Shown here: in pieces, positions 1 through 22,813 of the stretch
Position numbering within the stretch: position 1 is the first letter of the stretch
Layout: every line of letters starts with the position of its first letter
Virus record (IMG/VR): IMGVR_UViG_3300029517_000085
DNA length: 22,813 bases
Strand: one strand, 5' to 3'
Source: a virus
Lineage: Duplodnaviria > Heunggongvirae > Uroviricota > Caudoviricetes
Translations under genes and position numbers: made by a program
The notes under the pieces: generated by a model
Told to the model about the DNA's origin: nothing
Databases searched by the model: none
Seen by the model: only the letters and a program-made list of their open reading frames with translations

Positions 1-1313
1 CGGCCATTGTGGGGCTGGTTATCAAGCCTTTCCCGGAACCTGTCGTACTGTTAATTGCCGTTGCTGCCTCCATGGTGGTGGTCGGTAACTTATCCGACGG
101 TGCGTTTAAGACCACCGCCGTATTAAGCGGTTACTCTTCAGGTACTACCTGGCTGGTGTTCTCGGCGTTTACCTTAAGCGCCGCATTTGTGACCACCGGT
201 TTAGGTAAACGTATTGCCTATCTGCTGATTGGTAAAATCGGTAACACCACGCTGGGTCTGGGTTACGTTACGGTATTCCTCGATCTGGTACTGGCTCCGG
301 CAACACCGTCTAACACCGCGCGTGCGGGCGGCATTGTGTTACCGATCATCAACAGCGTGGCGGTGGCTTTGGGGTCCGAACCGGAAAAAAGTCCGCGTCG
401 TGTCGGACATTACCTGATGATGTCCATTTACATGGTCACCAAAACCACCAGCTATATGTTCTTTACCGCAATGGCGGGGAACATTCTGGCGCTGAAAATG
501 ATCAACGACATTCTGCACCTGCAAATTAGCTGGGGTGGATGGGCACTGGCCGCCGGATTGCCGGGCATCATTATGCTGCTGGTCACCCCACTGGTGATTT
601 ATACCATGTATCCGCCAGAAATTAAGAAGGTGGATAATAAAACCATCGCTAAAGCGGGCCTTGCCGAACTGGGACCGATGAAAATCCGCGAAAAAATGCT
701 GCTCGGTGTCTTTGTGCTGGCGCTACTGGGCTGGATTTTCAGTAAGTCTCTGGGGGTTGATGAATCCACTGTGGCAATCGTTGTTATGGCGACCATGCTG
801 CTGCTGGGTATCGTTACCTGGGAAGACGTGGTTAAAAATAAAGGCGGCTGGAATACCTTAATCTGGTACGGCGGTATTATCGGATTAAGCTCCTTATTAT
901 CGAAAGTTAAATTCTTCGAATGGTTAGCTGAAGTCTTTAAAAATAACCTGGCATTTGATGGTCACGGTAACGTTGCTTTCTTCGTTATTATTTTCCTCAG
1001 CATTATCGTGCGTTATTTCTTCGCTTCCGGTAGTGCCTATATCGTTGCTATGTTACCGGTATTTGCCATGCTGGCGAACGTCTCCGGCGCACCGTTAATG
1101 TTAACCGCGCTGGCACTGTTGTTCTCCAACTCCTATGGCGGCATGGTTACTCACTATGGCGGCGCGGCAGGTCCGGTCATCTTTGGCGTGGGTTATAACG
1201 ATATTAAATCCTGGTGGTTGGTCGGTGCGGTACTGACGATATTAACCTTCCTGGTGCATATCACCCTCGGCGTGTGGTGGTGGAATATGCTGATCGGCTG
1301 GAACATGCTGTAA
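1..1313 (+). CDS. ybhI: Putative DASS-family (divalent anion:Na+ symporter) inner-membrane transporter YbhI, 5' partial; the true start lies upstream of the window
   Basis: Open frame from the window edge to the stop at 1311-1313. Translation is highly hydrophobic with many predicted TM segments. Identity and synteny (ybhI-ybhJ-ybhC-attB) are from recall of E. coli K-12. Confidence 0.8.
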   Translation, partial: AIVGLVIKPFPEPVVLLIAVAASMVVVGNLSDGAFKTTAVLSGYSSGTTWLVFSAFTLSAAFVTTGLGKRIAYLLIGKIGNTTLGLGYVTVFLDLVLAPATPSNTARAGGIVLPIINSVAVALGSEPEKSPRRVGHYLMMSIYMVTKTTSYMFFTAMAGNILALKMINDILHLQISWGGWALAAGLPGIIMLLVTPLVIYTMYPPEIKKVDNKTIAKAGLAELGPMKIREKMLLGVFVLALLGWIFSKSLGVDESTVAIVVMATMLLLGIVTWEDVVKNKGGWNTLIWYGGIIGLSSLLSKVKFFEWLAEVFKNNLAFDGHGNVAFFVIIFLSIIVRYFFASGSAYIVAMLPVFAMLANVSGAPLMLTALALLFSNSYGGMVTHYGGAAGPVIFGVGYNDIKSWWLVGAVLTILTFLVHITLGVWWWNMLIGWNML

Positions 1314-1495
1314 ATATACTCGTCATACTTCAAGTTGCATGTGCTGCGTTTGCGTTCGCTCACCCCAGTCACTTACTTATGTAAGCTCCTGGGGATTCAC
1401 TCGCTTGTCGCCTTCCTGCAACTCGAATTATTTAGAGTATATCCATTTATTATCTTTCTGCGCACTTCACGGTGCGCAGATATCTGGAGCATTTG

Positions 1496-3757
1496 ATGAT
1501 CAAGTTATCTGAAAAAGGCGTGTTTCTCGCCAGTAATAACGAAATAATTGCCGAAGAACATTTCACCGGCGAAATTAAAAAAGAAGAAGCCAAAAAAGGC
1601 ACTATTGCCTGGTCTATTCTCTCTTCTCATAATACGTCCGGAAATATGGATAAACTTAAAATTAAGTTTGATTCATTAGCCTCTCACGATATTACCTTTG
1701 TTGGTATTGTACAGACCGCTAAAGCGTCCGGAATGGAACGTTTCCCGCTGCCGTATGTGCTGACCAACTGCCATAACTCACTCTGCGCCGTCGGCGGCAC
1801 CATTAACGGTGATGACCATGTTTTTGGTTTATCGGCAGCTCAGCGTTATGGCGGTATTTTTGTGCCTCCGCATATTGCGGTCATCCATCAATATATGCGT
1901 GAGATGATGGCAGGCGGCGGCAAAATGATCCTCGGGTCAGACAGCCACACCCGTTACGGTGCATTAGGGACAATGGCAGTCGGTGAGGGCGGCGGTGAGT
2001 TGGTAAAACAGCTGCTTAATGACACCTGGGATATCGACTATCCGGGAGTTGTTGCGGTGCATCTGACCGGAAAACCAGCGCCGTATGTGGGGCCGCAGGA
2101 TGTGGCGCTGGCTATCATCGGTGCCGTGTTCAAAAACGGCTACGTCAAAAACAAAGTGATGGAATTCGTAGGTCCCGGTGTTGCTGCGCTCTCTACCGAT
2201 TTCCGTAACAGCGTTGACGTTATGACCACTGAAACGACCTGTTTAAGTTCTGTCTGGCAAACCGATGAAGAAGTCCATAACTGGCTGGCGCTGCACGGTC
2301 GCGGCCAGGATTACTGCCAGCTTAACCCTCAACCGATGGCGTACTACGATGGCTGCATCAGCGTTGATTTAAGCGCCATCAAACCAATGATTGCGCTGCC
2401 GTTCCACCCGAGCAACGTGTATAAAATCGACACACTGAACCAGAACCTGACCGACATTCTGCGTGAGATTGAAATTGAGTCCGAACGCGTGGCGCACGGT
2501 AAAGCCAAACTCTCGCTGCTGGATAAAGTGGAAAATGGTCGCCTGAAAGTGCAGCAGGGGATTATCGCGGGCTGTTCTGGCGGTAACTACGAAAACGTCA
2601 TCGCGGCGGCGAATGCACTGCGCGGTCAATCCTGTGGCAATGACACCTTCTCGCTGGCAGTTTACCCGTCATCACAGCCGGTGTTTATGGATCTCGCCAA
2701 AAAAGGTGTGGTAGCAGATTTGATTGGCGCAGGCGCAATCATCAGAACCGCGTTCTGCGGCCCATGCTTTGGCGCGGGCGATACGCCAATCAACAACGGT
2801 TTGAGTATTCGCCACACCACGCGTAACTTCCCGAACCGCGAAGGCTCTAAGCCAGCTAATGGGCAGATGTCAGCGGTGGCGTTGATGGACGCTCGTTCTA
2901 TCGCTGCGACTGCGGCAAACGGTGGCTATTTAACCTCTGCCAGCGAACTTGATTGCTGGGACAACGTGCCGGAGTACGCCTTCGATGTAACGCCGTATAA
3001 AAACCGTGTTTATCAGGGCTTTGTGAAAGGGGCAACTCAGCAACCGCTGATTTACGGACCGAACATTAAAGACTGGCCGGAATTGGGTGCGCTGACTGAC
3101 AATATCGTCCTGAAAGTGTGCTCGAAGATCCTCGACGAAGTGACCACCACCGACGAACTGATTCCTTCCGGTGAAACCTCTTCTTATCGTTCAAATCCGA
3201 TTGGTCTGGCGGAGTTTACCCTGTCACGCCGCGATCCCGGTTATGTTGGCAGAAGTAAAGCGACTGCTGAGCTGGAAAATCAGCGTCTGGCGGGGAATGT
3301 CAGCGAGCTGACAGAGGTGTTTGCGCGCATTAAGCAGATTGCTGGTCAGGAGCATATTGATCCGCTGCAAACTGAAATTGGCAGCATGGTATATGCGGTG
3401 AAACCAGGCGATGGTTCTGCGCGTGAACAGGCGGCGAGCTGCCAGCGTGTGATTGGCGGTCTGGCGAATATTGCCGAAGAGTACGCGACTAAACGCTACC
3501 GTTCTAACGTCATCAACTGGGGGATGTTACCGCTGCAGATGGCGGAAGTGCCAACCTTTGAAGTGGGGGATTACATTTACATCCCTGGCATTAAAGCGGC
3601 GCTGGATAATCCGGGTACGACGTTTAAAGGTTATGTGATCCATGAAGATGCGCCGGTAACGGAAATTACGCTCTATATGGAAAGTCTGACTGCTGAAGAG
3701 CGCGAGATTATCAAGGCGGGTAGTTTGATTAACTTCAATAAAAACCGTCAGATGTAA
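1496..3757 (+). CDS. ybhJ: Aconitase-family putative hydratase YbhJ (753 aa from the ATG at 1496; the longest ORF starts at 1472)
   Basis: 761-aa ORF with an internal ATG at 1496 preceded by GGAG about 8 nt upstream. Aconitase-like Cys/Gly-rich segments (e.g. [14 protein letters not shown]). Start choice is based on the RBS and recalled K-12 length. Confidence 0.8.
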
Positions 3758-3769
3758 AAAGCGCCATGT

Positions 3770-3978
<209 letters not shown>

Positions 3979-3990
3979 AGTTAATTGCTC

Positions 3991-5274
3991 TTACTTCTTC
4001 GCCTCTGCAACCACTTTACTACCCACGCCGCGGTTATTGTATTCCCACATGCGGTTGTAGTTAGTGTCATTCAGATTGCGCTGTATTTCGTCGTTATCAT
4101 CTACGCTGCCGGTATTACCCGCAAACGGACGATTAGAGATCACCGCATCGGCCCACGGTTTAGCCGTGTTAAAACCTTCGTTGATGGCGCTATCACGGAT
4201 CACCACCTGACCGTTGGTATTGGCATCAACATCCAGCGAGCGGCCCAGTTGCGCCACACCATCACCGAAAGCATTGAAACGGCTGTTTACGGCGAGGAAA
4301 CCGTAGTAAATGTTGGACAGCGTAGCCGGTGCAAACACATACGCTTCTTGCTGAGTACGTGAGTTCACCACGCGGAATTCGGTGTTATCGAACACCACTG
4401 CGCCGCGACCAGAAACGATATCCACATCCCCTTCAATGTAGCTGTTGGTCACCAGCGTACGCGGCTGACGATTCGTTTCCAGACGGTTCTGCACACCGCT
4501 GTTGGTGACAAAGAAGGTGTTCTGACGACCGAGAATGTTAACGTTGTTAATCTGTACCTGGTCACCATCAGTACGCAGTGCCACCGCCGGATGGTTACCT
4601 GCATCTACGCTATCGCCCAGCGTGTTTTCGATGGTCAGATTTTGCAGTTGCAGGCCATTGTTTTGTGACCAGAAGACCGCAGAGCAGAGAACACCGATAC
4701 TGTCGCTGCGTTTGCTCTGGCAGCTATCGTACATATACCACGCTGGTTTACCTGGCATATATTTGCCGCGCGGGTTGACGTCGTGACGCCAGTCGGCAGG
4801 GCTCATGCCACCATCAAGGGAAAGCCCAATCTTCACATCAATCGGTTTTTCACCTGTACCGTACAGAGTAATTCCACCCGGAGCGGCAGGGACATATACC
4901 GTTCCCTGATACTCACCAGGCATCACGGCAATATACTGGCGCTTGTTGGTACGCTTGATAATTGCCGCATCTACCGCCGCCTGAATCGTGGTATGCGTTA
5001 CACCTTGAGTGCCCGCCGGGCCGACAACAAAGTCAGGTTGCGCAGGCAGGGTAATCGGGGAAGGATTCCACGCTGCAGCACCTGGTGTCAGGGATGCAAA
5101 ATAGTGTTGAGCATCGAAATTCTGCGCTTCTTTTGCCGACAGAATCGGGCGAGAAGAGGTACCAGGCGCGGTTTGATCAGAAGGACGTTGATCGGGCGGG
5201 GTTGAGCTACAGGCGGTCAGCGTCACGCCAAAAGCCAATGCCAGCGCCAGACGGGAAACTGAAAATGTGTTCAC
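3991..5274 (-). CDS. ybhC: Outer-membrane lipoprotein YbhC, pectinesterase-family fold
   Basis: 427-aa ORF. N-terminal signal peptide with lipobox LTAC-S (MNTFSVSRLALALAFGVTLTACSS). Position immediately chromosomal-side of the lambda attB core, as recalled for K-12. Confidence 0.85.
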   Translation of the reverse strand: MNTFSVSRLALALAFGVTLTACSSTPPDQRPSDQTAPGTSSRPILSAKEAQNFDAQHYFASLTPGAAAWNPSPITLPAQPDFVVGPAGTQGVTHTTIQAAVDAAIIKRTNKRQYIAVMPGEYQGTVYVPAAPGGITLYGTGEKPIDVKIGLSLDGGMSPADWRHDVNPRGKYMPGKPAWYMYDSCQSKRSDSIGVLCSAVFWSQNNGLQLQNLTIENTLGDSVDAGNHPAVALRTDGDQVQINNVNILGRQNTFFVTNSGVQNRLETNRQPRTLVTNSYIEGDVDIVSGRGAVVFDNTEFRVVNSRTQQEAYVFAPATLSNIYYGFLAVNSRFNAFGDGVAQLGRSLDVDANTNGQVVIRDSAINEGFNTAKPWADAVISNRPFAGNTGSVDDNDEIQRNLNDTNYNRMWEYNNRGVGSKVVAEAKK

Positions 5275-5310
5275 AGGTTGCTCCGGGCTATGAAATAGAA
5301 AAATGAATCC

Positions 5311-5412
5311 GTTGAAGCCTGCTTTTTTATACTAAGTTGGCATTATAAAAAAGCATTGCTTATCAATTTGTTGCAACGAACAGGTCACTATCAGTCAAAA
5401 TAAAATCATTAT
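5311..5412. other. attL: Prophage attL: bacterial arm + lambda core GCTTTTTTATACTAA (5321-5335) + P' arm with Int arm-type sites
   Basis: Sequence GAAGCCTGCTTTTTTATACTAAGTTGGCATTATAAAAAAGCATTGCTTATCAATTTGTTGCAACGAACAGGTCACTATCAGTCAAAATAAAATCATTATTTG matches the recalled lambda attP P' arm joined to attB. It lies directly next to int. Confidence 0.85.
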
Positions 5413-6479
5413 TTGATTTCAATTTTGTCCCACTCCCTGCCTCTGTCATCACGATACTGTGATGCCATGGTGTCCGACTTATGCCCGAGAAGATGTTGAG
5501 CAAACTTATCGCTTATCTGCTTCTCATAGAGTCTTGCAGACAAACTGCGCAACTCGTGAAAGGTAGGCGGATCCCCTTCGAAGGAAAGACCTGATGCTTT
5601 TCGTGCGCGCATAAAATACCTTGATACTGTGCCGGATGAAAGCGGTTCGCGACGAGTAGATGCAATTATGGTTTCTCCGCCAAGAATCTCTTTGCATTTA
5701 TCAAGTGTTTCCTTCATTGATATTCCGAGAGCATCAACATGCAATACTGTTGGGATGGCAATTTTTACGCCTGTTTTGCTTTGCTCGACATAAAGATATC
5801 CATCTACGATATCAGACCACTTCATTTCGCATAAATCACCAACTCGTTGCCCGGTAACAACAGCCAGTTCCATTGCAAGTCTGAGCCAACATGGTGATGA
5901 TTCTGCTGCTTGATAAATTTTCAGGTATTCGTCAGCCGTAAGTCTTGATCTCCTTACCTCTGATTTTGCTGCGCGAGTGGCAGCGACAGGGTTTGTTGTT
6001 ATATGGCCTTCAGCTATTGCCTCTCGGAATGCATCGCTCAGTGTTGATCTGATTAACTTGGCTGACGCCGCCTTGCCCTCGTCTATGTATCCATTGAGCA
6101 TTGCCGCAATTTCTTTTGTGGTGATGTCTTCAAGTGGAGCATCAGGCAGACCCCTCCTTATTGCTTTAATTTTGCTCATGTAATTTATGAGTGTCTTCTG
6201 CTTGATTCCTCTGCTGGCCAGGATTTTTTCGTAGCGATCAAGCCATGAATGTAACGTAACGGAATTATCACTGTTGATTCTCGCTGTCAGAGGCTTGTGT
6301 TTGTGTCCTGAAAATAACTCAATGTTGGCCTGTATAGCTTCAGTGATTGCGATTCGCCTGTCTCTGCCTAATCCAAACTCTTTACCCGTCCTTGGGTCCC
6401 TGTAGCAGTAATATCCATTGTTTCTTATATAAAGGTTAGGGGGTAAATCCCGGCGCTCATGACTTCGCCTTCTTCCCAT
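5409..6479 (-). CDS. int: Lambda-type tyrosine integrase Int (356 aa)
   Basis: Translation MGRRRSHERRDLPPNLYIRNNGYYCYRDPRTGKEFGLGRD... matches recalled lambda Int over its full length. Adjacent to attL. Confidence 0.95.
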   Translation of the reverse strand: MGRRRSHERRDLPPNLYIRNNGYYCYRDPRTGKEFGLGRDRRIAITEAIQANIELFSGHKHKPLTARINSDNSVTLHSWLDRYEKILASRGIKQKTLINYMSKIKAIRRGLPDAPLEDITTKEIAAMLNGYIDEGKAASAKLIRSTLSDAFREAIAEGHITTNPVAATRAAKSEVRRSRLTADEYLKIYQAAESSPCWLRLAMELAVVTGQRVGDLCEMKWSDIVDGYLYVEQSKTGVKIAIPTVLHVDALGISMKETLDKCKEILGGETIIASTRREPLSSGTVSRYFMRARKASGLSFEGDPPTFHELRSLSARLYEKQISDKFAQHLLGHKSDTMASQYRDDRGREWDKIEIK

Positions 6480-6675
6480 TTCTGATCCTCTTCAAAAGGC
6501 TACCTGTTACTGGTCGATTTAAGTCAACCTTTACCGCTGATTCGTGGAACAGATACTCTCTTCCATCCTTAACCGGAGGAGGGAATATCCTGCACTCGCG
6601 TACCCATCGACGAACTGTTTCAAGGCTTCTTGGGCGTCGCTGGCGTGCGTTCCACTCCTGAAGTGTCAAGTACAT
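6457..6675 (-). CDS. xis: Excisionase Xis (72 aa)
   Basis: Translation MYLTLQEWNARQRRPRSLETVRRWVRECRIFPPPVKDGREYLFHESAVKVDLNRP... matches recalled lambda Xis. Overlaps the int start as in lambda. Confidence 0.93.
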   Translation of the reverse strand: MYLTLQEWNARQRRPRSLETVRRWVRECRIFPPPVKDGREYLFHESAVKVDLNRPVTGSLLKRIRNGKKAKS

Positions 6676-6714
6676 CGCAAAGTCTCCGCAATTACACGCA
6701 AGAAAAAACCGCCA

Positions 6715-6882
6715 TCAGGCGGCTTGGTGTTCTTTCAGTTCTTCAATTCGAATATTGGTTACGTCTGCATGTGCTATCTGCGCCCATATCATCCAGTGGT
6801 TATAACAGTCGTTGATGTTCTCTGCTTCGATAACCCTGTTGAATGGCTCTCCATTCCATTCACCTGTGACTCGGAAGTGCAT
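6715..6882 (-). CDS. Small hypothetical protein, lambda orf-55-like (55 aa)
   Basis: Hand-translated minus-strand ORF MHFRVTGEWNGEPFNRVIEAENINDCYNHWMIWAQIAHADVTNIRIEELKEHQAA. Same position and spacing relative to xis as the small ORF in lambda. Below the ORF-track size cut-off. Confidence 0.5.
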   Translation of the reverse strand: MHFRVTGEWNGEPFNRVIEAENINDCYNHWMIWAQIAHADVTNIRIEELKEHQAA

Positions 6883-6965
6883 TTATCATCTCCATAAAAC
6901 AAAACTCGCCGTAGCGAGTTCAGATATAATTTCCACCAAAGGCAGTAGTTGCTTGATGCTAAGAA

Positions 6966-7394
6966 TTATTCAATATCTATTCCTGTAATATCTTTTATCT
7001 TTTTCCTTGCAAAGCCTTTTGCTAGTGATTTTGAAACACTCATAAGTGTACTAATTCCCTCATCCTTAAAGTTTGTTTTTATAGCTTGCCAGACATCCTT
7101 TTGACGTAAGTCAGCAATAAAATCATGCCCTCTTGCTGTCAACCTCAGTGGTACTTCGATCCAACTATATCCAACACCTTCCCCTAACGCTTTGGACAAT
7201 ATATGACCGAACCCAGGTTTTCCATCAACCCTGACTATTAATTCGTAGTCACATAATAATCGCATATGGAAAATAAAATCTTGGTCATATCTATTAAAGC
7301 CATTATCCTCTAGTTCACTAAGCATCGTGTCAGGGCCACGAGTTTTTTCGAATGCGATAAGTAGATCTTTTAGATATTGCTGGTCTAATTTCAT
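6966..7394 (-). CDS. Hypothetical protein (142 aa), accessory gene in the xis-exo variable region
   Basis: ATG at 7394 preceded by a strong GGAGG SD 6 nt upstream. No family recognised with certainty (possibly a small winged-helix-like DUF). AT-rich codon usage. Confidence 0.6.
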   Translation of the reverse strand: MKLDQQYLKDLLIAFEKTRGPDTMLSELEDNGFNRYDQDFIFHMRLLCDYELIVRVDGKPGFGHILSKALGEGVGYSWIEVPLRLTARGHDFIADLRQKDVWQAIKTNFKDEGISTLMSVSKSLAKGFARKKIKDITGIDIE

Positions 7395-7422
7395 TGCCGC
7401 CTCCGTGACATGTCACAGAGAT

Positions 7423-7761
7423 TTATATCATTAATTTTGTTTCGTGCCAGCCTTTGGTCACCCAGCATTGTGAGTCACCATTACACGGGCATGAATTAAC
7501 AGGAACTCTCTCGCCGCACTTACCGCACCGTTTTCTGCTGATCGATTTTATACGCCAGCGCACACGTGCATCATCCTGGCGGCTCAGTAACGCGATGTAC
7601 TCACCAAACTCGCAAGGCGCACGCCTGAAGCGACGCGTGGCACAGTTACGCTCCAGCATTTCAATTTCCTGAGCATCAAGTACAAGCTCCAGCTTACGCA
7701 TACCGGATGATGCTTGCTTGGCTCTCTGATCGGCTTTGTGCTCTGTTGCTGATTTAGCCAT
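7423..7761 (-). CDS. Hypothetical Cys-rich protein (112 aa) with putative C-terminal zinc-ribbon
   Basis: ATG at 7761 with an AGGA SD. C-terminal RCGKCGERVPVNSCPCNGDSQCW has C-x2-C...C-x-C spacing. Sits 28 nt upstream of the 142-aa gene on the same strand. Confidence 0.55.
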   Translation of the reverse strand: MAKSATEHKADQRAKQASSGMRKLELVLDAQEIEMLERNCATRRFRRAPCEFGEYIALLSRQDDARVRWRIKSISRKRCGKCGERVPVNSCPCNGDSQCWVTKGWHETKLMI

Positions 7762-7955
7762 TCTGCTTTTCCTGCATCAGGAGAAAGACAATCATGGCGG
7801 CGCGGATACTTCCGGTATCTTTTTACGCGATATTCCCCTTCAATGGCACATACAAGAAGAGAGCCATCAACAGGAGTGATTGAGGAATCGACAACCAGCA
7901 ACGCTTAATTATCTATAGTGTCGTATTTGCTTCATAAAATATGGCGAATAACACA

Positions 7956-7990
7956 AAGCCCGCAGCAGCTCATTGTGCGGGCTTTTCTTA
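7956..7990. terminator. Intrinsic terminator-like hairpin (9-bp perfect stem AAGCCCGCA/TGCGGGCTT, U-tracts on both strands)
   Basis: AAGCCCGCAGCAGCTCATTGTGCGGGCTTTTCTT, directly downstream of the 204-aa minus-strand gene. Confidence 0.6.
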
Positions 7991-8054
7991 TACCTACTTC
8001 CTAGAGATAATTCTATGGAGGCATTAAATCAATACTGTCATTGGTAATATCATA

Positions 8055-8669
8055 TTATCTAAAAGTCTTTCCACTTTTAACATCTAGGTATATTCTGTTC
8101 GACAACGTCATTCCTCCGCAATATGTGAAATAGATGTTTTCACCCTTATTGCTTGATGCCATCCACCCTCCGATTTCCTTAAAATCGCTTTCCGTGCAGA
8201 CCCCTTCATTTATTAACTTCCTAGCTGCCGAAGAAAACTCTTTTTTGTATATACGGTAGTCATCAGATCCTTTGATTAAAGTATCATCTCCGCTCGCATT
8301 TTCAGCAGGATCTGATGGCCTTTCACTGCTAAGATCACTAAGTTTAACCCATTCTGAAAACTTGCCATTAACGATTCCATTTTTTCTTGTGCAGGATTTA
8401 TTACCTTCTTTAATATATTCGCTTTCCCCTCCAACACATGAGGCTGAATATGGCTCAGTTATACGAACCCATTCACCTTTTTTTTCTAGAAAATCTACGC
8501 CTTCCCTGAAAAATAGTTTCCCAGCCACTCCACATTTACTTGAAGGGCAGGTATGTCTTTCCGTTCGATCAACAACAACCCATAGTTTTGATTCATTTTT
8601 TGCCATTGCCGATGGTATTTGAGATGAGACAATTAACGTAAGCCCTAAAATTAGTATTGATTTTTTCAT
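8055..8669 (-). CDS. Secreted/periplasmic Cys-rich hypothetical protein (204 aa) with N-terminal signal peptide; moron-like
   Basis: ATG at 8669 with an AAGGA SD. N-terminus MKKSILILGLTLIVSSQIPSAMA-KNE is a typical Sec signal with an AxA cleavage site. Several Cys in the mature part. AT-rich, with its own downstream terminator. Confidence 0.65.
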   Translation of the reverse strand: MKKSILILGLTLIVSSQIPSAMAKNESKLWVVVDRTERHTCPSSKCGVAGKLFFREGVDFLEKKGEWVRITEPYSASCVGGESEYIKEGNKSCTRKNGIVNGKFSEWVKLSDLSSERPSDPAENASGDDTLIKGSDDYRIYKKEFSSAARKLINEGVCTESDFKEIGGWMASSNKGENIYFTYCGGMTLSNRIYLDVKSGKTFR

Positions 8670-8967
8670 TGTAATTTCCTTTTACTTTTTACAAAGCGTT
8701 TAATCATGGCTGATTATCTCTAAGTGTAGTAACAGCCTTGTGCGAAACATGTTACCAAATCGCCATTTCAGTGTATCCGCAGTTAGGCTGCCACTTCAAG
8801 GATTCCTAATTACATGGTACGTAAGCGTAAAATCCCGTTGGTTGGCGGGTAATAACTCTGATCAAATCTCCCTTGTCTTTTGCTCTTACGTATGCAGCTC
8901 TTGTGTATTCAACCCAGGCCTCCAGTTCAGCAATACGCTTACTTCCATCCGAGATAACACCTTCTAC

Positions 8968-9219
8968 TCACGCTGCTCGTTGAGTTTTGATTTTTGCTGT
9001 CTCCAGCTCAACACGCAGTTTCCCCACCGTTAGCGCAATATCCTCGTTCTCCTGGTCGCGGCGTTTGATGTATTGCTGGTTTCTTTCCCGTTCATCCAGC
9101 AGTGTCAGCACAATCGATGGTGTTACCAGCTCATGGAAAAGGTCCGCGTCAAATCCCCAGTTGTCAGGCATTGCCTGCTCTGCCGCTTCACGCAGTGCCT
9201 GAGAGTGAATTACGCTCAC
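8968..9219 (-). CDS. Hypothetical protein (83 aa), acidic with a coiled-coil-like C-terminus
   Basis: ORF whose start overlaps the stop of the upstream TraR-like gene. No family recognised; possibly a remnant of an Ea22-like gene (speculative). Confidence 0.45.
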   Translation of the reverse strand: MSVIHSQALREAAEQAMPDNWGFDADLFHELVTPSIVLTLLDERERNQQYIKRRDQENEDIALTVGKLRVELETAKIKTQRAA

Positions 9220-9437
9220 TTCGAACCTCTCTGTTTACTGATAAGCTCCAGATCTTCCTGGCAACTTGCACAAGTCCGACAACCCTGAACGGCCAGGCGT
9301 CTTAGCTCATCTATGGGATCGCCACACTCACAACAATGAGTGGCAGATACAGCCTGGTGGTTCAGGCGGCGCATTTTTATTGCTGTGTTGCGCTGTAATT
9401 CTTCAATTTCTGATGCTGAATCAATGATGTCTGCCAT
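9216..9437 (-). CDS. DksA/TraR-family C4 zinc-finger protein (73 aa)
   Basis: Two Cys pairs (HCCECGD ... CRTCASC) with spacing typical of TraR/DksA C4 fingers. Common in the lambdoid early-left region. Confidence 0.65.
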   Translation of the reverse strand: MADIIDSASEIEELQRNTAIKMRRLNHQAVSATHCCECGDPIDELRRLAVQGCRTCASCQEDLELISKQRGSK

Positions 9438-9535
9438 CTTCCATTAATCCCTGAATTGTTGGTTAATACGCTTGGGGGTAAATGCGAGCAATAAAAAAGG
9501 AGCCTGTAGCTCCCTGATAATTTTGCTTTTCATGT

Positions 9536-9817
9536 TCATCGTTCCTTAAAGACGCCGTTTAACATGCCGATTGCCAGGCTTAAATGAGTCGGTGTGAATC
9601 CCATCAGCGTTACCGTTTCGCGGTGCTTCTTCAGTACGCTACGGCAAATGTCATCGACGTTTTTATCCGGAAACTGCTGTCTGGCTTTTTTGATTTCAGA
9701 ATTAGCCTGACGGGCAATGCTGCGAAGGGCGTTTTCTTGCTGAGGTGTCATTGAACAAGCCCCATGTCGGCAAGCATAAGCACACAGAATATGAAGCCCG
9801 CTGCCAGAAAAATGCAT
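9536..9817 (-). CDS. Hypothetical early-region protein (93 aa; alternative start at internal Met23, 9751)
   Basis: ORF only. No motif recognised. Confidence 0.4.
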   Translation of the reverse strand: MHFSGSGLHILCAYACRHGACSMTPQQENALRSIARQANSEIKKARQQFPDKNVDDICRSVLKKHRETVTLMGFTPTHLSLAIGMLNGVFKER

Positions 9818-9996
9818 TCAGTGGTTGTCATACCTGGTCTCTCTCATCTGCTTCTGCTTTCGCCACCATCATTTCCAGCTTTTGTGAAAGGGATGCGGCT
9901 AACGTATGAAATTCTTCGTCTGTTTCTACTGGTATTGGCACAAACCTGACTCCAATTTGAGCGAGGCTATGTGCCATCTCGATACACGTTCNNNNN

Positions 9997-10185
9997 NNNN
10001 NNNNNNNNNNNNNNNNNNNNNNNNNNNNNNNNCCGTTTATTATTTATCTCCTCAGCCAGCCGCTGTGCTTTCAGGGGATTTCTGATAACAGAAAGGCCGG
10101 GAAATACCCAGCCTCGCTTTGTAACGGAGTAGACGAAAGTGATCGCACCTACCCGGATATTATCGTGAGGATGCTTCATCGCCAT
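9997..10185 (-). CDS. Lambda orf60a-like small protein; 3' end falls inside the masked N run (9992-10032)
   Basis: N-terminal 51 aa [51 protein letters not shown] match recalled lambda orf60a. The rest is unreadable because of Ns. The end coordinate is inferred from the lambda length. Confidence 0.5.
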
Positions 10186-10856
10186 TGCTCCCCAAATACA
10201 AAACCAATTTCAGCCAGTGCCTCGTCCATTTTTTCGATGAACTCCGGCACCATCTCGTCAAAACTCGCCATGTACTTTTCATCCCGCTCAACCACGACAT
10301 AATGCAGGCCTTCACGCTTCATACGCGGGTCATAGTTGGCAAAGTACCAGGCATCTTTTCGCGTCACCCACATGCTGTACTGCACCTGGGCCATGTAAGC
10401 CGACTTTATGGCCTCGAAACCACCGAGCCGGAACTTCATGAAATCCCGGGAGGTAAACGGGCATTTCAGCTCAAGGCCATTGCCGTCACTGCATAAACCA
10501 TCGGGAGAGCAGGCGGTACGCATACTTTCGTCGCGATAGATGATCGGGGATTCAGTAACATTCACGCCGGAAGTGAATTCAAACAGAGTTCTGGCGTCGT
10601 TCTCGTACTGTTTTCCCCATGCCAGCGCCTTAGCATTAACTTCCGGAGCCACACCGGTGCAAACCTCAGCCAGCAGGGTGTGGAAGTAGGACATTTTCAT
10701 GTCAGGCCACTTTTTTCCGGAGCGGGGTTTTGCTATCACATTGTGAACTTCTGAAGCGGTGATGACGCCGAGCCGTAATTTGTGCCACGCATCATCCCCC
10801 TGTTCGACAGCTCTCACGTCGATTCCGGTACGCTGCAGGATAATGTCCGGTGTCAT
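10176..10856 (-). CDS. exo: Lambda exonuclease (Red alpha), 226 aa
   Basis: Full-length match to recalled lambda Exo ([62 protein letters not shown]...). Confidence 0.95.
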
Positions 10857-11638
10857 GCAGCCACCTTCTGCTCAGTGGCTTTCTGTTTCAGGAATCCAAG
10901 AGCTTTCACTGCTTCGGCCTGTGTCAGTTCTGACGATGCGCGAATGTCGCGGCGAAATATCTGGGAACAGAGCGGCAATAAGTCGTCATCCCATGTTTTA
11001 TCCAGGGCGATCAGCAGAGTGTTAATCTCCTGCATGGTTTCATCGTTTACCGGAGTGATGTCGCGTTCCGGCTGGCGTTCTGCAGTGTATGCGGTATTTT
11101 CGACAATGCGCTCGGCTTCATCCTTGTCATAGATACCAGCAAATCCGAAGGCCAGGCGGGCACACTGAATCATGGCTTTATGCCGTAACATCCGTTTGGG
11201 ATGCGACTGCCACGGCCCCGTGATTTCTCTGCCTTCGCGGGTTTTGAATGGTTCGCGGCGGCATTCATCCATCCACTCGGTAACGCAGATCGGATGATTG
11301 CGGTCTTTGCGGTAAATCCGGCATGTGCAGGATTCATTGTCCTGCTCAAAGTCCATGCCATCAAACTGCTGGTTTTCATTGATGATACGGGACCAGCCAT
11401 CAACGCCCACCACCGGAACGATGCCGTTCTGCTTGTCAGGGAAGGCGTAAATTTCTTTCGTCCACGGATTAAGGCCGTACTGGTTGGCGACGATCAGCAA
11501 TGCGATGAACTGCGCATCGCTGGCATCACCTTTAAATGCCGTCTGGCGAAGAGTGGTGATCAGTTCCTGTGGGTCGACAGAATCCATGCCGACGCGTTCA
11601 GCCAGCTTCCCAGCCAGCGTTGCGAGTGCTGTACTCAT
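10853..11638 (-). CDS. bet: Lambda Bet (Red beta) single-strand annealing protein, 261 aa
   Basis: Full-length match to recalled lambda Bet ([66 protein letters not shown]...). ATGA overlap with exo. Confidence 0.95.
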
Positions 11639-11643
11639 CCGTT

Positions 11644-12060
11644 TTATACCTCTGAATCAATATCAACCTGGTGGTGAGCAATGGTTTCAACCATGTACCG
11701 GATGTGTTCTGCCATGCGCTCCTGAAACTCAACATCGTCATCAAACGCACGGGTAATGGCTTTTTTGCTGGCCCCGTGGCGTTGTAAATGATCGATGCAG
11801 AGTGATTCAAACAGGTGCTGGGGCAGACCTTTTTCCATGTCGTCTGCCAGTTCTGCCTCTTTCTCTTCACGGGCGATCTGCTGGTAGTGACGCGTCCAGC
11901 TCTGAGCCTCAAGACGATCCTGAATGTAATAAGCGTTCATGGCTGAACTCCTGAAATAGCTGTGAAAATATCGCCCGCGAAATGCCGGGCTGATTAGGAA
12001 AACAGGAAAGGAGGTTAGTGAATGCTTTTGCTTGATCTCAGTTTCAGTATTAATATCCAT
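11644..12060 (-). CDS. gam: Lambda Gam (RecBCD inhibitor), 138 aa
   Basis: Match to recalled lambda Gam ([54 protein letters not shown]...). Confidence 0.95.
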
Positions 12061-12158
12061 TTTTTATAAGCGTCGACGGCCTCACGAAACATCTTTTCAT
12101 CGCCAATAAAAGTGGCGATAGTGAATTTAGTCTGGATAGCCATAAGTGTTTGATCCAT
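12015..12158 (-). CDS. kil: Kil (FtsZ-targeting host-killing protein), 47 aa
   Basis: Internal Met43 of the 89-aa ORF gives [47 protein letters not shown], matching recalled lambda Kil. Overlaps the gam 5' end as in lambda. Confidence 0.85.
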
Positions 12159-12291
12159 TTTTTGGGACTCCTGGCTGATTAAGTATGTCGATAAGGCGTT
12201 TCCATCCGTCACGTAATTTACGGGTGATTCGTTCAAGTAAAGATTCGGAAGGGCAGCCAGCAACAGGCCACCCTGCAATGGCATATTGCAT
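12127..12291 (-). CDS. cIII: CIII (FtsH/HflB inhibitor protecting CII), 54 aa
   Basis: Hand translation from the minus-strand ATG at 12289-12291 gives MQYAIAGW... and ends ...YGYPD with stop at 12127-12129. Below the ORF-track size cut-off. Overlaps kil out of frame. Confidence 0.85.
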   Translation of the reverse strand: MQYAIAGWPVAGCPSESLLERITRKLRDGWKRLIDILNQPGVPKNGSNTYGYPD

Positions 12292-12363
12292 GGTGTGCTC
12301 CTTATTTATACATAACGAAAAACGCCTCGAGTGAAGCGTTATTGGTATGCGGTAACGCCGCGC

Positions 12364-12732
12364 TCAGGCGGCTTTGATAGTCATATCATCTGAATCAAAT
12401 ATTCCTGATGTATCGATATCGGTAATTCTTATTCCTTCGCTACCATCCATTGGAGGCCATCCTTCCTGACCATTTCCATCATTCCAGTCGAACTCACACA
12501 CAACACCATATGCATTTAAGTCGCTTGAAATTGCTATAAGCAGAGCATGTTGCGCCAGCATGATTAATACAGCATTTAATACAGAGCCGTGTTTATTGAG
12601 TCGGTATTCAGAGTCTGACCAGAAATTATTAATCTGGTGAAGTTTTTCCTCTGTCATTACGTCATGGTCGATTTCAATTTCCATTGATGCTTTCCAGTCG
12701 TAATCAATGATGTATTTTTTGATGTTTGACAT
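12364..12732 (-). CDS. ea10: Ea10 (Ssb-like early protein), 122 aa
   Basis: Match to recalled lambda Ea10 (MSNIKKYIIDYDWKASMEIEIDHDVMTEEKLHQINNFWSDSEY...). Confidence 0.85.
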   Translation of the reverse strand: MSNIKKYIIDYDWKASMEIEIDHDVMTEEKLHQINNFWSDSEYRLNKHGSVLNAVLIMLAQHALLIAISSDLNAYGVVCEFDWNDGNGQEGWPPMDGSEGIRITDIDTSGIFDSDDMTIKAA

Positions 12733-12914
12733 CTATTCATATCCTCATAGATAAAAAATCGCCCTCACACTGGAGGGCAAAGAAGATTTCCAATAATCAG
12801 AACAAGTCGGCTCCTGTTTAGTTACGAGCGACATTGCTCCGTGTATTCACTCGTTGGAATGAATACACAGTGCAGTGTTTATTCTGTTATTTATGCCAAA
12901 AATAAAGGTCACTA

Positions 12915-13115
12915 TCAGGCAGCTTTGTTGTTCTGTTTACCAAGTTCTCTGGCAATCATTGCCGTCGTTCGTATTGCCCATTTATCGACATATTTCCCAT
13001 CTTCCATTACAGGAAACATTTCTTCAGGCTTAACCATGCATTCCGATTGCAGCTTGCATCCATTGCATCGCTTGAATTGTCCACACCATTGATTTTTATC
13101 AATAGTCGTAGTCAT
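12915..13115 (-). CDS. ral: Ral (restriction alleviation), 66 aa
   Basis: Exact-looking match to recalled lambda Ral (MTTTIDKNQWCGQFKRCNGCKLQSECMVKPEEMFPVMEDGKYVDKWAIRTTAMIARELGKQNNKAA). Confidence 0.93.
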   Translation of the reverse strand: MTTTIDKNQWCGQFKRCNGCKLQSECMVKPEEMFPVMEDGKYVDKWAIRTTAMIARELGKQNNKAA

Positions 13116-13185
13116 ACGGATAGTCCTGGTATTGTTCCATCACATCCTGAGGATGCTCTTCGAACTCTTCAAATTCTTCTTCCAT
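13099..13185 (-). CDS. orf28-like small acidic protein (28 aa)
   Basis: Hand-translated minus-strand ORF MEEEFEEFEEHPQDVMEQYQDYPYDYDY overlapping the ral start, as in lambda. Confidence 0.5.
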   Translation of the reverse strand: MEEEFEEFEEHPQDVMEQYQDYPYDYDY

Positions 13186-13385
13186 ATATCACCTCAAATA
13201 AGTTGTTTGCTGCGAAAGTAAATACGCTTAAGTTACCTGTTATTTATCCCACCAAGTTCCGTATCTATCTATCCAGTTACACCAATCATCGACACTCCAT
13301 TTTGTTGTGTCGCATTTTTGCAACTGGCATGAATATCTACCTTCTTTGTAAAGTCGGCGTTTGACTTTCTTGAGCATGGCTCACC

Positions 13386-13727
13386 TCAATCGTAATAAGC
13401 TGGAATTGATTTTCCGCGTTGCTTCTGGCGGCCTGAGCAAGTCACACCCATTTCACTGCGTGGCTTGCGGTAGTAAATACGGTTCTGTTTACGCTCGACT
13501 TCTTCTGCCTTCTGGCAGCGAAGGCTTCCGAGTGATATTGCTTTTTCAGAAAGGCTTAAACGTTTTCTCGGGGCTTCCTGAACAGGTTCCTCACTGTCTG
13601 TGCCGAAGATCGAATCGATGATGTTGCATATAGCATCACGCTCGATAGCCAGCTTTCTGCGCCGCTCATGACGGCGAGTTTTGGCATTTCCTGCAAATGT
13701 TGATTTCCCGTACACGATTACCGTCAT
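13386..13727 (-). CDS. N: N antiterminator, P22-type arginine-rich motif (113 aa from the ATG at 13727)
   Basis: MTVIVYGKSTFAGNAKTRRHERRRKLAIERD... contains the recalled P22 N ARM GNAKTRRHERRRKLAIER. C-terminal GVTCSGRQKQRGKSIP resembles lambda N. Start chosen at Met29 of the 141-aa ORF (GAGGA SD) because the longer ORF would run into nutL. Confidence 0.88.
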   Translation of the reverse strand: MTVIVYGKSTFAGNAKTRRHERRRKLAIERDAICNIIDSIFGTDSEEPVQEAPRKRLSLSEKAISLGSLRCQKAEEVERKQNRIYYRKPRSEMGVTCSGRQKQRGKSIPAYYD

Positions 13728-13846
13728 GATGTTTTCCTCATGTGAAATGGCTTTGGGGGTGATGTGCCAGATGCTGATCTTCTGGTTGCTGTCGTTGCAG
13801 CTGCAATTCACATCACCGCCAAATCCATCTCGTTTGGTATCTGTTT

Positions 13847-13880
13847 GCGCTTTGTCAGCGCCCCATCGAAGTTAAAGAGC
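13847..13880 (-). promoter_or_regulatory. nutL: nutL: boxB hairpin GCGCUGACAAAGCGC (13847-13861) and boxA-like GCTCTTTAAC (13871-13880) on the transcribed minus strand
   Basis: Minus-strand sequence GGCGCTGACAAAGCGCA matches the recalled P22 boxB-left, consistent with the P22-type ARM in N. It lies ~120 nt upstream of the N start. Confidence 0.75.
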
Positions 13881-14143
13881 CTGCCAATCTGTTCCGTTTG
13901 GCTGCCAGCATCCTGCTGACGGCGATAATAATGAACTAATAGTTCGATATTATCAAGAACTGCAAGTACGAGATTTTGCAACTCTTTAATTTTATTAGAT
14001 AAGTTTTTGATATGTAATGAAATTTATTTTTGCAAAGATTGAAGATTGGTCTGTAGGGGAGAAAGGACTGTATTGCTGGCGTGTTAGTTCGTGGGTTAGC
14101 ACATATGCGGATGTTAAATAGGGGAGGCGAACGTGAGGTAAAG
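13881..14143 (-). promoter_or_regulatory. Probable pL/oL early-left promoter-operator region (exact operators not resolved)
   Basis: Non-coding AT-rich interval between the immunity-operon terminator and nutL. Contains motifs (GAACTGCAAGTACGAG, TTGCAA-containing repeats) resembling those in the cI-cro intergenic region. Positional inference from lambdoid architecture. Confidence 0.4.
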
Positions 14144-14170
14144 AAAACCCGGCGCAGAGGCCGGGTTTTT
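14144..14170 (-). terminator. Intrinsic terminator ending the cI-proximal operon (t_imm analogue); palindromic, potentially bidirectional
   Basis: AAAACCCGGC-GCAGAG-GCCGGGTTTTT: GC-rich 6-bp stem extended by A/U pairs, followed by a U-tract on the minus strand (UUUUCUUUACC) immediately after the stop of the 258-aa gene. Confidence 0.7.
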
Positions 14171-14947
14171 CTAGGCTACCAGAGAGTCAATCCAAGAGTC
14201 TCTGGTATGGAATGGCAACACTCGTGCGGTATCATTAAATAGTAGTGATAGTTGCTGTAGCTCAGGTGTTAACCCATCGCTGTCAACTATTACAAATCTA
14301 TTGTTTATGTCAGGAACGACCTGACTTAAGTCAACAATCTTCCCAACTGTTGAGTGGGCAGTATTCCATCCTTTACTGCTGGCAAGGCTTACCGTAAACC
14401 CGCGTTTTGGTGGTATTAGTCGAGACTCATTCCTTAGCGTTAACGGAACAGTAATGTTATGCCCACTAATACCTTTCACTTTTTCCTTTAAGGCTAGTCG
14501 CTTCCCAAGCCCTGCTGATTTTAAGTAACTGATTACACATTTTTCGAACTTATCGTCTTTGACCTCAGCATACCAATCAGCAGTTTGGGCGGATGCAAGA
14601 ATCCCACCACGAATAACATTTGCAGTTACCTGTCCAACGGACGACTCATCTGCCCACGCAGATATCTCTCCAGAGTCATTTAATGAAATTCCTTGCGAAG
14701 CGAGTGATGACCTGATCAGATCAATTTTCTTTTTAGTCAGGTGGATGCCGCGTGATTCAATATTCATCAATGTATCGCAGTAGTCTGTAACCCTATACTG
14801 ACCACTCATCTCTTGAACGAATACGCTTATCTGCTCACAATCATCGTAGTATGTGAAGGGACTAATAACGCGCAGCAACGTGTCGCTCATTGGGTGGCAT
14901 TCAAACCCGAGCTTAGATATGACTGTTGAACACGTTACATTTCCCAT
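14171..14947 (-). CDS. Hypothetical protein (258 aa; alternative start at Met20, 14890), distal gene of the rex-position cassette
   Basis: ORF on the same strand as cI. Its ATG lies inside the last codons of the upstream gene (…TCATGGGAAATGTAA…), suggesting translational coupling. No TM segments or catalytic motifs recognised. AT-rich. Confidence 0.6.
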   Translation of the reverse strand: MGNVTCSTVISKLGFECHPMSDTLLRVISPFTYYDDCEQISVFVQEMSGQYRVTDYCDTLMNIESRGIHLTKKKIDLIRSSLASQGISLNDSGEISAWADESSVGQVTANVIRGGILASAQTADWYAEVKDDKFEKCVISYLKSAGLGKRLALKEKVKGISGHNITVPLTLRNESRLIPPKRGFTVSLASSKGWNTAHSTVGKIVDLSQVVPDINNRFVIVDSDGLTPELQQLSLLFNDTARVLPFHTRDSWIDSLVA

Positions 14948-15477
14948 GATAGCTGACCTGATTTATCTTGATTCGGTAAAGGTGGGCTGCCTTCATATAT
15001 GATATTAAGCGCCTCGCAAAAATAATTCCAGTAGCCAAAAAAATCATCTGGCTTGATGTTCGTTTCAAGCTTGAGTGCAATTTCTTCCCCAGCTGATTCG
15101 AAGTACATGTGATAGTGAGGACCTCGAGCCACCTCAACAAAATCTGGATGGTGCACTATAGATTTATTACGGTGTGACTTGTTATGCGCAGGGTACGGGT
15201 CAAGCGCGTAAATGCGCCTGTCATGAAGAAACATCACAAATGAAAGCTTCACTATATCCACCCCTTCAACGATAGGAGAACGCCAGTGAAGCATAAATCT
15301 TATGCCTGTGATTGGGTTGCCAATTTCATCAAAAGCTTTGAGATCCAATTTAAACCAGATTGGGGTTCGTCCCTCACTTCCGGTCCACGAAACTCCGCTA
15401 AAAGTTACTTTTTTCAAGCGAGTAATAGCTTGGTCAACCTCTTTCTGGGTAGGCTTAAAGTCGCCTTTTTTAGCCAC
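14935..15477 (-). CDS. Hypothetical protein (180 aa, apparent GTG start), proximal gene of the rex-position cassette
   Basis: ORF starting 98 nt downstream of the cI stop, same strand, with a GGTGA SD-like element 9 nt upstream. His-rich segment HHPDFVEVARGPHYHMYFE. No family recognised. Confidence 0.55.
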   Translation of the reverse strand: MAKKGDFKPTQKEVDQAITRLKKVTFSGVSWTGSEGRTPIWFKLDLKAFDEIGNPITGIRFMLHWRSPIVEGVDIVKLSFVMFLHDRRIYALDPYPAHNKSHRNKSIVHHPDFVEVARGPHYHMYFESAGEEIALKLETNIKPDDFFGYWNYFCEALNIIYEGSPPLPNQDKSGQLSWEM

Positions 15478-15574
15478 TGATTCGTATCACCATGAAAGTT
15501 ATTGTTAATACCTATGCTTCTTGTCACCCAAACGTCTCTTCAGGCCATTGGTTACCAGCTATGTGACGATGAAG

Positions 15575-16282
15575 TCACGAACTTTTAATCCATTCCCTTG
15601 CCTCGATGTCATCTAGGTGGCGAGATTGCTTCAAAATACCAGCCACATACTCCACCTTTGCTACTTGATGATAAGGCAACGTTATTGGCCTGTGGTCTTG
15701 ATTGATGCTTGTAAATTGGTATTCTCCGTCTCTGTCATAGCCAAGAACCTTGATCATGTTGTGCCCTTCAATGGTTCTGACAAACACTTCATCACCTGGG
15801 AATACTTTGGTGTTAGGCTCAATGAGTACATATTCTCCTGATTTAATTCTGGGCCACATGCTGTCTCCTTTTACACGAAGACCAAAGGCATCTGGATCAT
15901 CGCTATAAATCTTGAGCCACCCATCGCGCTCTTCGGTCATCTCGATGGCACCATCAACACCAAGAATTGCCTCACCAACCACGCGCACTAACCCTTTTTT
16001 TAATTTGCCAACAATTGAAAAAGTATCTTCATCATTCGCTCCATTTAACGAAGTGCCGTGCTGAAGCCAAACAACATCAACGTTTAGAAATTTCGCAAGC
16101 GCATTCATTTTTTCCTGGCGTGGTAAAGACTCAGCATTAAACCATTTGCTAACGCCTTTGGACGAAAGAGAAAGGGCACGGGCTATGGCCATTCCCCTAC
16201 CATGTTCATCAAGACCAGCTTCTTTACAGGCTTGCGCTAGCCGCTGGGCGAATTCTTTGCGCACTTTTTCATTCTGAACCAT
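15575..16282 (-). CDS. cI: CI-type prophage repressor (235 aa): N-terminal HTH DNA-binding domain plus C-terminal LexA/S24-like autopeptidase domain
   Basis: HTH-like N-terminus (…GMAIARALSLSSKGVSKWFN…). C-terminal GDSMWPRIKSGEYVLIEP with a downstream Lys, typical of S24 Ser-Lys dyad repressors. Divergent from cro. Not lambda or 434 immunity by recall. Confidence 0.85.
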   Translation of the reverse strand: MVQNEKVRKEFAQRLAQACKEAGLDEHGRGMAIARALSLSSKGVSKWFNAESLPRQEKMNALAKFLNVDVVWLQHGTSLNGANDEDTFSIVGKLKKGLVRVVGEAILGVDGAIEMTEERDGWLKIYSDDPDAFGLRVKGDSMWPRIKSGEYVLIEPNTKVFPGDEVFVRTIEGHNMIKVLGYDRDGEYQFTSINQDHRPITLPYHQVAKVEYVAGILKQSRHLDDIEAREWIKSS

Positions 16283-16360
16283 GAGTACGATACTAAAGCA
16301 CTTGCAAAAACTTTCAGTTCAATCATAAAGCGTACTGAAAGTACGAAAAAGGGTATTCCT
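16283..16360. promoter_or_regulatory. oR/pR/pRM divergent promoter-operator region between cI and cro
   Basis: 78-bp intergenic region containing the inverted repeat CGTACTGAAAGTACG (16331-16345) and the related CTTTCAGT/ACTTGCAA motifs. The cI ATG has no SD, consistent with a leaderless pRM transcript as in lambda. Confidence 0.6.
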
Positions 16361-16588
16361 ATGCAAAATCTTGATGAGCCGATTAAAGGTGTCGGCATCC
16401 CTGAAGTTGCGAAGGCTTGTGGAGTTAGCGAAAGGGCTGTCTATAAGTGGCTCAAAAACGGCTTCCTCCCTAAGACTGAGTTTTTTGGGAAAACTAAATA
16501 CGCATCAAAAATCGAAGAGATTTCTGGTGGCAAATATCAAGCAAGCGAAATGCTTGAAATAAGCAAAAAGAACCTTCTGGCTGCATAA
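16361..16588 (+). CDS. cro: Cro-like HTH regulator (75 aa)
   Basis: Small ORF divergent from cI with the HTH-like segment GIPEVAKACGVSERAVYKWLKNG. Canonical position. Confidence 0.8.
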   Translation: MQNLDEPIKGVGIPEVAKACGVSERAVYKWLKNGFLPKTEFFGKTKYASKIEEISGGKYQASEMLEISKKNLLAA

Positions 16589-16595
16589 GTAACAC

Positions 16596-16630
16596 CGCTC
16601 TTTATCAATCTGCACCGCCGACGACGCGGT
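16596..16630 (+). promoter_or_regulatory. nutR: nutR: boxA CGCTCTTTA (16596-16604) and boxB ACCGCCGACGACGCGGT (16614-16630)
   Basis: boxA matches the consensus. boxB differs by one base from the recalled P22 boxB-right (ACCGCCGACAACGCGGT). Lies between cro and cII as expected. Confidence 0.75.
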
Positions 16631-16641
16631 AACTAATTAAG

Positions 16642-16661
16642 CACTCATCGAAAGATGAGTG
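16642..16661 (+). terminator. Stable hairpin (8-bp stem, GAAA tetraloop), possible tR1-like Rho-dependent terminator element
   Basis: CACTCATC-GAAA-GATGAGTG followed by a weakly U-rich tract, located where tR1 lies in lambda. Function uncertain. Confidence 0.3.
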
Positions 16662-16694
16662 TTAGTGATTATTTACCTATGGGAATAGTAAGAA

Positions 16695-16991
16695 ATGACA
16701 CAAACAAGTTACAGCAAACTATCACAGCGCGACGTTGATCGCGCAGAAACAGATTTACTCATCAACCTGTCAACGCTTACCCAGCGCGGTCTGGCAAAGA
16801 TGATTGGCTGTCATGAATCGAAGATAAGCAGAACAGACTGGAGGTTTATTGCTTCGGTCTTGTGTGCTTTCGGAATGGCATCAGACATCAGTCCGATTAG
16901 TAGGGCTTTTAAGTATGCGCTTGATGAAATCACAAAGAAAAAACGCCCGGCGGCAACCGAGCGTTCTGAACAAATCCAGATGGAATTCTGA
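16695..16991 (+). CDS. cII: CII-like transcriptional activator (98 aa)
   Basis: C-terminus …TKKKRPAATERSEQIQMEF matches the recalled lambda CII C-terminus; the N-terminal part is divergent. Canonical position. Confidence 0.85.
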   Translation: MTQTSYSKLSQRDVDRAETDLLINLSTLTQRGLAKMIGCHESKISRTDWRFIASVLCAFGMASDISPISRAFKYALDEITKKKRPAATERSEQIQMEF

Positions 16992-17023
16992 GGTCATTAC
17001 TGGATCAATCCACAGGAGTCATT

Positions 17024-17923
17024 ATGACAAATACAGCAAAAATACTCAACTTCGGCAGAGGTAACTTTGCCGGACAGGAGCGTAATGTGGCAGATCTCGA
17101 TGATGGTTACGCCAGACTATCAAATATGCTGCTTGAGGCTTATTCGGGCGCAGATCTGACCAAGCGACAGTTTAAAGTGCTGCTTGCCATTCTGCGTAAA
17201 ACCTATGGGTGGAATAAACCAATGGACAGAATCACCGATTCTCAACTTAGCGAGATTACAAAGTTACCTGTCAAACGGTGCAATGAAGCCAAGTTAGAAC
17301 TCGTCAGAATGAATATTATCAAGCAGCAAGGCGGCATGTTTGGACCAAATAAAAACATCTCAGAATGGTGTATCCCTCAAAACGAGGGAAAATCCCCTAA
17401 AACGAGGGATAAAACATCCCTCAAATTGGGGGATTGCTATCCCTCAAAACAGGGGGACACAAAAGACACTATTACAAAAGAAAAAAGAAAAGATTATTCG
17501 TCCGAGAATTCTGGCGAATCCTCTGACCAGCCAGAAAACGATCTTTCTGTGGTTAAACCGGATGCTGCAATTCAGAGCGGCAGTAAGTGGGGAACAGCAG
17601 AAGACCTGACCGCCGCAGAGTGGATGTTTGACATGGTGAAGACCATCGCGCCATCAGCCAGAAAACCGAATTTTGCTGGGTGGGCTAACGATATCCGCCT
17701 GATGCGTGAACGTGACGGACGTAACCACCGCGACATGTGTGTACTGTTCCGCTGGGCATGCCAGGACAACTTCTGGTCCGGTAACGTGCTTAGCCCGGCC
17801 AAACTCCGCGACAAGTGGACCCAGCTCGAAATCAACCGTAACAAGCAACAGGCAGTCGTGACAGCCAGCAAACCAAAACTCGACCTGACAAACACTGACT
17901 GGATTTACGGGGTGGATCTATGA
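17024..17923 (+). CDS. O: Lambda replication initiator O (299 aa)
   Basis: MTNTAKILNFGRGNFAGQERNVADLDDGYARLSNMLLEAYSGADLTKRQFKVLLAILRKTYGWNKP… matches recalled lambda O. Contains the ori iterons. Confidence 0.95.
   Translation: MTNTAKILNFGRGNFAGQERNVADLDDGYARLSNMLLEAYSGADLTKRQFKVLLAILRKTYGWNKPMDRITDSQLSEITKLPVKRCNEAKLELVRMNIIKQQGGMFGPNKNISEWCIPQNEGKSPKTRDKTSLKLGDCYPSKQGDTKDTITKEKRKDYSSENSGESSDQPENDLSVVKPDAAIQSGSKWGTAEDLTAAEWMFDMVKTIAPSARKPNFAGWANDIRLMRERDGRNHRDMCVLFRWACQDNFWSGNVLSPAKLRDKWTQLEINRNKQQAVVTASKPKLDLTNTDWIYGVDL
17372..17500 (+). other. ori: ori-lambda: four ~18-bp O-binding iterons followed by an A/T-rich unwinding region
   Basis: ATCCCTCAAAACGAGGGA, ATCCCCTAAAACGAGGGA, ATCCCTCAAATTGGGGGA and ATCCCTCAAAACAGGGGGA at 17372-17457, then ACAAAAGACACTATTACAAAAGAAAAAAGAAAAGATTATT. 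Confidence 0.9.
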
Positions 17924-18408
17924 AAAACATCGCCGCACAGATGGTTAACTTTGACCGTGAGCAGATGCGTCGGATCGCCAACAACATGCCGGAACAGTAC
18001 GACGAAAAGCCGNNNNNNNNNNTACAGCAGGTAGCGCAGATCATCAACGGTGTGTTCAGCCAGTTACTGGCAACTTTCCCGGCGAGTCTGGCTAACCGTG
18101 ACCAGAACGAACTGAACGAAATCCGCCGCCAGTGGGTTCTGGCTTTCCGGGAAAACGGGATCACCACAATGGAACAGGTTAACGCAGGAATGCGCGTAGC
18201 CCGTCGGCAGAATCGACCATTTCTGCCATCACCCGGGCAGTTTGTTGCATGGTGCCGGGAAGAAGCATCCGTTATCGCCGGACTGCCAAACGTCAGCGAG
18301 CTGGTTGATATGGTTTACGAGTATTGCCGGAAGCGAGGCCTGTATCCGGATGCGGAGTCTTATCCGTGGAAATCAAACGCGCACTACTGGCTGGTTACCA
18401 ACCTGTAA
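17920..18408 (+). CDS. P: Replication protein P, C-terminally truncated (162 aa versus 233 aa recalled for lambda); a 10-nt N run at 18013-18022 masks a few codons
   Basis: MKNIAAQMVNFDREQMRRIANNMPEQYDEKP…SNAHYWLVTNL matches recalled lambda P up to about residue 162, then hits a stop at 18406-18408 where lambda continues (YQNMRANAL…). Confidence 0.8.
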   Translation: MKNIAAQMVNFDREQMRRIANNMPEQYDEKPXXXXQQVAQIINGVFSQLLATFPASLANRDQNELNEIRRQWVLAFRENGITTMEQVNAGMRVARRQNRPFLPSPGQFVAWCREEASVIAGLPNVSELVDMVYEYCRKRGLYPDAESYPWKSNAHYWLVTNL

Positions 18409-18514
18409 AGGGCATGCCAAGCAAGTCGATGCTGCATATGCAAAAGAATGCGCGCTGGAAGGTATGGCGAGAACACAGGTTATCTGGCTGAAAGAGGGGG
18501 TTATTAAGGCGTGA
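18409..18514 (+). pseudogene. 3' remnant of a ybcO-like (DLP12 nin-region) gene fused downstream of truncated P
   Basis: Frame ending at 18514 encodes …[29 protein letters not shown], matching the recalled C-terminus of K-12 YbcO, with no corresponding N-terminal part. Stop overlaps the rusA GTG start (GTGA). Confidence 0.55.
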
Positions 18515-18873
18515 ATACCTACAGCATCACATTACCCTGGCCTCCGAGCAATAATCGCTATTACCGCCATAATCGCGGGCGCACGCACGTCAGCGCAGAG
18601 GGGCAGGCATACCGCGATAACGTCGCCCGAATCATTAAAAACGCAATGCTGGATATCGGCCTGACTATGCCTGTGAAAATCCGCATTGAGTGCCACATGC
18701 CGGATCGCCGTCGCCGTGACCTGGATAATCTGCAAAAAGCCGCTTTTGACGCACTCACTAAAGCAGGTTTCTGGCTGGATGATGCTCAGGTCGTTGATTA
18801 CCGCGTTGTGAAGATGCCTGTTACCAAAGGTGGGAGGCTGGAACTGACCATCACCGAAATGGGGAATGAATGA
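18511..18873 (+). CDS. rusA: RusA Holliday-junction resolvase (120 aa), GTG start
   Basis: [51 protein letters not shown]… matches recalled E. coli DLP12 RusA almost residue for residue. Confidence 0.93.
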
Positions 18874-19010
18874 TGTTTGAGTTTAATATGGCAGAACTTC
18901 TTCGCCACCGCTGGGGGCGTCTGCGCTTATATCGTTTCCCCGGTTCTGTTTTGACCGATTACCGAATACTGAAGAATTACGCCAAAACACTGACAGGAGC
19001 AGGAGTATGA
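18870..19010 (+). CDS. ylcG: YlcG-like small protein (46 aa)
   Basis: Hand-translated [46 protein letters not shown] with stop at 19008-19010. Overlaps the rusA stop (ATGA-type). Matches recalled DLP12 ylcG. Confidence 0.7.
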
Positions 19011-19095
19011 AGTCAGAGATAACAATCAACTAATACTGTTTTGTTGATTTTTGCTTGTAATTGGCGTTCTGGTCTGAGTTTTGTGGAGTAAGTTG

Positions 19096-19473
19096 ATGCG
19101 TGATATTCAGATGGTTCTTGAGCGTTGGGGAGCGTGGGCGGCTAATAATCATGAAGATGTGACCTGGTCGTCCATTGCCGCCGGTTTTAAGGGATTAATT
19201 CCTTCAAAAGTAAAATCTCGCCCACAATGTTGTGACGATGACGCGATGATCATTTGCGGGTGCATGGCCCGTCTGAAAAAGAACAACAGCGATTTGCATG
19301 ATTTATTGGTGGACTATTATGTCGGCGGCATGACTTTTATGGCGCTTGCACGTAAGCATGGGCGATCTGATTGTTGGGTTGGCAGGATGCTTCAGAAAGC
19401 TGAGGGCGTAGTGGAGGGTATGCTGATGGTGTTGGATCTCCGATTGGAGATGGATGCTGATTGTTCGAAATAA
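19096..19473 (+). CDS. Q: Late-gene antiterminator Q (phage 82/DLP12 QuuD-type), ~125 aa from the ATG at 19096
   Basis: [75 protein letters not shown]… matches recalled QuuD. GGAG SD 8 nt upstream of the ATG; the ORF track's TTG start at 19081 is less likely. Confidence 0.88.
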
Positions 19474-19572
19474 TTAAAGGAAAAGTTGCTGTCTGATTGT
19501 CATTAGTCTAACATTTTAAATGTTGGAATCGCAACGTAGTTATTATCATATAACAGCTTGTTTCCTGATTTA
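19474..19572 (+). promoter_or_regulatory. Candidate late promoter pR' with Q-utilisation region (exact -35/-10 not resolved)
   Basis: Positional inference: interval immediately downstream of Q and upstream of a strong intrinsic terminator. Contains TTGGAA…TATCAT-like hexamers with non-ideal spacing. Confidence 0.35.
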
Positions 19573-19600
19573 GCCAGCCTCCCCAAAGGCTGGTTTTTTT
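19573..19600 (+). terminator. Intrinsic terminator (tR'-like on the plus strand; may also terminate convergent blc-like transcription)
   Basis: CCAGCCT-CCCCAA-AGGCTGG followed by TTTTTTT (7 T) on the plus strand. Confidence 0.75.
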
Positions 19601-19628
19601 CTAATAAGTATTATTTCGGGTAGGGATT

Positions 19629-20153
19629 TTATTGTTTAACCCATAATAATTCATTGACATTGAATCCCAACTTTTGAGCGGTTCGCACATAGTCTGCTTT
19701 TACTTTATCTGGAATAGTTGGGGTCCTTGCCAGAATCCATAGGTATTCTCTGTTCGGACCACTGACAAGAGCATACTTATACTCATCATCCAGTTTGATT
19801 ACATTATAGCCACCATAGAAGGGGCCAAAAAACGAAACCTTCAATGCTGCAGTTTTAGTATCTCCAGTAAAGTATGCTTTACCTTCGCTCTCGCTCCATT
19901 TATTTTTCGTTGGATCGTATCCACGGTTAAGTACACGAATCCCTCCGTCGTTCCGTTTTCCATAAGTAGCGCTGACCTGTTCCAGACCACGTTCGAACCG
20001 GTTCTCGAGGCGAGCTATTTCATACCATTTTCCGAGGTAGCGGTTGGCGTCAAAATTTGTAATCGGCTGCACACCTTTAGGTGGTGTCGGGGCCTTACAT
20101 GCTATAAGAGTGAAAGAGAGTGCAATGCCAGTCAACACAGGCCATAACTTCAT
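19629..20153 (-). CDS. Bacterial lipocalin (Blc-like) outer-membrane lipoprotein, 174 aa; prophage cargo
   Basis: Signal peptide with lipobox (LIAC-K). Lipocalin SCR1 motif YLGKWYEIARLENRFE plus …KVSFFGPFYGGYNVI…YLWILARTP resemble recalled E. coli Blc. Opposite strand to the flanking phage late genes. Confidence 0.8.
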   Translation of the reverse strand: MKLWPVLTGIALSFTLIACKAPTPPKGVQPITNFDANRYLGKWYEIARLENRFERGLEQVSATYGKRNDGGIRVLNRGYDPTKNKWSESEGKAYFTGDTKTAALKVSFFGPFYGGYNVIKLDDEYKYALVSGPNREYLWILARTPTIPDKVKADYVRTAQKLGFNVNELLWVKQ

Positions 20154-20345
20154 AATAAATCCTGTACCTTTGATAGTTGAGAGTAAGTATGAAAGATAGA
20201 TGATTACGACCGATCACTTAAAGAACTTTCATACTATATTAGGAATAGTCCATAACAGAAAAATTGTCAGTGATGACGCCAGAAAGGCAATTTATTCCGT
20301 GCACTACACAGTTTATGTGTTAATGAATTAGTCAAGGGGGAGAAT

Positions 20346-21305
20346 ATGATAAAAAAACCTGTGATTGGAATCAGCGGTTGTTTGGCCGGTTCTGCTGTTC
20401 GTTTTGATGGTGGTCACAAAAGAGCTGACTTTTTAATGGACAAATTAGTGGAATGGGTAACATTCAGACCAGTATGTCCGGAAATGGCTATAGGGCTGCC
20501 AGTTCCGCGTCCTGCTCTACGTCTTGTGCGCTCGACGCAAGGAAATATACGGATGTGTTTCAGCCACGACCAGAATGAGGATGTGACAGAGAGAATGACA
20601 GAGTTTAGTCGTTCTTATATGGACAAATTAAAGGATGTATCGGGGTTTGTGGTTTGTGCTAAATCTCCCAGCTGTGGCATGGAGCGCGTGCGTGTCTATG
20701 ATGAAAATGGTAATCGAGGTCGTAAAGATGGAGTGGGACTATTTACGAGCACTTTGATGGAAAAGTTTTCCTGGCTACCGGTTGAAGAGGATGGGCGATT
20801 ACATGATCCAGTGCTTCGTGAGAATTTTATTGAAAGAGTTTTTGCTTTGCATGAGCTCAATCACCTTTACAAGGAGAAATTATCAAGAAGAGAGTTATTA
20901 GCTTTTCATAGTCGTTATAAGCTTCAGTTGTTGGCGCATAGCCAGGCAGGCTATAAAGATATGGGACCATTTGTGGCTGCAATACACGAGTGGGCGGACC
21001 TTGAATCATACTTTGAGGTGTATCGTGATAAGCTGATGGCGATTCTCAGAAAACCTGCATCACGTAAAAATCACACGAATGTGCTGATGCATATACAGGG
21101 GTATTTTAGTAACTACTTAAGTACACGCCAGCGTAAAGAGTTGAGCGAGGTTATACTTAACTATCGTTCTGGCACATTACCTCTTCTTGCGCCGTTGACT
21201 CTGCTGAAGCATTATCTGGGTGAGTATCCTAATGATTACTTGCTTACACAGAATTACTTCGATCCCTATCCGGACGAACTGGCTCTAAGACTGATGGTAA
21301 ATTAA
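20346..21305 (+). CDS. DUF523/DUF1722-like protein (TudS/YbgA-like, possible Fe-S enzyme), 319 aa; prophage cargo
   Basis: N-terminus KPVIGISGCLAGSAVRFDGGHK and conserved Cys (CPE, CAKSPSCG) resemble the recalled DUF523 (thiouracil desulfidase-like) signature. C-terminal half resembles YbgA-like DUF1722. Family call from motif memory only. Confidence 0.5.
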   Translation: MIKKPVIGISGCLAGSAVRFDGGHKRADFLMDKLVEWVTFRPVCPEMAIGLPVPRPALRLVRSTQGNIRMCFSHDQNEDVTERMTEFSRSYMDKLKDVSGFVVCAKSPSCGMERVRVYDENGNRGRKDGVGLFTSTLMEKFSWLPVEEDGRLHDPVLRENFIERVFALHELNHLYKEKLSRRELLAFHSRYKLQLLAHSQAGYKDMGPFVAAIHEWADLESYFEVYRDKLMAILRKPASRKNHTNVLMHIQGYFSNYLSTRQRKELSEVILNYRSGTLPLLAPLTLLKHYLGEYPNDYLLTQNYFDPYPDELALRLMVN

Positions 21306-21647
21306 TTGTATGCGATATCATCCAAAAGGATGAGTTCCTGCATGCAGGATATTTACAATCGTAAAAACTACACTATGATACCCAGAGTGTCAGTTTGTAT
21401 AAAAACTCTGTTTACGCTGAAGAAACAATTGAGATGCAACTTAAAGTTGGTAAACATGCCAGTCAAAATATATAATATTATGATTCCACGCAGCTATATA
21501 TAATATAACGGATTGGTTTAATAATTTGTCTTTGTGAGTTAAATACATAATTTTATACTTGTGATGCAATGAAATTTTCCTTATTGTTGAACTGGCGAAT
21601 ATTGATTTTCCACCTATACTTACCTGGTGTAACCCCAATGATATCAG

Positions 21648-22388
21648 GTGGATAATATGCCATACATATGTTCTATCATTTTGGTGTTGAACTCGTTTGA
21701 TGTCCGAATTGGTAAAGAAGATATTTTGTTTAAAAAAGGAAGTGCTGTTCTCATTGATTACAATTTAAAAGATTTTTTTTCATCAAATATAGATCATGTA
21801 ATGATCGTAGATGTTGAAGAGAAAACAGTTAATGATTTCTTTAAAAGCAACACACTCTCACCTTTTTCTGTAAGAAGGTTTTATCCGGCATACTTGATGG
21901 TGGAATGTGAAGATTTTTCATTGTTAAAGAACTTGATTGCATGCTTGAATTGTGATGGCAGAACTGTGGATTTTGTTAGAAATCAAATATCACTTGCATG
22001 TCTTGCTATCTTATCTTCAGAGAAAATAGTGCAAAGTTTTTTATTTGGATGTCTTAATGGTTTAGGAAGTAAAGTTAAGGCTATTATTCACACGGATATA
22101 TCTGCAGCATGGAGACTTTGTGATATATCTTCAAGACTGTATCTGAGTGAAAGTCTGTTAAAAAGAAAATTAAAGCACGAAGGCTTATCATTTAGTAAGT
22201 TAATTCTTGAAGAGCGAATGGTGATGGCGGAAAGGTTATTAAGCTACAATTTATATTCTGTTGGAAAAGTTGCTGAGATATGCGGTTATGAAAACACGTC
22301 ATATTTTGTAAGTGTTTTCAGAAGGTATTTTGGTGTTCCTCCCCATCAATATTCATCAAGATTTTTTTTAGAAAAAGACATGATGTAA
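21648..22388 (+). CDS. AraC/XylS-family transcriptional regulator (246 aa), AppY/GadX-like; prophage cargo
   Basis: C-terminal dual HTH signature (…LLKRKLKHEGLSFSKLILEERMVMAERLLSYNLYSVGKVAEICGYENTSYFVSVFRRYFGVPPHQY). Very AT-rich gene and upstream region. Confidence 0.8.
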   Translation: MDNMPYICSIILVLNSFDVRIGKEDILFKKGSAVLIDYNLKDFFSSNIDHVMIVDVEEKTVNDFFKSNTLSPFSVRRFYPAYLMVECEDFSLLKNLIACLNCDGRTVDFVRNQISLACLAILSSEKIVQSFLFGCLNGLGSKVKAIIHTDISAAWRLCDISSRLYLSESLLKRKLKHEGLSFSKLILEERMVMAERLLSYNLYSVGKVAEICGYENTSYFVSVFRRYFGVPPHQYSSRFFLEKDMM

Positions 22389-22575
22389 CGTGATGCGTTT
22401 TAATGATTTTGTAATTTTCGTATTTGATAATTGTATGATGCTTTCAGCTACGCCAGAATAATCGCGGCGTTTTTCTTTTTGAATAGATGTTCAAGCCTTA
22501 CGCTAATGTAACTTCTATACCTTTCCTCTTCGTTCCGAACCGTGTACACCATCCGTTATTTGCGGAGGTGAGGCT

Positions 22576-22791
22576 ATGAAATCCATGGATAAGTTAACAA
22601 CGGGCATTGCCTACGGCACCTCCGCAGGCAGTGCTGGCTACTGGTTTTTACAGCTGCTCGATAAAGTCACGCCCTCACAGTGGGCAGCAATAGGTGTGCT
22701 GGGTAGCTTGGTATTTGGCCTGCTGACGTACCTGACAAACCTTTATTTCAAGATTAAAGAAGATAAGCGCAAGGCTGCGAGAGGTGAATAA
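22576..22791 (+). CDS. S: Phage-21-type pinholin S (71 aa) with dual-start motif (antiholin from Met1, holin from Met4)
   Basis: [71 protein letters not shown] closely matches recalled phage 21 S / DLP12 EssD. Two TM segments. Confidence 0.88.
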
Positions 22792-22813
22792 TGCCTCCAT
22801 CATTACGAAAAGC
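22791..22813 (+). CDS. R: Endolysin (SAR-endolysin R21/RrrD-like), 5' fragment only; continues beyond the window
   Basis: ATG overlapping the holin stop (TAATG). First codons MPPSLRK match the recalled N-terminus of DLP12 RrrD / phage 21 R. Confidence 0.6.

Follow-up and report, generated by a model that had tools for sequence, protein, structure and literature searches.

A probable ribbon-helix-helix protein with a Cys4 ribbon, a palindrome at the 3' end of its gene and an optional DUF2513 neighbour in enterobacterial phages

Ribbon-helix-helix (RHH) regulators are already known as a kind, from the P22 repressors Arc and Mnt and from CopG to the antitoxin domains of the ParD/TacA type. One CopG-type member, the 'LexA regulated protein' YbfE of E. 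coli (NF008671), is encoded by a chromosomal SOS-regulated gene and is itself functionally uncharacterised. Proteins of the TraR/DksA family carry a C4 zinc finger (PF01258) with the spacing C-x2-C-x17-C-x2-C, and the lambda protein Ea8.5 is a small zinc-containing protein. At the level of gene arrangement, morons and mobile regulatory cassettes (promoter-ORF-terminator units; T4 PeSL) use a short conserved regulatory sequence and a terminator to bracket interchangeable ORFs. Finally, the RHH protein MatP is described as reading GTGAC half-sites in its site matS, in the part of PMC3603311 that cites Mercier 2008, and true matS is reported in the same article to be absent from 500 prophages (PMC3603311).

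Here, we compare with these systems a phage locus in a stretch of 22,813 nucleotides (the window), which is an E. coli lambdoid prophage integrated beside ybhC. Two of its small genes are at issue, one encoding a 112-residue protein (p112) and the other a 142-residue protein of the DUF2513 family. Our main reading, to which we give a probability of about 0.4, is that p112 may be a sequence-specific regulator with a 12-bp palindrome as its operator, gating a promoter-cargo-terminator unit for the DUF2513 gene. To our knowledge, no study has addressed this regulator. The database names of the p112 family are all automatic ('transcriptional regulator', 'hypothetical protein'), the paper on ZX5 concerns other genes, and literature searches on DUF2513, PF10711 and the palindrome 12-mer found nothing relevant.

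On the minus strand, the order is int (5409-6479), xis (6457-6675), a 55-aa orf (6715-6882), the DUF2513 gene and the p112 gene, followed by a UmuD-like fragment, the gene of a 204-aa secreted-type protein, an Ea22-like fragment, a TraR-like gene and exo-bet-gam. The features discussed below are as follows:

7423..7761, minus strand: p112 gene (112 aa, ATG start, from the ORF list), encoding a probable RHH and Cys4 zinc-ribbon protein; PHROG 536
7555..7740, minus strand: N-terminal basic helix and ribbon-helix-helix, YbfE-like (p112 codons 8-69)
7465..7527, minus strand: putative Cys4 zinc knuckle/ribbon (p112 codons 79-99; C79, C82, C91/C93, C99)
7422..7450, minus strand: promoter-like element in the last p112 codons, a candidate read from the sequence
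7405..7416, no strand: perfect 12-bp palindrome GTGACATGTCAC in the 28-nt gap, candidate p112 operator
7400..7404, minus strand: Shine-Dalgarno GGAGG of the DUF2513 gene, abutting the palindrome's 3' arm, 5 nt 5' of the ATG
6966..7394, minus strand: DUF2513 winged-helix gene (142 aa, ATG start, from the ORF list), the optional 'cargo'; PHROG 585
6902..6921, minus strand: intrinsic-terminator-like hairpin (terminator scan), closing the module 3' of the DUF2513 gene
7754..7806, minus strand: 3'-end remnant of a NinX/DUF2591-type gene, ending in RAAMIVFLLMQEKQNG and a stop that overlaps p112 codons 2-3
7794..7901, minus strand: UmuD-like (S24 peptidase) pseudogene fragment, with PGAP's 'DNA repair protein, incomplete' at the equivalent position

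The ORF list bears out an initial annotation of the locus in describing two minus-strand ORFs 28 nt apart (gap 7395..7422). The good Shine-Dalgarno sequence that it gave to each holds for the 142-aa gene, where the palindrome-Shine-Dalgarno-ATG layout is also found in other lineages, but the AGGAAA 5' of the p112 ATG is only moderate. Both ORFs are genuine genes evolving as coding sequence: they are full-length family matches (PHROG 536, E 7e-48, for p112; PHROG 585 and Pfam DUF2513 for the other), their homologue clusters number in the hundreds for each protein across Enterobacteriaceae (at least 394 for p112), and their differences from homologues are biased to third codon positions (e.g. 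55/93 and 75/117). Phage Chlobot and 141 complete E. coli genomes carry this region at 100% identity. In the Chlobot annotation p112 is split into a 46-aa 'transcriptional regulator' and a 105-aa 'UmuD-like' ORF, while PGAP calls the 112-aa ORF and a short UmuD-like pseudogene fragment. We regard both Chlobot ORFs as mis-calls of the p112 region, the 105-aa TTG ORF being an artefactual read-through of the UmuD-like fragment, so that mis-called ORFs are corrected in at least one deposited phage genome.

The p112 gene is a homologue of epsilon15 gp49 and TL-2011b gp20, and its immediate upstream neighbourhood records how it reached its present place. The NinX/DUF2591 leader is the end of an intact upstream gene in TL-2011b and four other loci, and this intact gene overlaps the p112 start in TL-2011b and further loci. 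In the window its 3' end is instead fused to the UmuD-like fragment, which indicates that the cassette moved into the early-left region by illegitimate recombination; the UmuD-like fragment marks the mosaic junction where it was spliced in. The replacement of lambda ea8.5-region content proposed earlier is confirmed in that the two genes occupy the ea8.5 slot of the pL-transcribed early-left region and are unrelated to Ea8.5 (hhalign Prob ~1% for both proteins, which discards either as an Ea8.5 homologue).

A profile search of 1.8 billion representatives gave 178 relatives of p112, down to ~23% identity. The resulting family profile aligns with YbfE over 57 columns (hhalign Prob 93.3%, E 2.8e-7), pairing p112 residues 8-69 with YbfE 37-93; the YbfE sequence used scores 169 bits against NF008671, which validates it as the E. 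coli protein. An RHH core is therefore found in p112 by profile homology to a known RHH family. This homology explains the faint NCBIfam match of p112, which scores 16.8 bits against the YbfE model (NF008671), far under the cutoff of 62, so that p112 is not a YbfE equivalog. In addition, single family members weakly match RHH_5, RepB-RCR_reg and RHH_1. An AlphaFold monomer model built from a deep alignment (pLDDT 93.4) predicts helices at 5-19, 30-43, 52-74 and 100-108, leaves the strand region 20-29 as coil, and appears to agree in fold with solved RHH proteins; an AF2 model from a shallow alignment (23 sequences, 66-86% identity; pLDDT 56) was discarded. The Foldseek check proposed in the initial annotation gave no significant match against the PDB, a BFVD search returned a partial-length self match alone, p112 had no Pfam match even at E<=1, and PDB sequence searches with p112 and with the DUF2513 protein gave nothing useful. 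Altogether, p112 is probably an RHH DNA-binding protein, and its dimer, with an antiparallel beta-ribbon, would be expected to bind a repeated or palindromic operator, for which GTGACATGTCAC is the candidate by virtue of its conservation.

The N-terminal YbfE-like RHH, the main DNA-binding module, had been missed at first reading, which had noticed a C-terminal Cys cluster and an Arg-rich centre. The C-x2-C...C-x-C cluster described there is present, the full set of positions being C79-x2-C82-x8-C91-x-C93-x5-C99 with no Cys two residues past C99. The zinc ribbon proposed from it is supported as a Cys4 ribbon, with the ligands corrected to C79, C82, C91 or C93, and C99. Across 53 aligned sequences, reaching down to 23% identity, C79 and C82 never vary, conservation of C99 is at least 90%, P87 and G95 hardly change, and nearly all homologues have one Cys at 91 or 93. 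The ligand set, read from this alignment, is probably C-x2-C-x8-10-C-x5-7-C, slightly different from that first proposed. The Arg-rich region also stands (stretches at 43-47 and 66-78), and its suggested nucleic-acid-binding character is favoured by the sequence comparisons.

The partner protein is a member of DUF2513: Pfam PF10711 matches it at E 8.6e-11 (42.5 bits, cutoff 29.6), with residues 2-115 covering the whole profile (positions 1-100 of 100). Each of the 29 aligned homologues belongs to the same family by its Pfam match, 13 of the 29 also weakly match a winged-helix (wHTH) family, and PDB sequence and profile searches found no relative. Its gene is probably best regarded as facultative winged-helix cargo with no toxin or enzyme signature.

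How closely the two genes belong together can be judged from their distribution. p112 is present in 633 of 5426 complete E. coli genomes (~12%) and the DUF2513 gene in 183 of 5426; among GenBank phages, 55 records have p112 and 2 have close DUF2513 relatives. This difference in prevalence supports a facultative linkage. In particular, DUF2513 is missing from 59 of the 85 loci sampled around p112 and from almost all p112-bearing GenBank phages, and within this 85-locus sample DUF2513 follows p112 only in the lambda-like lineage (p112 identity at least 93%). In 54 epsilon15/TL-2011b-like loci the terminase small-subunit gene comes next after p112 (gp49 being the last gene before the terminase genes in epsilon15-like phages), while the p112 of Salmonella prophages is a nin-region gene, its homology to the window beginning and ending at the ORF borders. 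A DUF2513-centred sample of 80 loci completes the comparison. Among its diverged members (54-72% identity), a p112 homologue (47-62% identity) directly precedes the DUF2513 gene in about 16 of about 40, and about 24 loci have DUF2513 with no p112. These diverged pairs share a junction of ~28-31 nt and occur in at least three contexts (pre-terminase, pre-DUF1367 in nin regions and beside integrase), across which p112 and DUF2513 have co-diverged. In four loci, the neighbours of a lone DUF2513 gene encode an AIPR-like protein of 568 aa and an HNH protein.

The earlier label of a tandem pair thus needs a qualification: the pair recurs with the same spacing in diverged phages, but each gene is also found alone. 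The context-conservation check suggested with it returned the same two-sided answer, that is, a recurrent junction and, over the 85 and 80 loci, a facultative linkage. The two genes form an old, recurrent two-gene arrangement that is facultative, a loosely linked module; a reading as an obligate pair is ruled out by these context statistics.

The distribution also bears on whether the two genes could be a conflict module, either toxin-antitoxin/abortive-infection (an RHH antitoxin, with DUF2513 as its effector) or an anti-defence operon whose regulator is an Aca-like RHH protein. What fits such a module is an RHH gene followed at a short distance by a small partner, the presence of a palindrome, the accessory hot spot and the defence-like neighbours of lone DUF2513 just described. 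Against it, each gene is common in the other's absence, p112 is conserved in Uetakeviruses that lack DUF2513, the winged-helix DUF2513 protein bears no toxin or enzyme signature, PADLOC found no match, and the palindrome lies 3' of the RHH gene rather than in its upstream promoter. We consider this explanation very improbable. A type II toxin-antitoxin pair in the strict sense was discarded, as co-occurrence is not obligate and no known toxin or defence model was matched. The host-takeover or anti-defence role first suggested for the genes is likewise not supported, neither protein showing homology to known effectors; the architecture of an RHH regulator and a winged-helix protein points instead to a transcription regulator with a second DNA-binding-type protein.

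In the regulatory reading of p112 given at the outset, the candidate operator is the palindrome, which consists of GTGAC/GTCAC half-sites (of the matS type) with a 2-bp spacer. It occurs once in the window and once in Chlobot. Across 27 of 31 distinct downstream contexts, a copy lies within ~20 nt of the p112 stop (...gtgTGAcatgtcac) or overlaps it, and it is kept despite unrelated downstream sequence and divergence of p112 to 47% identity. More distant homologues are less uniform: a 32%-identical one has TTGTGAC-AG-GTCACAA overlapping its stop, with the same arms and a different central dinucleotide, a second has a degenerate copy, and the palindrome is absent in 4 of the 6 checked. No palindrome was found upstream of p112 in the window or in Chlobot, the usual place of autoregulatory RHH operators.

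The 39.7 kb of epsilon15 contain exactly three perfect copies (~0.002 expected), located at the gp49 stop (overlapping it), after TerL and at the gp18 stop; each adjoins an intrinsic terminator and two of the three are at convergent gene junctions. A second palindrome lies 2.2-2.45 kb downstream in 39 of 54 epsilon15-like loci, and in TL-2011b the second copy is between ant and its terminator.

Several known sites were compared with the palindrome and set aside. A LexA box (CTGT-N8-ACAG) is rejected because the outer CTG/CAG positions vary across lineages. CRP sites have a spacer of 6 and the SlmA site is GTGAGTACTCAC, neither of which fits. A terminase/pac site is not consistent with the element's position far from the terminase genes in the lambda-type prophage of the window. 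A megablast of other palindrome classes against GenBank phages gave nothing useful.

The same data can be read without p112, the palindrome being a general boundary element of temperate enterobacterial phages: a terminator-associated RNA hairpin acting in 3'-end stability/processing, a site for a host factor or a recombination hot spot. p112 would then merely be the most frequent gene on its conserved side and would regulate other promoters. The order stop codon-palindrome-intrinsic terminator does recur, and the second copy in epsilon15-like loci sits exactly at the border between the conserved TerL-terminator sequence and hypervariable reverse-strand accessory genes, with at least six right flanks. 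Moreover, the palindrome RNA can form a 5-bp hairpin (dG -4.7 to -5.0), and in one locus an IS1 is inserted at the palindrome. A scan of IMG/VR for the exact 14-mer CGTGACATGTCACG cuts both ways. Many matches are chance or coding, and some phage loci carry the 14-mer with no p112 in the fetched stretch (between lambda-like tail genes M/L, or within coding sequence), which means that the motif is not exclusive to p112. On the other hand, 20 of 80 loci hold a p112 homologue, often kilobases from the site, which is a strong enrichment, and multiple palindromes occur specifically where p112 is a conserved phage gene. The exact conservation of the palindrome, with no compensatory changes, fits recognition by a protein better than a generic hairpin. 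When empty slots are aligned with filled ones, the variants look like ordinary deletions or replacements and no duplicated sites appear, on which grounds site-specific cargo insertion was rejected. On balance, we hold a p112-independent boundary element to be rather unlikely.

The sequence between the palindrome and the terminator can be read as a slot for cargo. The order stop-palindrome-(cargo)-terminator is shared by TL-2011b, epsilon15, Salmonella prophages and IMG/VR loci, and the slot may be empty or hold a ~60-aa ORF, DUF2513, or a 145-aa ORF with DUF2513. In the window, the last p112 codons would supply the slot with a promoter: a candidate -35 (CTGGCA, 7450-7445), a 17-nt spacer, a TG (7430-7429) and a -10-like TATAAA (7427-7422) that includes the p112 TAA stop and is followed after 5 nt by the palindrome, on which the predicted transcription start falls. 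Diverged lineages, by using xTA-TAA codons, also have a TGnTATAA(A/C) stretch 4-6 nt ahead of the palindrome, and three loci that keep only the last 45-60 nt of p112 upstream of DUF2513 retain precisely the -35/-10-like stretch and the palindrome. A generic promoter scan of the window did not flag the candidate, and lineages in which the palindrome lies over a TGA stop have no -10-like element (a terminator or small ORF usually follows instead), so the promoter idea is not general.

The recurring proximity to terminators also suggests that p112 could act on transcribing RNA polymerase or on RNA. In this view the palindrome (as DNA or as nascent hairpin) would be the loading site, and p112 would touch RNA polymerase with its zinc ribbon and alter termination, either as a Q/N-like antiterminator or as a termination enhancer/insulator. 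The C-terminal half does align weakly to TraR (residues 48-111 with TraR 7-70, hhalign Prob 51.5%, E 1.5e-4, from a 4-sequence alignment), and PDB profile matches to TraR and YbiI appear at a weak E of ~0.1. The N-terminal helix is Arg-rich, the palindromes are always beside terminators, and p112 is directly upstream of next-stage genes, namely terminase in Uetakeviruses, Q in one locus and gemA-mor in another. However, the Arg-rich helix belongs to the YbfE-like RHH homology, the Pfam zf-dskA_traR model finds no match, the Cys spacing is unlike that of the family and the hairpin tip is basic (RRPGR) rather than acidic. Furthermore, the epsilon15 annotation puts repressor operators before each late block, so that antitermination is not required. 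We consider a role of this kind improbable, and since the family-defining Cys spacing and the Pfam model both failed, p112 is filed as a YbfE-like RHH protein with an added Cys4 ribbon and not as a member of TraR/DksA. The window does have a true relative of that family, a lambda Orf73-like TraR-family gene at 9216-9437 (PF01258, E 1.5e-8).

Returning to p112 as a DNA-binding regulator of the slot, the proposed mechanism would run as follows. After induction, the pL early-left transcript would be the source of p112. Through its basic arm and YbfE-like RHH it would dimerise and read DNA, and the Cys4 ribbon may add a second role, e.g. oligomerisation or RNA polymerase contact. Its most likely target would be GTGACATGTCAC, which moves together with the 3' end of the gene, in a working module of p112, palindrome, cargo slot and terminator. 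Bound there, p112 would shut or gate the cargo and the genes beyond it (here orf55-xis-int); in epsilon15-like phages, the protein and the palindrome would mark the ends of transcription units. A bolder version, which we think unlikely, makes p112 and GTGAC-AT-GTCAC a phage 'boundary-element' system with MatP-like half-site specificity and an RNA polymerase-contacting, TraR-like ribbon. Placed at unit ends and ahead of accessory-gene slots, such a system would insulate convergent units or gate read-through, and would set cargo expression in lysogeny versus the lytic state. Its site differs by one base pair from matS, which prophages are reported to avoid.

Should p112 bind the palindrome, the two would be new cis and trans regulatory partners in phages that conserve p112, namely the epsilon15/phiV10 type, including typing phages and prophages associated with Shiga-toxin-producing strains. 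This would explain both how transcription units are delimited and how a fixed slot comes to receive accessory genes, and cargo slots could then be predicted in a simple way. Ultimately, the RHH plus zinc-ribbon architecture and the near-matS operator would also be of use for studies of structure and specificity.

Set against the systems introduced above, what is new here is a near-matS palindrome tied to the p112 3' end and to unit ends, and the combination of a YbfE-like RHH with a Cys4 ribbon. YbfE shares the basic N-terminal helix and strand-helix-helix with p112 and lacks the C-terminal zinc ribbon. Compared with RHH repressors such as Arc/Mnt, CopG and the ParD/TacA-type domains, the extra Cys4 ribbon is peculiar to p112, and its candidate operator is at the 3' end of its own gene and at unit ends, not in its own promoter. 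The half-sites of GTGACATGTCAC equal those of matS (GTGAC-RNY-GTCAC), but matS is 13 bp with a 3-bp spacer (GTGAC[AG]N[TC]GTCAC), whereas the palindrome is 12 bp with a 2-bp spacer, and p112 has neither the four-helix bundle nor the coiled coil of MatP; p112 is accordingly not a MatP homologue (hhalign Prob 0.2%), and its palindrome is not a matS site. To TraR/DksA, p112 is only weakly similar by profile, in a layout of helix, C-x2-C-G-x2-(I/L)-P...G...C ribbon and helix, and it differs in the position of the fourth ligand, in lacking the acidic tip and in having its ribbon fused to an RHH; it is not a C4 zinc finger of the PF01258 type. In lambda, the gene for Ea8.5 stands at the corresponding position, with the orf55 homologue on one side and the Ea22-like gene on the other. 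Lastly, interchangeable accessory ORFs are bracketed here as they are in morons and PeSL, but the conserved element in this case, a perfect palindrome of 12 bp, comes with a regulator gene of its own.

In epsilon15 (L297, NC_004775.2), whose gp49 is the homologue of the 112-aa putative regulator p112, the perfect GTGACATGTCAC palindrome that we consider the candidate p112 operator occurs three times in 39.7 kb (at 2142, 19517 and 39612). Every copy is found where a transcription unit ends, beside a rho-independent terminator; two of the three overlap stop codons (those of gp49 and gp18), and none is among the annotated features of the record.

A stop codon is also overlapped by the 14-bp form at 5755 of phage locus L215, that of the gene for a lambda-type minor tail protein M, and the palindrome is followed there by a terminator-like hairpin and then gene L. 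The same class includes L168, L176, L197, L211, L217, L218, L221, L228 and L244; the p112 gene was not found within the fetched stretch of these loci. In some lambdoid prophages, the palindrome lies on the translation start of Q (L180, 774-802), where it codes for MRDMSR, the first residues of a Q82-type antiterminator. Finally, in unrelated phage contigs of higher GC, multiple GTGAC/GTCAC half-sites are clustered around the palindrome (L188, about 5055-5110; L210, about 5062-5120; L196, L226 and L243), and these clusters resemble arrays of iterons or operators that some GTGAC-reading protein would recognise.

In the window, the module (p112, the palindrome and the winged-helix gene DUF2513) is bordered upstream by the following features:

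7754-7901, minus strand: mosaic junction, a UmuD-like pseudogene fragment joined to a NinX/DUF2591 3' remnant
8055-8669, minus strand: gene for a 204-aa protein, immediately upstream of the module
8968-9219, minus strand: truncated Ea22-like gene, with the TraR/DksA-type gene directly upstream
9216-9437, minus strand: lambda Orf73-like zinc-finger gene of the TraR/DksA type, with a Pfam match at E 1.5e-8

The product of the UmuD-like/NinX-DUF2591 fusion is a 105-aa TTG ORF, named 'UmuD-like protein' in the annotation of Chlobot, a phage identical to the window across this region. That annotation cuts the real 112-aa gene down to a 46-aa call, and the same truncated entry appears in BFVD under the label 'Ubiquitin-binding zinc finger protein'. 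The 204-aa protein begins with a signal peptide (MKKSILILGLTLIVSSQIPSAMA) and matches SH3_3 weakly (PHROG 8310, function unknown); its gene has the appearance of a secreted moron-type gene. Since the TraR/DksA gene is bona fide, the window holds a true TraR-like protein as well as the weakly TraR-like ribbon of p112. At about 9990-10040, a stretch of consecutive N (masked or ambiguous bases) breaks ORFs on both strands and gives X in translations.

On the DUF2513 side, the palindrome upstream of this gene is the exact insertion point of an IS1 end (ggtgatgctgccaacttactgat...) in L093 (about 60-127), where the IS1 end takes the place of p112. Orphan DUF2513 genes adjoin an AIPR-like 568-aa protein (L131-L133, 1082-2788) or an HNH-type 265-aa protein (L130, 2115-2912), which suggests that DUF2513 resides in accessory or defence hot spots.

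Between the post-p112 terminator and the terminase small-subunit gene downstream of it, L034, L141 and L289 carry a second conserved inverted repeat, TATTACC-N3-5-GGTAATA. Its equivalent in epsilon15 (12-27) is annotated in the record as a repressor operator, implying that the late blocks are under direct repressor control.

Follow-up and report, generated by a model that had tools for sequence, protein, structure and literature searches.

A moron of a lambda-like Escherichia coli prophage with an apparently RNAI-derived promoter and a gene for a putatively exported protein of an uncharacterised family

Temperate phages alter their hosts to a large extent through morons, and most of these genes are still described as 'hypothetical'. 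The concept is said to come from the work of Juhala and Hendrix, and bor and lom of phage lambda and the gene of HK97 gp15 are reportedly its lambdoid examples. The window studied here (the whole stretch of viral DNA that was analysed, 22,813 nucleotides) contains a cassette that shares with these morons its own promoter and terminator, a deviant base composition, a patchy presence and a product that is predicted to be located in the envelope. By contrast, the 204-residue protein that it encodes is related neither in sequence nor in fold to Bor, Lom, Cor or gp15, the cassette lies in the early-left xis–exo region rather than in the late or tail region, its promoter and leader appear to be of plasmid RNAI origin, and the same cassette is found in a P1-like phage-plasmid. 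The element is thus of an ordinary type, with a promoter of unusual origin and a protein from an uncharacterised family.

The cassette runs on the minus strand from about 8811 to 7947 (0.9 kb), and its identification as an autonomous cargo element ('moron') in the xis–exo accessory region of a lambda-like E. coli prophage is well supported. This prophage is located at att-lambda and adjoins ybhC. The whole promoter–leader–gene–terminator unit also occurs in the unrelated P1-like phage-plasmid (L007): the homology extends from 8811 to 8053 (84.8% identity), the 142 nucleotides upstream of the gene being 83% identical, the third codon positions 70% and the 3′ UTR 63%. Lambda and many of its relatives share only the ea22 flank. 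The GC content is 0.38 in the coding sequence and 0.383 in 8670–8810, compared to 0.50–0.52 in the adjacent genes (0.52 in the ORF of an ea22-like pseudogene, 0.50 in the next downstream gene) and 0.46 in the whole window. The first-pass annotation had called the region an AT-rich moron; the composition agrees with this, and so do the occurrence of the same unit in the P1-like element, the varied slots in which the gene is found, a GC content below that of most flanks and a promoter that is homologous to that of RNAI.

The cassette is wedged between the wrecks of two genes. On the left is an ea22-like pseudogene (8812–9219, minus strand), delimited by three-frame translation and alignment to lambda ea22, in which an N-terminal 83-residue ORF (8968–9219) is closed by an in-frame TGA (8968–8970). 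With respect to lambda ea22 it has one additional A and a lesion of minus 4 nucleotides, and PGAP labels it 'frameshifted; missing C-terminus'. Its 5′ part, from 9219 to about 8921, is approximately 95% identical to lambda at the nucleotide level; at about 8921 the homology switches to phage-plasmid-like sequence (8848–8916 matches a phage-plasmid gene), and the frame of this tail ends at a TAG (8806–8808), the last two codons being inside the cassette. Two statements of the first-pass annotation have to be amended. The cassette had been said to replace the interval where lambda carries ea22 and ea8.5, yet ea22 is only partly lost, its 5′ part having persisted. Regarding the 300 or so nucleotides of non-coding DNA proposed upstream of the gene, which measure 298, only about 141 (8670–8810) belong to it and travel with it, whereas 8812–8967 is the tail of the pseudogene. 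On the right is an internal fragment of 37 codons of a gene for a UmuD/HumD-like S24 peptidase (7791–7901, minus strand), a pseudogene which runs into the next gene. In tblastn it is 76% identical over 37 residues to the S24 peptidase of the P1-like element, in blastn 7801–7904 matches the S24 gene of another phage-plasmid (L014), and the PGAP label is 'DNA repair protein, incomplete'. When the joined flanks were used as a query against E. coli prophages, no fusion of the ea22 remnant with the S24 fragment was found, and the cassette is present in 104 of 104 records that have both flanks. A simple insertion is therefore undemonstrated, and the region is a patchwork.

The gene (8055–8669, minus strand) was defined by ORF translation; it encodes 204 residues from an ATG, and a Shine–Dalgarno sequence, AAGGA (8677–8681), is found 7 nucleotides 5′ of this start codon. 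The comparison with its nearest relative, the E. fergusonii copy, gives a dN/dS of 0.075, which indicates purifying selection. Together with the conservation across the family, this value rules out a pseudogene or a non-functional ORF, and the proposal of a real gene with a strong Shine–Dalgarno sequence holds. Homology to a structural phage protein, the finding that would have spoken for a different role, is absent: PHROG returns zero structural matches (the protein is assigned to PHROG 8310, 'unknown function'), and the location of the gene varies from element to element, which rules out a structural protein.

Downstream of the gene, folding predicts an intrinsic terminator (7947–7985, minus strand) with a G+C-rich stem of 10–12 bp: the hairpin AAAGCCCGCA...TGCGGGCUUU at 7955–7985 (dG about −13.7 kcal/mol) is followed by the U-tract UUUGUGUUAUU down to 7947. 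An A-tract upstream of the hairpin makes the terminator potentially bidirectional. A consensus terminator scanner missed this hairpin on the minus strand because its loop is longer than 8 nucleotides. The P1-like element has a related hairpin, AAAAAGCCCGC-ATAATTA-GCGGGAUUUUUUU, at the same relative position, even though identity falls to about 63% in the remainder of the 3′ UTR. The factor-independent terminator that had been read from the sequence is thus retained.

To judge by its sequence, the promoter of the cassette is apparently a copy of that of RNAI, the copy-control gene of small ColE1-type plasmids. The predicted sigma-70 promoter (8770–8799, minus strand) consists of the −35 hexamer TTGAAG (8794–8799), a spacer of 18 nucleotides and the −10 hexamer TACACT (8770–8775); transcription is predicted to start at about 8762, which defines a 5′ leader of approximately 93 nucleotides (8670–8762). 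The −35 and −10 hexamers, the spacer length, the start region and stem-loops I and II all align with the RNAI of ColE1 and pMB1, and both hexamers also occur in the pMB1 and pUC origins. In blastn, positions 12–112 of the query match small ColE1-type plasmids at 79–84% identity (E about 1e-13 to 4e-19), and 404 plasmid records match this stretch; the homology of the promoter and the first part of the leader extends to about 390 small ColE1-type plasmids, which are Enterobacterial. In the alignment with a K. pneumoniae ColRNAI plasmid, the −10 of the plasmid TTGAAG/TACACT pair ends 7 nucleotides before the start of RNAI called by Rfam. Both hexamers are identical in the P1-like element, with 5 differences in the spacer, so that the cassette has, in silico, a promoter of its own. 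The RNAI promoter is functional in E. coli (PMC11514452). The promoter call rests on homology and on an approximate position weight matrix, which gives it the 10th highest score among 226,790 positions of the window; a generic promoter scanner (threshold 9 of 12) did not list it. A GATAAT at about 8712 was rejected as a promoter, having no usable −35.

The homology to RNAI is limited to the promoter and to the first 63–64 or so nucleotides of the leader. According to blastn and to the comparison of folds, the RNAI-derived part of the leader (8699–8762, minus strand) corresponds to the 5′ tail and stem-loops I and II. Unlike ColE1/pMB1 RNAI, the copy stops after stem-loop II and is fused to the Shine–Dalgarno sequence and the ORF, the Shine–Dalgarno region taking the place of stem-loop III and the terminator. 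The Rfam model of RNAI (RF00106, three stem-loops and terminator) has no match at E ≤ 1 in 8500–9000, and no other Rfam RNA was found in the cassette region; the leader is therefore a truncated derivative rather than an RNAI gene. In contrast with plasmid RNAI, it is antisense to no RNAII here, and it would serve as an mRNA promoter and leader.

The N-terminus of the protein (residues 1–23; 8601–8669, minus strand), read from the sequence as MKK–SILILGLTLIV–SSQIPSAMA/KNES, has the tripartite organisation of a Sec signal peptide cleaved by signal peptidase I: a basic n-region, a hydrophobic core of 11 residues, a proline at −5 and an A-x-A motif at −3/−1. The whole family keeps an export signal: most often this is a signal peptide with A-x-A, which a lipobox (L-x-x-C) replaces in distant members. 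By a crude rule, an N-terminal hydrophobic segment or a lipobox is scored in 112 of the 137 full-length members, and most of the others are truncated. The canonical signal peptide cleaved after AMA that had been proposed is thus conserved as an export signal in the relatives. Several cysteines had also been noted in the mature part. There are six (residues 41, 46, 78, 93, 158 and 184), all of which are present in 128 of the 184 family members that span the alignment, and the commonest patterns of loss are pairwise (41 with 46, 78 with 93, 158 with 184), which suggests that the mature protein has three disulfides. Taken together, the conserved signal peptides and lipoboxes and the paired conservation of the cysteines strongly imply that the protein is exported to the periplasm.

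The mature protein is predicted to consist of an SH3b-type domain (residues 27–110 or so; 8340–8591, minus strand), a linker, and a C-terminal alpha-alpha-beta-beta-beta domain (residues 125–204 or so; 8058–8297, minus strand). The first domain is modelled as an SH3-like beta-barrel which can be superposed on solved SH3b domains. Compared to the SH3b domains of lysostaphin, phage endolysins and NlpC/P60 enzymes, it scores below the gathering cut-off of Pfam SH3_3 (PF08239; 16.2 bits against 27), although some homologues have a precomputed match to this entry; it contains an insert of 35 residues with an extra disulfide (C78–C93) and a C41-x4-C46 loop, and no hydrolase domain is attached to it, its partner being a novel domain of 80 residues. 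This C-domain, with one disulfide, has the signature SDD...C...DF.EMGGW...YFTYCGG...NRIYLD.G. It is found alone, as a small secreted protein or a lipoprotein, and also behind N-termini made of a Zn-ribbon and a TM segment or of ankyrin repeats; it follows that the effector part is the C-domain and that one anchor can be exchanged for another. The evidence shows, or strongly implies, that it is the core of a large, uncharacterised and always extracytoplasmic family (174 clusters at 50% identity with E ≤ 1e-30). Apart from the sub-threshold SH3_3 match in Pfam, no family is assigned (nothing in NCBIfam, 0 families in PADLOC), and PDB searches with the single protein and with a profile returned no match for the C-domain; profile matches to designed TIM barrels were discarded as spurious helix matches. 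A literature search on WP_000748282, on phage Chlobot and on periplasmic prophage proteins with SH3b domains returned nothing.

Among the exported proteins of small size are T4 Spackle and the lysozyme inhibitors Ivy, PliC/MliC and PliG, in which disulfides often add stability; they exist either as soluble proteins or as lipoproteins, and their genes stand alone. The family described here has all of this in common with such periplasmic anti-hydrolase proteins: the small size, the export, soluble or lipoprotein anchoring, disulfides and stand-alone genes. Yet no similarity to Spackle, Ivy, MliC/PliC or PliG was detected in sequence or in fold, and an inhibitory activity of the 204-residue protein is a working model only. 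Similarity in sequence or fold to known defence or exclusion proteins (PADLOC-DB; Cor, Llp, SieA, SieB, Spackle) was likewise not found, and the earlier guess of superinfection exclusion or lysogenic conversion is matched by no known defence, exclusion or inhibitor family.

The search for homologues and their genomic contexts that had been recommended reveals different slots in unrelated phages, beside integrases, on a ColE1 plasmid and in umuD-X-umuC operons. In Pseudomonas, a homologue follows a tyrosine integrase; in an Aeromonas prophage, it lies in the late region, between Q and the holin gene; other viral contigs have it on the opposite strand between the head and the tail genes, ahead of the terminase, or next to tail genes. 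Another homologue is carried by a ColRNAI (ColE1-type) plasmid of 5.3 kb, under a different strong promoter (TTGACA-17-TACTAT). In most, not all, of the hosts checked, the gene is poorer in GC than its flanks. Over 109 loci, the only neighbours that recur across lineages are integrases, transposases, a resolvase and umuD/umuC, and no toxin or hydrolase partner recurs beside the gene; the neighbours on the C. braakii plasmid and on the Aeromonas and Pseudomonas islands have no informative domains. Mobile elements of at least five kinds carry the gene.

The explanation that we consider probable, if only just, is that of an autonomous cargo cassette with an RNAI promoter, whose exported product, made of the SH3b domain and the C-domain, is tethered to peptidoglycan and protects the envelope. 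Transcription would start at about 8762, from the sigma-70 promoter descended from RNAI, and end at the 7947–7985 hairpin. Since the gene has its own promoter and terminator, it could be expressed in a repressed lysogen; upon induction, read-through from pL would be added. The product would be exported by Sec and cleaved after AMA23, and three consecutive disulfides would most likely form in the periplasm. The SH3b domain may tether the protein to peptidoglycan; SH3b folds can also have ligands other than murein. The C-domain may bind and neutralise an agent that acts in the periplasm, for example a cell-wall hydrolase or another factor that targets the envelope, whether its source is a phage that enters the cell, a bacteriocin, a competitor or a host. 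A role in envelope protection or exclusion is what we infer from the whole: the cassette would protect the envelope of any cell that carries it, which would explain its persistence as independent cargo on elements as different as phages, phage-plasmids, integrase islets and a ColE1 plasmid of 5 kb.

It may be, on the contrary, that the gene matters mainly when a promoter that responds to damage reads through into it (here pL, once CI is cleaved; elsewhere LexA-controlled umuD/humD promoters), and that the cell wall is the target of its product while the prophage is induced or the SOS response is on, for example in murein turnover, lysis timing or the exclusion of other phages. The gene is co-directional with pL, the Aeromonas homologue belongs to a late region, and in two loci (L016 and L017) a homologue with 51% identity sits between umuD-like and umuC-like genes, with spacers of 44 and 9 nucleotides, in an operon that begins with an alphaproteobacterial-type LexA box (GTTC-N7-GTTC). 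In the P1-like element, the cassette follows a humD-like gene by 158 nucleotides, and a perfect TACTGTATATAAACACAGTA box precedes this humD-like gene; truncated umuC or umuD flank homologues in L060 and L082, and umuDC is 2.2 kb away in L139. However, no LexA box is found at the gene of the window (7900–8900, up to 1 mismatch), the cassette comes with a terminator and a promoter of constitutive type, and most loci have no umuDC neighbour, so that we regard such a lytic function as rather unlikely. Mobile elements themselves often carry umuDC-like operons, which also attract insertions (rumB in the SXT/R391 ICEs, for example), and the link may therefore reflect a shared location. A CTG-N10-TAG in the leader was discarded as a LexA box, not being conserved in the P1-like element. 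The repeated link to LexA-boxed umuD/umuC genes would be cheap to test. We give less credit still to an orphan immunity protein that would have spread without its toxin and act against one specific toxin of the periplasm, for instance a T6SS effector (amidase or muramidase), colicin M or a bacteriocin of the pesticin type. The range of soluble periplasmic, lipoprotein and membrane-anchored members fits this idea, such a range being typical of periplasmic immunity proteins and lysozyme inhibitors, as does the stand-alone cargo on the 5.3-kb ColE1-type plasmid; and an island of Pseudomonas monsensis adjoins pyocin S loci. These pyocin loci, however, border the integration site and lie outside the island, the other Pseudomonas copies have different flanks, and no cognate toxin gene recurs beside the gene in any lineage, so that the genomic context gives no support to an inhibitor or immunity function.

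Last among the alternatives, the RNA itself could be the payload: the leader would act in trans on the RNAII of resident ColE1-type plasmids, as a mimic of RNAI, and lower their copy number or exclude them, the protein being a passenger or a second function. Contacts between the loops of RNAI and RNAII determine incompatibility (PMC9458437). What the leader has kept of RNAI is the 5′ tail together with stem-loop I and the upper part of stem-loop II; its CGCACA and GCCA loops are identical to those of a natural plasmid RNAI, one stem change is compensatory, and about 390 small Enterobacterial plasmids are 79–84% identical to this stretch. Yet the leader lacks stem-loop III and the terminator, it has no match to the Rfam RNAI model, its fold is no more stable than that of shuffled sequence (z −0.74), and the coding sequence is under strong purifying selection. 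Homologues elsewhere are under unrelated promoters, and the protein is therefore the conserved payload; we consider it very unlikely that the RNA is. A bolder proposal, which we would also call unlikely but less so, is that the C-domain defines a novel type of module for protection or inhibition in the periplasm, traded as single-gene cargo between phages, phage-plasmids, integrase islets, ColE1 plasmids and SOS (umuDC) operons. In the Enterobacterial lineage it would have been placed under a captured plasmid RNAI promoter, and the RNAI-like leader might also hamper the replication of resident ColE1-type plasmids. If so, one 0.9-kb cassette would combine an envelope shield and an anti-plasmid RNA.

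Returning to the envelope-protecting cassette that we favour, its gene is a directly testable case, with a single small exported protein, a confident structural model and a broad uncharacterised extracytoplasmic family. Should the protein shield the cell wall or prevent infection, the repertoire of envelope-level defence would gain a further family. The capture of the promoter of a plasmid antisense RNA would be a concrete route by which a phage cargo gene acquires a constitutive-type promoter, and the leader raises a testable idea of interference between phage and plasmid. Regarding its occurrence, the gene is carried by 129 of 5426 complete E. coli genomes and by 1 of 50,697 phage records, that of the isolated phage Chlobot. 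Last, we note that two independent IS1 insertions, in the coding sequence in strain PSS-16 and in the leader in ATCC 8739, show that the gene is dispensable.

In the window, the host genes ybhI, ybhJ and ybhC are followed by a lambda-like prophage whose minus strand carries int (5409–6479), xis (6457–6675), a stretch of accessory genes, and exo (10176–10856), then bet and gam. The 204-aa ORF (8055–8669, −) lies in the accessory stretch between xis and exo. The first-pass annotation described it as an AT-rich gene for a secreted, cysteine-rich protein with a Shine–Dalgarno site and a hairpin terminator, and this description holds: the N-terminus (MKK-SILILGLTLIV-SSQIPSAMA, then KNES) reads by eye as a textbook Sec signal peptide, the mature part contains six cysteines, AAGGA is found 7 nt ahead of the ATG, and a G+C-rich hairpin (7955–7985) followed by UUUGUGUUAUU lies 69 nt past the stop codon. 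GC content is 0.38 across the gene and the DNA directly 5' to it, versus 0.50–0.52 in the adjacent genes. Elsewhere in the window, Rfam detects the lambda cIII thermoregulator element (12246–12304, −, 88.5 bits) and, downstream of ybhJ, a naRNA4/REP-type element (3852–3922, +, 60.7 bits). Runs of N at 9992–10032 (41 bases) and 18013–18022 (10 bases) mask sequence, and the former breaks ORFs between a TraR/DksA-like gene and exo.

The 298 nt upstream of the gene had been read as one intergenic spacer, which is not the case: according to the alignment with lambda, part of it is the tail of an ea22-like pseudogene. From 9219 to about 8921 the sequence matches lambda ea22 at about 95% identity and has been damaged twice, by the insertion of an A and, 32 nt beyond it, by the loss of 4 nt; between these two lesions the shifted frame meets a TGA (8968–8970). 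Beyond about 8921 the lambda homology ends and the original frame runs into a different tail, which resembles a gene of E. coli phage-plasmids, replaces the 3' third of the ea22 homologue (8968–9219 and 8812–8967, −) and stops at a TAG (8806–8808). RefSeq labels the region a frameshifted ead/Ea22-like pseudogene. A 97-aa antisense ORF (8740–9033, +), which the annotation of phage Chlobot lists as a hypothetical protein, overlaps this tail and the cassette promoter, and is most likely spurious. On the downstream side, 7791–7901 is a 37-codon internal piece of a UmuD/HumD-like S24 peptidase gene, so that the cassette is wedged between two gene wrecks. The 105-aa "UmuD-like" ORF of phage Chlobot (7584–7901, −) is a chimera and probably a pseudogene: after these 37 codons it enters the next gene (7423–7761, PHROG 536 "transcriptional regulator") out of frame. 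A search with the joined flanks found no prophage in which the ea22 wreck directly abuts the S24 wreck, and all 104 records with both flanks carry the cassette; the region appears to be a recombination patchwork rather than a clean insertion.

The closest non-identical relative (90% amino-acid and 84.8% nucleotide identity) is found in a P1/P7-like phage-plasmid of E. fergusonii (L007, H132). The nucleotide homology spans 8811 to 8053 and therefore covers 142 nt upstream of the ATG. These 142 nt are 83% identical, versus 70% at third codon positions, and the dN/dS of the coding sequence is 0.075, so that both the protein and the 5' region are under constraint. The 3' UTR past the stop is only 63% identical; despite this divergence, a related terminator hairpin, AAAAAGCCCGC-ATAATTA-GCGGGATTTTTTT, occurs at the same relative position. 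A promoter–leader–gene–terminator unit of about 0.9 kb is thus common to two unrelated temperate elements.

The 226,790 positions of the window were scanned for promoters with an approximate position weight matrix; TTGAAG-18-TACACT (8799 to 8770, −) ranks 10th. Both hexamers, which are those of the pMB1/pUC RNAI promoter, are unchanged in the phage-plasmid, with five substitutions in the spacer. A search of a plasmid collection showed that window ~8800–8699 matches about 390 small (2.5–15 kb) ColE1-type plasmids of Escherichia, Enterobacter, Klebsiella, Salmonella and Shigella, mostly mobilizable, at 79–84% identity. In one of them, a ColRNAI plasmid of K. pneumoniae (NZ_CP023915, L151), Rfam places RNAI at 1066–1167 (78.6 bits); in the alignment the window hexamers fall on the TTGAAG and TACACT of the plasmid, whose −10 ends 7 nt ahead of the RNAI start. 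In E. coli, the RNAI promoter is in use as a working promoter (PMC11514452).

The promoter and the first ~64 nt of the leader (8699–8805, −; matching 1028–1167 of this plasmid and 1953–2056 of locus L152) are homologous to the RNAI promoter and stem-loops I–II; beyond the promoter, the match covers the 5' tail of RNAI, all of stem-loop I and the upper part of stem-loop II. Both loops, CGCACA and GCCA, are identical to those of the K. pneumoniae plasmid, and stem II has a compensatory U-G to A-U change. Past ~8699, where the homology ends, the plasmid goes into stem-loop III and its terminator, and the window into the Shine–Dalgarno site and the ATG. The Rfam RNAI model has no match in the window, so that promoter and leader derive from RNAI but do not amount to an RNAI gene. 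Transcription is predicted to start at ~8762, giving a leader of ~93 nt. A ColE1-type plasmid is a plausible donor of this promoter, since in Citrobacter braakii a ColRNAI plasmid of 5.3 kb carries a 66–70%-identical homologue ~350 nt downstream of its RNAI, on the same strand, where the strong promoter in front of the homologue is a different one (TTGACA-17-TACTAT). It is conceivable that the leader acts on the RNAII of small ColE1-type plasmids.

Regarding the protein, the AlphaFold2 model built from a 38-sequence alignment has a pLDDT of 89.7. When 1.84 billion representative proteins were searched with a profile, 174 clusters scored E ≤ 1e-30; at E ≤ 1e-3 there are 1565 matches, a number that generic SH3b proteins inflate. 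Family architectures differ only in the anchor: the SH3b domain follows a signal peptide, a lipobox, a Zn-ribbon and TM segment or ankyrin repeats, several SH3b domains may be present, or the C-terminal domain of ~80 aa follows the signal peptide or lipobox on its own, with no SH3b domain. This C-domain is thus the constant, always-extracytoplasmic module. All six cysteines are kept in 128 of the 184 spanning members; 42 lack the first four and keep C158 and C184, three lack C78 and C93 alone, and one C41 and C46 alone. This pairwise loss argues for disulfides 41–46, 78–93 and 158–184, as expected for a periplasmic protein.

Homologues and their contexts were examined, as the first-pass annotation had proposed, and variable slots and mobile-gene neighbours were found. 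In Pseudomonas, the gene immediately before the homologue encodes a tyrosine integrase, and both belong to a small island that has four further conserved genes (~236, 105, 130 and 337 aa; nine loci, L003, L004, L008–L011, L019, L021 and L022), which have no Pfam or PADLOC match, one having a weak PHROG "transcriptional regulator" match; the L008 islet is broken by a group II intron RT and IS66. In an Aeromonas prophage it lies between the Q antiterminator and the holin, adjoining a restriction-modification system, and other viral contigs have it immediately ahead of terminase, next to tail genes or, in opposite orientation, between the head and the tail genes. A lipoprotein version adjoins metW and pheST in the core chromosome, and distant copies (~30% identical) occupy conserved chromosomal synteny in Vibrio. 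In most hosts the gene has a lower GC content than its flanks. Variable slots, mobile-gene neighbours and low GC read as the signature of single-gene cargo carrying its own benefit.

The only neighbours that recur across lineages are integrases, transposases, a resolvase and umuD/umuC-like genes. In L016 (4019–6411) and L017 (4760–7152), a signal-peptide-bearing homologue sits between the S24 peptidase and Y-family polymerase genes, with spacers of 44 and 9 nt, and a GTTC-N7-GTTC box, the alphaproteobacterial LexA motif, is located at the start of the operon. In the phage-plasmid L007 (3640–4846), the gene preceding the cassette is humD-like and has a perfect LexA box, TACTGTATATAAACACAGTA. 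Truncated umuC genes lie just upstream of the homologue in L060 and L082, umuDC is 2.2 kb away in L139, and in the window an S24 fragment lies just downstream of the cassette. This association may reflect SOS-coupled expression of the homologues, or it may merely reveal a shared cargo hot spot.

In silico, the cassette is an autonomous transcription unit whose product is exported, with three likely disulfides and an SH3b fold; we are confident of this genetic and topological part of the explanation. The SH3b domain would tether the protein to murein, and the C-domain would bind or neutralise a factor acting in the periplasm, thereby protecting the envelope; candidate targets are phage (exclusion), bacteriocins, lysozyme and T6SS wall enzymes. 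Such a protective-binder function is a tentative and rather doubtful proposal, and the explanation as a whole is slightly favoured. The protein belongs to none of the described defence, exclusion, immunity or inhibitor families. Databases already hold it as a "hypothetical protein" (WP_000748282; phage Chlobot; PHROG 8310), and we found no paper on it. As a kind of element, the cassette is a classic moron: four of the five features by which the self-contained moron announced by the first-pass annotation is recognised are found in silico, the fifth being expression in the lysogen. It is a real element of a fairly ordinary type, whose promoter has an unusual pedigree and whose protein family is uncharacterised. 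Four results are new: the domains of the protein have been dissected, the C-domain family is seen to be broad and mobile, promoter and leader have been traced to RNAI, and the association with SOS/umuDC has come to light.

The gene is dispensable in culture, since two independent IS1 insertions hit the cassette: one splits the coding sequence in E. coli PSS-16 (L147), the other lies in the leader, between predicted promoter and ATG, in the widely used strain E. coli ATCC 8739 (L148). Last, we note that a fragment of this lambdoid prophage, running from DUF1317 to DUF2513 and with a 100% identical cassette, has been captured by large plasmids of Citrobacter, Klebsiella, Enterobacter and E. coli: the IncA plasmid pA18-1 of C. 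freundii (L150, NZ_CP022274), where it adjoins IS5, Tn5403 and an ars operon, and 15 others.

Follow-up and report, generated by a model that had tools for sequence, protein, structure and literature searches.

The stretch of DNA analysed here (the window, 22,813 nucleotides) contains a lambdoid prophage of E. coli, integrated at the attachment site of lambda, and it carries an N/nut antitermination module of mixed kinship. We hold with high confidence that the specificity determinants of this module, the arginine-rich motif (ARM) of N and both boxB sites, belong to the P22 class, that the C-terminus of N is of the lambda/21 class, and that the module accompanies a 933W-type immunity region on a lambda-like int-xis-red-kil-cIII-ral left arm. 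The same high confidence extends to the reading of a single A-to-G difference in the nutR boxB loop as private to this prophage, with N binding most likely intact.

The N gene and its product

The N gene lies on the minus strand, and its parts, in window positions or N residues, are as follows.

13386 to 13727, minus strand: N antiterminator gene, 113 amino acids plus stop (ATG at 13727, TGA at 13386-13388)
13735 to 13739, minus strand: GAGGA ribosome-binding site of N, 7 nt 5' of the N ATG, read from the sequence
13635 to 13688, minus strand: ARM, N codons 14-31, NAKTRRHERRRKLAIERD, identical to residues 14-31 of P22 gp24
N residues 1-42: P22-type (40/42 with P22, 41/42 with an Stx2a phage, 9/42 with lambda)
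N residues 43-75: E. coli lineage (29/33 with an Stx2a phage and Lambda_2E9, 12/33 with P22)
N residues 76-113: lambda/phage-21 type (37/38 with HF4s, 27/38 with phage 21, 21/38 with lambda, 5/38 with P22)

The product matches the Pfam family PF25694 N_peptide ('Transcriptional antitermination N peptide') with E=5e-26 and 91.5 bits, the cut-off being 27.9; no NCBIfam model matched it. The start can be placed at 13727 because the relatives (P22 gp24, ST64T gp24, the N genes of Stx2a phages, Lambda_2E9 N and RefSeq WP_001504518.1) all begin at MTVI, as does the identical gene of E. coli AMSHJX01, which RefSeq annotates at 342 nt. A 141-residue ORF with a GTG start (13386-13811), present in the program-made list of reading frames, was rejected as the N gene: it is over-extended at its 5' end, the extension lacks conservation, and the relatives start at MTVI. 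Two plus-strand ORFs lying over N (13361-13621 and 13681-13875) were also rejected, since they are without family support and antisense to a well-supported gene.

A first-pass annotation of this DNA had taken the ARM for that of the P22 N peptide and had remarked that N ends like lambda N. Alignment of N to P22 gp24 and to lambda N bears out both the P22-type N-terminus and the lambda/21-type C-terminus. P22 gp24 (BK000583 record) begins MTVITYGKSTFAGNAKTRRHERRRKLAIERDTICNIIDSIFG.. and is 69% identical to the window N across residues 1-75; the ARM, GNAKTRRHERRRKLAIER when counted as residues 13-30, agrees with it at 18 of 18 positions. The likeness does not extend to the last 38 residues, which are unrelated to those of P22 gp24. 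Lambda N is 34% identical overall, and here it is the other end of the protein that matches: the C-terminal GVTCSGRQKQRGKSIP agrees with the lambda sequence GITCSGRQKIKGKSIP at 13 of 16 positions, and the conserved lambda-type segment ..ERKxxRxxYxKPxxExGxTCSGRQKxxGKSIP is present. Since this segment aligns with lambda N in the antitermination complex (6GOV chain N, E=5e-9), the remark on the C-terminus was correct. A PDB sequence search with N returned only this lambda N (6GOV, E=5e-9), most strongly in the C-terminus; the 1A4T peptide was not returned by that search, presumably because its chain is too short.

N itself is a three-part mosaic, with a P22-type ARM end and a lambda/21-type C-terminus. 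The N of phage HF4s, with which it agrees over residues 76-113, has an ARM of the phage-21 type. The same arrangement is found in the gp24 proteins of ST64T and L, in which a P22-type N-terminal part of about 75 residues precedes a lambda/21-like C-terminus ending QKQRGKSIPAYYD; that of ST64T is 65% identical overall to the window N. Unlike the window, ST64T and L have P22-like podovirus backbones. The gp24 proteins of phage L and P22 have their N-terminal 75 residues in common and unrelated C-termini, and they are functionally interchangeable (PMC8022706). Lambda_2E9 N, unlike the window N, has a P22-type short C-terminus (6/38 matches to the window N).

The nut sites and the predicted mode of action

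The elements on the two early transcripts, given as window positions, are the following.

13928 to 13956, minus strand: putative pL-like promoter (TTGATA, 17-nt spacer, CATTAT), from a consensus scan and the likeness of the leader
13873 to 13881, minus strand: nutL boxA, GGCTCTTTA / GGCUCUUUA, reaching one base past 13880, where the first-pass annotation had ended the region
13847 to 13861, minus strand: nutL boxB, GCGCTGACAAAGCGC / GCGCUGACAAAGCGC, 5-bp stem with a GACAA pentaloop, 15/15 against P22
16596 to 16604, plus strand: nutR boxA, CGCTCTTTA / CGCUCUUUA, the same boxA as in P22
16614 to 16630, plus strand: nutR boxB, ACCGCCGACGACGCGGT / ACCGCCGACGACGCGGU, 5-bp stem, C-C closing mismatch and GACGA loop

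The leader 3' of the pL-like promoter, ..GTCAGCAGGATGCTGGCAGCCAAACGG.., resembles the pL leaders of lambda and P22, and the pL transcript would start near ..GTCAGCAGGATGCTGG, as in these two phages. In nutL, boxA and boxB are separated by an 11-nt spacer, and a 119-nt leader runs from boxB up to N. The first base of the nutL boxA is a G, whereas the P22 boxA, CGCUCUUUA, has a C there; a nutL boxA beginning with G also occurs in one IMG/VR locus (L014). On the plus strand, cro stops at 16588, the nutR boxA begins 8 nt later, and 9 nt separate it from its boxB. Thus the canonical layout, pL-nutL-N on one side and cro-nutR-cII on the other, is kept. Only two boxA-like sites are found in the window, one 5' of each boxB, and the nutL and nutR boxB patterns are each unique in its 22.8 kb, with at most 0.06 matches expected by chance when two mismatches are allowed.

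Both boxB sites had been taken for P22 hairpins, with one base difference in the nutR loop, and comparison with the P22 sites (nutL CGCTCTTTAACTTCGATGATGCGCTGACAAAGCGC and nutR CGCTCTTTACCAATCTGAACCGCCGACAACGCGGT in the BK000583 record) confirms this. The nutL boxB is identical to P22 boxB-left. The nutR boxB agrees with P22 boxB-right, ACCGCCGACAACGCGGT, at 16 of 17 positions, stem and C-C closing mismatch being identical; the exception is the fourth loop base, 16623, a G in the window and an A in P22 and in all relatives. The spacing is like that of P22 as well. Both RNAs fold as expected: a 5-bp stem with a 5-nt loop at -7.1 kcal/mol is predicted for nutL, and for nutR a fold at -5.9 kcal/mol that stays the same whether A or G stands at 16623. 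A scan of the window at Rfam gathering thresholds gave no nut or boxB family; its matches were the thermoregulator of lambda cIII and a REP-type sRNA of the host. A terminator-like scan also picked up a 10-bp hairpin with a GAAA loop at 16640-16663 on the plus strand, 10 nt past the nutR boxB and before cII, which by its position may belong to a tR1-equivalent terminator region or to cII regulation.

The lambda boxB sites, GCCCTGAAGAAGGGC and GCCCTGAAAAAGGGC (NC_001416 record), are clearly unlike those of the window. In the lambda loops, GAAGA and GAAAA, the fourth base is extruded, whereas in P22-type loops it is the third. Because the lambda ARM and boxB loops are unlike the P22 type (only 9 of the first 42 residues of N match), the two represent separate specificity classes. 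The lambda N/nut system (PDB 6GOV) resembles that of the window in mechanism, in gene order and in the C-terminal segment that binds RNA polymerase (21/38).

How the module acts is inferred from the paradigm of lambda and P22. On this view the nutL and nutR RNAs, each presenting boxA and then a boxB hairpin, would be made from pL and pR. N, translated from the pL transcript, would use the arginine-rich helix at its N-terminus to bind the boxB loop. The middle and the C-terminal part of N, acting with the host factors NusA, NusB/S10 (at boxA) and NusG, would then render RNA polymerase resistant to terminators, and the resistant polymerase would allow expression of the delayed-early genes.

The backbone, the extent of the exchange and the state of the prophage

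Outside the immunity region the left arm is that of lambda. The DNA is 98.9% identical to lambda over 5321-6930, from exactly the attP core through int and xis, and 96.5% identical over 8921-13210, from ea22 to orf28. The genes int, xis, exo, bet, gam, kil, cIII, ea10 and ral are collinear with those of lambda. At the protein level, identity to lambda is 99.2% for Int, 98.6% for Xis, 98.7% for Exo, 99.6% for Bet, 97.1% for Gam, 99.2% for Ea10 and 100% for Kil, CIII, Ral and orf28. The description of exo, bet, gam, kil, cIII, ea10 and ral as lambda-like thus holds, at 97-100% protein identity. The Rfam Lambda_thermo element (12246-12304, minus strand, 88.5 bits) overlaps the cIII start as it does in lambda.

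Homology to lambda breaks off at 13210 and is regained at 16930, within cII, and therefore the whole of the intervening block is foreign:

13211 to 16929: non-lambda immunity block, comprising a DUF5484 ORF, N, nutL, pL, a two-gene cassette in the rex position, 933W-type cI and cro, nutR and most of cII

The first-pass annotation had seen here a clean exchange of modules at the N/nut specificity determinant. A P22-type N/nut set on a lambda backbone is indeed what the comparison finds, but N/nut is not the sole exchanged unit. From cI through oR, cro and cII to O (15512-17929) the DNA is 92% identical to 933W, except for the nutR patch, where 933W reads ..CGCTATTTTCACAATGG..TCGCTGACAAAGCGA.. 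(L166 3597-3642) and which is replaced in the window. P22-type N/nutL and nutR thus flank a 933W-type repressor and operator set, the layout expected if N, nutL and nutR must be inherited together. A 933W-type immunity region with P22-type N/nut has been recombined into a lambda-like left arm. The classical lambda imm21 hybrid, which the comparison also covered, offers a parallel, as there too N and the two nut sites move together with the immunity region. The nutR boxB of 933W itself, TCGCTGACAAAGCGA, has a GACAA loop and a U-A closing pair like P22 boxB-left, on a different stem; this shared loop and closing pair suggests that the 933W-type and P22-type N classes overlap in the loops that they recognize.

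Several other elements were noticed in and next to the block. A 45-residue DUF5484 ORF (13240-13377, minus strand, E=7e-11) is found at the left mosaic joint, with orf28/ral on one side and N on the other; lambda has sieB in this place. Between cI and pL, in the position of lambda rexA/rexB, two minus-strand genes (14171-14947 and 14935-15477) encode a 180-residue protein with a weak DUF6978 match and a 258-residue DUF1828 protein. They give weak PADLOC matches to the A and B components of the candidate defence system PDC-M24 (E=1.5e-3 and 6e-7), and the cassette is plausibly a prophage defence or exclusion module. A strong hairpin terminator follows it at about 14140-14170.

Positions 1-5320 of the window are host chromosome, with a pectinesterase-family ORF (3991-5274, minus strand) and a REP/naRNA4 element (3852-3922). 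Since this host sequence adjoins the lambda attP core at the junction 5321, the prophage lies at the lambda attachment site. Towards the right end, gene P (ORF 17920-18408) is fused at 18402-18408 to the sequence just 5' of rusA (18511-18873). As a result the P ORF stops after 162 residues instead of 233, and its match to the Pfam Phage_lambda_P profile covers profile positions 1-124 of 162. About 2.16 kb is missing relative to Lambda_ev087 (L165 2160-4318) and to the IMG/VR locus L004, and with it the P C-terminus, ren, ninB, a Dam-like methyltransferase gene, ninE and ninX. The P-rusA junction occurs in one piece in no complete E. coli genome. The deletion resembles those of the nin type, but it truncates P, and the prophage, to judge from its sequence, is probably replication-defective. 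The truncation of P means that the nut module may no longer be under selection. Further to the right are Q (19081-19473) and, between Q and the holin gene, morons at 19629-22388, which comprise a Blc-like lipocalin gene (minus strand) and genes for a YbgA-like DUF1722/2-thiouracil desulfurase protein and an AraC-type regulator; phage Lambda_ev087 has the same morons. Two runs of N, at 9992-10032 (41 bases, in orf63/orf60a-like genes) and at 18013-18022 (10 bases, in P), give X residues in the translations.

The same combination is present in sequenced phages and in many E. coli genomes, and the architecture is not new. Phages 1H12, Lambda_ev087, Lambda_2E9 and their relatives have lambda-like red genes, P22-type N/nut and a 933W-type cro, and they match half of the window at about 95% identity. 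P22-type N/nut with 933W-type cro is also found in the O121 Stx2a phages (LC616031 and others). Against this group (1H12, Lambda_ev087, Lambda_2E9 and the O121 Stx2a phages) nucleotide identity is about 94% for the N-nutL segment and 96-97% for the nutR segment; unlike the window, its members have GACAA in nutR, and their P and nin region are intact. SH2026Stx1 and dozens of O121 Stx2a-converting phages have the N-nutL segment at about 94% identity. P22 itself differs from the window in being a Salmonella phage with a P22-like backbone, whereas the window has an E. coli host and a lambda-like backbone.

Among 5,426 complete E. coli genomes, 62 contain at least 80% of the 515-bp N-nutL segment and at least 12 contain it with 100% identity; in some such genomes the gene already bears the RefSeq name 'transcriptional antitermination N peptide'. 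The nutR pattern recovered 87 IMG/VR loci with the boxA-boxB nutR context. N, cI, Cro and CII are 100% identical to those of the window in four IMG/VR loci (L052, L057, L069 and L092), and IMG/VR also has prophages in which N, Bet, cI and Cro are all 100% identical. Among the 66 IMG/VR loci that have both a P22-type nutR and an N gene, the ARM is exactly NAKTRRHERRRKLAIERD in 51 and a close variant in the rest, and an identical nutL boxB lies at most 260 nt upstream of N in 55. This joint occurrence of ARM and boxB across many backbones argues that they form one specificity set. The only new element is the singleton base change in nutR, and its effect is probably small.

The base change in the nutR loop and its meaning

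The G at 16623 is the sole difference between the window and E. coli AMSHJX01 over 4.96 kb (12394-17349). The 181-bp nutR segment matches 20 complete E. coli genomes with exactly one mismatch and none perfectly; the G variant is absent from all 5,426 of them. In its nutR context, GACGA was found neither in IMG/VR, nor in 185,579 GTDB representative genomes, nor in JGI metagenomes, and no C or T stands at the equivalent of 16623 in the GTDB representatives. In the fixed boxA-stem context, IMG/VR nutR sites comprise at least 120 with GACAA and one with GGCAA, with no variants at loop positions 1, 3 or 5; among IMG/VR nutL sites none has a base other than A at loop position 4. The GGCAA site (L130 1655-1687, IMG/VR UViG_2921806583_000002), an A-to-G change at loop position 2, is the only other P22-type nutR variant found. 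Since GACGA was met in no collection searched, the nutR change is a private point mutation, a single-base change and not a feature of the lineage. If the prophage is replication-defective, the change could be drift under relaxed selection.

P22 N reportedly needs a GNRA-like loop. GACGA is not the canonical loop sequence, but it still reads GA[C]GA, that is, GNRA. In the structure of the P22 N-boxB complex (PDB 1A4T) the loop adopts a GNRA fold from which the C, placed between n3 and n4, is looped out (PMC12550061), and this makes the fourth loop base the purine R of GNRA. Because A-to-G keeps a purine at this position, N binding is most likely intact. Yeast three-hybrid data address the same substitution in boxB-left, in the context of a U-A closing pair. 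With P22 N, boxB-left carrying GACGA (ugcgcugacGaagcgcg) gave 22,863 luminescence units against 17,363 for the wild type (PMC6023938 Supplementary Data 1), and its authors report slightly enhanced binding (p=0.0079; PMC6023938). In the same study, changes of loop G1 or A5 abolished P22 N binding in both boxB contexts, and the C-C closing mismatch of boxB-right was sensitive to neighbouring changes (PMC6023938). The first-pass annotation had suggested that the loop variant could matter for N binding; the difference itself is confirmed, but the boxB-left binding data point to tolerance rather than to a change of specificity. From these data and the GNRA-like fold, we consider that the change is probably tolerated by N and does not alter specificity.

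Other readings of the G have to be weighed against this one. The change might be damaging, weakening N-dependent antitermination of rightward transcription as part of the process by which a defective prophage decays or is domesticated. Its absence from IMG/VR, the GTDB representatives, the JGI metagenomes and the complete E. coli genomes would agree with this, as would the near-invariance of the natural P22-type loop in all other cases and the private 2.16-kb deletion that truncates P in the same prophage. The position of the change is also striking, given that it is the one difference from AMSHJX01 in 4.96 kb and that a random change would fall within the 10 boxB loop bases with a chance of about 0.2%; when all regulatory elements are counted, however, a lone substitution in some 'interesting' element is not very improbable. 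Damage is unlikely in view of the boxB-left substitution, which keeps or slightly improves P22 N binding, of the purine retained at the R position, and of the unaltered predicted stability of the hairpin. It is quite unlikely, too, that the G is a sequencing or assembly error and that the true loop is the common GACAA. A singleton found nowhere else, in a window with masked runs of N, invites this explanation, but the surrounding 5 kb are otherwise identical to independent genomes, which indicates good local quality, and single-substitution errors are rare in consensus assemblies.

The change could instead be of use to the phage, strengthening and so tuning the loading of N at nutR, or changing the interplay with NusA. 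It does lie exactly inside the recognition loop, and the yeast signal of the boxB-left mutant is slightly above that of the wild type (p=0.0079, PMC6023938). The reported effect is small, however, and the G, which has not spread to other sequenced genomes, occurs in a prophage whose replication gene is truncated; we regard an adaptive role as most improbable. A broader proposal would be that GACAA to GACGA in boxB-right is not neutral but alters N loading or NusA engagement at nutR, and that, with the private nin-like P-rusA deletion, it records one way in which, in nature, the rightward transcription of a lambdoid prophage can lose its N-dependence or have it rewired. This we consider very unlikely. 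A private change tolerated by N remains the preferred reading.

The near-invariance of the natural GACAA loop hints at constraints beyond peptide binding: natural loops hardly vary, yet binding assays tolerate the change to GACGA, and NusA or the assembly of the complex might be what constrains the loop. N is itself modular, with an ARM that acts as a specificity head on an interchangeable tail that binds the polymerase. The prophage as a whole is a textbook illustration of how, in lambdoid phages, the N/nutL/nutR specificity set is exchanged along with the immunity region.

Follow-up and report, generated by a model that had tools for sequence, protein, structure and literature searches.

The two genes examined here lie in the immunity region of a lambdoid prophage, within a stretch of 22,813 nt that we refer to as the window and whose positions serve as coordinates throughout. 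We designate the genes A and B, and the features that define their surroundings are as follows.

13386-13811, minus strand: N-type antiterminator, the first pL gene, on the far side of the slot (Pfam N_peptide, 1e-25)
13928-13969, minus strand: oL/pL, with two operator-like sites (13933-13945 and 13957-13969) of the pattern GWACTNNNAGTWC and a TTGATA-17-CATTAT promoter found by promoter scan
14144-14170, minus strand: intrinsic terminator (tIMM equivalent), a GC-rich hairpin followed by UUUUCUUU, the putative end of the cI-A-B transcript and the left junction of the cargo slot
14171-14947, minus strand: gene B, 258 aa, ATG start
14935-15477, minus strand: gene A, 180 aa, GTG start
15524-15551, minus strand: conserved 28-nt junction block CCAATGGCCTGAAGAGACGTTTGGGTGA in the cI-A spacer, the right-hand cargo boundary, 100% identical in phage ev207 despite different flanking genes
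15575-16282, minus strand: cI-type prophage repressor with a helix-turn-helix and an S24 autopeptidase domain (Pfam Peptidase_S24 3.5e-16, HTH_3 1.2e-5)
16276-16288, 16308-16320 and 16332-16344: oR region, three 13-bp palindromic operator-like sites of the same pattern in the cI-cro gap

The original prediction described two co-oriented open reading frames directly downstream of cI, with the second start embedded in the end of the first gene and a strong terminator immediately after the second, and this layout held in every part. The genes overlap by 13 nt, the ATG of B (14947-14945) lying inside the 3' end of A within the sequence ...TCATGGGAAATGTAA, and they are translationally coupled. The terminator hairpin begins 1 nt past the stop codon of B and folds with a dG of -21.4 kcal/mol (z = -4.2), a value that none of 200 shuffled sequences equaled; a simple consensus scanner had missed it, probably because A-U pairs lengthen the stem into the T-run. 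The repressor, whose identical gene is annotated in RefSeq as an S24 family peptidase, is presumably the first gene of the lysogenic operon. A terminator scan of the 97-nt spacer between cI and A found none, which is most simply explained by transcription running on from the cI promoters into A and B, and on this basis we infer that A and B are transcribed with cI from pRM/pRE and that both proteins are consequently present in the lysogen.

The operator pattern, with its 3-nt spacer, matches six times in the window against 1.57 expected, and none of 100 shuffles reached six; a first version of the pattern with a 4-nt spacer performed at chance level and was dropped in its favor. The pL-like promoter (13956-13928, minus strand) is flanked or overlapped by the two left operator-like sites. 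In lambda, rexAB lies downstream of cI and before oL/pL and N. The placement of the operator sites, promoter and terminator in the window gives the order cI, A, B, terminator, oL/pL, N, as for rexAB in lambda, which bears out the assignment of the pair to the rexA/rexB slot. The further claim that the cassette is more AT-rich than its flanks did not survive comparison, since its GC content (0.43-0.44) matches that of cI, of cro and of the N region (0.42-0.46) and is lower only than that of the recombination genes (~0.51-0.54) and of the replication region from ~17.4 kb rightwards (~0.50-0.54). Low GC is a mark of the whole immunity region and not of the cassette alone, and an argument for foreign origin from AT-richness was rejected on these grounds.

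Sibling prophages of E. coli delimit the slot sharply. Homology on the N/pL side ends at 14167, just past the stop codon of B and with the terminator included, and on the cI side it resumes at 15526 or 15549 with 92-97% identity. The terminator region (14119-14167) is kept both in prophages with other cargo and in ev207. Together with the 28-nt block at 15524-15551, this region looks like a pair of recombination junctions of a cargo slot, and the 28-nt block could be a functional RNA element as well. The other cargo found at this position, or stacked with the pair, is diverse.

L014 (NZ_CP148357), 1243-2753: HipA_2 kinase and DUF3037 genes (Pfam 2.7e-73 and 4e-19; PADLOC PDC-M66A/B), downstream of a cI allele that is the same as in the window
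L015 (EPEC E2348/69), 1171-1941: 256-aa orphan, itself a candidate, with no Pfam or PADLOC match
L016 (NZ_LR778141), 1369-1902: DUF2335 protein, a predicted membrane protein by its Pfam family description
L007, 4052-4393; L008, 4053-4394; L011, 4044-4385: 113-aa DUF3024 gene (PADLOC candidate PDC-S43, 5.7e-37)

In the Providencia and Izhakiella prophages, the DUF3024/PDC-S43 gene is present in addition to the pair and lies between A and the repressor. In one further strain (L017) the window-type A-B cassette itself follows another repressor. A and B pass between prophages as a single inherited unit with sharply defined junctions. The conserved 28-nt block and the conserved terminator provide a simple rule for harvesting further lambdoid cargo from a slot that has already yielded the HipA/DUF3037 pair, DUF3024/PDC-S43, DUF2335 and several orphans.

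The pairing of the two genes is consistent well beyond E. coli. A survey of the kind that the original prediction had proposed for lambdoid prophages covered 19 loci, ranging from Escherichia to phages of Pseudomonas and Burkholderia. A and B were neighbors in every one of them and mostly came right behind the prophage repressor. In each of the 13 loci with a B homologue, the sequence immediately upstream matches the A profile, its stop touching or overlapping the start of B; these loci come on the enterobacterial side from two E. coli allelic types, Pantoea, two Providencia species, Yersinia, Xenorhabdus, Izhakiella and Thorsellia, and otherwise from Pseudomonas phage phPA-G, Burkholderia phage phi644-2 (gp48/gp47) and a 518-nt fragment. 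Distant A homologues on metagenome and genome contigs, only 20-28% identical to the A protein of the window, have a gene for a DUF1828 protein of 245-258 aa only a few nucleotides downstream in six of six cases. In the Enterobacterales loci the pair comes just after cro/cI-type repressor genes, and the repressor sequences are mutually unrelated. The deposited annotation of Pseudomonas phage VB_PaD_phPA-G (L003, PP083311) has a 670-nt gap in which an unannotated open reading frame at 2920-3504, overlapping the start of the annotated DUF1828 gene, is a clear homologue of gene A (profile E 2.9e-29).

Within E. coli two allelic types occupy the same slot. The sister allele, carried by phage ev207 and by E. 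coli Nissle 1917, encodes A and B proteins that are 39% and 51% identical to those of the window. Among 5,426 complete E. coli genomes, 61 carry the window-type allele; the sister allele is present in 239, with Nissle 1917 and the type strain ATCC 11775 among them. The two types together are present in about 5% of complete genomes of the species. In Nissle 1917 (NZ_CP022686, 4789150-4790456) and in ATCC 11775 (NZ_CP033092, 2870382-2871688), the ev207-type sister cassette is 100% identical.

Comparison with the Pantoea homologues gave pN/pS values of 0.135/0.78 for A and 0.109/0.78 for B, with synonymous sites saturated in both cases, and by this measure both are real genes under purifying selection. 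Neither protein has a predicted transmembrane helix, as the original prediction had also seen, the maximum Kyte-Doolittle mean over 19 residues being 1.22 for A and 0.79 for B. Protein A is soluble and beta-rich, with R88, D93, H102, N104, H121 and H123 conserved. It scores 21.1 bits against Pfam DUF6978 over residues 100-159 only, which is below the gathering cutoff of 29.6 bits, and it is therefore a remote relative of DUF6978 rather than a member by the Pfam criterion. Its own family is small, a search of 1.84 billion proteins having yielded 42 representatives at E <= 1e-3, and A falls in PHROG 2017, which is annotated without function. Among 32 members of the A family, 8 match DUF6978 (best 2.8e-9) and 10 match PADLOC PDC-M24A (best 2.5e-9), so the link of A to both families is transitive; its direct match to PDC-M24A is weak (E 1.5e-3, a model E-value and not a PADLOC system threshold). 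The structural model of A is confident and has no match in the PDB and none in BFVD at E <= 1e-3, which makes this protein a good target for structure determination. Profiles of the A and B families searched by sequence against all PDB chains gave nothing at E <= 10, and an NCBIfam search likewise returned nothing.

Protein B is more readily placed. It matches Pfam DUF1828 with 40.9 bits over residues 30-112, above the gathering cutoff of 22 bits, and is assigned to PHROG 1960, again annotated without function. The AlphaFold2 model (pLDDT 82.6) has two halves. The N-terminal DUF1828 half is predicted to have a chaperone-like fold. The C-terminal half, with the secondary-structure order alpha-beta-beta-beta-alpha-beta from residue 132, is likewise assigned to the restriction-endonuclease-like (DUF1829/PD-(D/E)xK) fold. 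These assignments draw on the secondary-structure order together with the DUF1829 matches of relatives, of which phi644-2 gp47 passes the Pfam DUF1829 model over residues 163-240 and the sister-allele B reaches an HHpred probability of 98.8% for DUF1829 (clan PDDEXK) over residues 155-241. A proposed homology of the C-terminal domain of B to the DUF3037-DUF1829 protein found in the same slot was rejected, the hhalign probability being below 1%. In the broad B-family alignment P30, D36 and D55 of the N-terminal domain and G159, S161 and D206 of the C-terminal domain are invariant, whereas H163, K181 and E135 vary, with residues placed on strands from the DSSP string only. No conserved (D/E)xK in beta-3 and no acidic/lysine signature was found across the family; on this assignment B keeps the nuclease fold and lacks the canonical catalytic signature. 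The original prediction had noted no obvious nuclease motif in either protein, a statement that stands for the canonical catalytic residues and falls at the level of the assigned fold.

The comparison with known systems begins with RexA and RexB, the lambda proteins whose slot the pair shares (on the cI strand, downstream of cI, with a terminator before oL/pL). Both systems consist of two genes that are presumably expressed in the lysogen, although there is no sequence relation between them and the sizes and folds of the proteins differ. RexB is an ion channel in the membrane, and this polytopic membrane protein contrasts with A and B, which are both soluble by hydropathy. The pair is not a homologue of RexAB and matches no characterized system. 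A closer relative is PADLOC PDC-M24, which has the same order as A-B, a small DUF6978-type protein and then a DUF1828 protein of ~250 aa. It is a two-family cassette (CAS_00098) with 153 recorded occurrences, and belongs to the 145 PDC candidates (Payne et al. 2024 preprint), which were picked by 'guilt-by-embedding' because members are nested in loci of BREX, DISARM or type I RM. The matches of the window pair to it are weak and partial, that of B (E 6e-7, again a model E-value and not a PADLOC system threshold) covering only residues 5-112 in the N-terminal part, which sets the window pair apart as a divergent branch in enterobacterial prophages. Family intermediates match PDC-M24 more strongly (A-type 2.5e-9; B-type 1e-10, near full length), and the ev207 B protein matches PDC-M24B near full length at 7e-10. 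A PADLOC scan of A and B at E <= 1 found no family besides PDC-M24, and the Pfam search found DUF6978 and DUF1828 only.

The sister pair has the same slot, gene order and architecture (DUF1828 + DUF1829, clan PDDEXK) as the window pair, and it has been flagged by an independent approach. DefensePredictor lists both ev207-type genes (WP_001062368.1 and WP_000968518.1) in one transcription unit, each as a 'Predicted novel defense gene', with log-odds of 4.9-5.4 for the A-type and 5.6-6.3 for the B-type protein (DeWeirdt, Mahoney and Laub, Science 2026, PMC13092281). The representative of its A-type cluster, WP_001074607.1 (PMC13092281), is the window-type protein that we found in L017. The validation rate of the tested units in that study was 45%, and the sister-allele accessions do not occur in its Tables S6-S8, which cover 94 tested units (PMC13092281). 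The pair is therefore a divergent, prophage-borne branch of a candidate family already catalogued in Pfam, PHROGs and PADLOC and already predicted to be defensive. This lowers the novelty that the original prediction implied and overturns its description of both proteins as unrecognized. As to whether the pair belongs to a known family, a candidate, PDC-M24, was matched weakly and a characterized system was not. Text searches for a functional study of DUF1828, DUF6978, PDC-M24 or the protein accessions found none, and no experiment on the pair or on any homologue came to light; a 2025 study by Brenes and Laub (Cell Host Microbe 33:1004), which lay outside the scope of these searches, reportedly deals with prophage defenses including HipAD.

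Among validated defense systems, DS-6 (HipAD), which combines a HipA-like kinase with a DUF3037-DUF1829 protein, resembles A-B in having two genes in an operon and a DUF1829-type domain at the end of the second protein. In another E. coli, a pair of DS-6-like architecture, likened by architecture alone, fills exactly this slot downstream of the cI allele that the window carries. The first gene of DS-6 encodes a kinase, whereas A is DUF6978-like and not a kinase according to Pfam, and the DUF1829 domain of DS-6B has been read as DNA-binding and antitoxin-like rather than catalytic. The PD-(D/E)xK enzymes, whether effector nucleases of defense systems (Can2, NucC) or type II restriction enzymes (NgoMIV, PspGI), differ in turn, in that the B family does not conserve their catalytic D...(D/E)xK signature, and B has no CARF or cyclic-nucleotide-sensing domain.

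In light of the slot, the embedding of relatives in defense loci and the machine-learning prediction, we favor the reading that A-B is an anti-phage defense system, with a probability of roughly 0.6. The pair would be a two-gene cargo module in the lambdoid repressor operon, expressed in the lysogen and most likely serving defense, and its two proteins probably work as a complex. Since neither protein has a recognized catalytic motif, their roles can be assigned from conservation patterns alone. The invariant residues of A are of a catalytic type, the nuclease fold of B lacks a canonical site and the DUF1829 domain of DS-6B is read as DNA-binding, and these observations lead us to favor, tentatively and well short of conviction, a division of labor in which A carries out catalysis as the effector and B senses or serves as a scaffold. 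Under such an arrangement A would contribute its conserved Arg/Asp/His/Asn/His/His cluster, which is typical of a metal- or His-dependent hydrolase, and the chaperone-like DUF1828 domain of B would hold the partner protein. The C-terminal domain of B no longer has the canonical D...(D/E)xK and is more likely to bind nucleic acid than to cleave it. When another phage infects the cell, A would be released or activated and would then block phage replication or kill the cell in the manner of abortive infection. The bolder version of this proposal, that A founds a new enzyme fold and is the effector of a mechanistically new system gated by B as a degenerate restriction-endonuclease-fold sensor of nucleic acid or phage protein, is rather doubtful. 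The reverse assignment, in which B is a non-canonical nuclease effector acting through its restriction-endonuclease-fold domain, as Can2 and NucC do, and the sensing or activating role falls to A, whose His cluster would bind a metal or ligand, is nearly as likely as the one we favor, though doubtful in its own right; against it stand the variation of H163, K181 and E135 across the B family, the absence of (D/E)xK from beta-3 and the DNA-binding, antitoxin-like interpretation of the related DS-6B domain.

The pair may also serve something other than defense. A translationally coupled two-gene operon under repressor control would fit a toxin-antitoxin or addiction pair that stabilizes the prophage, or a modulator of the lysis-lysogeny switch comparable to lambda RexA at pRM. 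DS-6/HipAD, a neighboring-slot system, is thought to be toxin-antitoxin-like, RexA is reported to act on the switch, and the nuclease-fold domain of B could bind DNA. We nevertheless consider this explanation unlikely, as A and B are bigger than typical antitoxins, distant relatives first came to notice outside prophages, nested within loci of BREX, DISARM or type I RM, and the cassette is found behind unrelated repressors, its movement between them arguing against a repressor-specific regulatory role. Still less probable is some other lysogenic-conversion or selfish 'moron' function, for instance in stress or host interaction. The unrelated orphans in the slot of sibling prophages would fit with such a function, but the module is tied to the early and immunity regions of temperate phages across Proteobacteria, and two defense predictors flag the A-B family independently. 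Returning to the defensive reading, if A-B does defend its host, it adds a mechanistically opaque system to the best-studied phage cargo slot, and with alleles in 61 and 239 E. coli genomes, Nissle 1917 and the type strain among them, it could influence how susceptible therapeutic and research strains are to phages.

Elsewhere in the window, the left end (9-6479) carries host genes of the Na/sulfate symporter, aconitase and pectinesterase families, followed by a lambda-type integrase (5409-6479, minus strand). We take the host genes to be ybhI, ybhJ and ybhC, which would put the insertion at the lambda attachment site, on its ybhC side. Two stretches of the window, 9992-10032 and 18013-18022, consist of N. 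The second breaks a P-like replication gene, and sibling prophages are ~2.1 kb longer at this point, indicating that the window is masked or gapped there. We considered and rejected a truncation of the prophage after rusA, because the siblings show the lipocalin, YbgA-like and AraC-type genes as nin-region cargo and the window has an N-run gap. The genes of this nin-region cargo are listed below.

18511-18873: RusA
19629-20153, minus strand: lipocalin
20346-21305: 2-thiouracil desulfurase/DUF1722 YbgA-like protein
21648-22388: AraC-type regulator

This block (18511-22388) is unusual as nin-region cargo, and it is also present in hundreds of E. coli genomes.

Follow-up and report, generated by a model that had tools for sequence, protein, structure and literature searches.

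The locus studied here raises the question of how a lambdoid prophage with a full set of integration functions came to carry a replication gene P that stops early, and what this would mean for its replication. The window, by which we mean the whole stretch of 22,813 nucleotides analysed, is a single JGI metagenome scaffold and contains the left two thirds of a lambdoid prophage at att-lambda, beside ybhC. The prophage genes are arranged in the order int, xis, exo, bet, gam, kil, cIII, immunity region, O, short P, rusA, ylcG, QuuD-type Q, cargo, and essD, with the immunity region comprising an N-like gene, two ORFs, a 235-aa S24 repressor, cro, and cII. The late region past essD lies outside the window, and prophage genes are seen only up to essD. 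The framework around the truncated gene is made up of the following features:

Left end of the window, 5′ of the prophage: host genes ybhI, ybhJ, and ybhC, arranged as in E. coli 101EVA.
5321–5335, plus strand: att-lambda core GCTTTTTTATACTAA (attL), adjoining host ybhC; one exact match, with 0 expected by chance.
5409–6675, minus strand: int (5409–6479, 356 aa) and xis (6457–6675, 72 aa), both full-length ORFs, with gene sizes equal in 101EVA.
17024–17923, plus strand: replication initiator O, intact, 298/299 identical to lambda O.
About 17376–17460, plus strand: ori-lambda iterons inside O, intact, with four iteron-like repeats visible in the sequence.
18511–18873, plus strand: rusA, a Holliday-junction resolvase of 120 aa, intact (PF05866 positions 1–123 of 124, E = 2.6e-23).
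18870–19010, plus strand: ylcG, an intact ORF that is also found in 101EVA.
19096–19473, plus strand: late antiterminator Q of the QuuD/PF06530 type, intact (PF06530 positions 1–118 of 118).

The attL core, int, and xis are all in place, in agreement with the initial annotation, which had described them as looking intact. Two N runs interrupt the scaffold, at 9992–10032 (41 N, compared to 36 nt in relatives) and 18013–18022 (10 N, compared to 4 nt), so their lengths differ from those of the corresponding DNA in relatives. Together with the metagenome origin, the two runs suggest that the window was scaffolded from three contigs rather than assembled as one continuous sequence.

The truncated gene, P′, overlaps the end of O and contains the second N run:

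17920–18408, plus strand: P′, truncated helicase loader, lambda residues 1–160 followed by TAA, without residues 161–233 (ORF, alignment, and Pfam).
18013–18022: 10-N run in P′, probably a scaffold gap, with the reading frame kept; relatives have 4 nt there.

The protein reads MKNIAAQ...SNAHYWLVTNL and then stops at TAA 18406–18408, and both the reading frame and the alignment confirm the original observation that P follows lambda P up to this stop. P′ and the 233-aa P of E. coli 101EVA show no difference through residue 160 (lambda numbering), beyond which lambda P and 101EVA P go on YQNMRANALTD... to residue 233; the P′ frame itself counts 162 codons instead of 160 because the 10-N run replaces 4 nt. 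The part after the N run matches PF06992 (Phage_lambda_P) with E = 2.4e-49, covering positions 1–124 of 162, compared to positions 1–162 for 101EVA P. Lambda P consists of four domains, I (residues 1–29), II (about 30–119), III (about 120–192), and IV (193–233) (PMC12661323), and the solved structures span residues 1–233 (8v9t). Measured against this complete protein of about 233 aa, P′ retains the N-terminal lasso and domain II but only about half of domain III: residues 161–192 of that domain are missing, as is the whole of domain IV. The deleted part of the gene includes that for the C-terminal lasso helix 211–227, which forms a three-helix bundle with the DH and LH elements of DnaB, is wedged into the DH–LH interface, and touches DnaB Trp294, Met301, and Leu305 (PMC12661323). 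In the B6P6 complex, two of the loader chains are seen only via their C-terminal lasso (PMC12661323).

Could P′ be a naturally short, functional helicase loader? The initial annotation had named such a protein in related viable phages as the finding that would overturn its reading, and the clean stop and the intact domains I–II hint at it, but no more than hint. The alignment already contradicts it: the stop codon is made by the junction described below, and up to that point the gene does not differ from the 233-aa allele. In each of the 152 phage records that have a lambda-type P, 80% or more of the gene is present, and the phage-record rows listed all show the full 702 nt. With the Pfam match cut at position 124 and the DnaB-binding lasso missing as well, we regard a short functional loader as extremely unlikely.

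To locate the lesion, the window was compared with the prophage of E. coli 101EVA (NZ_CP138393.1, 4132918–4157732), which is the closest complete genome and carries its prophage at the same ybhC/att-lambda site. The order in 101EVA is O, P (233 aa), ren, tR2, ninB, dam, ninE, ninX, a ybcO remnant, rusA, ylcG, Q, lipocalin, YbgA, HTH, and essD. Two long matches flank the point at which P′ ends. Window 16999–18407 corresponds to positions 16185–17587 of the 101EVA locus (L004) with 98.4% identity over 1,409 nt, and window 18402–22813 corresponds to L004 19747–24158 with 99.86% identity over 4,412 nt; with such identity on both flanks to one reference prophage, the similarity is not due to chance. 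Between the two matches, 2,165 bp present in 101EVA are missing from the window. The features at the join are:

18402–18407, plus strand: deletion junction CCTGTA (three-way alignment); GTA at 18405–18407 is common to both parents, and CCnGTA is shared at 5 of 6 positions.
18408–18424, plus strand: ninF′/ybcO′ spacer, 17 nt surviving from the parental nin region (alignment with relatives).
18425–18514, plus strand: ybcO (DUF1364) 3′ remnant, codons 68–96 plus stop, 29 codons, an older scar with 99% identity to full-length ybcO.

The initial annotation had proposed an alignment against P and ybcO to define the breakpoint, and this places it at GTA 18405–18407, a microhomology of 3 bp. In the three-way alignment, the left parent reads ...ACCAACCTGTA|TCAGAAC, the right parent ...GATTGCCGGTA|AAGGGCATG, and the window ...ACCAACCTGTA|AAGGGCATG. 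The right parental sequence GCCGGTA|AAGGGC is found in all 7 relatives with the spacer, and comparison with five further relatives gives identical breakpoints, the left match ending at 18407 and the right match starting at 18402. The TAA stop is a product of the join, since the A that follows GTA completes it. By our own calculation with the usual formula, a random join would show at least 3 bp of microhomology in about 5% of cases, which is mild support for a microhomology-mediated join. The endpoints and the removed content establish the lesion as a simple internal deletion of 2,165 bp. Taken together, the data point with high probability to one deletion at a 3-bp microhomology, which truncated P in one prophage and left a recently decayed, probably defective prophage.

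The sequence of events that we propose is short. The immediate ancestor would have been arranged as O – P (233 aa) – ren – tR2 – ninB – dam – ninE – ninX – ninF′/ybcO′ scar – rusA – ylcG – Q. One illegitimate recombination at the 3-bp microhomology GTA would have deleted 2,165 bp that began at P codon 161 and ended 17 nt short of the old ybcO remnant, and the join would have created the TAA with which P′ ends cleanly at residue 160.

The region between P′ and rusA calls for caution, as two adjacent scars of different age, 18 nt apart, mimic one junction. The initial annotation had described a frame for the ybcO 3′ end, of about 28 residues, in front of rusA; such a remnant is indeed present at 18425–18514, with 29 codons. 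Homology begins at 18425, which is codon 68 of full-length ybcO (SCZE5, 96 aa), and the 29-aa piece, which falls short of the roughly 96 aa of a full-length YbcO / DUF1364 (PF07102) protein, has no Pfam match. The remnant lies downstream of an intact ninX in EC974 and 101EVA, where it is labelled by PGAP as a DUF1364 pseudogene (‘missing N-terminus’ in 101EVA), and all relatives that have kept full P and ninX carry it with an identical left boundary. As the remnant and the ninF′ piece are present in relatives with intact P, an older deletion had already taken the DNA from ninF to ybcO codon 67. The new junction is 18 nt to the left of this older boundary. The earlier description of P as truncated at a junction with the ybcO remnant is thus right about the truncation and wrong about the direct joining, with 17 nt (18408–18424) in between, and the remnant is not a product of this junction. 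In relatives, the older scar (L004 19650–19769) consists of ninX, the first ninF bases, 65 nt of unknown origin, and ybcO from codon 68, and it is widespread in E. coli prophages with differing cargo downstream of Q.

A second reading of the junction is a join of two phage genomes, in which a lambda-type replication donor met a DLP12/82-type nin–Q donor. The prophage is a mosaic, which gives this reading some ground: the immunity region (12884–16998) and most of O resemble the prophage of strain 22-245, which is located at another site, the arms resemble 101EVA, and both prophage types are present in some strains (AMSHJX01). With the intact att-lambda prophages of 101EVA and relatives such as fS58a and T43, the window shares the integration site, the int–xis–exo–bet–gam–kil–cIII arm (99.2% identity to 101EVA in the alignment over window 3874–12883), and the P allele, as well as the ybcO′–rusA–ylcG–Q–lipocalin–ybgA–AraC–essD arm (99.86%). 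It differs from 101EVA in the immunity region and in the full 233-aa P, ren, tR2, ninB, dam, ninE, and ninX that 101EVA retains. The boundaries of the mosaic can be placed at 12884 on the left and, from the SNP pattern, inside O at about 17869–17920 on the right; as this is a metagenome scaffold, they could also reflect a chimera of co-occurring strains.

The position of the right crossover counts against a two-phage origin of the junction. From there to the junction the window carries the 101EVA allele, with zero differences over 17870–18407, whereas the 22-245 allele differs from P′ at 18354 and 18375. The right flank is likewise of the 101EVA type: leaving aside the crossover base 18404, its 4.4 kb contain 5 differences, and rusA shows zero differences from 101EVA. 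As P′ and the right flank are both 101EVA-type, the two sides of the junction share a single parental type, a pattern that is consistent with a deletion inside one prophage and argues against a two-phage join. The combination of O–P with ninX–ybcO′–rusA–Q is, moreover, widespread with intact P. At all 10 places that encode the identical O protein (10/10), a 233-aa P is followed by ren, and strain 22-245, which has the same immunity region, carries a full P (702 nt = 233 aa) and then ren. An inter-phage origin of the junction was rejected on the SNP pattern, and we consider it very unlikely. As judged from these comparisons, the lambda-type O–P and the nin–Q module had been joined before the deletion, which brought about no new module fusion. 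The earlier proposal that a deletion or illegitimate recombination had fused modules therefore stands for a deletion at the level of microhomology and falls for a fusion to a foreign DLP12/82-type nin–Q module, an arrangement that pre-exists in P-intact relatives.

We then asked where else the junction occurs. Neither the exact junction 34-mer nor the 21-mer had a match among species-representative genomes, the viral contigs of IMG/VR, or the metagenome contigs of JGI, and megablast against 5,426 complete E. coli genomes and 50,697 phage records found no match running contiguously across the junction. The junction-spanning 54-aa ORF occurs once in a collection of 15 billion proteins, in JGI/IMG, and that copy is the window itself. 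The deletion-derived allele is previously unreported, and the process, prophage decay by deletion, is very well known.

The exact 160-aa P′ (without the two extra N-run codons) is, on the other hand, recorded on 302 contigs. Among the ten places shown for it, 8 are contig-end partials stopping at P nt 480–482 (8/10), and a widespread allele or a breakpoint hotspot, as the 302 contigs might suggest, was rejected on this ground. Just to the right of window 18407 lies a common synonymous SNP, TAT/TAC in codon 161 at P nt 483 (for example in phage Stx2a_F723), and contigs break after nt 482 because this SNP makes a branch in the assembly graph of genomes with two P copies. In complete genomes the site is covered contiguously in 3,402 of the 3,450 records with a match, with no structural break there. 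IS insertion and contamination by lambda-derived vectors were dropped as causes of the contig ends once the nt 483 SNP had explained the pattern. Hundreds of database entries described as ‘160-aa partial replication protein P’ mimic a truncated allele as a result of these breaks.

In two draft E. coli genomes (GCA_001283165.1 and GCA_016693495.1), an unrelated and much larger deletion joins P nt 482 to nleB2, about 30 nt into that gene. This join also makes a TAA and has the same P endpoint as window 18405–18408 (L017 8480–8483, L024 5262–5265); it is found in no complete E. coli genome. The case was found by searching with the exact 160-aa protein, which biases the search towards coincident endpoints. 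The shared endpoint adjoins a quasi-palindrome, CTGGCTGGTTACCAACCTG, and may be a coincidence of the search mode or a preferred endpoint. The hairpin at the P breakpoint is weak (−5.5 kcal/mol, z = −1.9) and was rejected for this reason as the cause of the break. That P nt 480–482 is a preferred deletion endpoint, or that a cleanly ended 160-residue P is tolerated or favoured, seems improbable to us. In principle, P(1–160), which keeps the N-terminal lasso and domain II, could bind O or one DnaB site, and it might be a harmless or even a dominant-negative remnant.

Given its origin, the junction could also be an artefact of assembly or scaffolding, with the full P–ren–nin segment present in the real DNA. 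The window is one metagenome scaffold, its N runs have the appearance of scaffold gaps, and one of them lies just 383 nt left of the junction, many short-read assemblies break exactly at P nt 480–482 owing to the nt 483 SNP, and the junction is found nowhere else. There is, however, no N run at the junction itself, the two sides share only 3 bp, and short-insert pairs could not have spanned a segment of 2.2 kb. The path of a de Bruijn assembler needs k-mers that bridge a join, and reads containing the join must therefore exist. Independent deletions of the same type also occur in real isolates. On balance an artefact is unlikely, and a genuine deletion within one prophage remains our preferred reading.

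The segment lost by this deletion corresponds to L004 17588–19752 and comprises P codons 161–233, ren, ninB, dam, ninE, ninX, and the ninF′ piece. The initial annotation had already noted that the ren/nin region is missing, and the ORF reading finds no ren or nin gene between P′ and rusA in the window. Also lost is the terminator AGGCCTGCTGGTAATCGCAGGCCT-TTTTATTT at L004 18120–18143, between ren and ninB, in which AGGCCTGCTGGTAATCGCAGGCCT is followed by a T run and which we take to be lambda tR2. Between P′ and Q the window retains no comparable terminator, only weak matches.

Without the C-terminal lasso, P′ would not load DnaB at ori-lambda. If the repressor were lost, transcription from pR would still be possible and, with tR2 gone, would be expected to read through into rusA–ylcG–Q. 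The prophage might still excise, and replication of its own DNA would be impossible unless P came in trans. A replication-defective prophage is thus the most likely outcome, because the DnaB-binding C-terminus, as defined by the structure, is lost; to this extent the first assessment of the prophage as probably replication-defective is supported, and its addition of ‘satellite-dependent’ is speculation. A plainer alternative could be P supplied in trans from another lambdoid prophage. Lambda P works in trans, and such rescue is conceivable because a lambda-type P is present in 3,566 of the 5,426 complete E. coli genomes; a P from another lambdoid prophage might restore replication, and complementation in this way could also come from a second copy of P located elsewhere in that genome.

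For the host, the loss of P may be neutral or favourable, as P is toxic by sequestration of DnaB, and what survives derepression of trapped lambda fragments are O or P lesions (insertion of IS2, small deletions), as described by Hayes and co-workers (PMC4926192, PMC3640518). These replication-defective (RK−) survivors, or suppressors of P lethality, share with the window their lesions in O or P. Unlike the window, they are laboratory selections in non-excisable fragments, and a C-terminal truncation at residue 160 is not described there. The deletion is ordinary prophage decay, another example of replication genes lost early in that process, and matters little beyond annotation. There it should be labelled as a P pseudogene with a nin-region deletion, and the prophage accordingly as probably defective; a tool whose score rests on int, xis, and att would mistake it for an intact one.

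Two further systems invite comparison. The classical nin5 deletion of lambda removes 2.8 kb between P and Q, so that pR transcripts reach Q with less need for N; it begins in ren and spares P, and the phage is viable. The window shares with nin5 a deletion of about 2–3 kb between P and Q that removes tR2 and the nin genes. It departs from nin5 in its left endpoint, which lies inside P and destroys it: nin5-type phages keep both P and Q and are viable, whereas here Q is intact and P is truncated. The cryptic prophage DLP12 of E. coli K-12 and its variants share with the window truncated P remnants beside ninE–ybcO–rusA–ylcG–quuD–essD. A DLP12-type variant in SCZE5 keeps P nt 97–622, and K-12-type genomes keep only P nt 391–702, beside ren. 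DLP12 occupies argU and retains a full-length ybcO; its O, its immunity region, and most of its recombination genes are gone. The prophage in the window is instead at the att-lambda site, is otherwise well preserved where seen, and has only the ybcO 3′ remnant.

Damage to P has also arisen independently elsewhere. In TUM9812, P nt 1–99 is fused to a 3′ piece of ninX (L001 6021–6196); in EC974, IS3-family elements are inserted after about nt 157 (L002 1727–4095). The DLP12-type element of SCZE5 mentioned above keeps only its internal part of P (L005 2500–3024), and the two draft genomes with the nleB2 fusion keep P nt 1–482 (L017 8001–8483).

Downstream of Q, a three-gene cargo at 19629–22388 precedes the holin gene essD, at the site occupied by stx or a porin gene in other lambdoid prophages. 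Its genes code for a Blc-type lipocalin (minus strand), a 319-aa protein of the YbgA family (DUF523 + DUF1722), and a regulator of the AraC type. These three genes also occur in 101EVA and EC974, where the regulator is frameshifted, and other relatives have a porin gene at that place. Within the immunity region, at 14171–15477 on the minus strand, ORFs of 258 aa (DUF1828) and 180 aa lie between N and the repressor, the position of rexA/rexB in lambda. The pair belongs to phrog_1960 and phrog_2017 in PHROGs (unknown function), shows weak matches to both components of the PADLOC candidate defence system PDC-M24 (B: E = 6e-7; A: E = 1.5e-3), and may be a prophage-encoded exclusion pair.

Follow-up and report, generated by a model that had tools for sequence, protein, structure and literature searches.

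Between the late antiterminator gene and the first lysis gene of the lambdoid prophage analysed here lie three genes that an initial annotation took for cargo, and they raise the question of what they encode, where they came from, and whether they serve the lysogenic host or the phage itself. The window, i.e., the whole 22,813-nucleotide stretch of DNA that was analysed, contains this island at positions 19629-22388, and the element that hosts it is a lambdoid E. coli prophage integrated at the lambda attB site. The open reading frames were recovered exactly where they had first been drawn: a blc paralogue of 174 aa at 19629-20153 on the minus strand, a 319-aa frame (rudS) at 20346-21305 on the plus strand, and an AraC/XylS-family regulator gene on the plus strand that ends at 22388 and begins at either 21648 or 21657 (246 or 243 aa). 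All three are intact. The families proposed for them also hold, with every gene scoring above the curated Pfam or NCBIfam profile cut-offs, and none of the three is a conserved late operon gene or has a structural role.

The flanks of the island are clearly phage genes. On one side is the late antiterminator gene Q (19096-19473, plus strand), which encodes 125 aa from an ATG at 19096, although the mechanical list of open reading frames starts it at a TTG at 19081 instead. Its product is a Q21-family antiterminator that matches Phage_antitermQ (PF06530, E = 2.5e-51) and, distantly, the solved Q21 structure 6p18 (E = 1.9e-8), and RefSeq prophages with identical sequence have it annotated as a Q family antiterminator. 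On the other side is S, the first lysis gene (22576-22791, plus strand), encoding a P21-type, EssD-like holin (PF04971 Phage_holin_2_1, E = 2.2e-35).

The suggestion that the slot between Q and S is a hotspot for cargo was supported by relatives with matching flanks. In phage ev243 and many other phages, Q and S are about 90-95% identical to those of the window and an OmpD/NmpC porin gene lies between them; homology with ev243 breaks at 19455 and resumes at 22565, which puts the right-hand boundary of the exchanged module 11 nt upstream of the holin gene. The nmpC/ompD porin gene of DLP12-type phages fills the same slot, from Q, pR' and tR' to the holin, and is antisense as blc is, but the cargo differs and two of the three genes here run in the sense direction. 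Close relatives thus retain the two flanks but lack the island, as expected of a moron. Of a second moron trait, a promoter and terminator of its own together with deviant GC content, araC shows possible signs, with a promoter-like site that does not vary, a terminator kept among alleles and 32% GC; the scan predicted no promoter with confidence for blc and no clear one for rudS. We conclude that the island is a dispensable accessory ("moron") module of the Q-S slot.

The same island is present in Escherichia phage 1H12 and the Lambda_ev087 group (genus Jouyvirus), where its products are gp65 (Blc), gp66 (RudS_vir) and gp67 (hypothetical protein). In these phages and in phage IdasGreatGrand, which is 98.4% identical to the window in nucleotide sequence over 19000-22813, the genes follow the same order and orientation as in the window and likewise lie between Q and the holin. 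Compared to the 1H12-type island, the window holds an allele variant: Blc, RudS and the regulator are 97%, 93% and 82% identical to their 1H12 counterparts, the rudS-araC spacer contains indels, and the P gene of the prophage is truncated. More than 50% of infant-gut lambda phages have previously been scored as carrying blc as a moron (PMC6969025).

Among 5426 complete E. coli genomes, the module was found in 1156 (~21%), with at least 80% of it in 992, such that the three genes occur together in ~86% of carriers (992/1156). Some genomes have blc and rudS without araC, and others have rudS and araC without blc. The island is often interrupted by IS1, IS2 or IS3 or present only in part, and in E. 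coli B laboratory strains the copy is truncated by IS3. If one adds that the prophage in the window has, besides its truncated P gene, a 2.16-kb deletion in the nin region and a 1-nt deletion in the terminator that follows araC, the segment might be taken for functionless, decaying junk in a cryptic prophage. We consider this extremely improbable, as none of the three ORFs is disrupted in the window or in hundreds of genomes with identities of at least 99%, and the island is found in isolated plaque-forming phages as well. The reading is also contradicted by dN/dS values between alleles (compared at dS of 0.2-0.36) of 0.06 for blc, 0.11 for rudS and 0.27 for araC. The cassette genes are under purifying selection. 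The cassette itself is real, ordinary and for the most part already known, the regulator alone being uncharacterised.

The Blc identification was borne out by matches to Lipocalin_2 (PF08212, E = 7.2e-44) and to the NCBIfam Blc profile NF007786 (316.1 bits, with a cut-off of 267), and the product matches the solved Blc structures 3mbt and 1qwd (E = 1e-68). The lipocalin motif noticed initially reads GKWYEIAR here (residues 41-48), where K-12 Blc has GTWYEIAR in the alignment. The N-terminus contains the lipobox L-I-A-C with Cys19 and a Lys at +2 (MKLWPVLTGIALSFTLIAC followed by KAPTPP), with no inner-membrane retention signal at +2, and the product is predicted to be a lipoprotein of the outer-membrane type. 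In length class, lipobox, lipocalin motif and fold family it agrees with E. coli Blc (1QWD, 2ACO, 3MBT). Compared to the chromosomal K-12 Blc, which adjoins ampC, the phage Blc is only 60% identical, and it is a member of a second type of Blc (74-81% identity), the genes for which adjoin rudS in Enterobacter-like genomes. A role for blc in lysogenic conversion, as first proposed, is plausible, since the gene runs antisense to late transcription and would need a promoter of its own.

The 319-aa protein had been described as TudS-like, with possible thionucleobase or Fe-S chemistry. The TudS/DUF523 domain and its cysteines were indeed found, but the identity of the protein is narrower than that: profile searches put both of its domains above their cut-offs, and the protein is identified as a RudS, predicted to be a [4Fe-4S] desulfidase that erases tRNA 4-thiouridine (s4U). 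PF04463 (2-thiouracil desulfurase/DUF523) spans residues 7-149 (E = 3.1e-40), PF08349 (DUF1722) spans residues 192-309 (E = 1.9e-40), and RudS_vir, the product H3V29_gp66 of phage 1H12, shares 93% identity with the protein. The cluster cysteines, Cys12 (ISGCLAG), Cys44 (RPVCPEM) and Cys110 (SPSCGME), are all matched by cysteines when RudS_vir is aligned, and Cys12 and Cys44 also line up with the TudS structure 6z92; in RudS_vir and RudS_ST these three residues ligate the [4Fe-4S] cluster (PMC11417400, Table 1). The catalytic residues of RudS_KT, Glu51, Ser111, Ser113 and Arg60 (PMC11417400), have counterparts here in Glu46 (CPE), Ser107 and Ser109 (KSPSCG) and Arg55 (PVPRP), placed by their offset from the neighbouring cysteines. 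The protein thus shares the TudS+DUF1722 fusion and the three Cys ligands with the RudS family (RudS_KT, RudS_ST/ORF319 and RudS_vir; Jamontas et al., NAR 2024), and has the Glu, Arg and Ser residues of RudS_KT at the expected positions.

With the TudS domain intact, the protein could alternatively be mainly a desulfidase of free thiouracil bases or nucleotides, acting in TudS-type salvage and not on tRNA. RudS_vir gave the shortest lag on 4-thiouracil among the RudS enzymes, and its tRNA desulfidation was comparatively weak despite good protein levels (PMC11417400). In the same study, however, no RudS supported growth as TudS did, none grew on 2-thiouracil, and free thiouracils were probably not the main substrate of RudS; moreover, all RudS variants assayed, including RudS_vir when assayed in E. 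coli, lowered tRNA s4U (PMC11417400). The DUF1722 domain, which is fused to the desulfidase and is reported there to mediate tRNA binding, is under purifying selection in the present island, and we regard the salvage function as very unlikely. In the mechanism we favour instead, the [4Fe-4S] cluster held by Cys12, Cys44 and Cys110 would turn tRNA 4-thiouridine back to uridine, with the DUF1722 domain holding the tRNA.

E. coli has been stated to lack RudS (PMC11417400), counter to which ~21% of complete E. coli genomes bear a prophage rudS. K-12 YbgA aligns with only residues 164-315 of RudS (49% identity), and since the E. coli core genome keeps no more of the gene than this DUF1722 remnant, ybgA, the prophage would supply an activity that the host lacks. 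As reported in PMC11417400, the Pseudomonas RudS shortens the near-UV growth arrest caused by s4U8-C13 cross-links; this rescue of UVA growth delay was described for the Pseudomonas enzyme and not for the phage enzyme.

What is new here is the relationship between blc and rudS. The nearest chromosomal relatives of the phage Blc (74-81% identity) lie 0.9-1.5 kb from a divergent RudS orthologue (70-73%), a neighbourhood that was seen in ten species of Enterobacter, Leclercia, Huaxiibacter, Buttiauxella and Raoultella. The Enterobacter-type order is blc, divergent from merR-(transthyretin-like)-rudS; in the single locus examined, Enterobacter L027, a MerR/MlrA-like regulator gene and a transthyretin-like gene lie between blc and rudS. 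This arrangement shows that blc and rudS share one chromosomal neighbourhood of origin and were not picked up independently, and that the phage copy of the locus has lost its MerR regulator. Chromosomal RudS genes adjoin MerR or LitR regulators and light-response genes, whereas the prophage rudS stands without such a regulator in the phage late region.

In the window, a divergent spacer of 192 nt (20154-20345) separates blc from rudS and presumably holds the blc promoter and perhaps the rudS promoter. A comparison of this spacer with its chromosomal counterpart found no nucleotide homology. Among the phage alleles, in contrast to a synonymous divergence of 0.2-0.28, the spacer and its coding flanks have a mean column identity of ~96%, and ~5% of positions differ in the blc-proximal 120 nt (counted by hand). 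Conservation beyond that of synonymous sites suggests that the two genes are independently regulated. A promoter scan of the spacer for blc and rudS returned weak matches only (9/12 consensus), and in other alleles a stop codon interrupts the 43-aa ORF that spans 20200-20331 here.

The third gene most likely starts at the ATG at 21657 (21657-22388, 243 aa), which has an AGGTGGA ribosome-binding site, coincides with the start given in RefSeq and is kept from allele to allele; the GTG at 21648 is less likely. Its assignment to the AraC family was upheld, with HTH_18 (E = 1.2e-14) and HTH_AraC (E = 2.1e-11) both above their cut-offs, as was the description of its upstream DNA as AT-rich: the 351 nt at 21306-21656 and the gene itself are both 32% GC, compared to 43-44% for blc and rudS and 46% for the whole window. 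The likening of the regulator to AppY and GadX, on the other hand, was not supported, as its nearest relatives are YdeO and PatE of prophage CP-933H/Sp1, and it falls in the PatE/YdeO clade, a narrow group borne by prophages. The best NCBIfam profile, YdeO (NF007407), aligns over the full length (E = 2.9e-36), but its 125.4 bits are below the cut-off of 348, and the protein is a relative of YdeO and not a YdeO equivalog. Identity to Sakai ECs_0287, which is probably PatE by position, is 53% over 235 aa; ECs_0287 lies at the end of prophage Sp1, which we take to be CP-933H. In a review, Z0321/PatE is described as a putative regulator of prophage CP-933H, O-island 8 (PMC10877973). Like PatE, PsrA and PsrB of EHEC O157:H7 and YdeO of K-12, the regulator is small (243-247 aa), AT-rich and prophage-borne. 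It differs in occupying the Q-S slot and not a prophage end, as ECs_0287 does, and in missing the YdeO cut-off.

The predicted structure of the regulator (pLDDT 78.8) has CsvR, Rns and ToxT as its best full-length PDB matches, and its DNA-binding domain is 41% identical to 3mkl, with TM-scores of 0.81-0.84; the model points to an Rns/ToxT-like fold. PatE and PsrB are reported, in the account given by the same review, to activate the gadE/hdeAB acid-resistance promoters (PMC10877973). By analogy, the regulator probably activates the host acid-resistance promoters of gadE and hdeAB. We find it unlikely that it instead replaces the lost MerR and mainly controls blc and rudS in cis. The MerR/MlrA-like regulator of the L027 locus, missing from the phage copy, the joint occurrence of the three genes in most carriers and the unusual conservation of the blc-rudS spacer would all suit such a role. 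Nevertheless, the low GC of araC next to that of blc and rudS points to separate acquisitions, the genomes with blc and rudS without araC, or with rudS and araC without blc, speak against it, a search for a repeat or motif common to the spacer and the araC region found none, and the homologue PatE, as reported, acts on host promoters.

The araC gene would be driven by its own conserved sigma-70 promoter, with a long leader and a terminator. A promoter-like site at 21352-21379 on the plus strand (TTTACA, 16-nt spacer, TATGAT) matches 10/12 consensus positions, joint best in the scan; its hexamers do not vary among the three island alleles and its spacer hardly does, whereas the surroundings are rich in indels and substitutions. 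If this promoter call is right, an AT-rich leader of ~270 nt follows (21380-21656, plus strand, 32% GC), with an invariant block, TTTCCACCTATACTTAC, at 21607-21623 that can pair with the Shine-Dalgarno AGGTGGA (21646-21652). The consensus fold has the UCCACCU-AGGUGGA pairing in all alleles with a variable loop, but with no covariation and a z-score of only -1, such that a possible anti-Shine-Dalgarno hairpin in the modelled leader is a lead only. Downstream of the gene, at 22450-22480 on the plus strand, is a terminator-like hairpin with a T-run, for which other alleles keep ACGCCAG...CTGGCGTTTTTCTTTT; the copy in the window is weakened by its 1-nt deletion (predicted fold -8.1 kcal/mol, z ~0).

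The remaining question is how Q would act on the island. Just 3' of the Q stop codon, we tentatively read a candidate late promoter pR' at 19487-19515 on the plus strand (TTGCTG, 17-nt spacer, TAACAT). It is conserved among the island alleles, and the region cannot be aligned with the porin-carrying sister phage although Q is ~90% identical. Between Q and the cargo, at the position of lambda tR', a predicted intrinsic terminator (19572-19605, plus strand) has a 9-bp stem with 5 GC pairs and a T7 run (predicted fold -14.9 kcal/mol, z -3.5). Its minus strand has no U-tract, and it would therefore be a poor terminator for blc. Q-modified polymerase would pass this terminator, and because rudS follows pR'-tR' in the same orientation, its expression on induction should be increased by Q as well. 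The blc gene is antisense to Q-dependent late transcription and therefore needs a promoter of its own; it would be expressed from this promoter in the lysogen, with late transcription opposing it during induction. For rudS and araC, their sense orientation downstream of Q makes expression on induction as plausible as lysogenic conversion. With its P gene truncated, this particular prophage copy may undergo neither induction nor late transcription.

Lambdoid prophages are induced by UV damage, sunlight cross-links tRNA s4U, which stalls translation and raises ppGpp, and ppGpp hampers lambda development. As such, rudS, and perhaps araC, might serve the lytic cycle, with late-made RudS stripping s4U and keeping translation running for virions. 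Both genes follow Q, pR' and tR' and are read in the direction of late transcription, the promoter scan predicted no strong promoter of its own for rudS, and the rudS ribosome-binding site is strong (AAGGGGGAG). RudS lowers s4U, its Pseudomonas orthologue is reported to reduce the UVA growth delay, and among isolated phages RudS was found only in 12 E. coli lambdoid records, all of which bear this island. The same slot in Stx phages, moreover, is occupied by stx and tRNA genes. We still hold the lytic role to be somewhat unlikely: on the chromosome, the related genes are stress genes of the host that adjoin MerR, for which an origin in lysogen benefit is no less natural, conservation of the blc-rudS spacer exceeds that of synonymous sites, and the island stays intact in many cryptic prophages.

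The explanation we favour, and consider quite probable, is that the island is a dispensable moron module with a working blc, rudS and AraC regulator that act as proposed above. The analysis shows its gene content, orientation and prevalence, the families of its products, its dispensability, the purifying selection on it and the shared chromosomal origin of blc and rudS, and tRNA s4U desulfidation has been demonstrated elsewhere for an orthologue of 93% identity; the promoter assignments, the Q read-through, the regulator targets and a fitness benefit to the lysogen are inferred. A bolder reading would join these parts into a portable near-UV and stress module, in which blc and rudS were taken up together and MerR control was swapped for Q and a possibly hairpin-gated, PatE-like AraC regulator, a sunlight-induced phage erases s4U and thereby avoids translation arrest and the stringent response, sparing its late protein synthesis, and weak expression in the lysogen alters UVA and acid tolerance in about one fifth of E. 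coli strains. We think this improbable as a whole.

The island presents a temperate phage that bears an eraser of a tRNA modification, in the slot where Stx phages keep tRNA and toxin genes. With about one fifth of sequenced E. coli carrying a prophage rudS, it could depend on the prophage how strains differ in s4U level, UVA growth delay and stringent response. The AraC regulator is a widespread, uncharacterised relative of the EHEC regulators of acid resistance and type III secretion. No concept is changed by these findings, and the island offers a testable handle on lysogen physiology.

The first 5274 nucleotides of the window correspond to the E. coli chromosomal genes ybhI-ybhJ-ybhC and are followed by a lambdoid prophage at the lambda attachment site. 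In order, the prophage carries an integrase gene on the minus strand (5409-6479), O (17024-17923), a truncated P, RusA (18511-18873), YlcG, the late antiterminator gene Q (19096-19473), the three-gene island, and S, a P21-type holin gene (22576-22791). Strain STEC309 has an annotated, near-identical prophage with this gene order and chromosomal flank. Relative to the STEC309 prophage, to which it is otherwise 98-99.8% identical, the window lacks about 2.16 kb at 17920-18510 (junction at 18402-18407), a gap that removes the 3' end of P, ren, ninB, an adenine methyltransferase gene, ninE, and ninX. P in this copy is shortened to 162 aa, and the prophage is therefore probably replication-defective. 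Runs of N are present at 9992-10032 (41 bases) and 18013-18022 (10 bases), the latter falling within the P gene, where the translation reads XXXX. Elsewhere in the window, two Rfam matches above the gathering score were a lambda cIII thermoregulator element in the early-left region of the prophage (12246-12304, minus strand) and a naRNA4/REP-type element in the ybhJ-ybhC flank (3852-3922, plus strand).

The initial annotation had read the space between Q and the holin gene as a cargo hotspot occupied by a Blc-like lipocalin, a DUF523/DUF1722-like protein, and an AraC-family regulator. The finding is real and its family-level reading correct, with all three ORFs lying exactly where they had been predicted: blc at 19629-20153 on the minus strand, and rudS (20346-21305) and araC (21657-22388) on the plus strand. 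Support for the hotspot comes from sister phages with the same Q and S, since many other phages that share only these two genes with the window carry an OmpD/NmpC porin gene between them. For one such phage, ev243, homology to the window ends at 19455 and restarts at 22565, 11 nt upstream of the holin start. The island is cargo and not part of the core phage. The whole segment was found in 12 records of the phage collection, with identities of 98.4% in IdasGreatGrand and about 90% in the 1H12/Lambda_ev087 group.

Stx phages can carry tRNA genes in this same position; a search of the island for tRNA genes found none. Rfam searches of the whole window at the gathering threshold and of 19400-22813 at E<=1 returned nothing credible in the island, the sole sub-threshold match in the latter scan overlapping a tR'-like hairpin, and searches within the island for repeats and common operator-like motifs yielded only short chance-level matches. 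An exact 13-nt direct repeat, GGAAAAGTTGCTG, occurs at 19479-19491, where it overlaps the -35 element of a putative pR', and at 22263-22275 inside araC; it has no apparent function, and by a rough estimate about 0.07 such repeats would be expected by chance.

The segment is present in 1156 of 5426 complete E. coli genomes (about 21%), 992 of which carry at least 80% of it. Within these genomes it occupies several different chromosomal sites, with frequent interruption by IS1, IS2, or IS3, and a few partial copies hold blc and rudS only or rudS and araC only. Between the window and the 1H12 allele, dN/dS is 0.06 for blc, 0.11 for rudS, and 0.27 for araC (dS 0.20-0.36), values that resemble those of Q and S and therefore argue that all three genes are kept by selection. 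A Qin-like cryptic prophage in the laboratory B strain E. coli NEBExpress also carries the island (3123-5712 of its locus), with Q and blc intact and rudS interrupted by an IS3 after about 49 codons, the remainder having been deleted. A 2113-bp contig from a "Candidatus Nanosynbacter" MAG, JARKOR010000135.1, shows 99-100% protein identity to the Q, blc, and start of rudS found here and is most likely a binning contaminant.

Profile searches of the 319-aa product of the middle gene recovered two domains, DUF523/2-thiouracil desulfurase (3e-40) and DUF1722 (2e-40), both above curated thresholds, in keeping with the original domain call, and homology searches took the assignment further, to RudS. 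TudS-DUF1722 fusions were given this name as enzymes carrying out the [4Fe-4S]-dependent conversion of tRNA 4-thiouridine (s4U) to uridine (PMC11417400, 2024), and that paper attributes tRNA binding to the DUF1722 domain. The enzymes assayed there include RudS_vir, which is gp66 of Escherichia phage 1H12 and has Cys12, Cys44, and Cys110 (PMC11417400). Phage 1H12 has the same island, and its gp66 shares 93% identity with the window protein, which keeps all three cysteines and has Glu46, Arg55, Ser107, and Ser109 at the positions predicted from RudS_KT for the catalytic residues, one Glu, one Arg, and two Ser. Judged by its sequence, then, the middle gene of the island is a RudS gene. Every RudS tested reduced s4U in E. 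coli tRNA, RudS_vir lowering it more weakly than the others and giving the shortest lag on 4-thiouracil (PMC11417400). Of the isolated phages, the 12 E. coli lambdoid records that carry the island are the only ones with a full-length RudS.

The minus-strand gene encodes a 174-aa protein matching Lipocalin_2 (7e-44) and the NCBIfam Blc model (316 bits against a cut-off of 267), with a LIAC lipobox, Lys at +2, and a GKWYEIAR motif, as expected of the Blc-like lipoprotein first proposed. It matches solved Blc structures and is 60% identical to K-12 Blc. A scan for homologues of the phage Blc brought up a second Blc type, 74-81% identical to it, which is encoded by ten species belonging to Enterobacter, Leclercia, Huaxiibacter, Buttiauxella, and Raoultella. 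RudS is widely represented on Enterobacterales chromosomes by orthologues of 70-76% identity, and in all ten species a RudS orthologue (70-73%) lies 0.9-1.5 kb from the second-type blc in the divergent orientation seen in the phage. It follows that blc and rudS were captured as one unit, with loss of the native regulator. Judging from nucleotide identities of about 67-73%, this capture took place long ago.

The two arrangements differ in what separates the genes: a 192-nt spacer in the phage and, in the chromosome of Enterobacter intestinihominis, genes for a MerR/MlrA-like regulator and a transthyretin/HIUase-like protein (2648-3883 of the locus). The regulator has a MerR HTH followed by MlrA helical and C-terminal domains, and the transthyretin/HIUase-family gene comes after it, upstream of rudS. 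Comparison of the phage and Enterobacter-type spacers found no nucleotide homology, which ends at the coding edges, and therefore the MerR operator was not brought along. In Citrobacter and Klebsiella, rudS is instead the last gene of a conserved cluster without a lipocalin, following genes for SnoaL, SDR, amine oxidase, DUF1365, cyclopropane-fatty-acid-synthase-like, DUF2878, chalcone-isomerase-like, and DUF3833 proteins. An unannotated 175-aa protein considered there as a lipocalin partner has no Blc similarity and only a weak chalcone-isomerase-like match.

The third gene stands apart in composition: araC and its 351-nt upstream region are both 32% GC against 46% for the window, confirming the AT-richness noted earlier, and the contrast with blc and rudS (43-44%) suggests that it was acquired separately. 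The most likely start codon of araC is ATG 21657, preceded by AGGTGGA. The protein has the double HTH of the AraC family, as proposed; the further description as AppY/GadX-like fits less well, since YdeO gives the best match among the curated profiles, aligning over the whole length (2.9e-36) yet scoring well short of its equivalog cut-off, and the GadX, HilD, and HilC profiles match only the DNA-binding half. An AlphaFold model (pLDDT 78.8) gave full-length Foldseek matches to CsvR, Rns, and ToxT (E 1e-10 to 5e-7, TM about 0.5), which places the regulator among the small AraC regulators, some of which were crystallised with bound fatty acid. Relatives form a narrow group of 28 clusters, nearly all from E. 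coli. The regulator is 53% identical to Sakai ECs_0287. The AraC gene for this protein occupies the end of prophage Sp1, which we take to be the same prophage as CP-933H. ECs_0287 is probably PatE, an equation based on its position in Sakai Sp1 and on secondary sources. PatE (Z0321) is a putative, RpoS-dependent regulator of prophage CP-933H, O-island 8, that activates gadE/hdeAB and represses LEE genes (PMC10877973 and a secondary source). By analogy, the island regulator probably activates the host gadE and hdeAB promoters. A related regulator gene also lies at the bio-proximal end of lambda-site prophages.

Directly downstream of Q, which is distantly related to Q21, lies a promoter-like TTGCTG-17-TAACAT, followed at 19572-19605 by a strong hairpin with a U7 tract (-14.9 kcal/mol, z -3.5), which would be the arrangement expected of pR' and tR'. 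Alignment to the porin-carrying sister phage fails downstream of Q except for a short ATATAACAG block, and the pR' call therefore stays tentative. Q-modified polymerase would read antisense across blc and in the sense direction across rudS, araC, and the lysis genes. The blc-rudS spacer is conserved beyond synonymous sites. A 43-aa ORF at 20200-20331, annotated in some phage records, is rejected as a gene, since a stop codon shortens it in other alleles; so is a 65-aa ORF at 21306-21503, annotated likewise, which sits in indel-rich sequence.

Upstream of araC, TTTACA-16-TATGAT (21352-21379) shares the top promoter score of the region, and both hexamers are invariant in three alleles while the spacer around them is riddled with indels. 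A hairpin and T-run downstream of araC is kept in other alleles and weakened here by a 1-nt deletion. With a conserved promoter-like site and a terminator-like hairpin, araC resembles a transcription unit of its own. A very stable stem-loop directly past the rudS stop (21306-21347; -19.3 kcal/mol, z -4.4) abuts the -35 of the putative araC promoter, and the 1H12 allele does not preserve its sequence. In the araC leader, TCCACCT within an invariant block, TTTCCACCTATACTTAC (21607-21623), can pair with the Shine-Dalgarno AGGTGGA (21646-21652); diverged alleles retain both arms and differ in the intervening loop. Such pairing could act as a translational gate, comparable to the thermometers of toxT and lcrF, and a similarly organised leader precedes the probable PatE gene. 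The hairpin has a z of about -1 and no covariation, so an RNA thermometer or anti-SD hairpin here, conserved in layout and without statistical support, is a lead only.

Taken as a whole, the island is an ordinary cargo cassette that was already known, having been sequenced and annotated in isolated phages, and of its three genes the regulator is the uncharacterised one. A study of infant-gut lambda phages counted blc as a moron in over half of them (PMC6969025), the rudS of the island was already cloned and assayed as RudS_vir (PMC11417400), and prophage-borne AraC regulators of the PatE/YdeO clade are an established EHEC theme (PMC10877973). What this analysis adds is the recognition of the "DUF" protein as RudS, the prevalence of the segment in complete E. 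coli genomes, the synteny evidence for a joint origin of blc and rudS from a MerR-linked locus, and a putative conserved araC promoter. E. coli itself has just the stand-alone DUF1722 protein YbgA (PMC11417400), whose alignment to the window RudS is restricted to residues 164-315 (49% identity). With only YbgA in the E. coli core, the prophage would therefore bring a missing activity to about one-fifth of sequenced strains.
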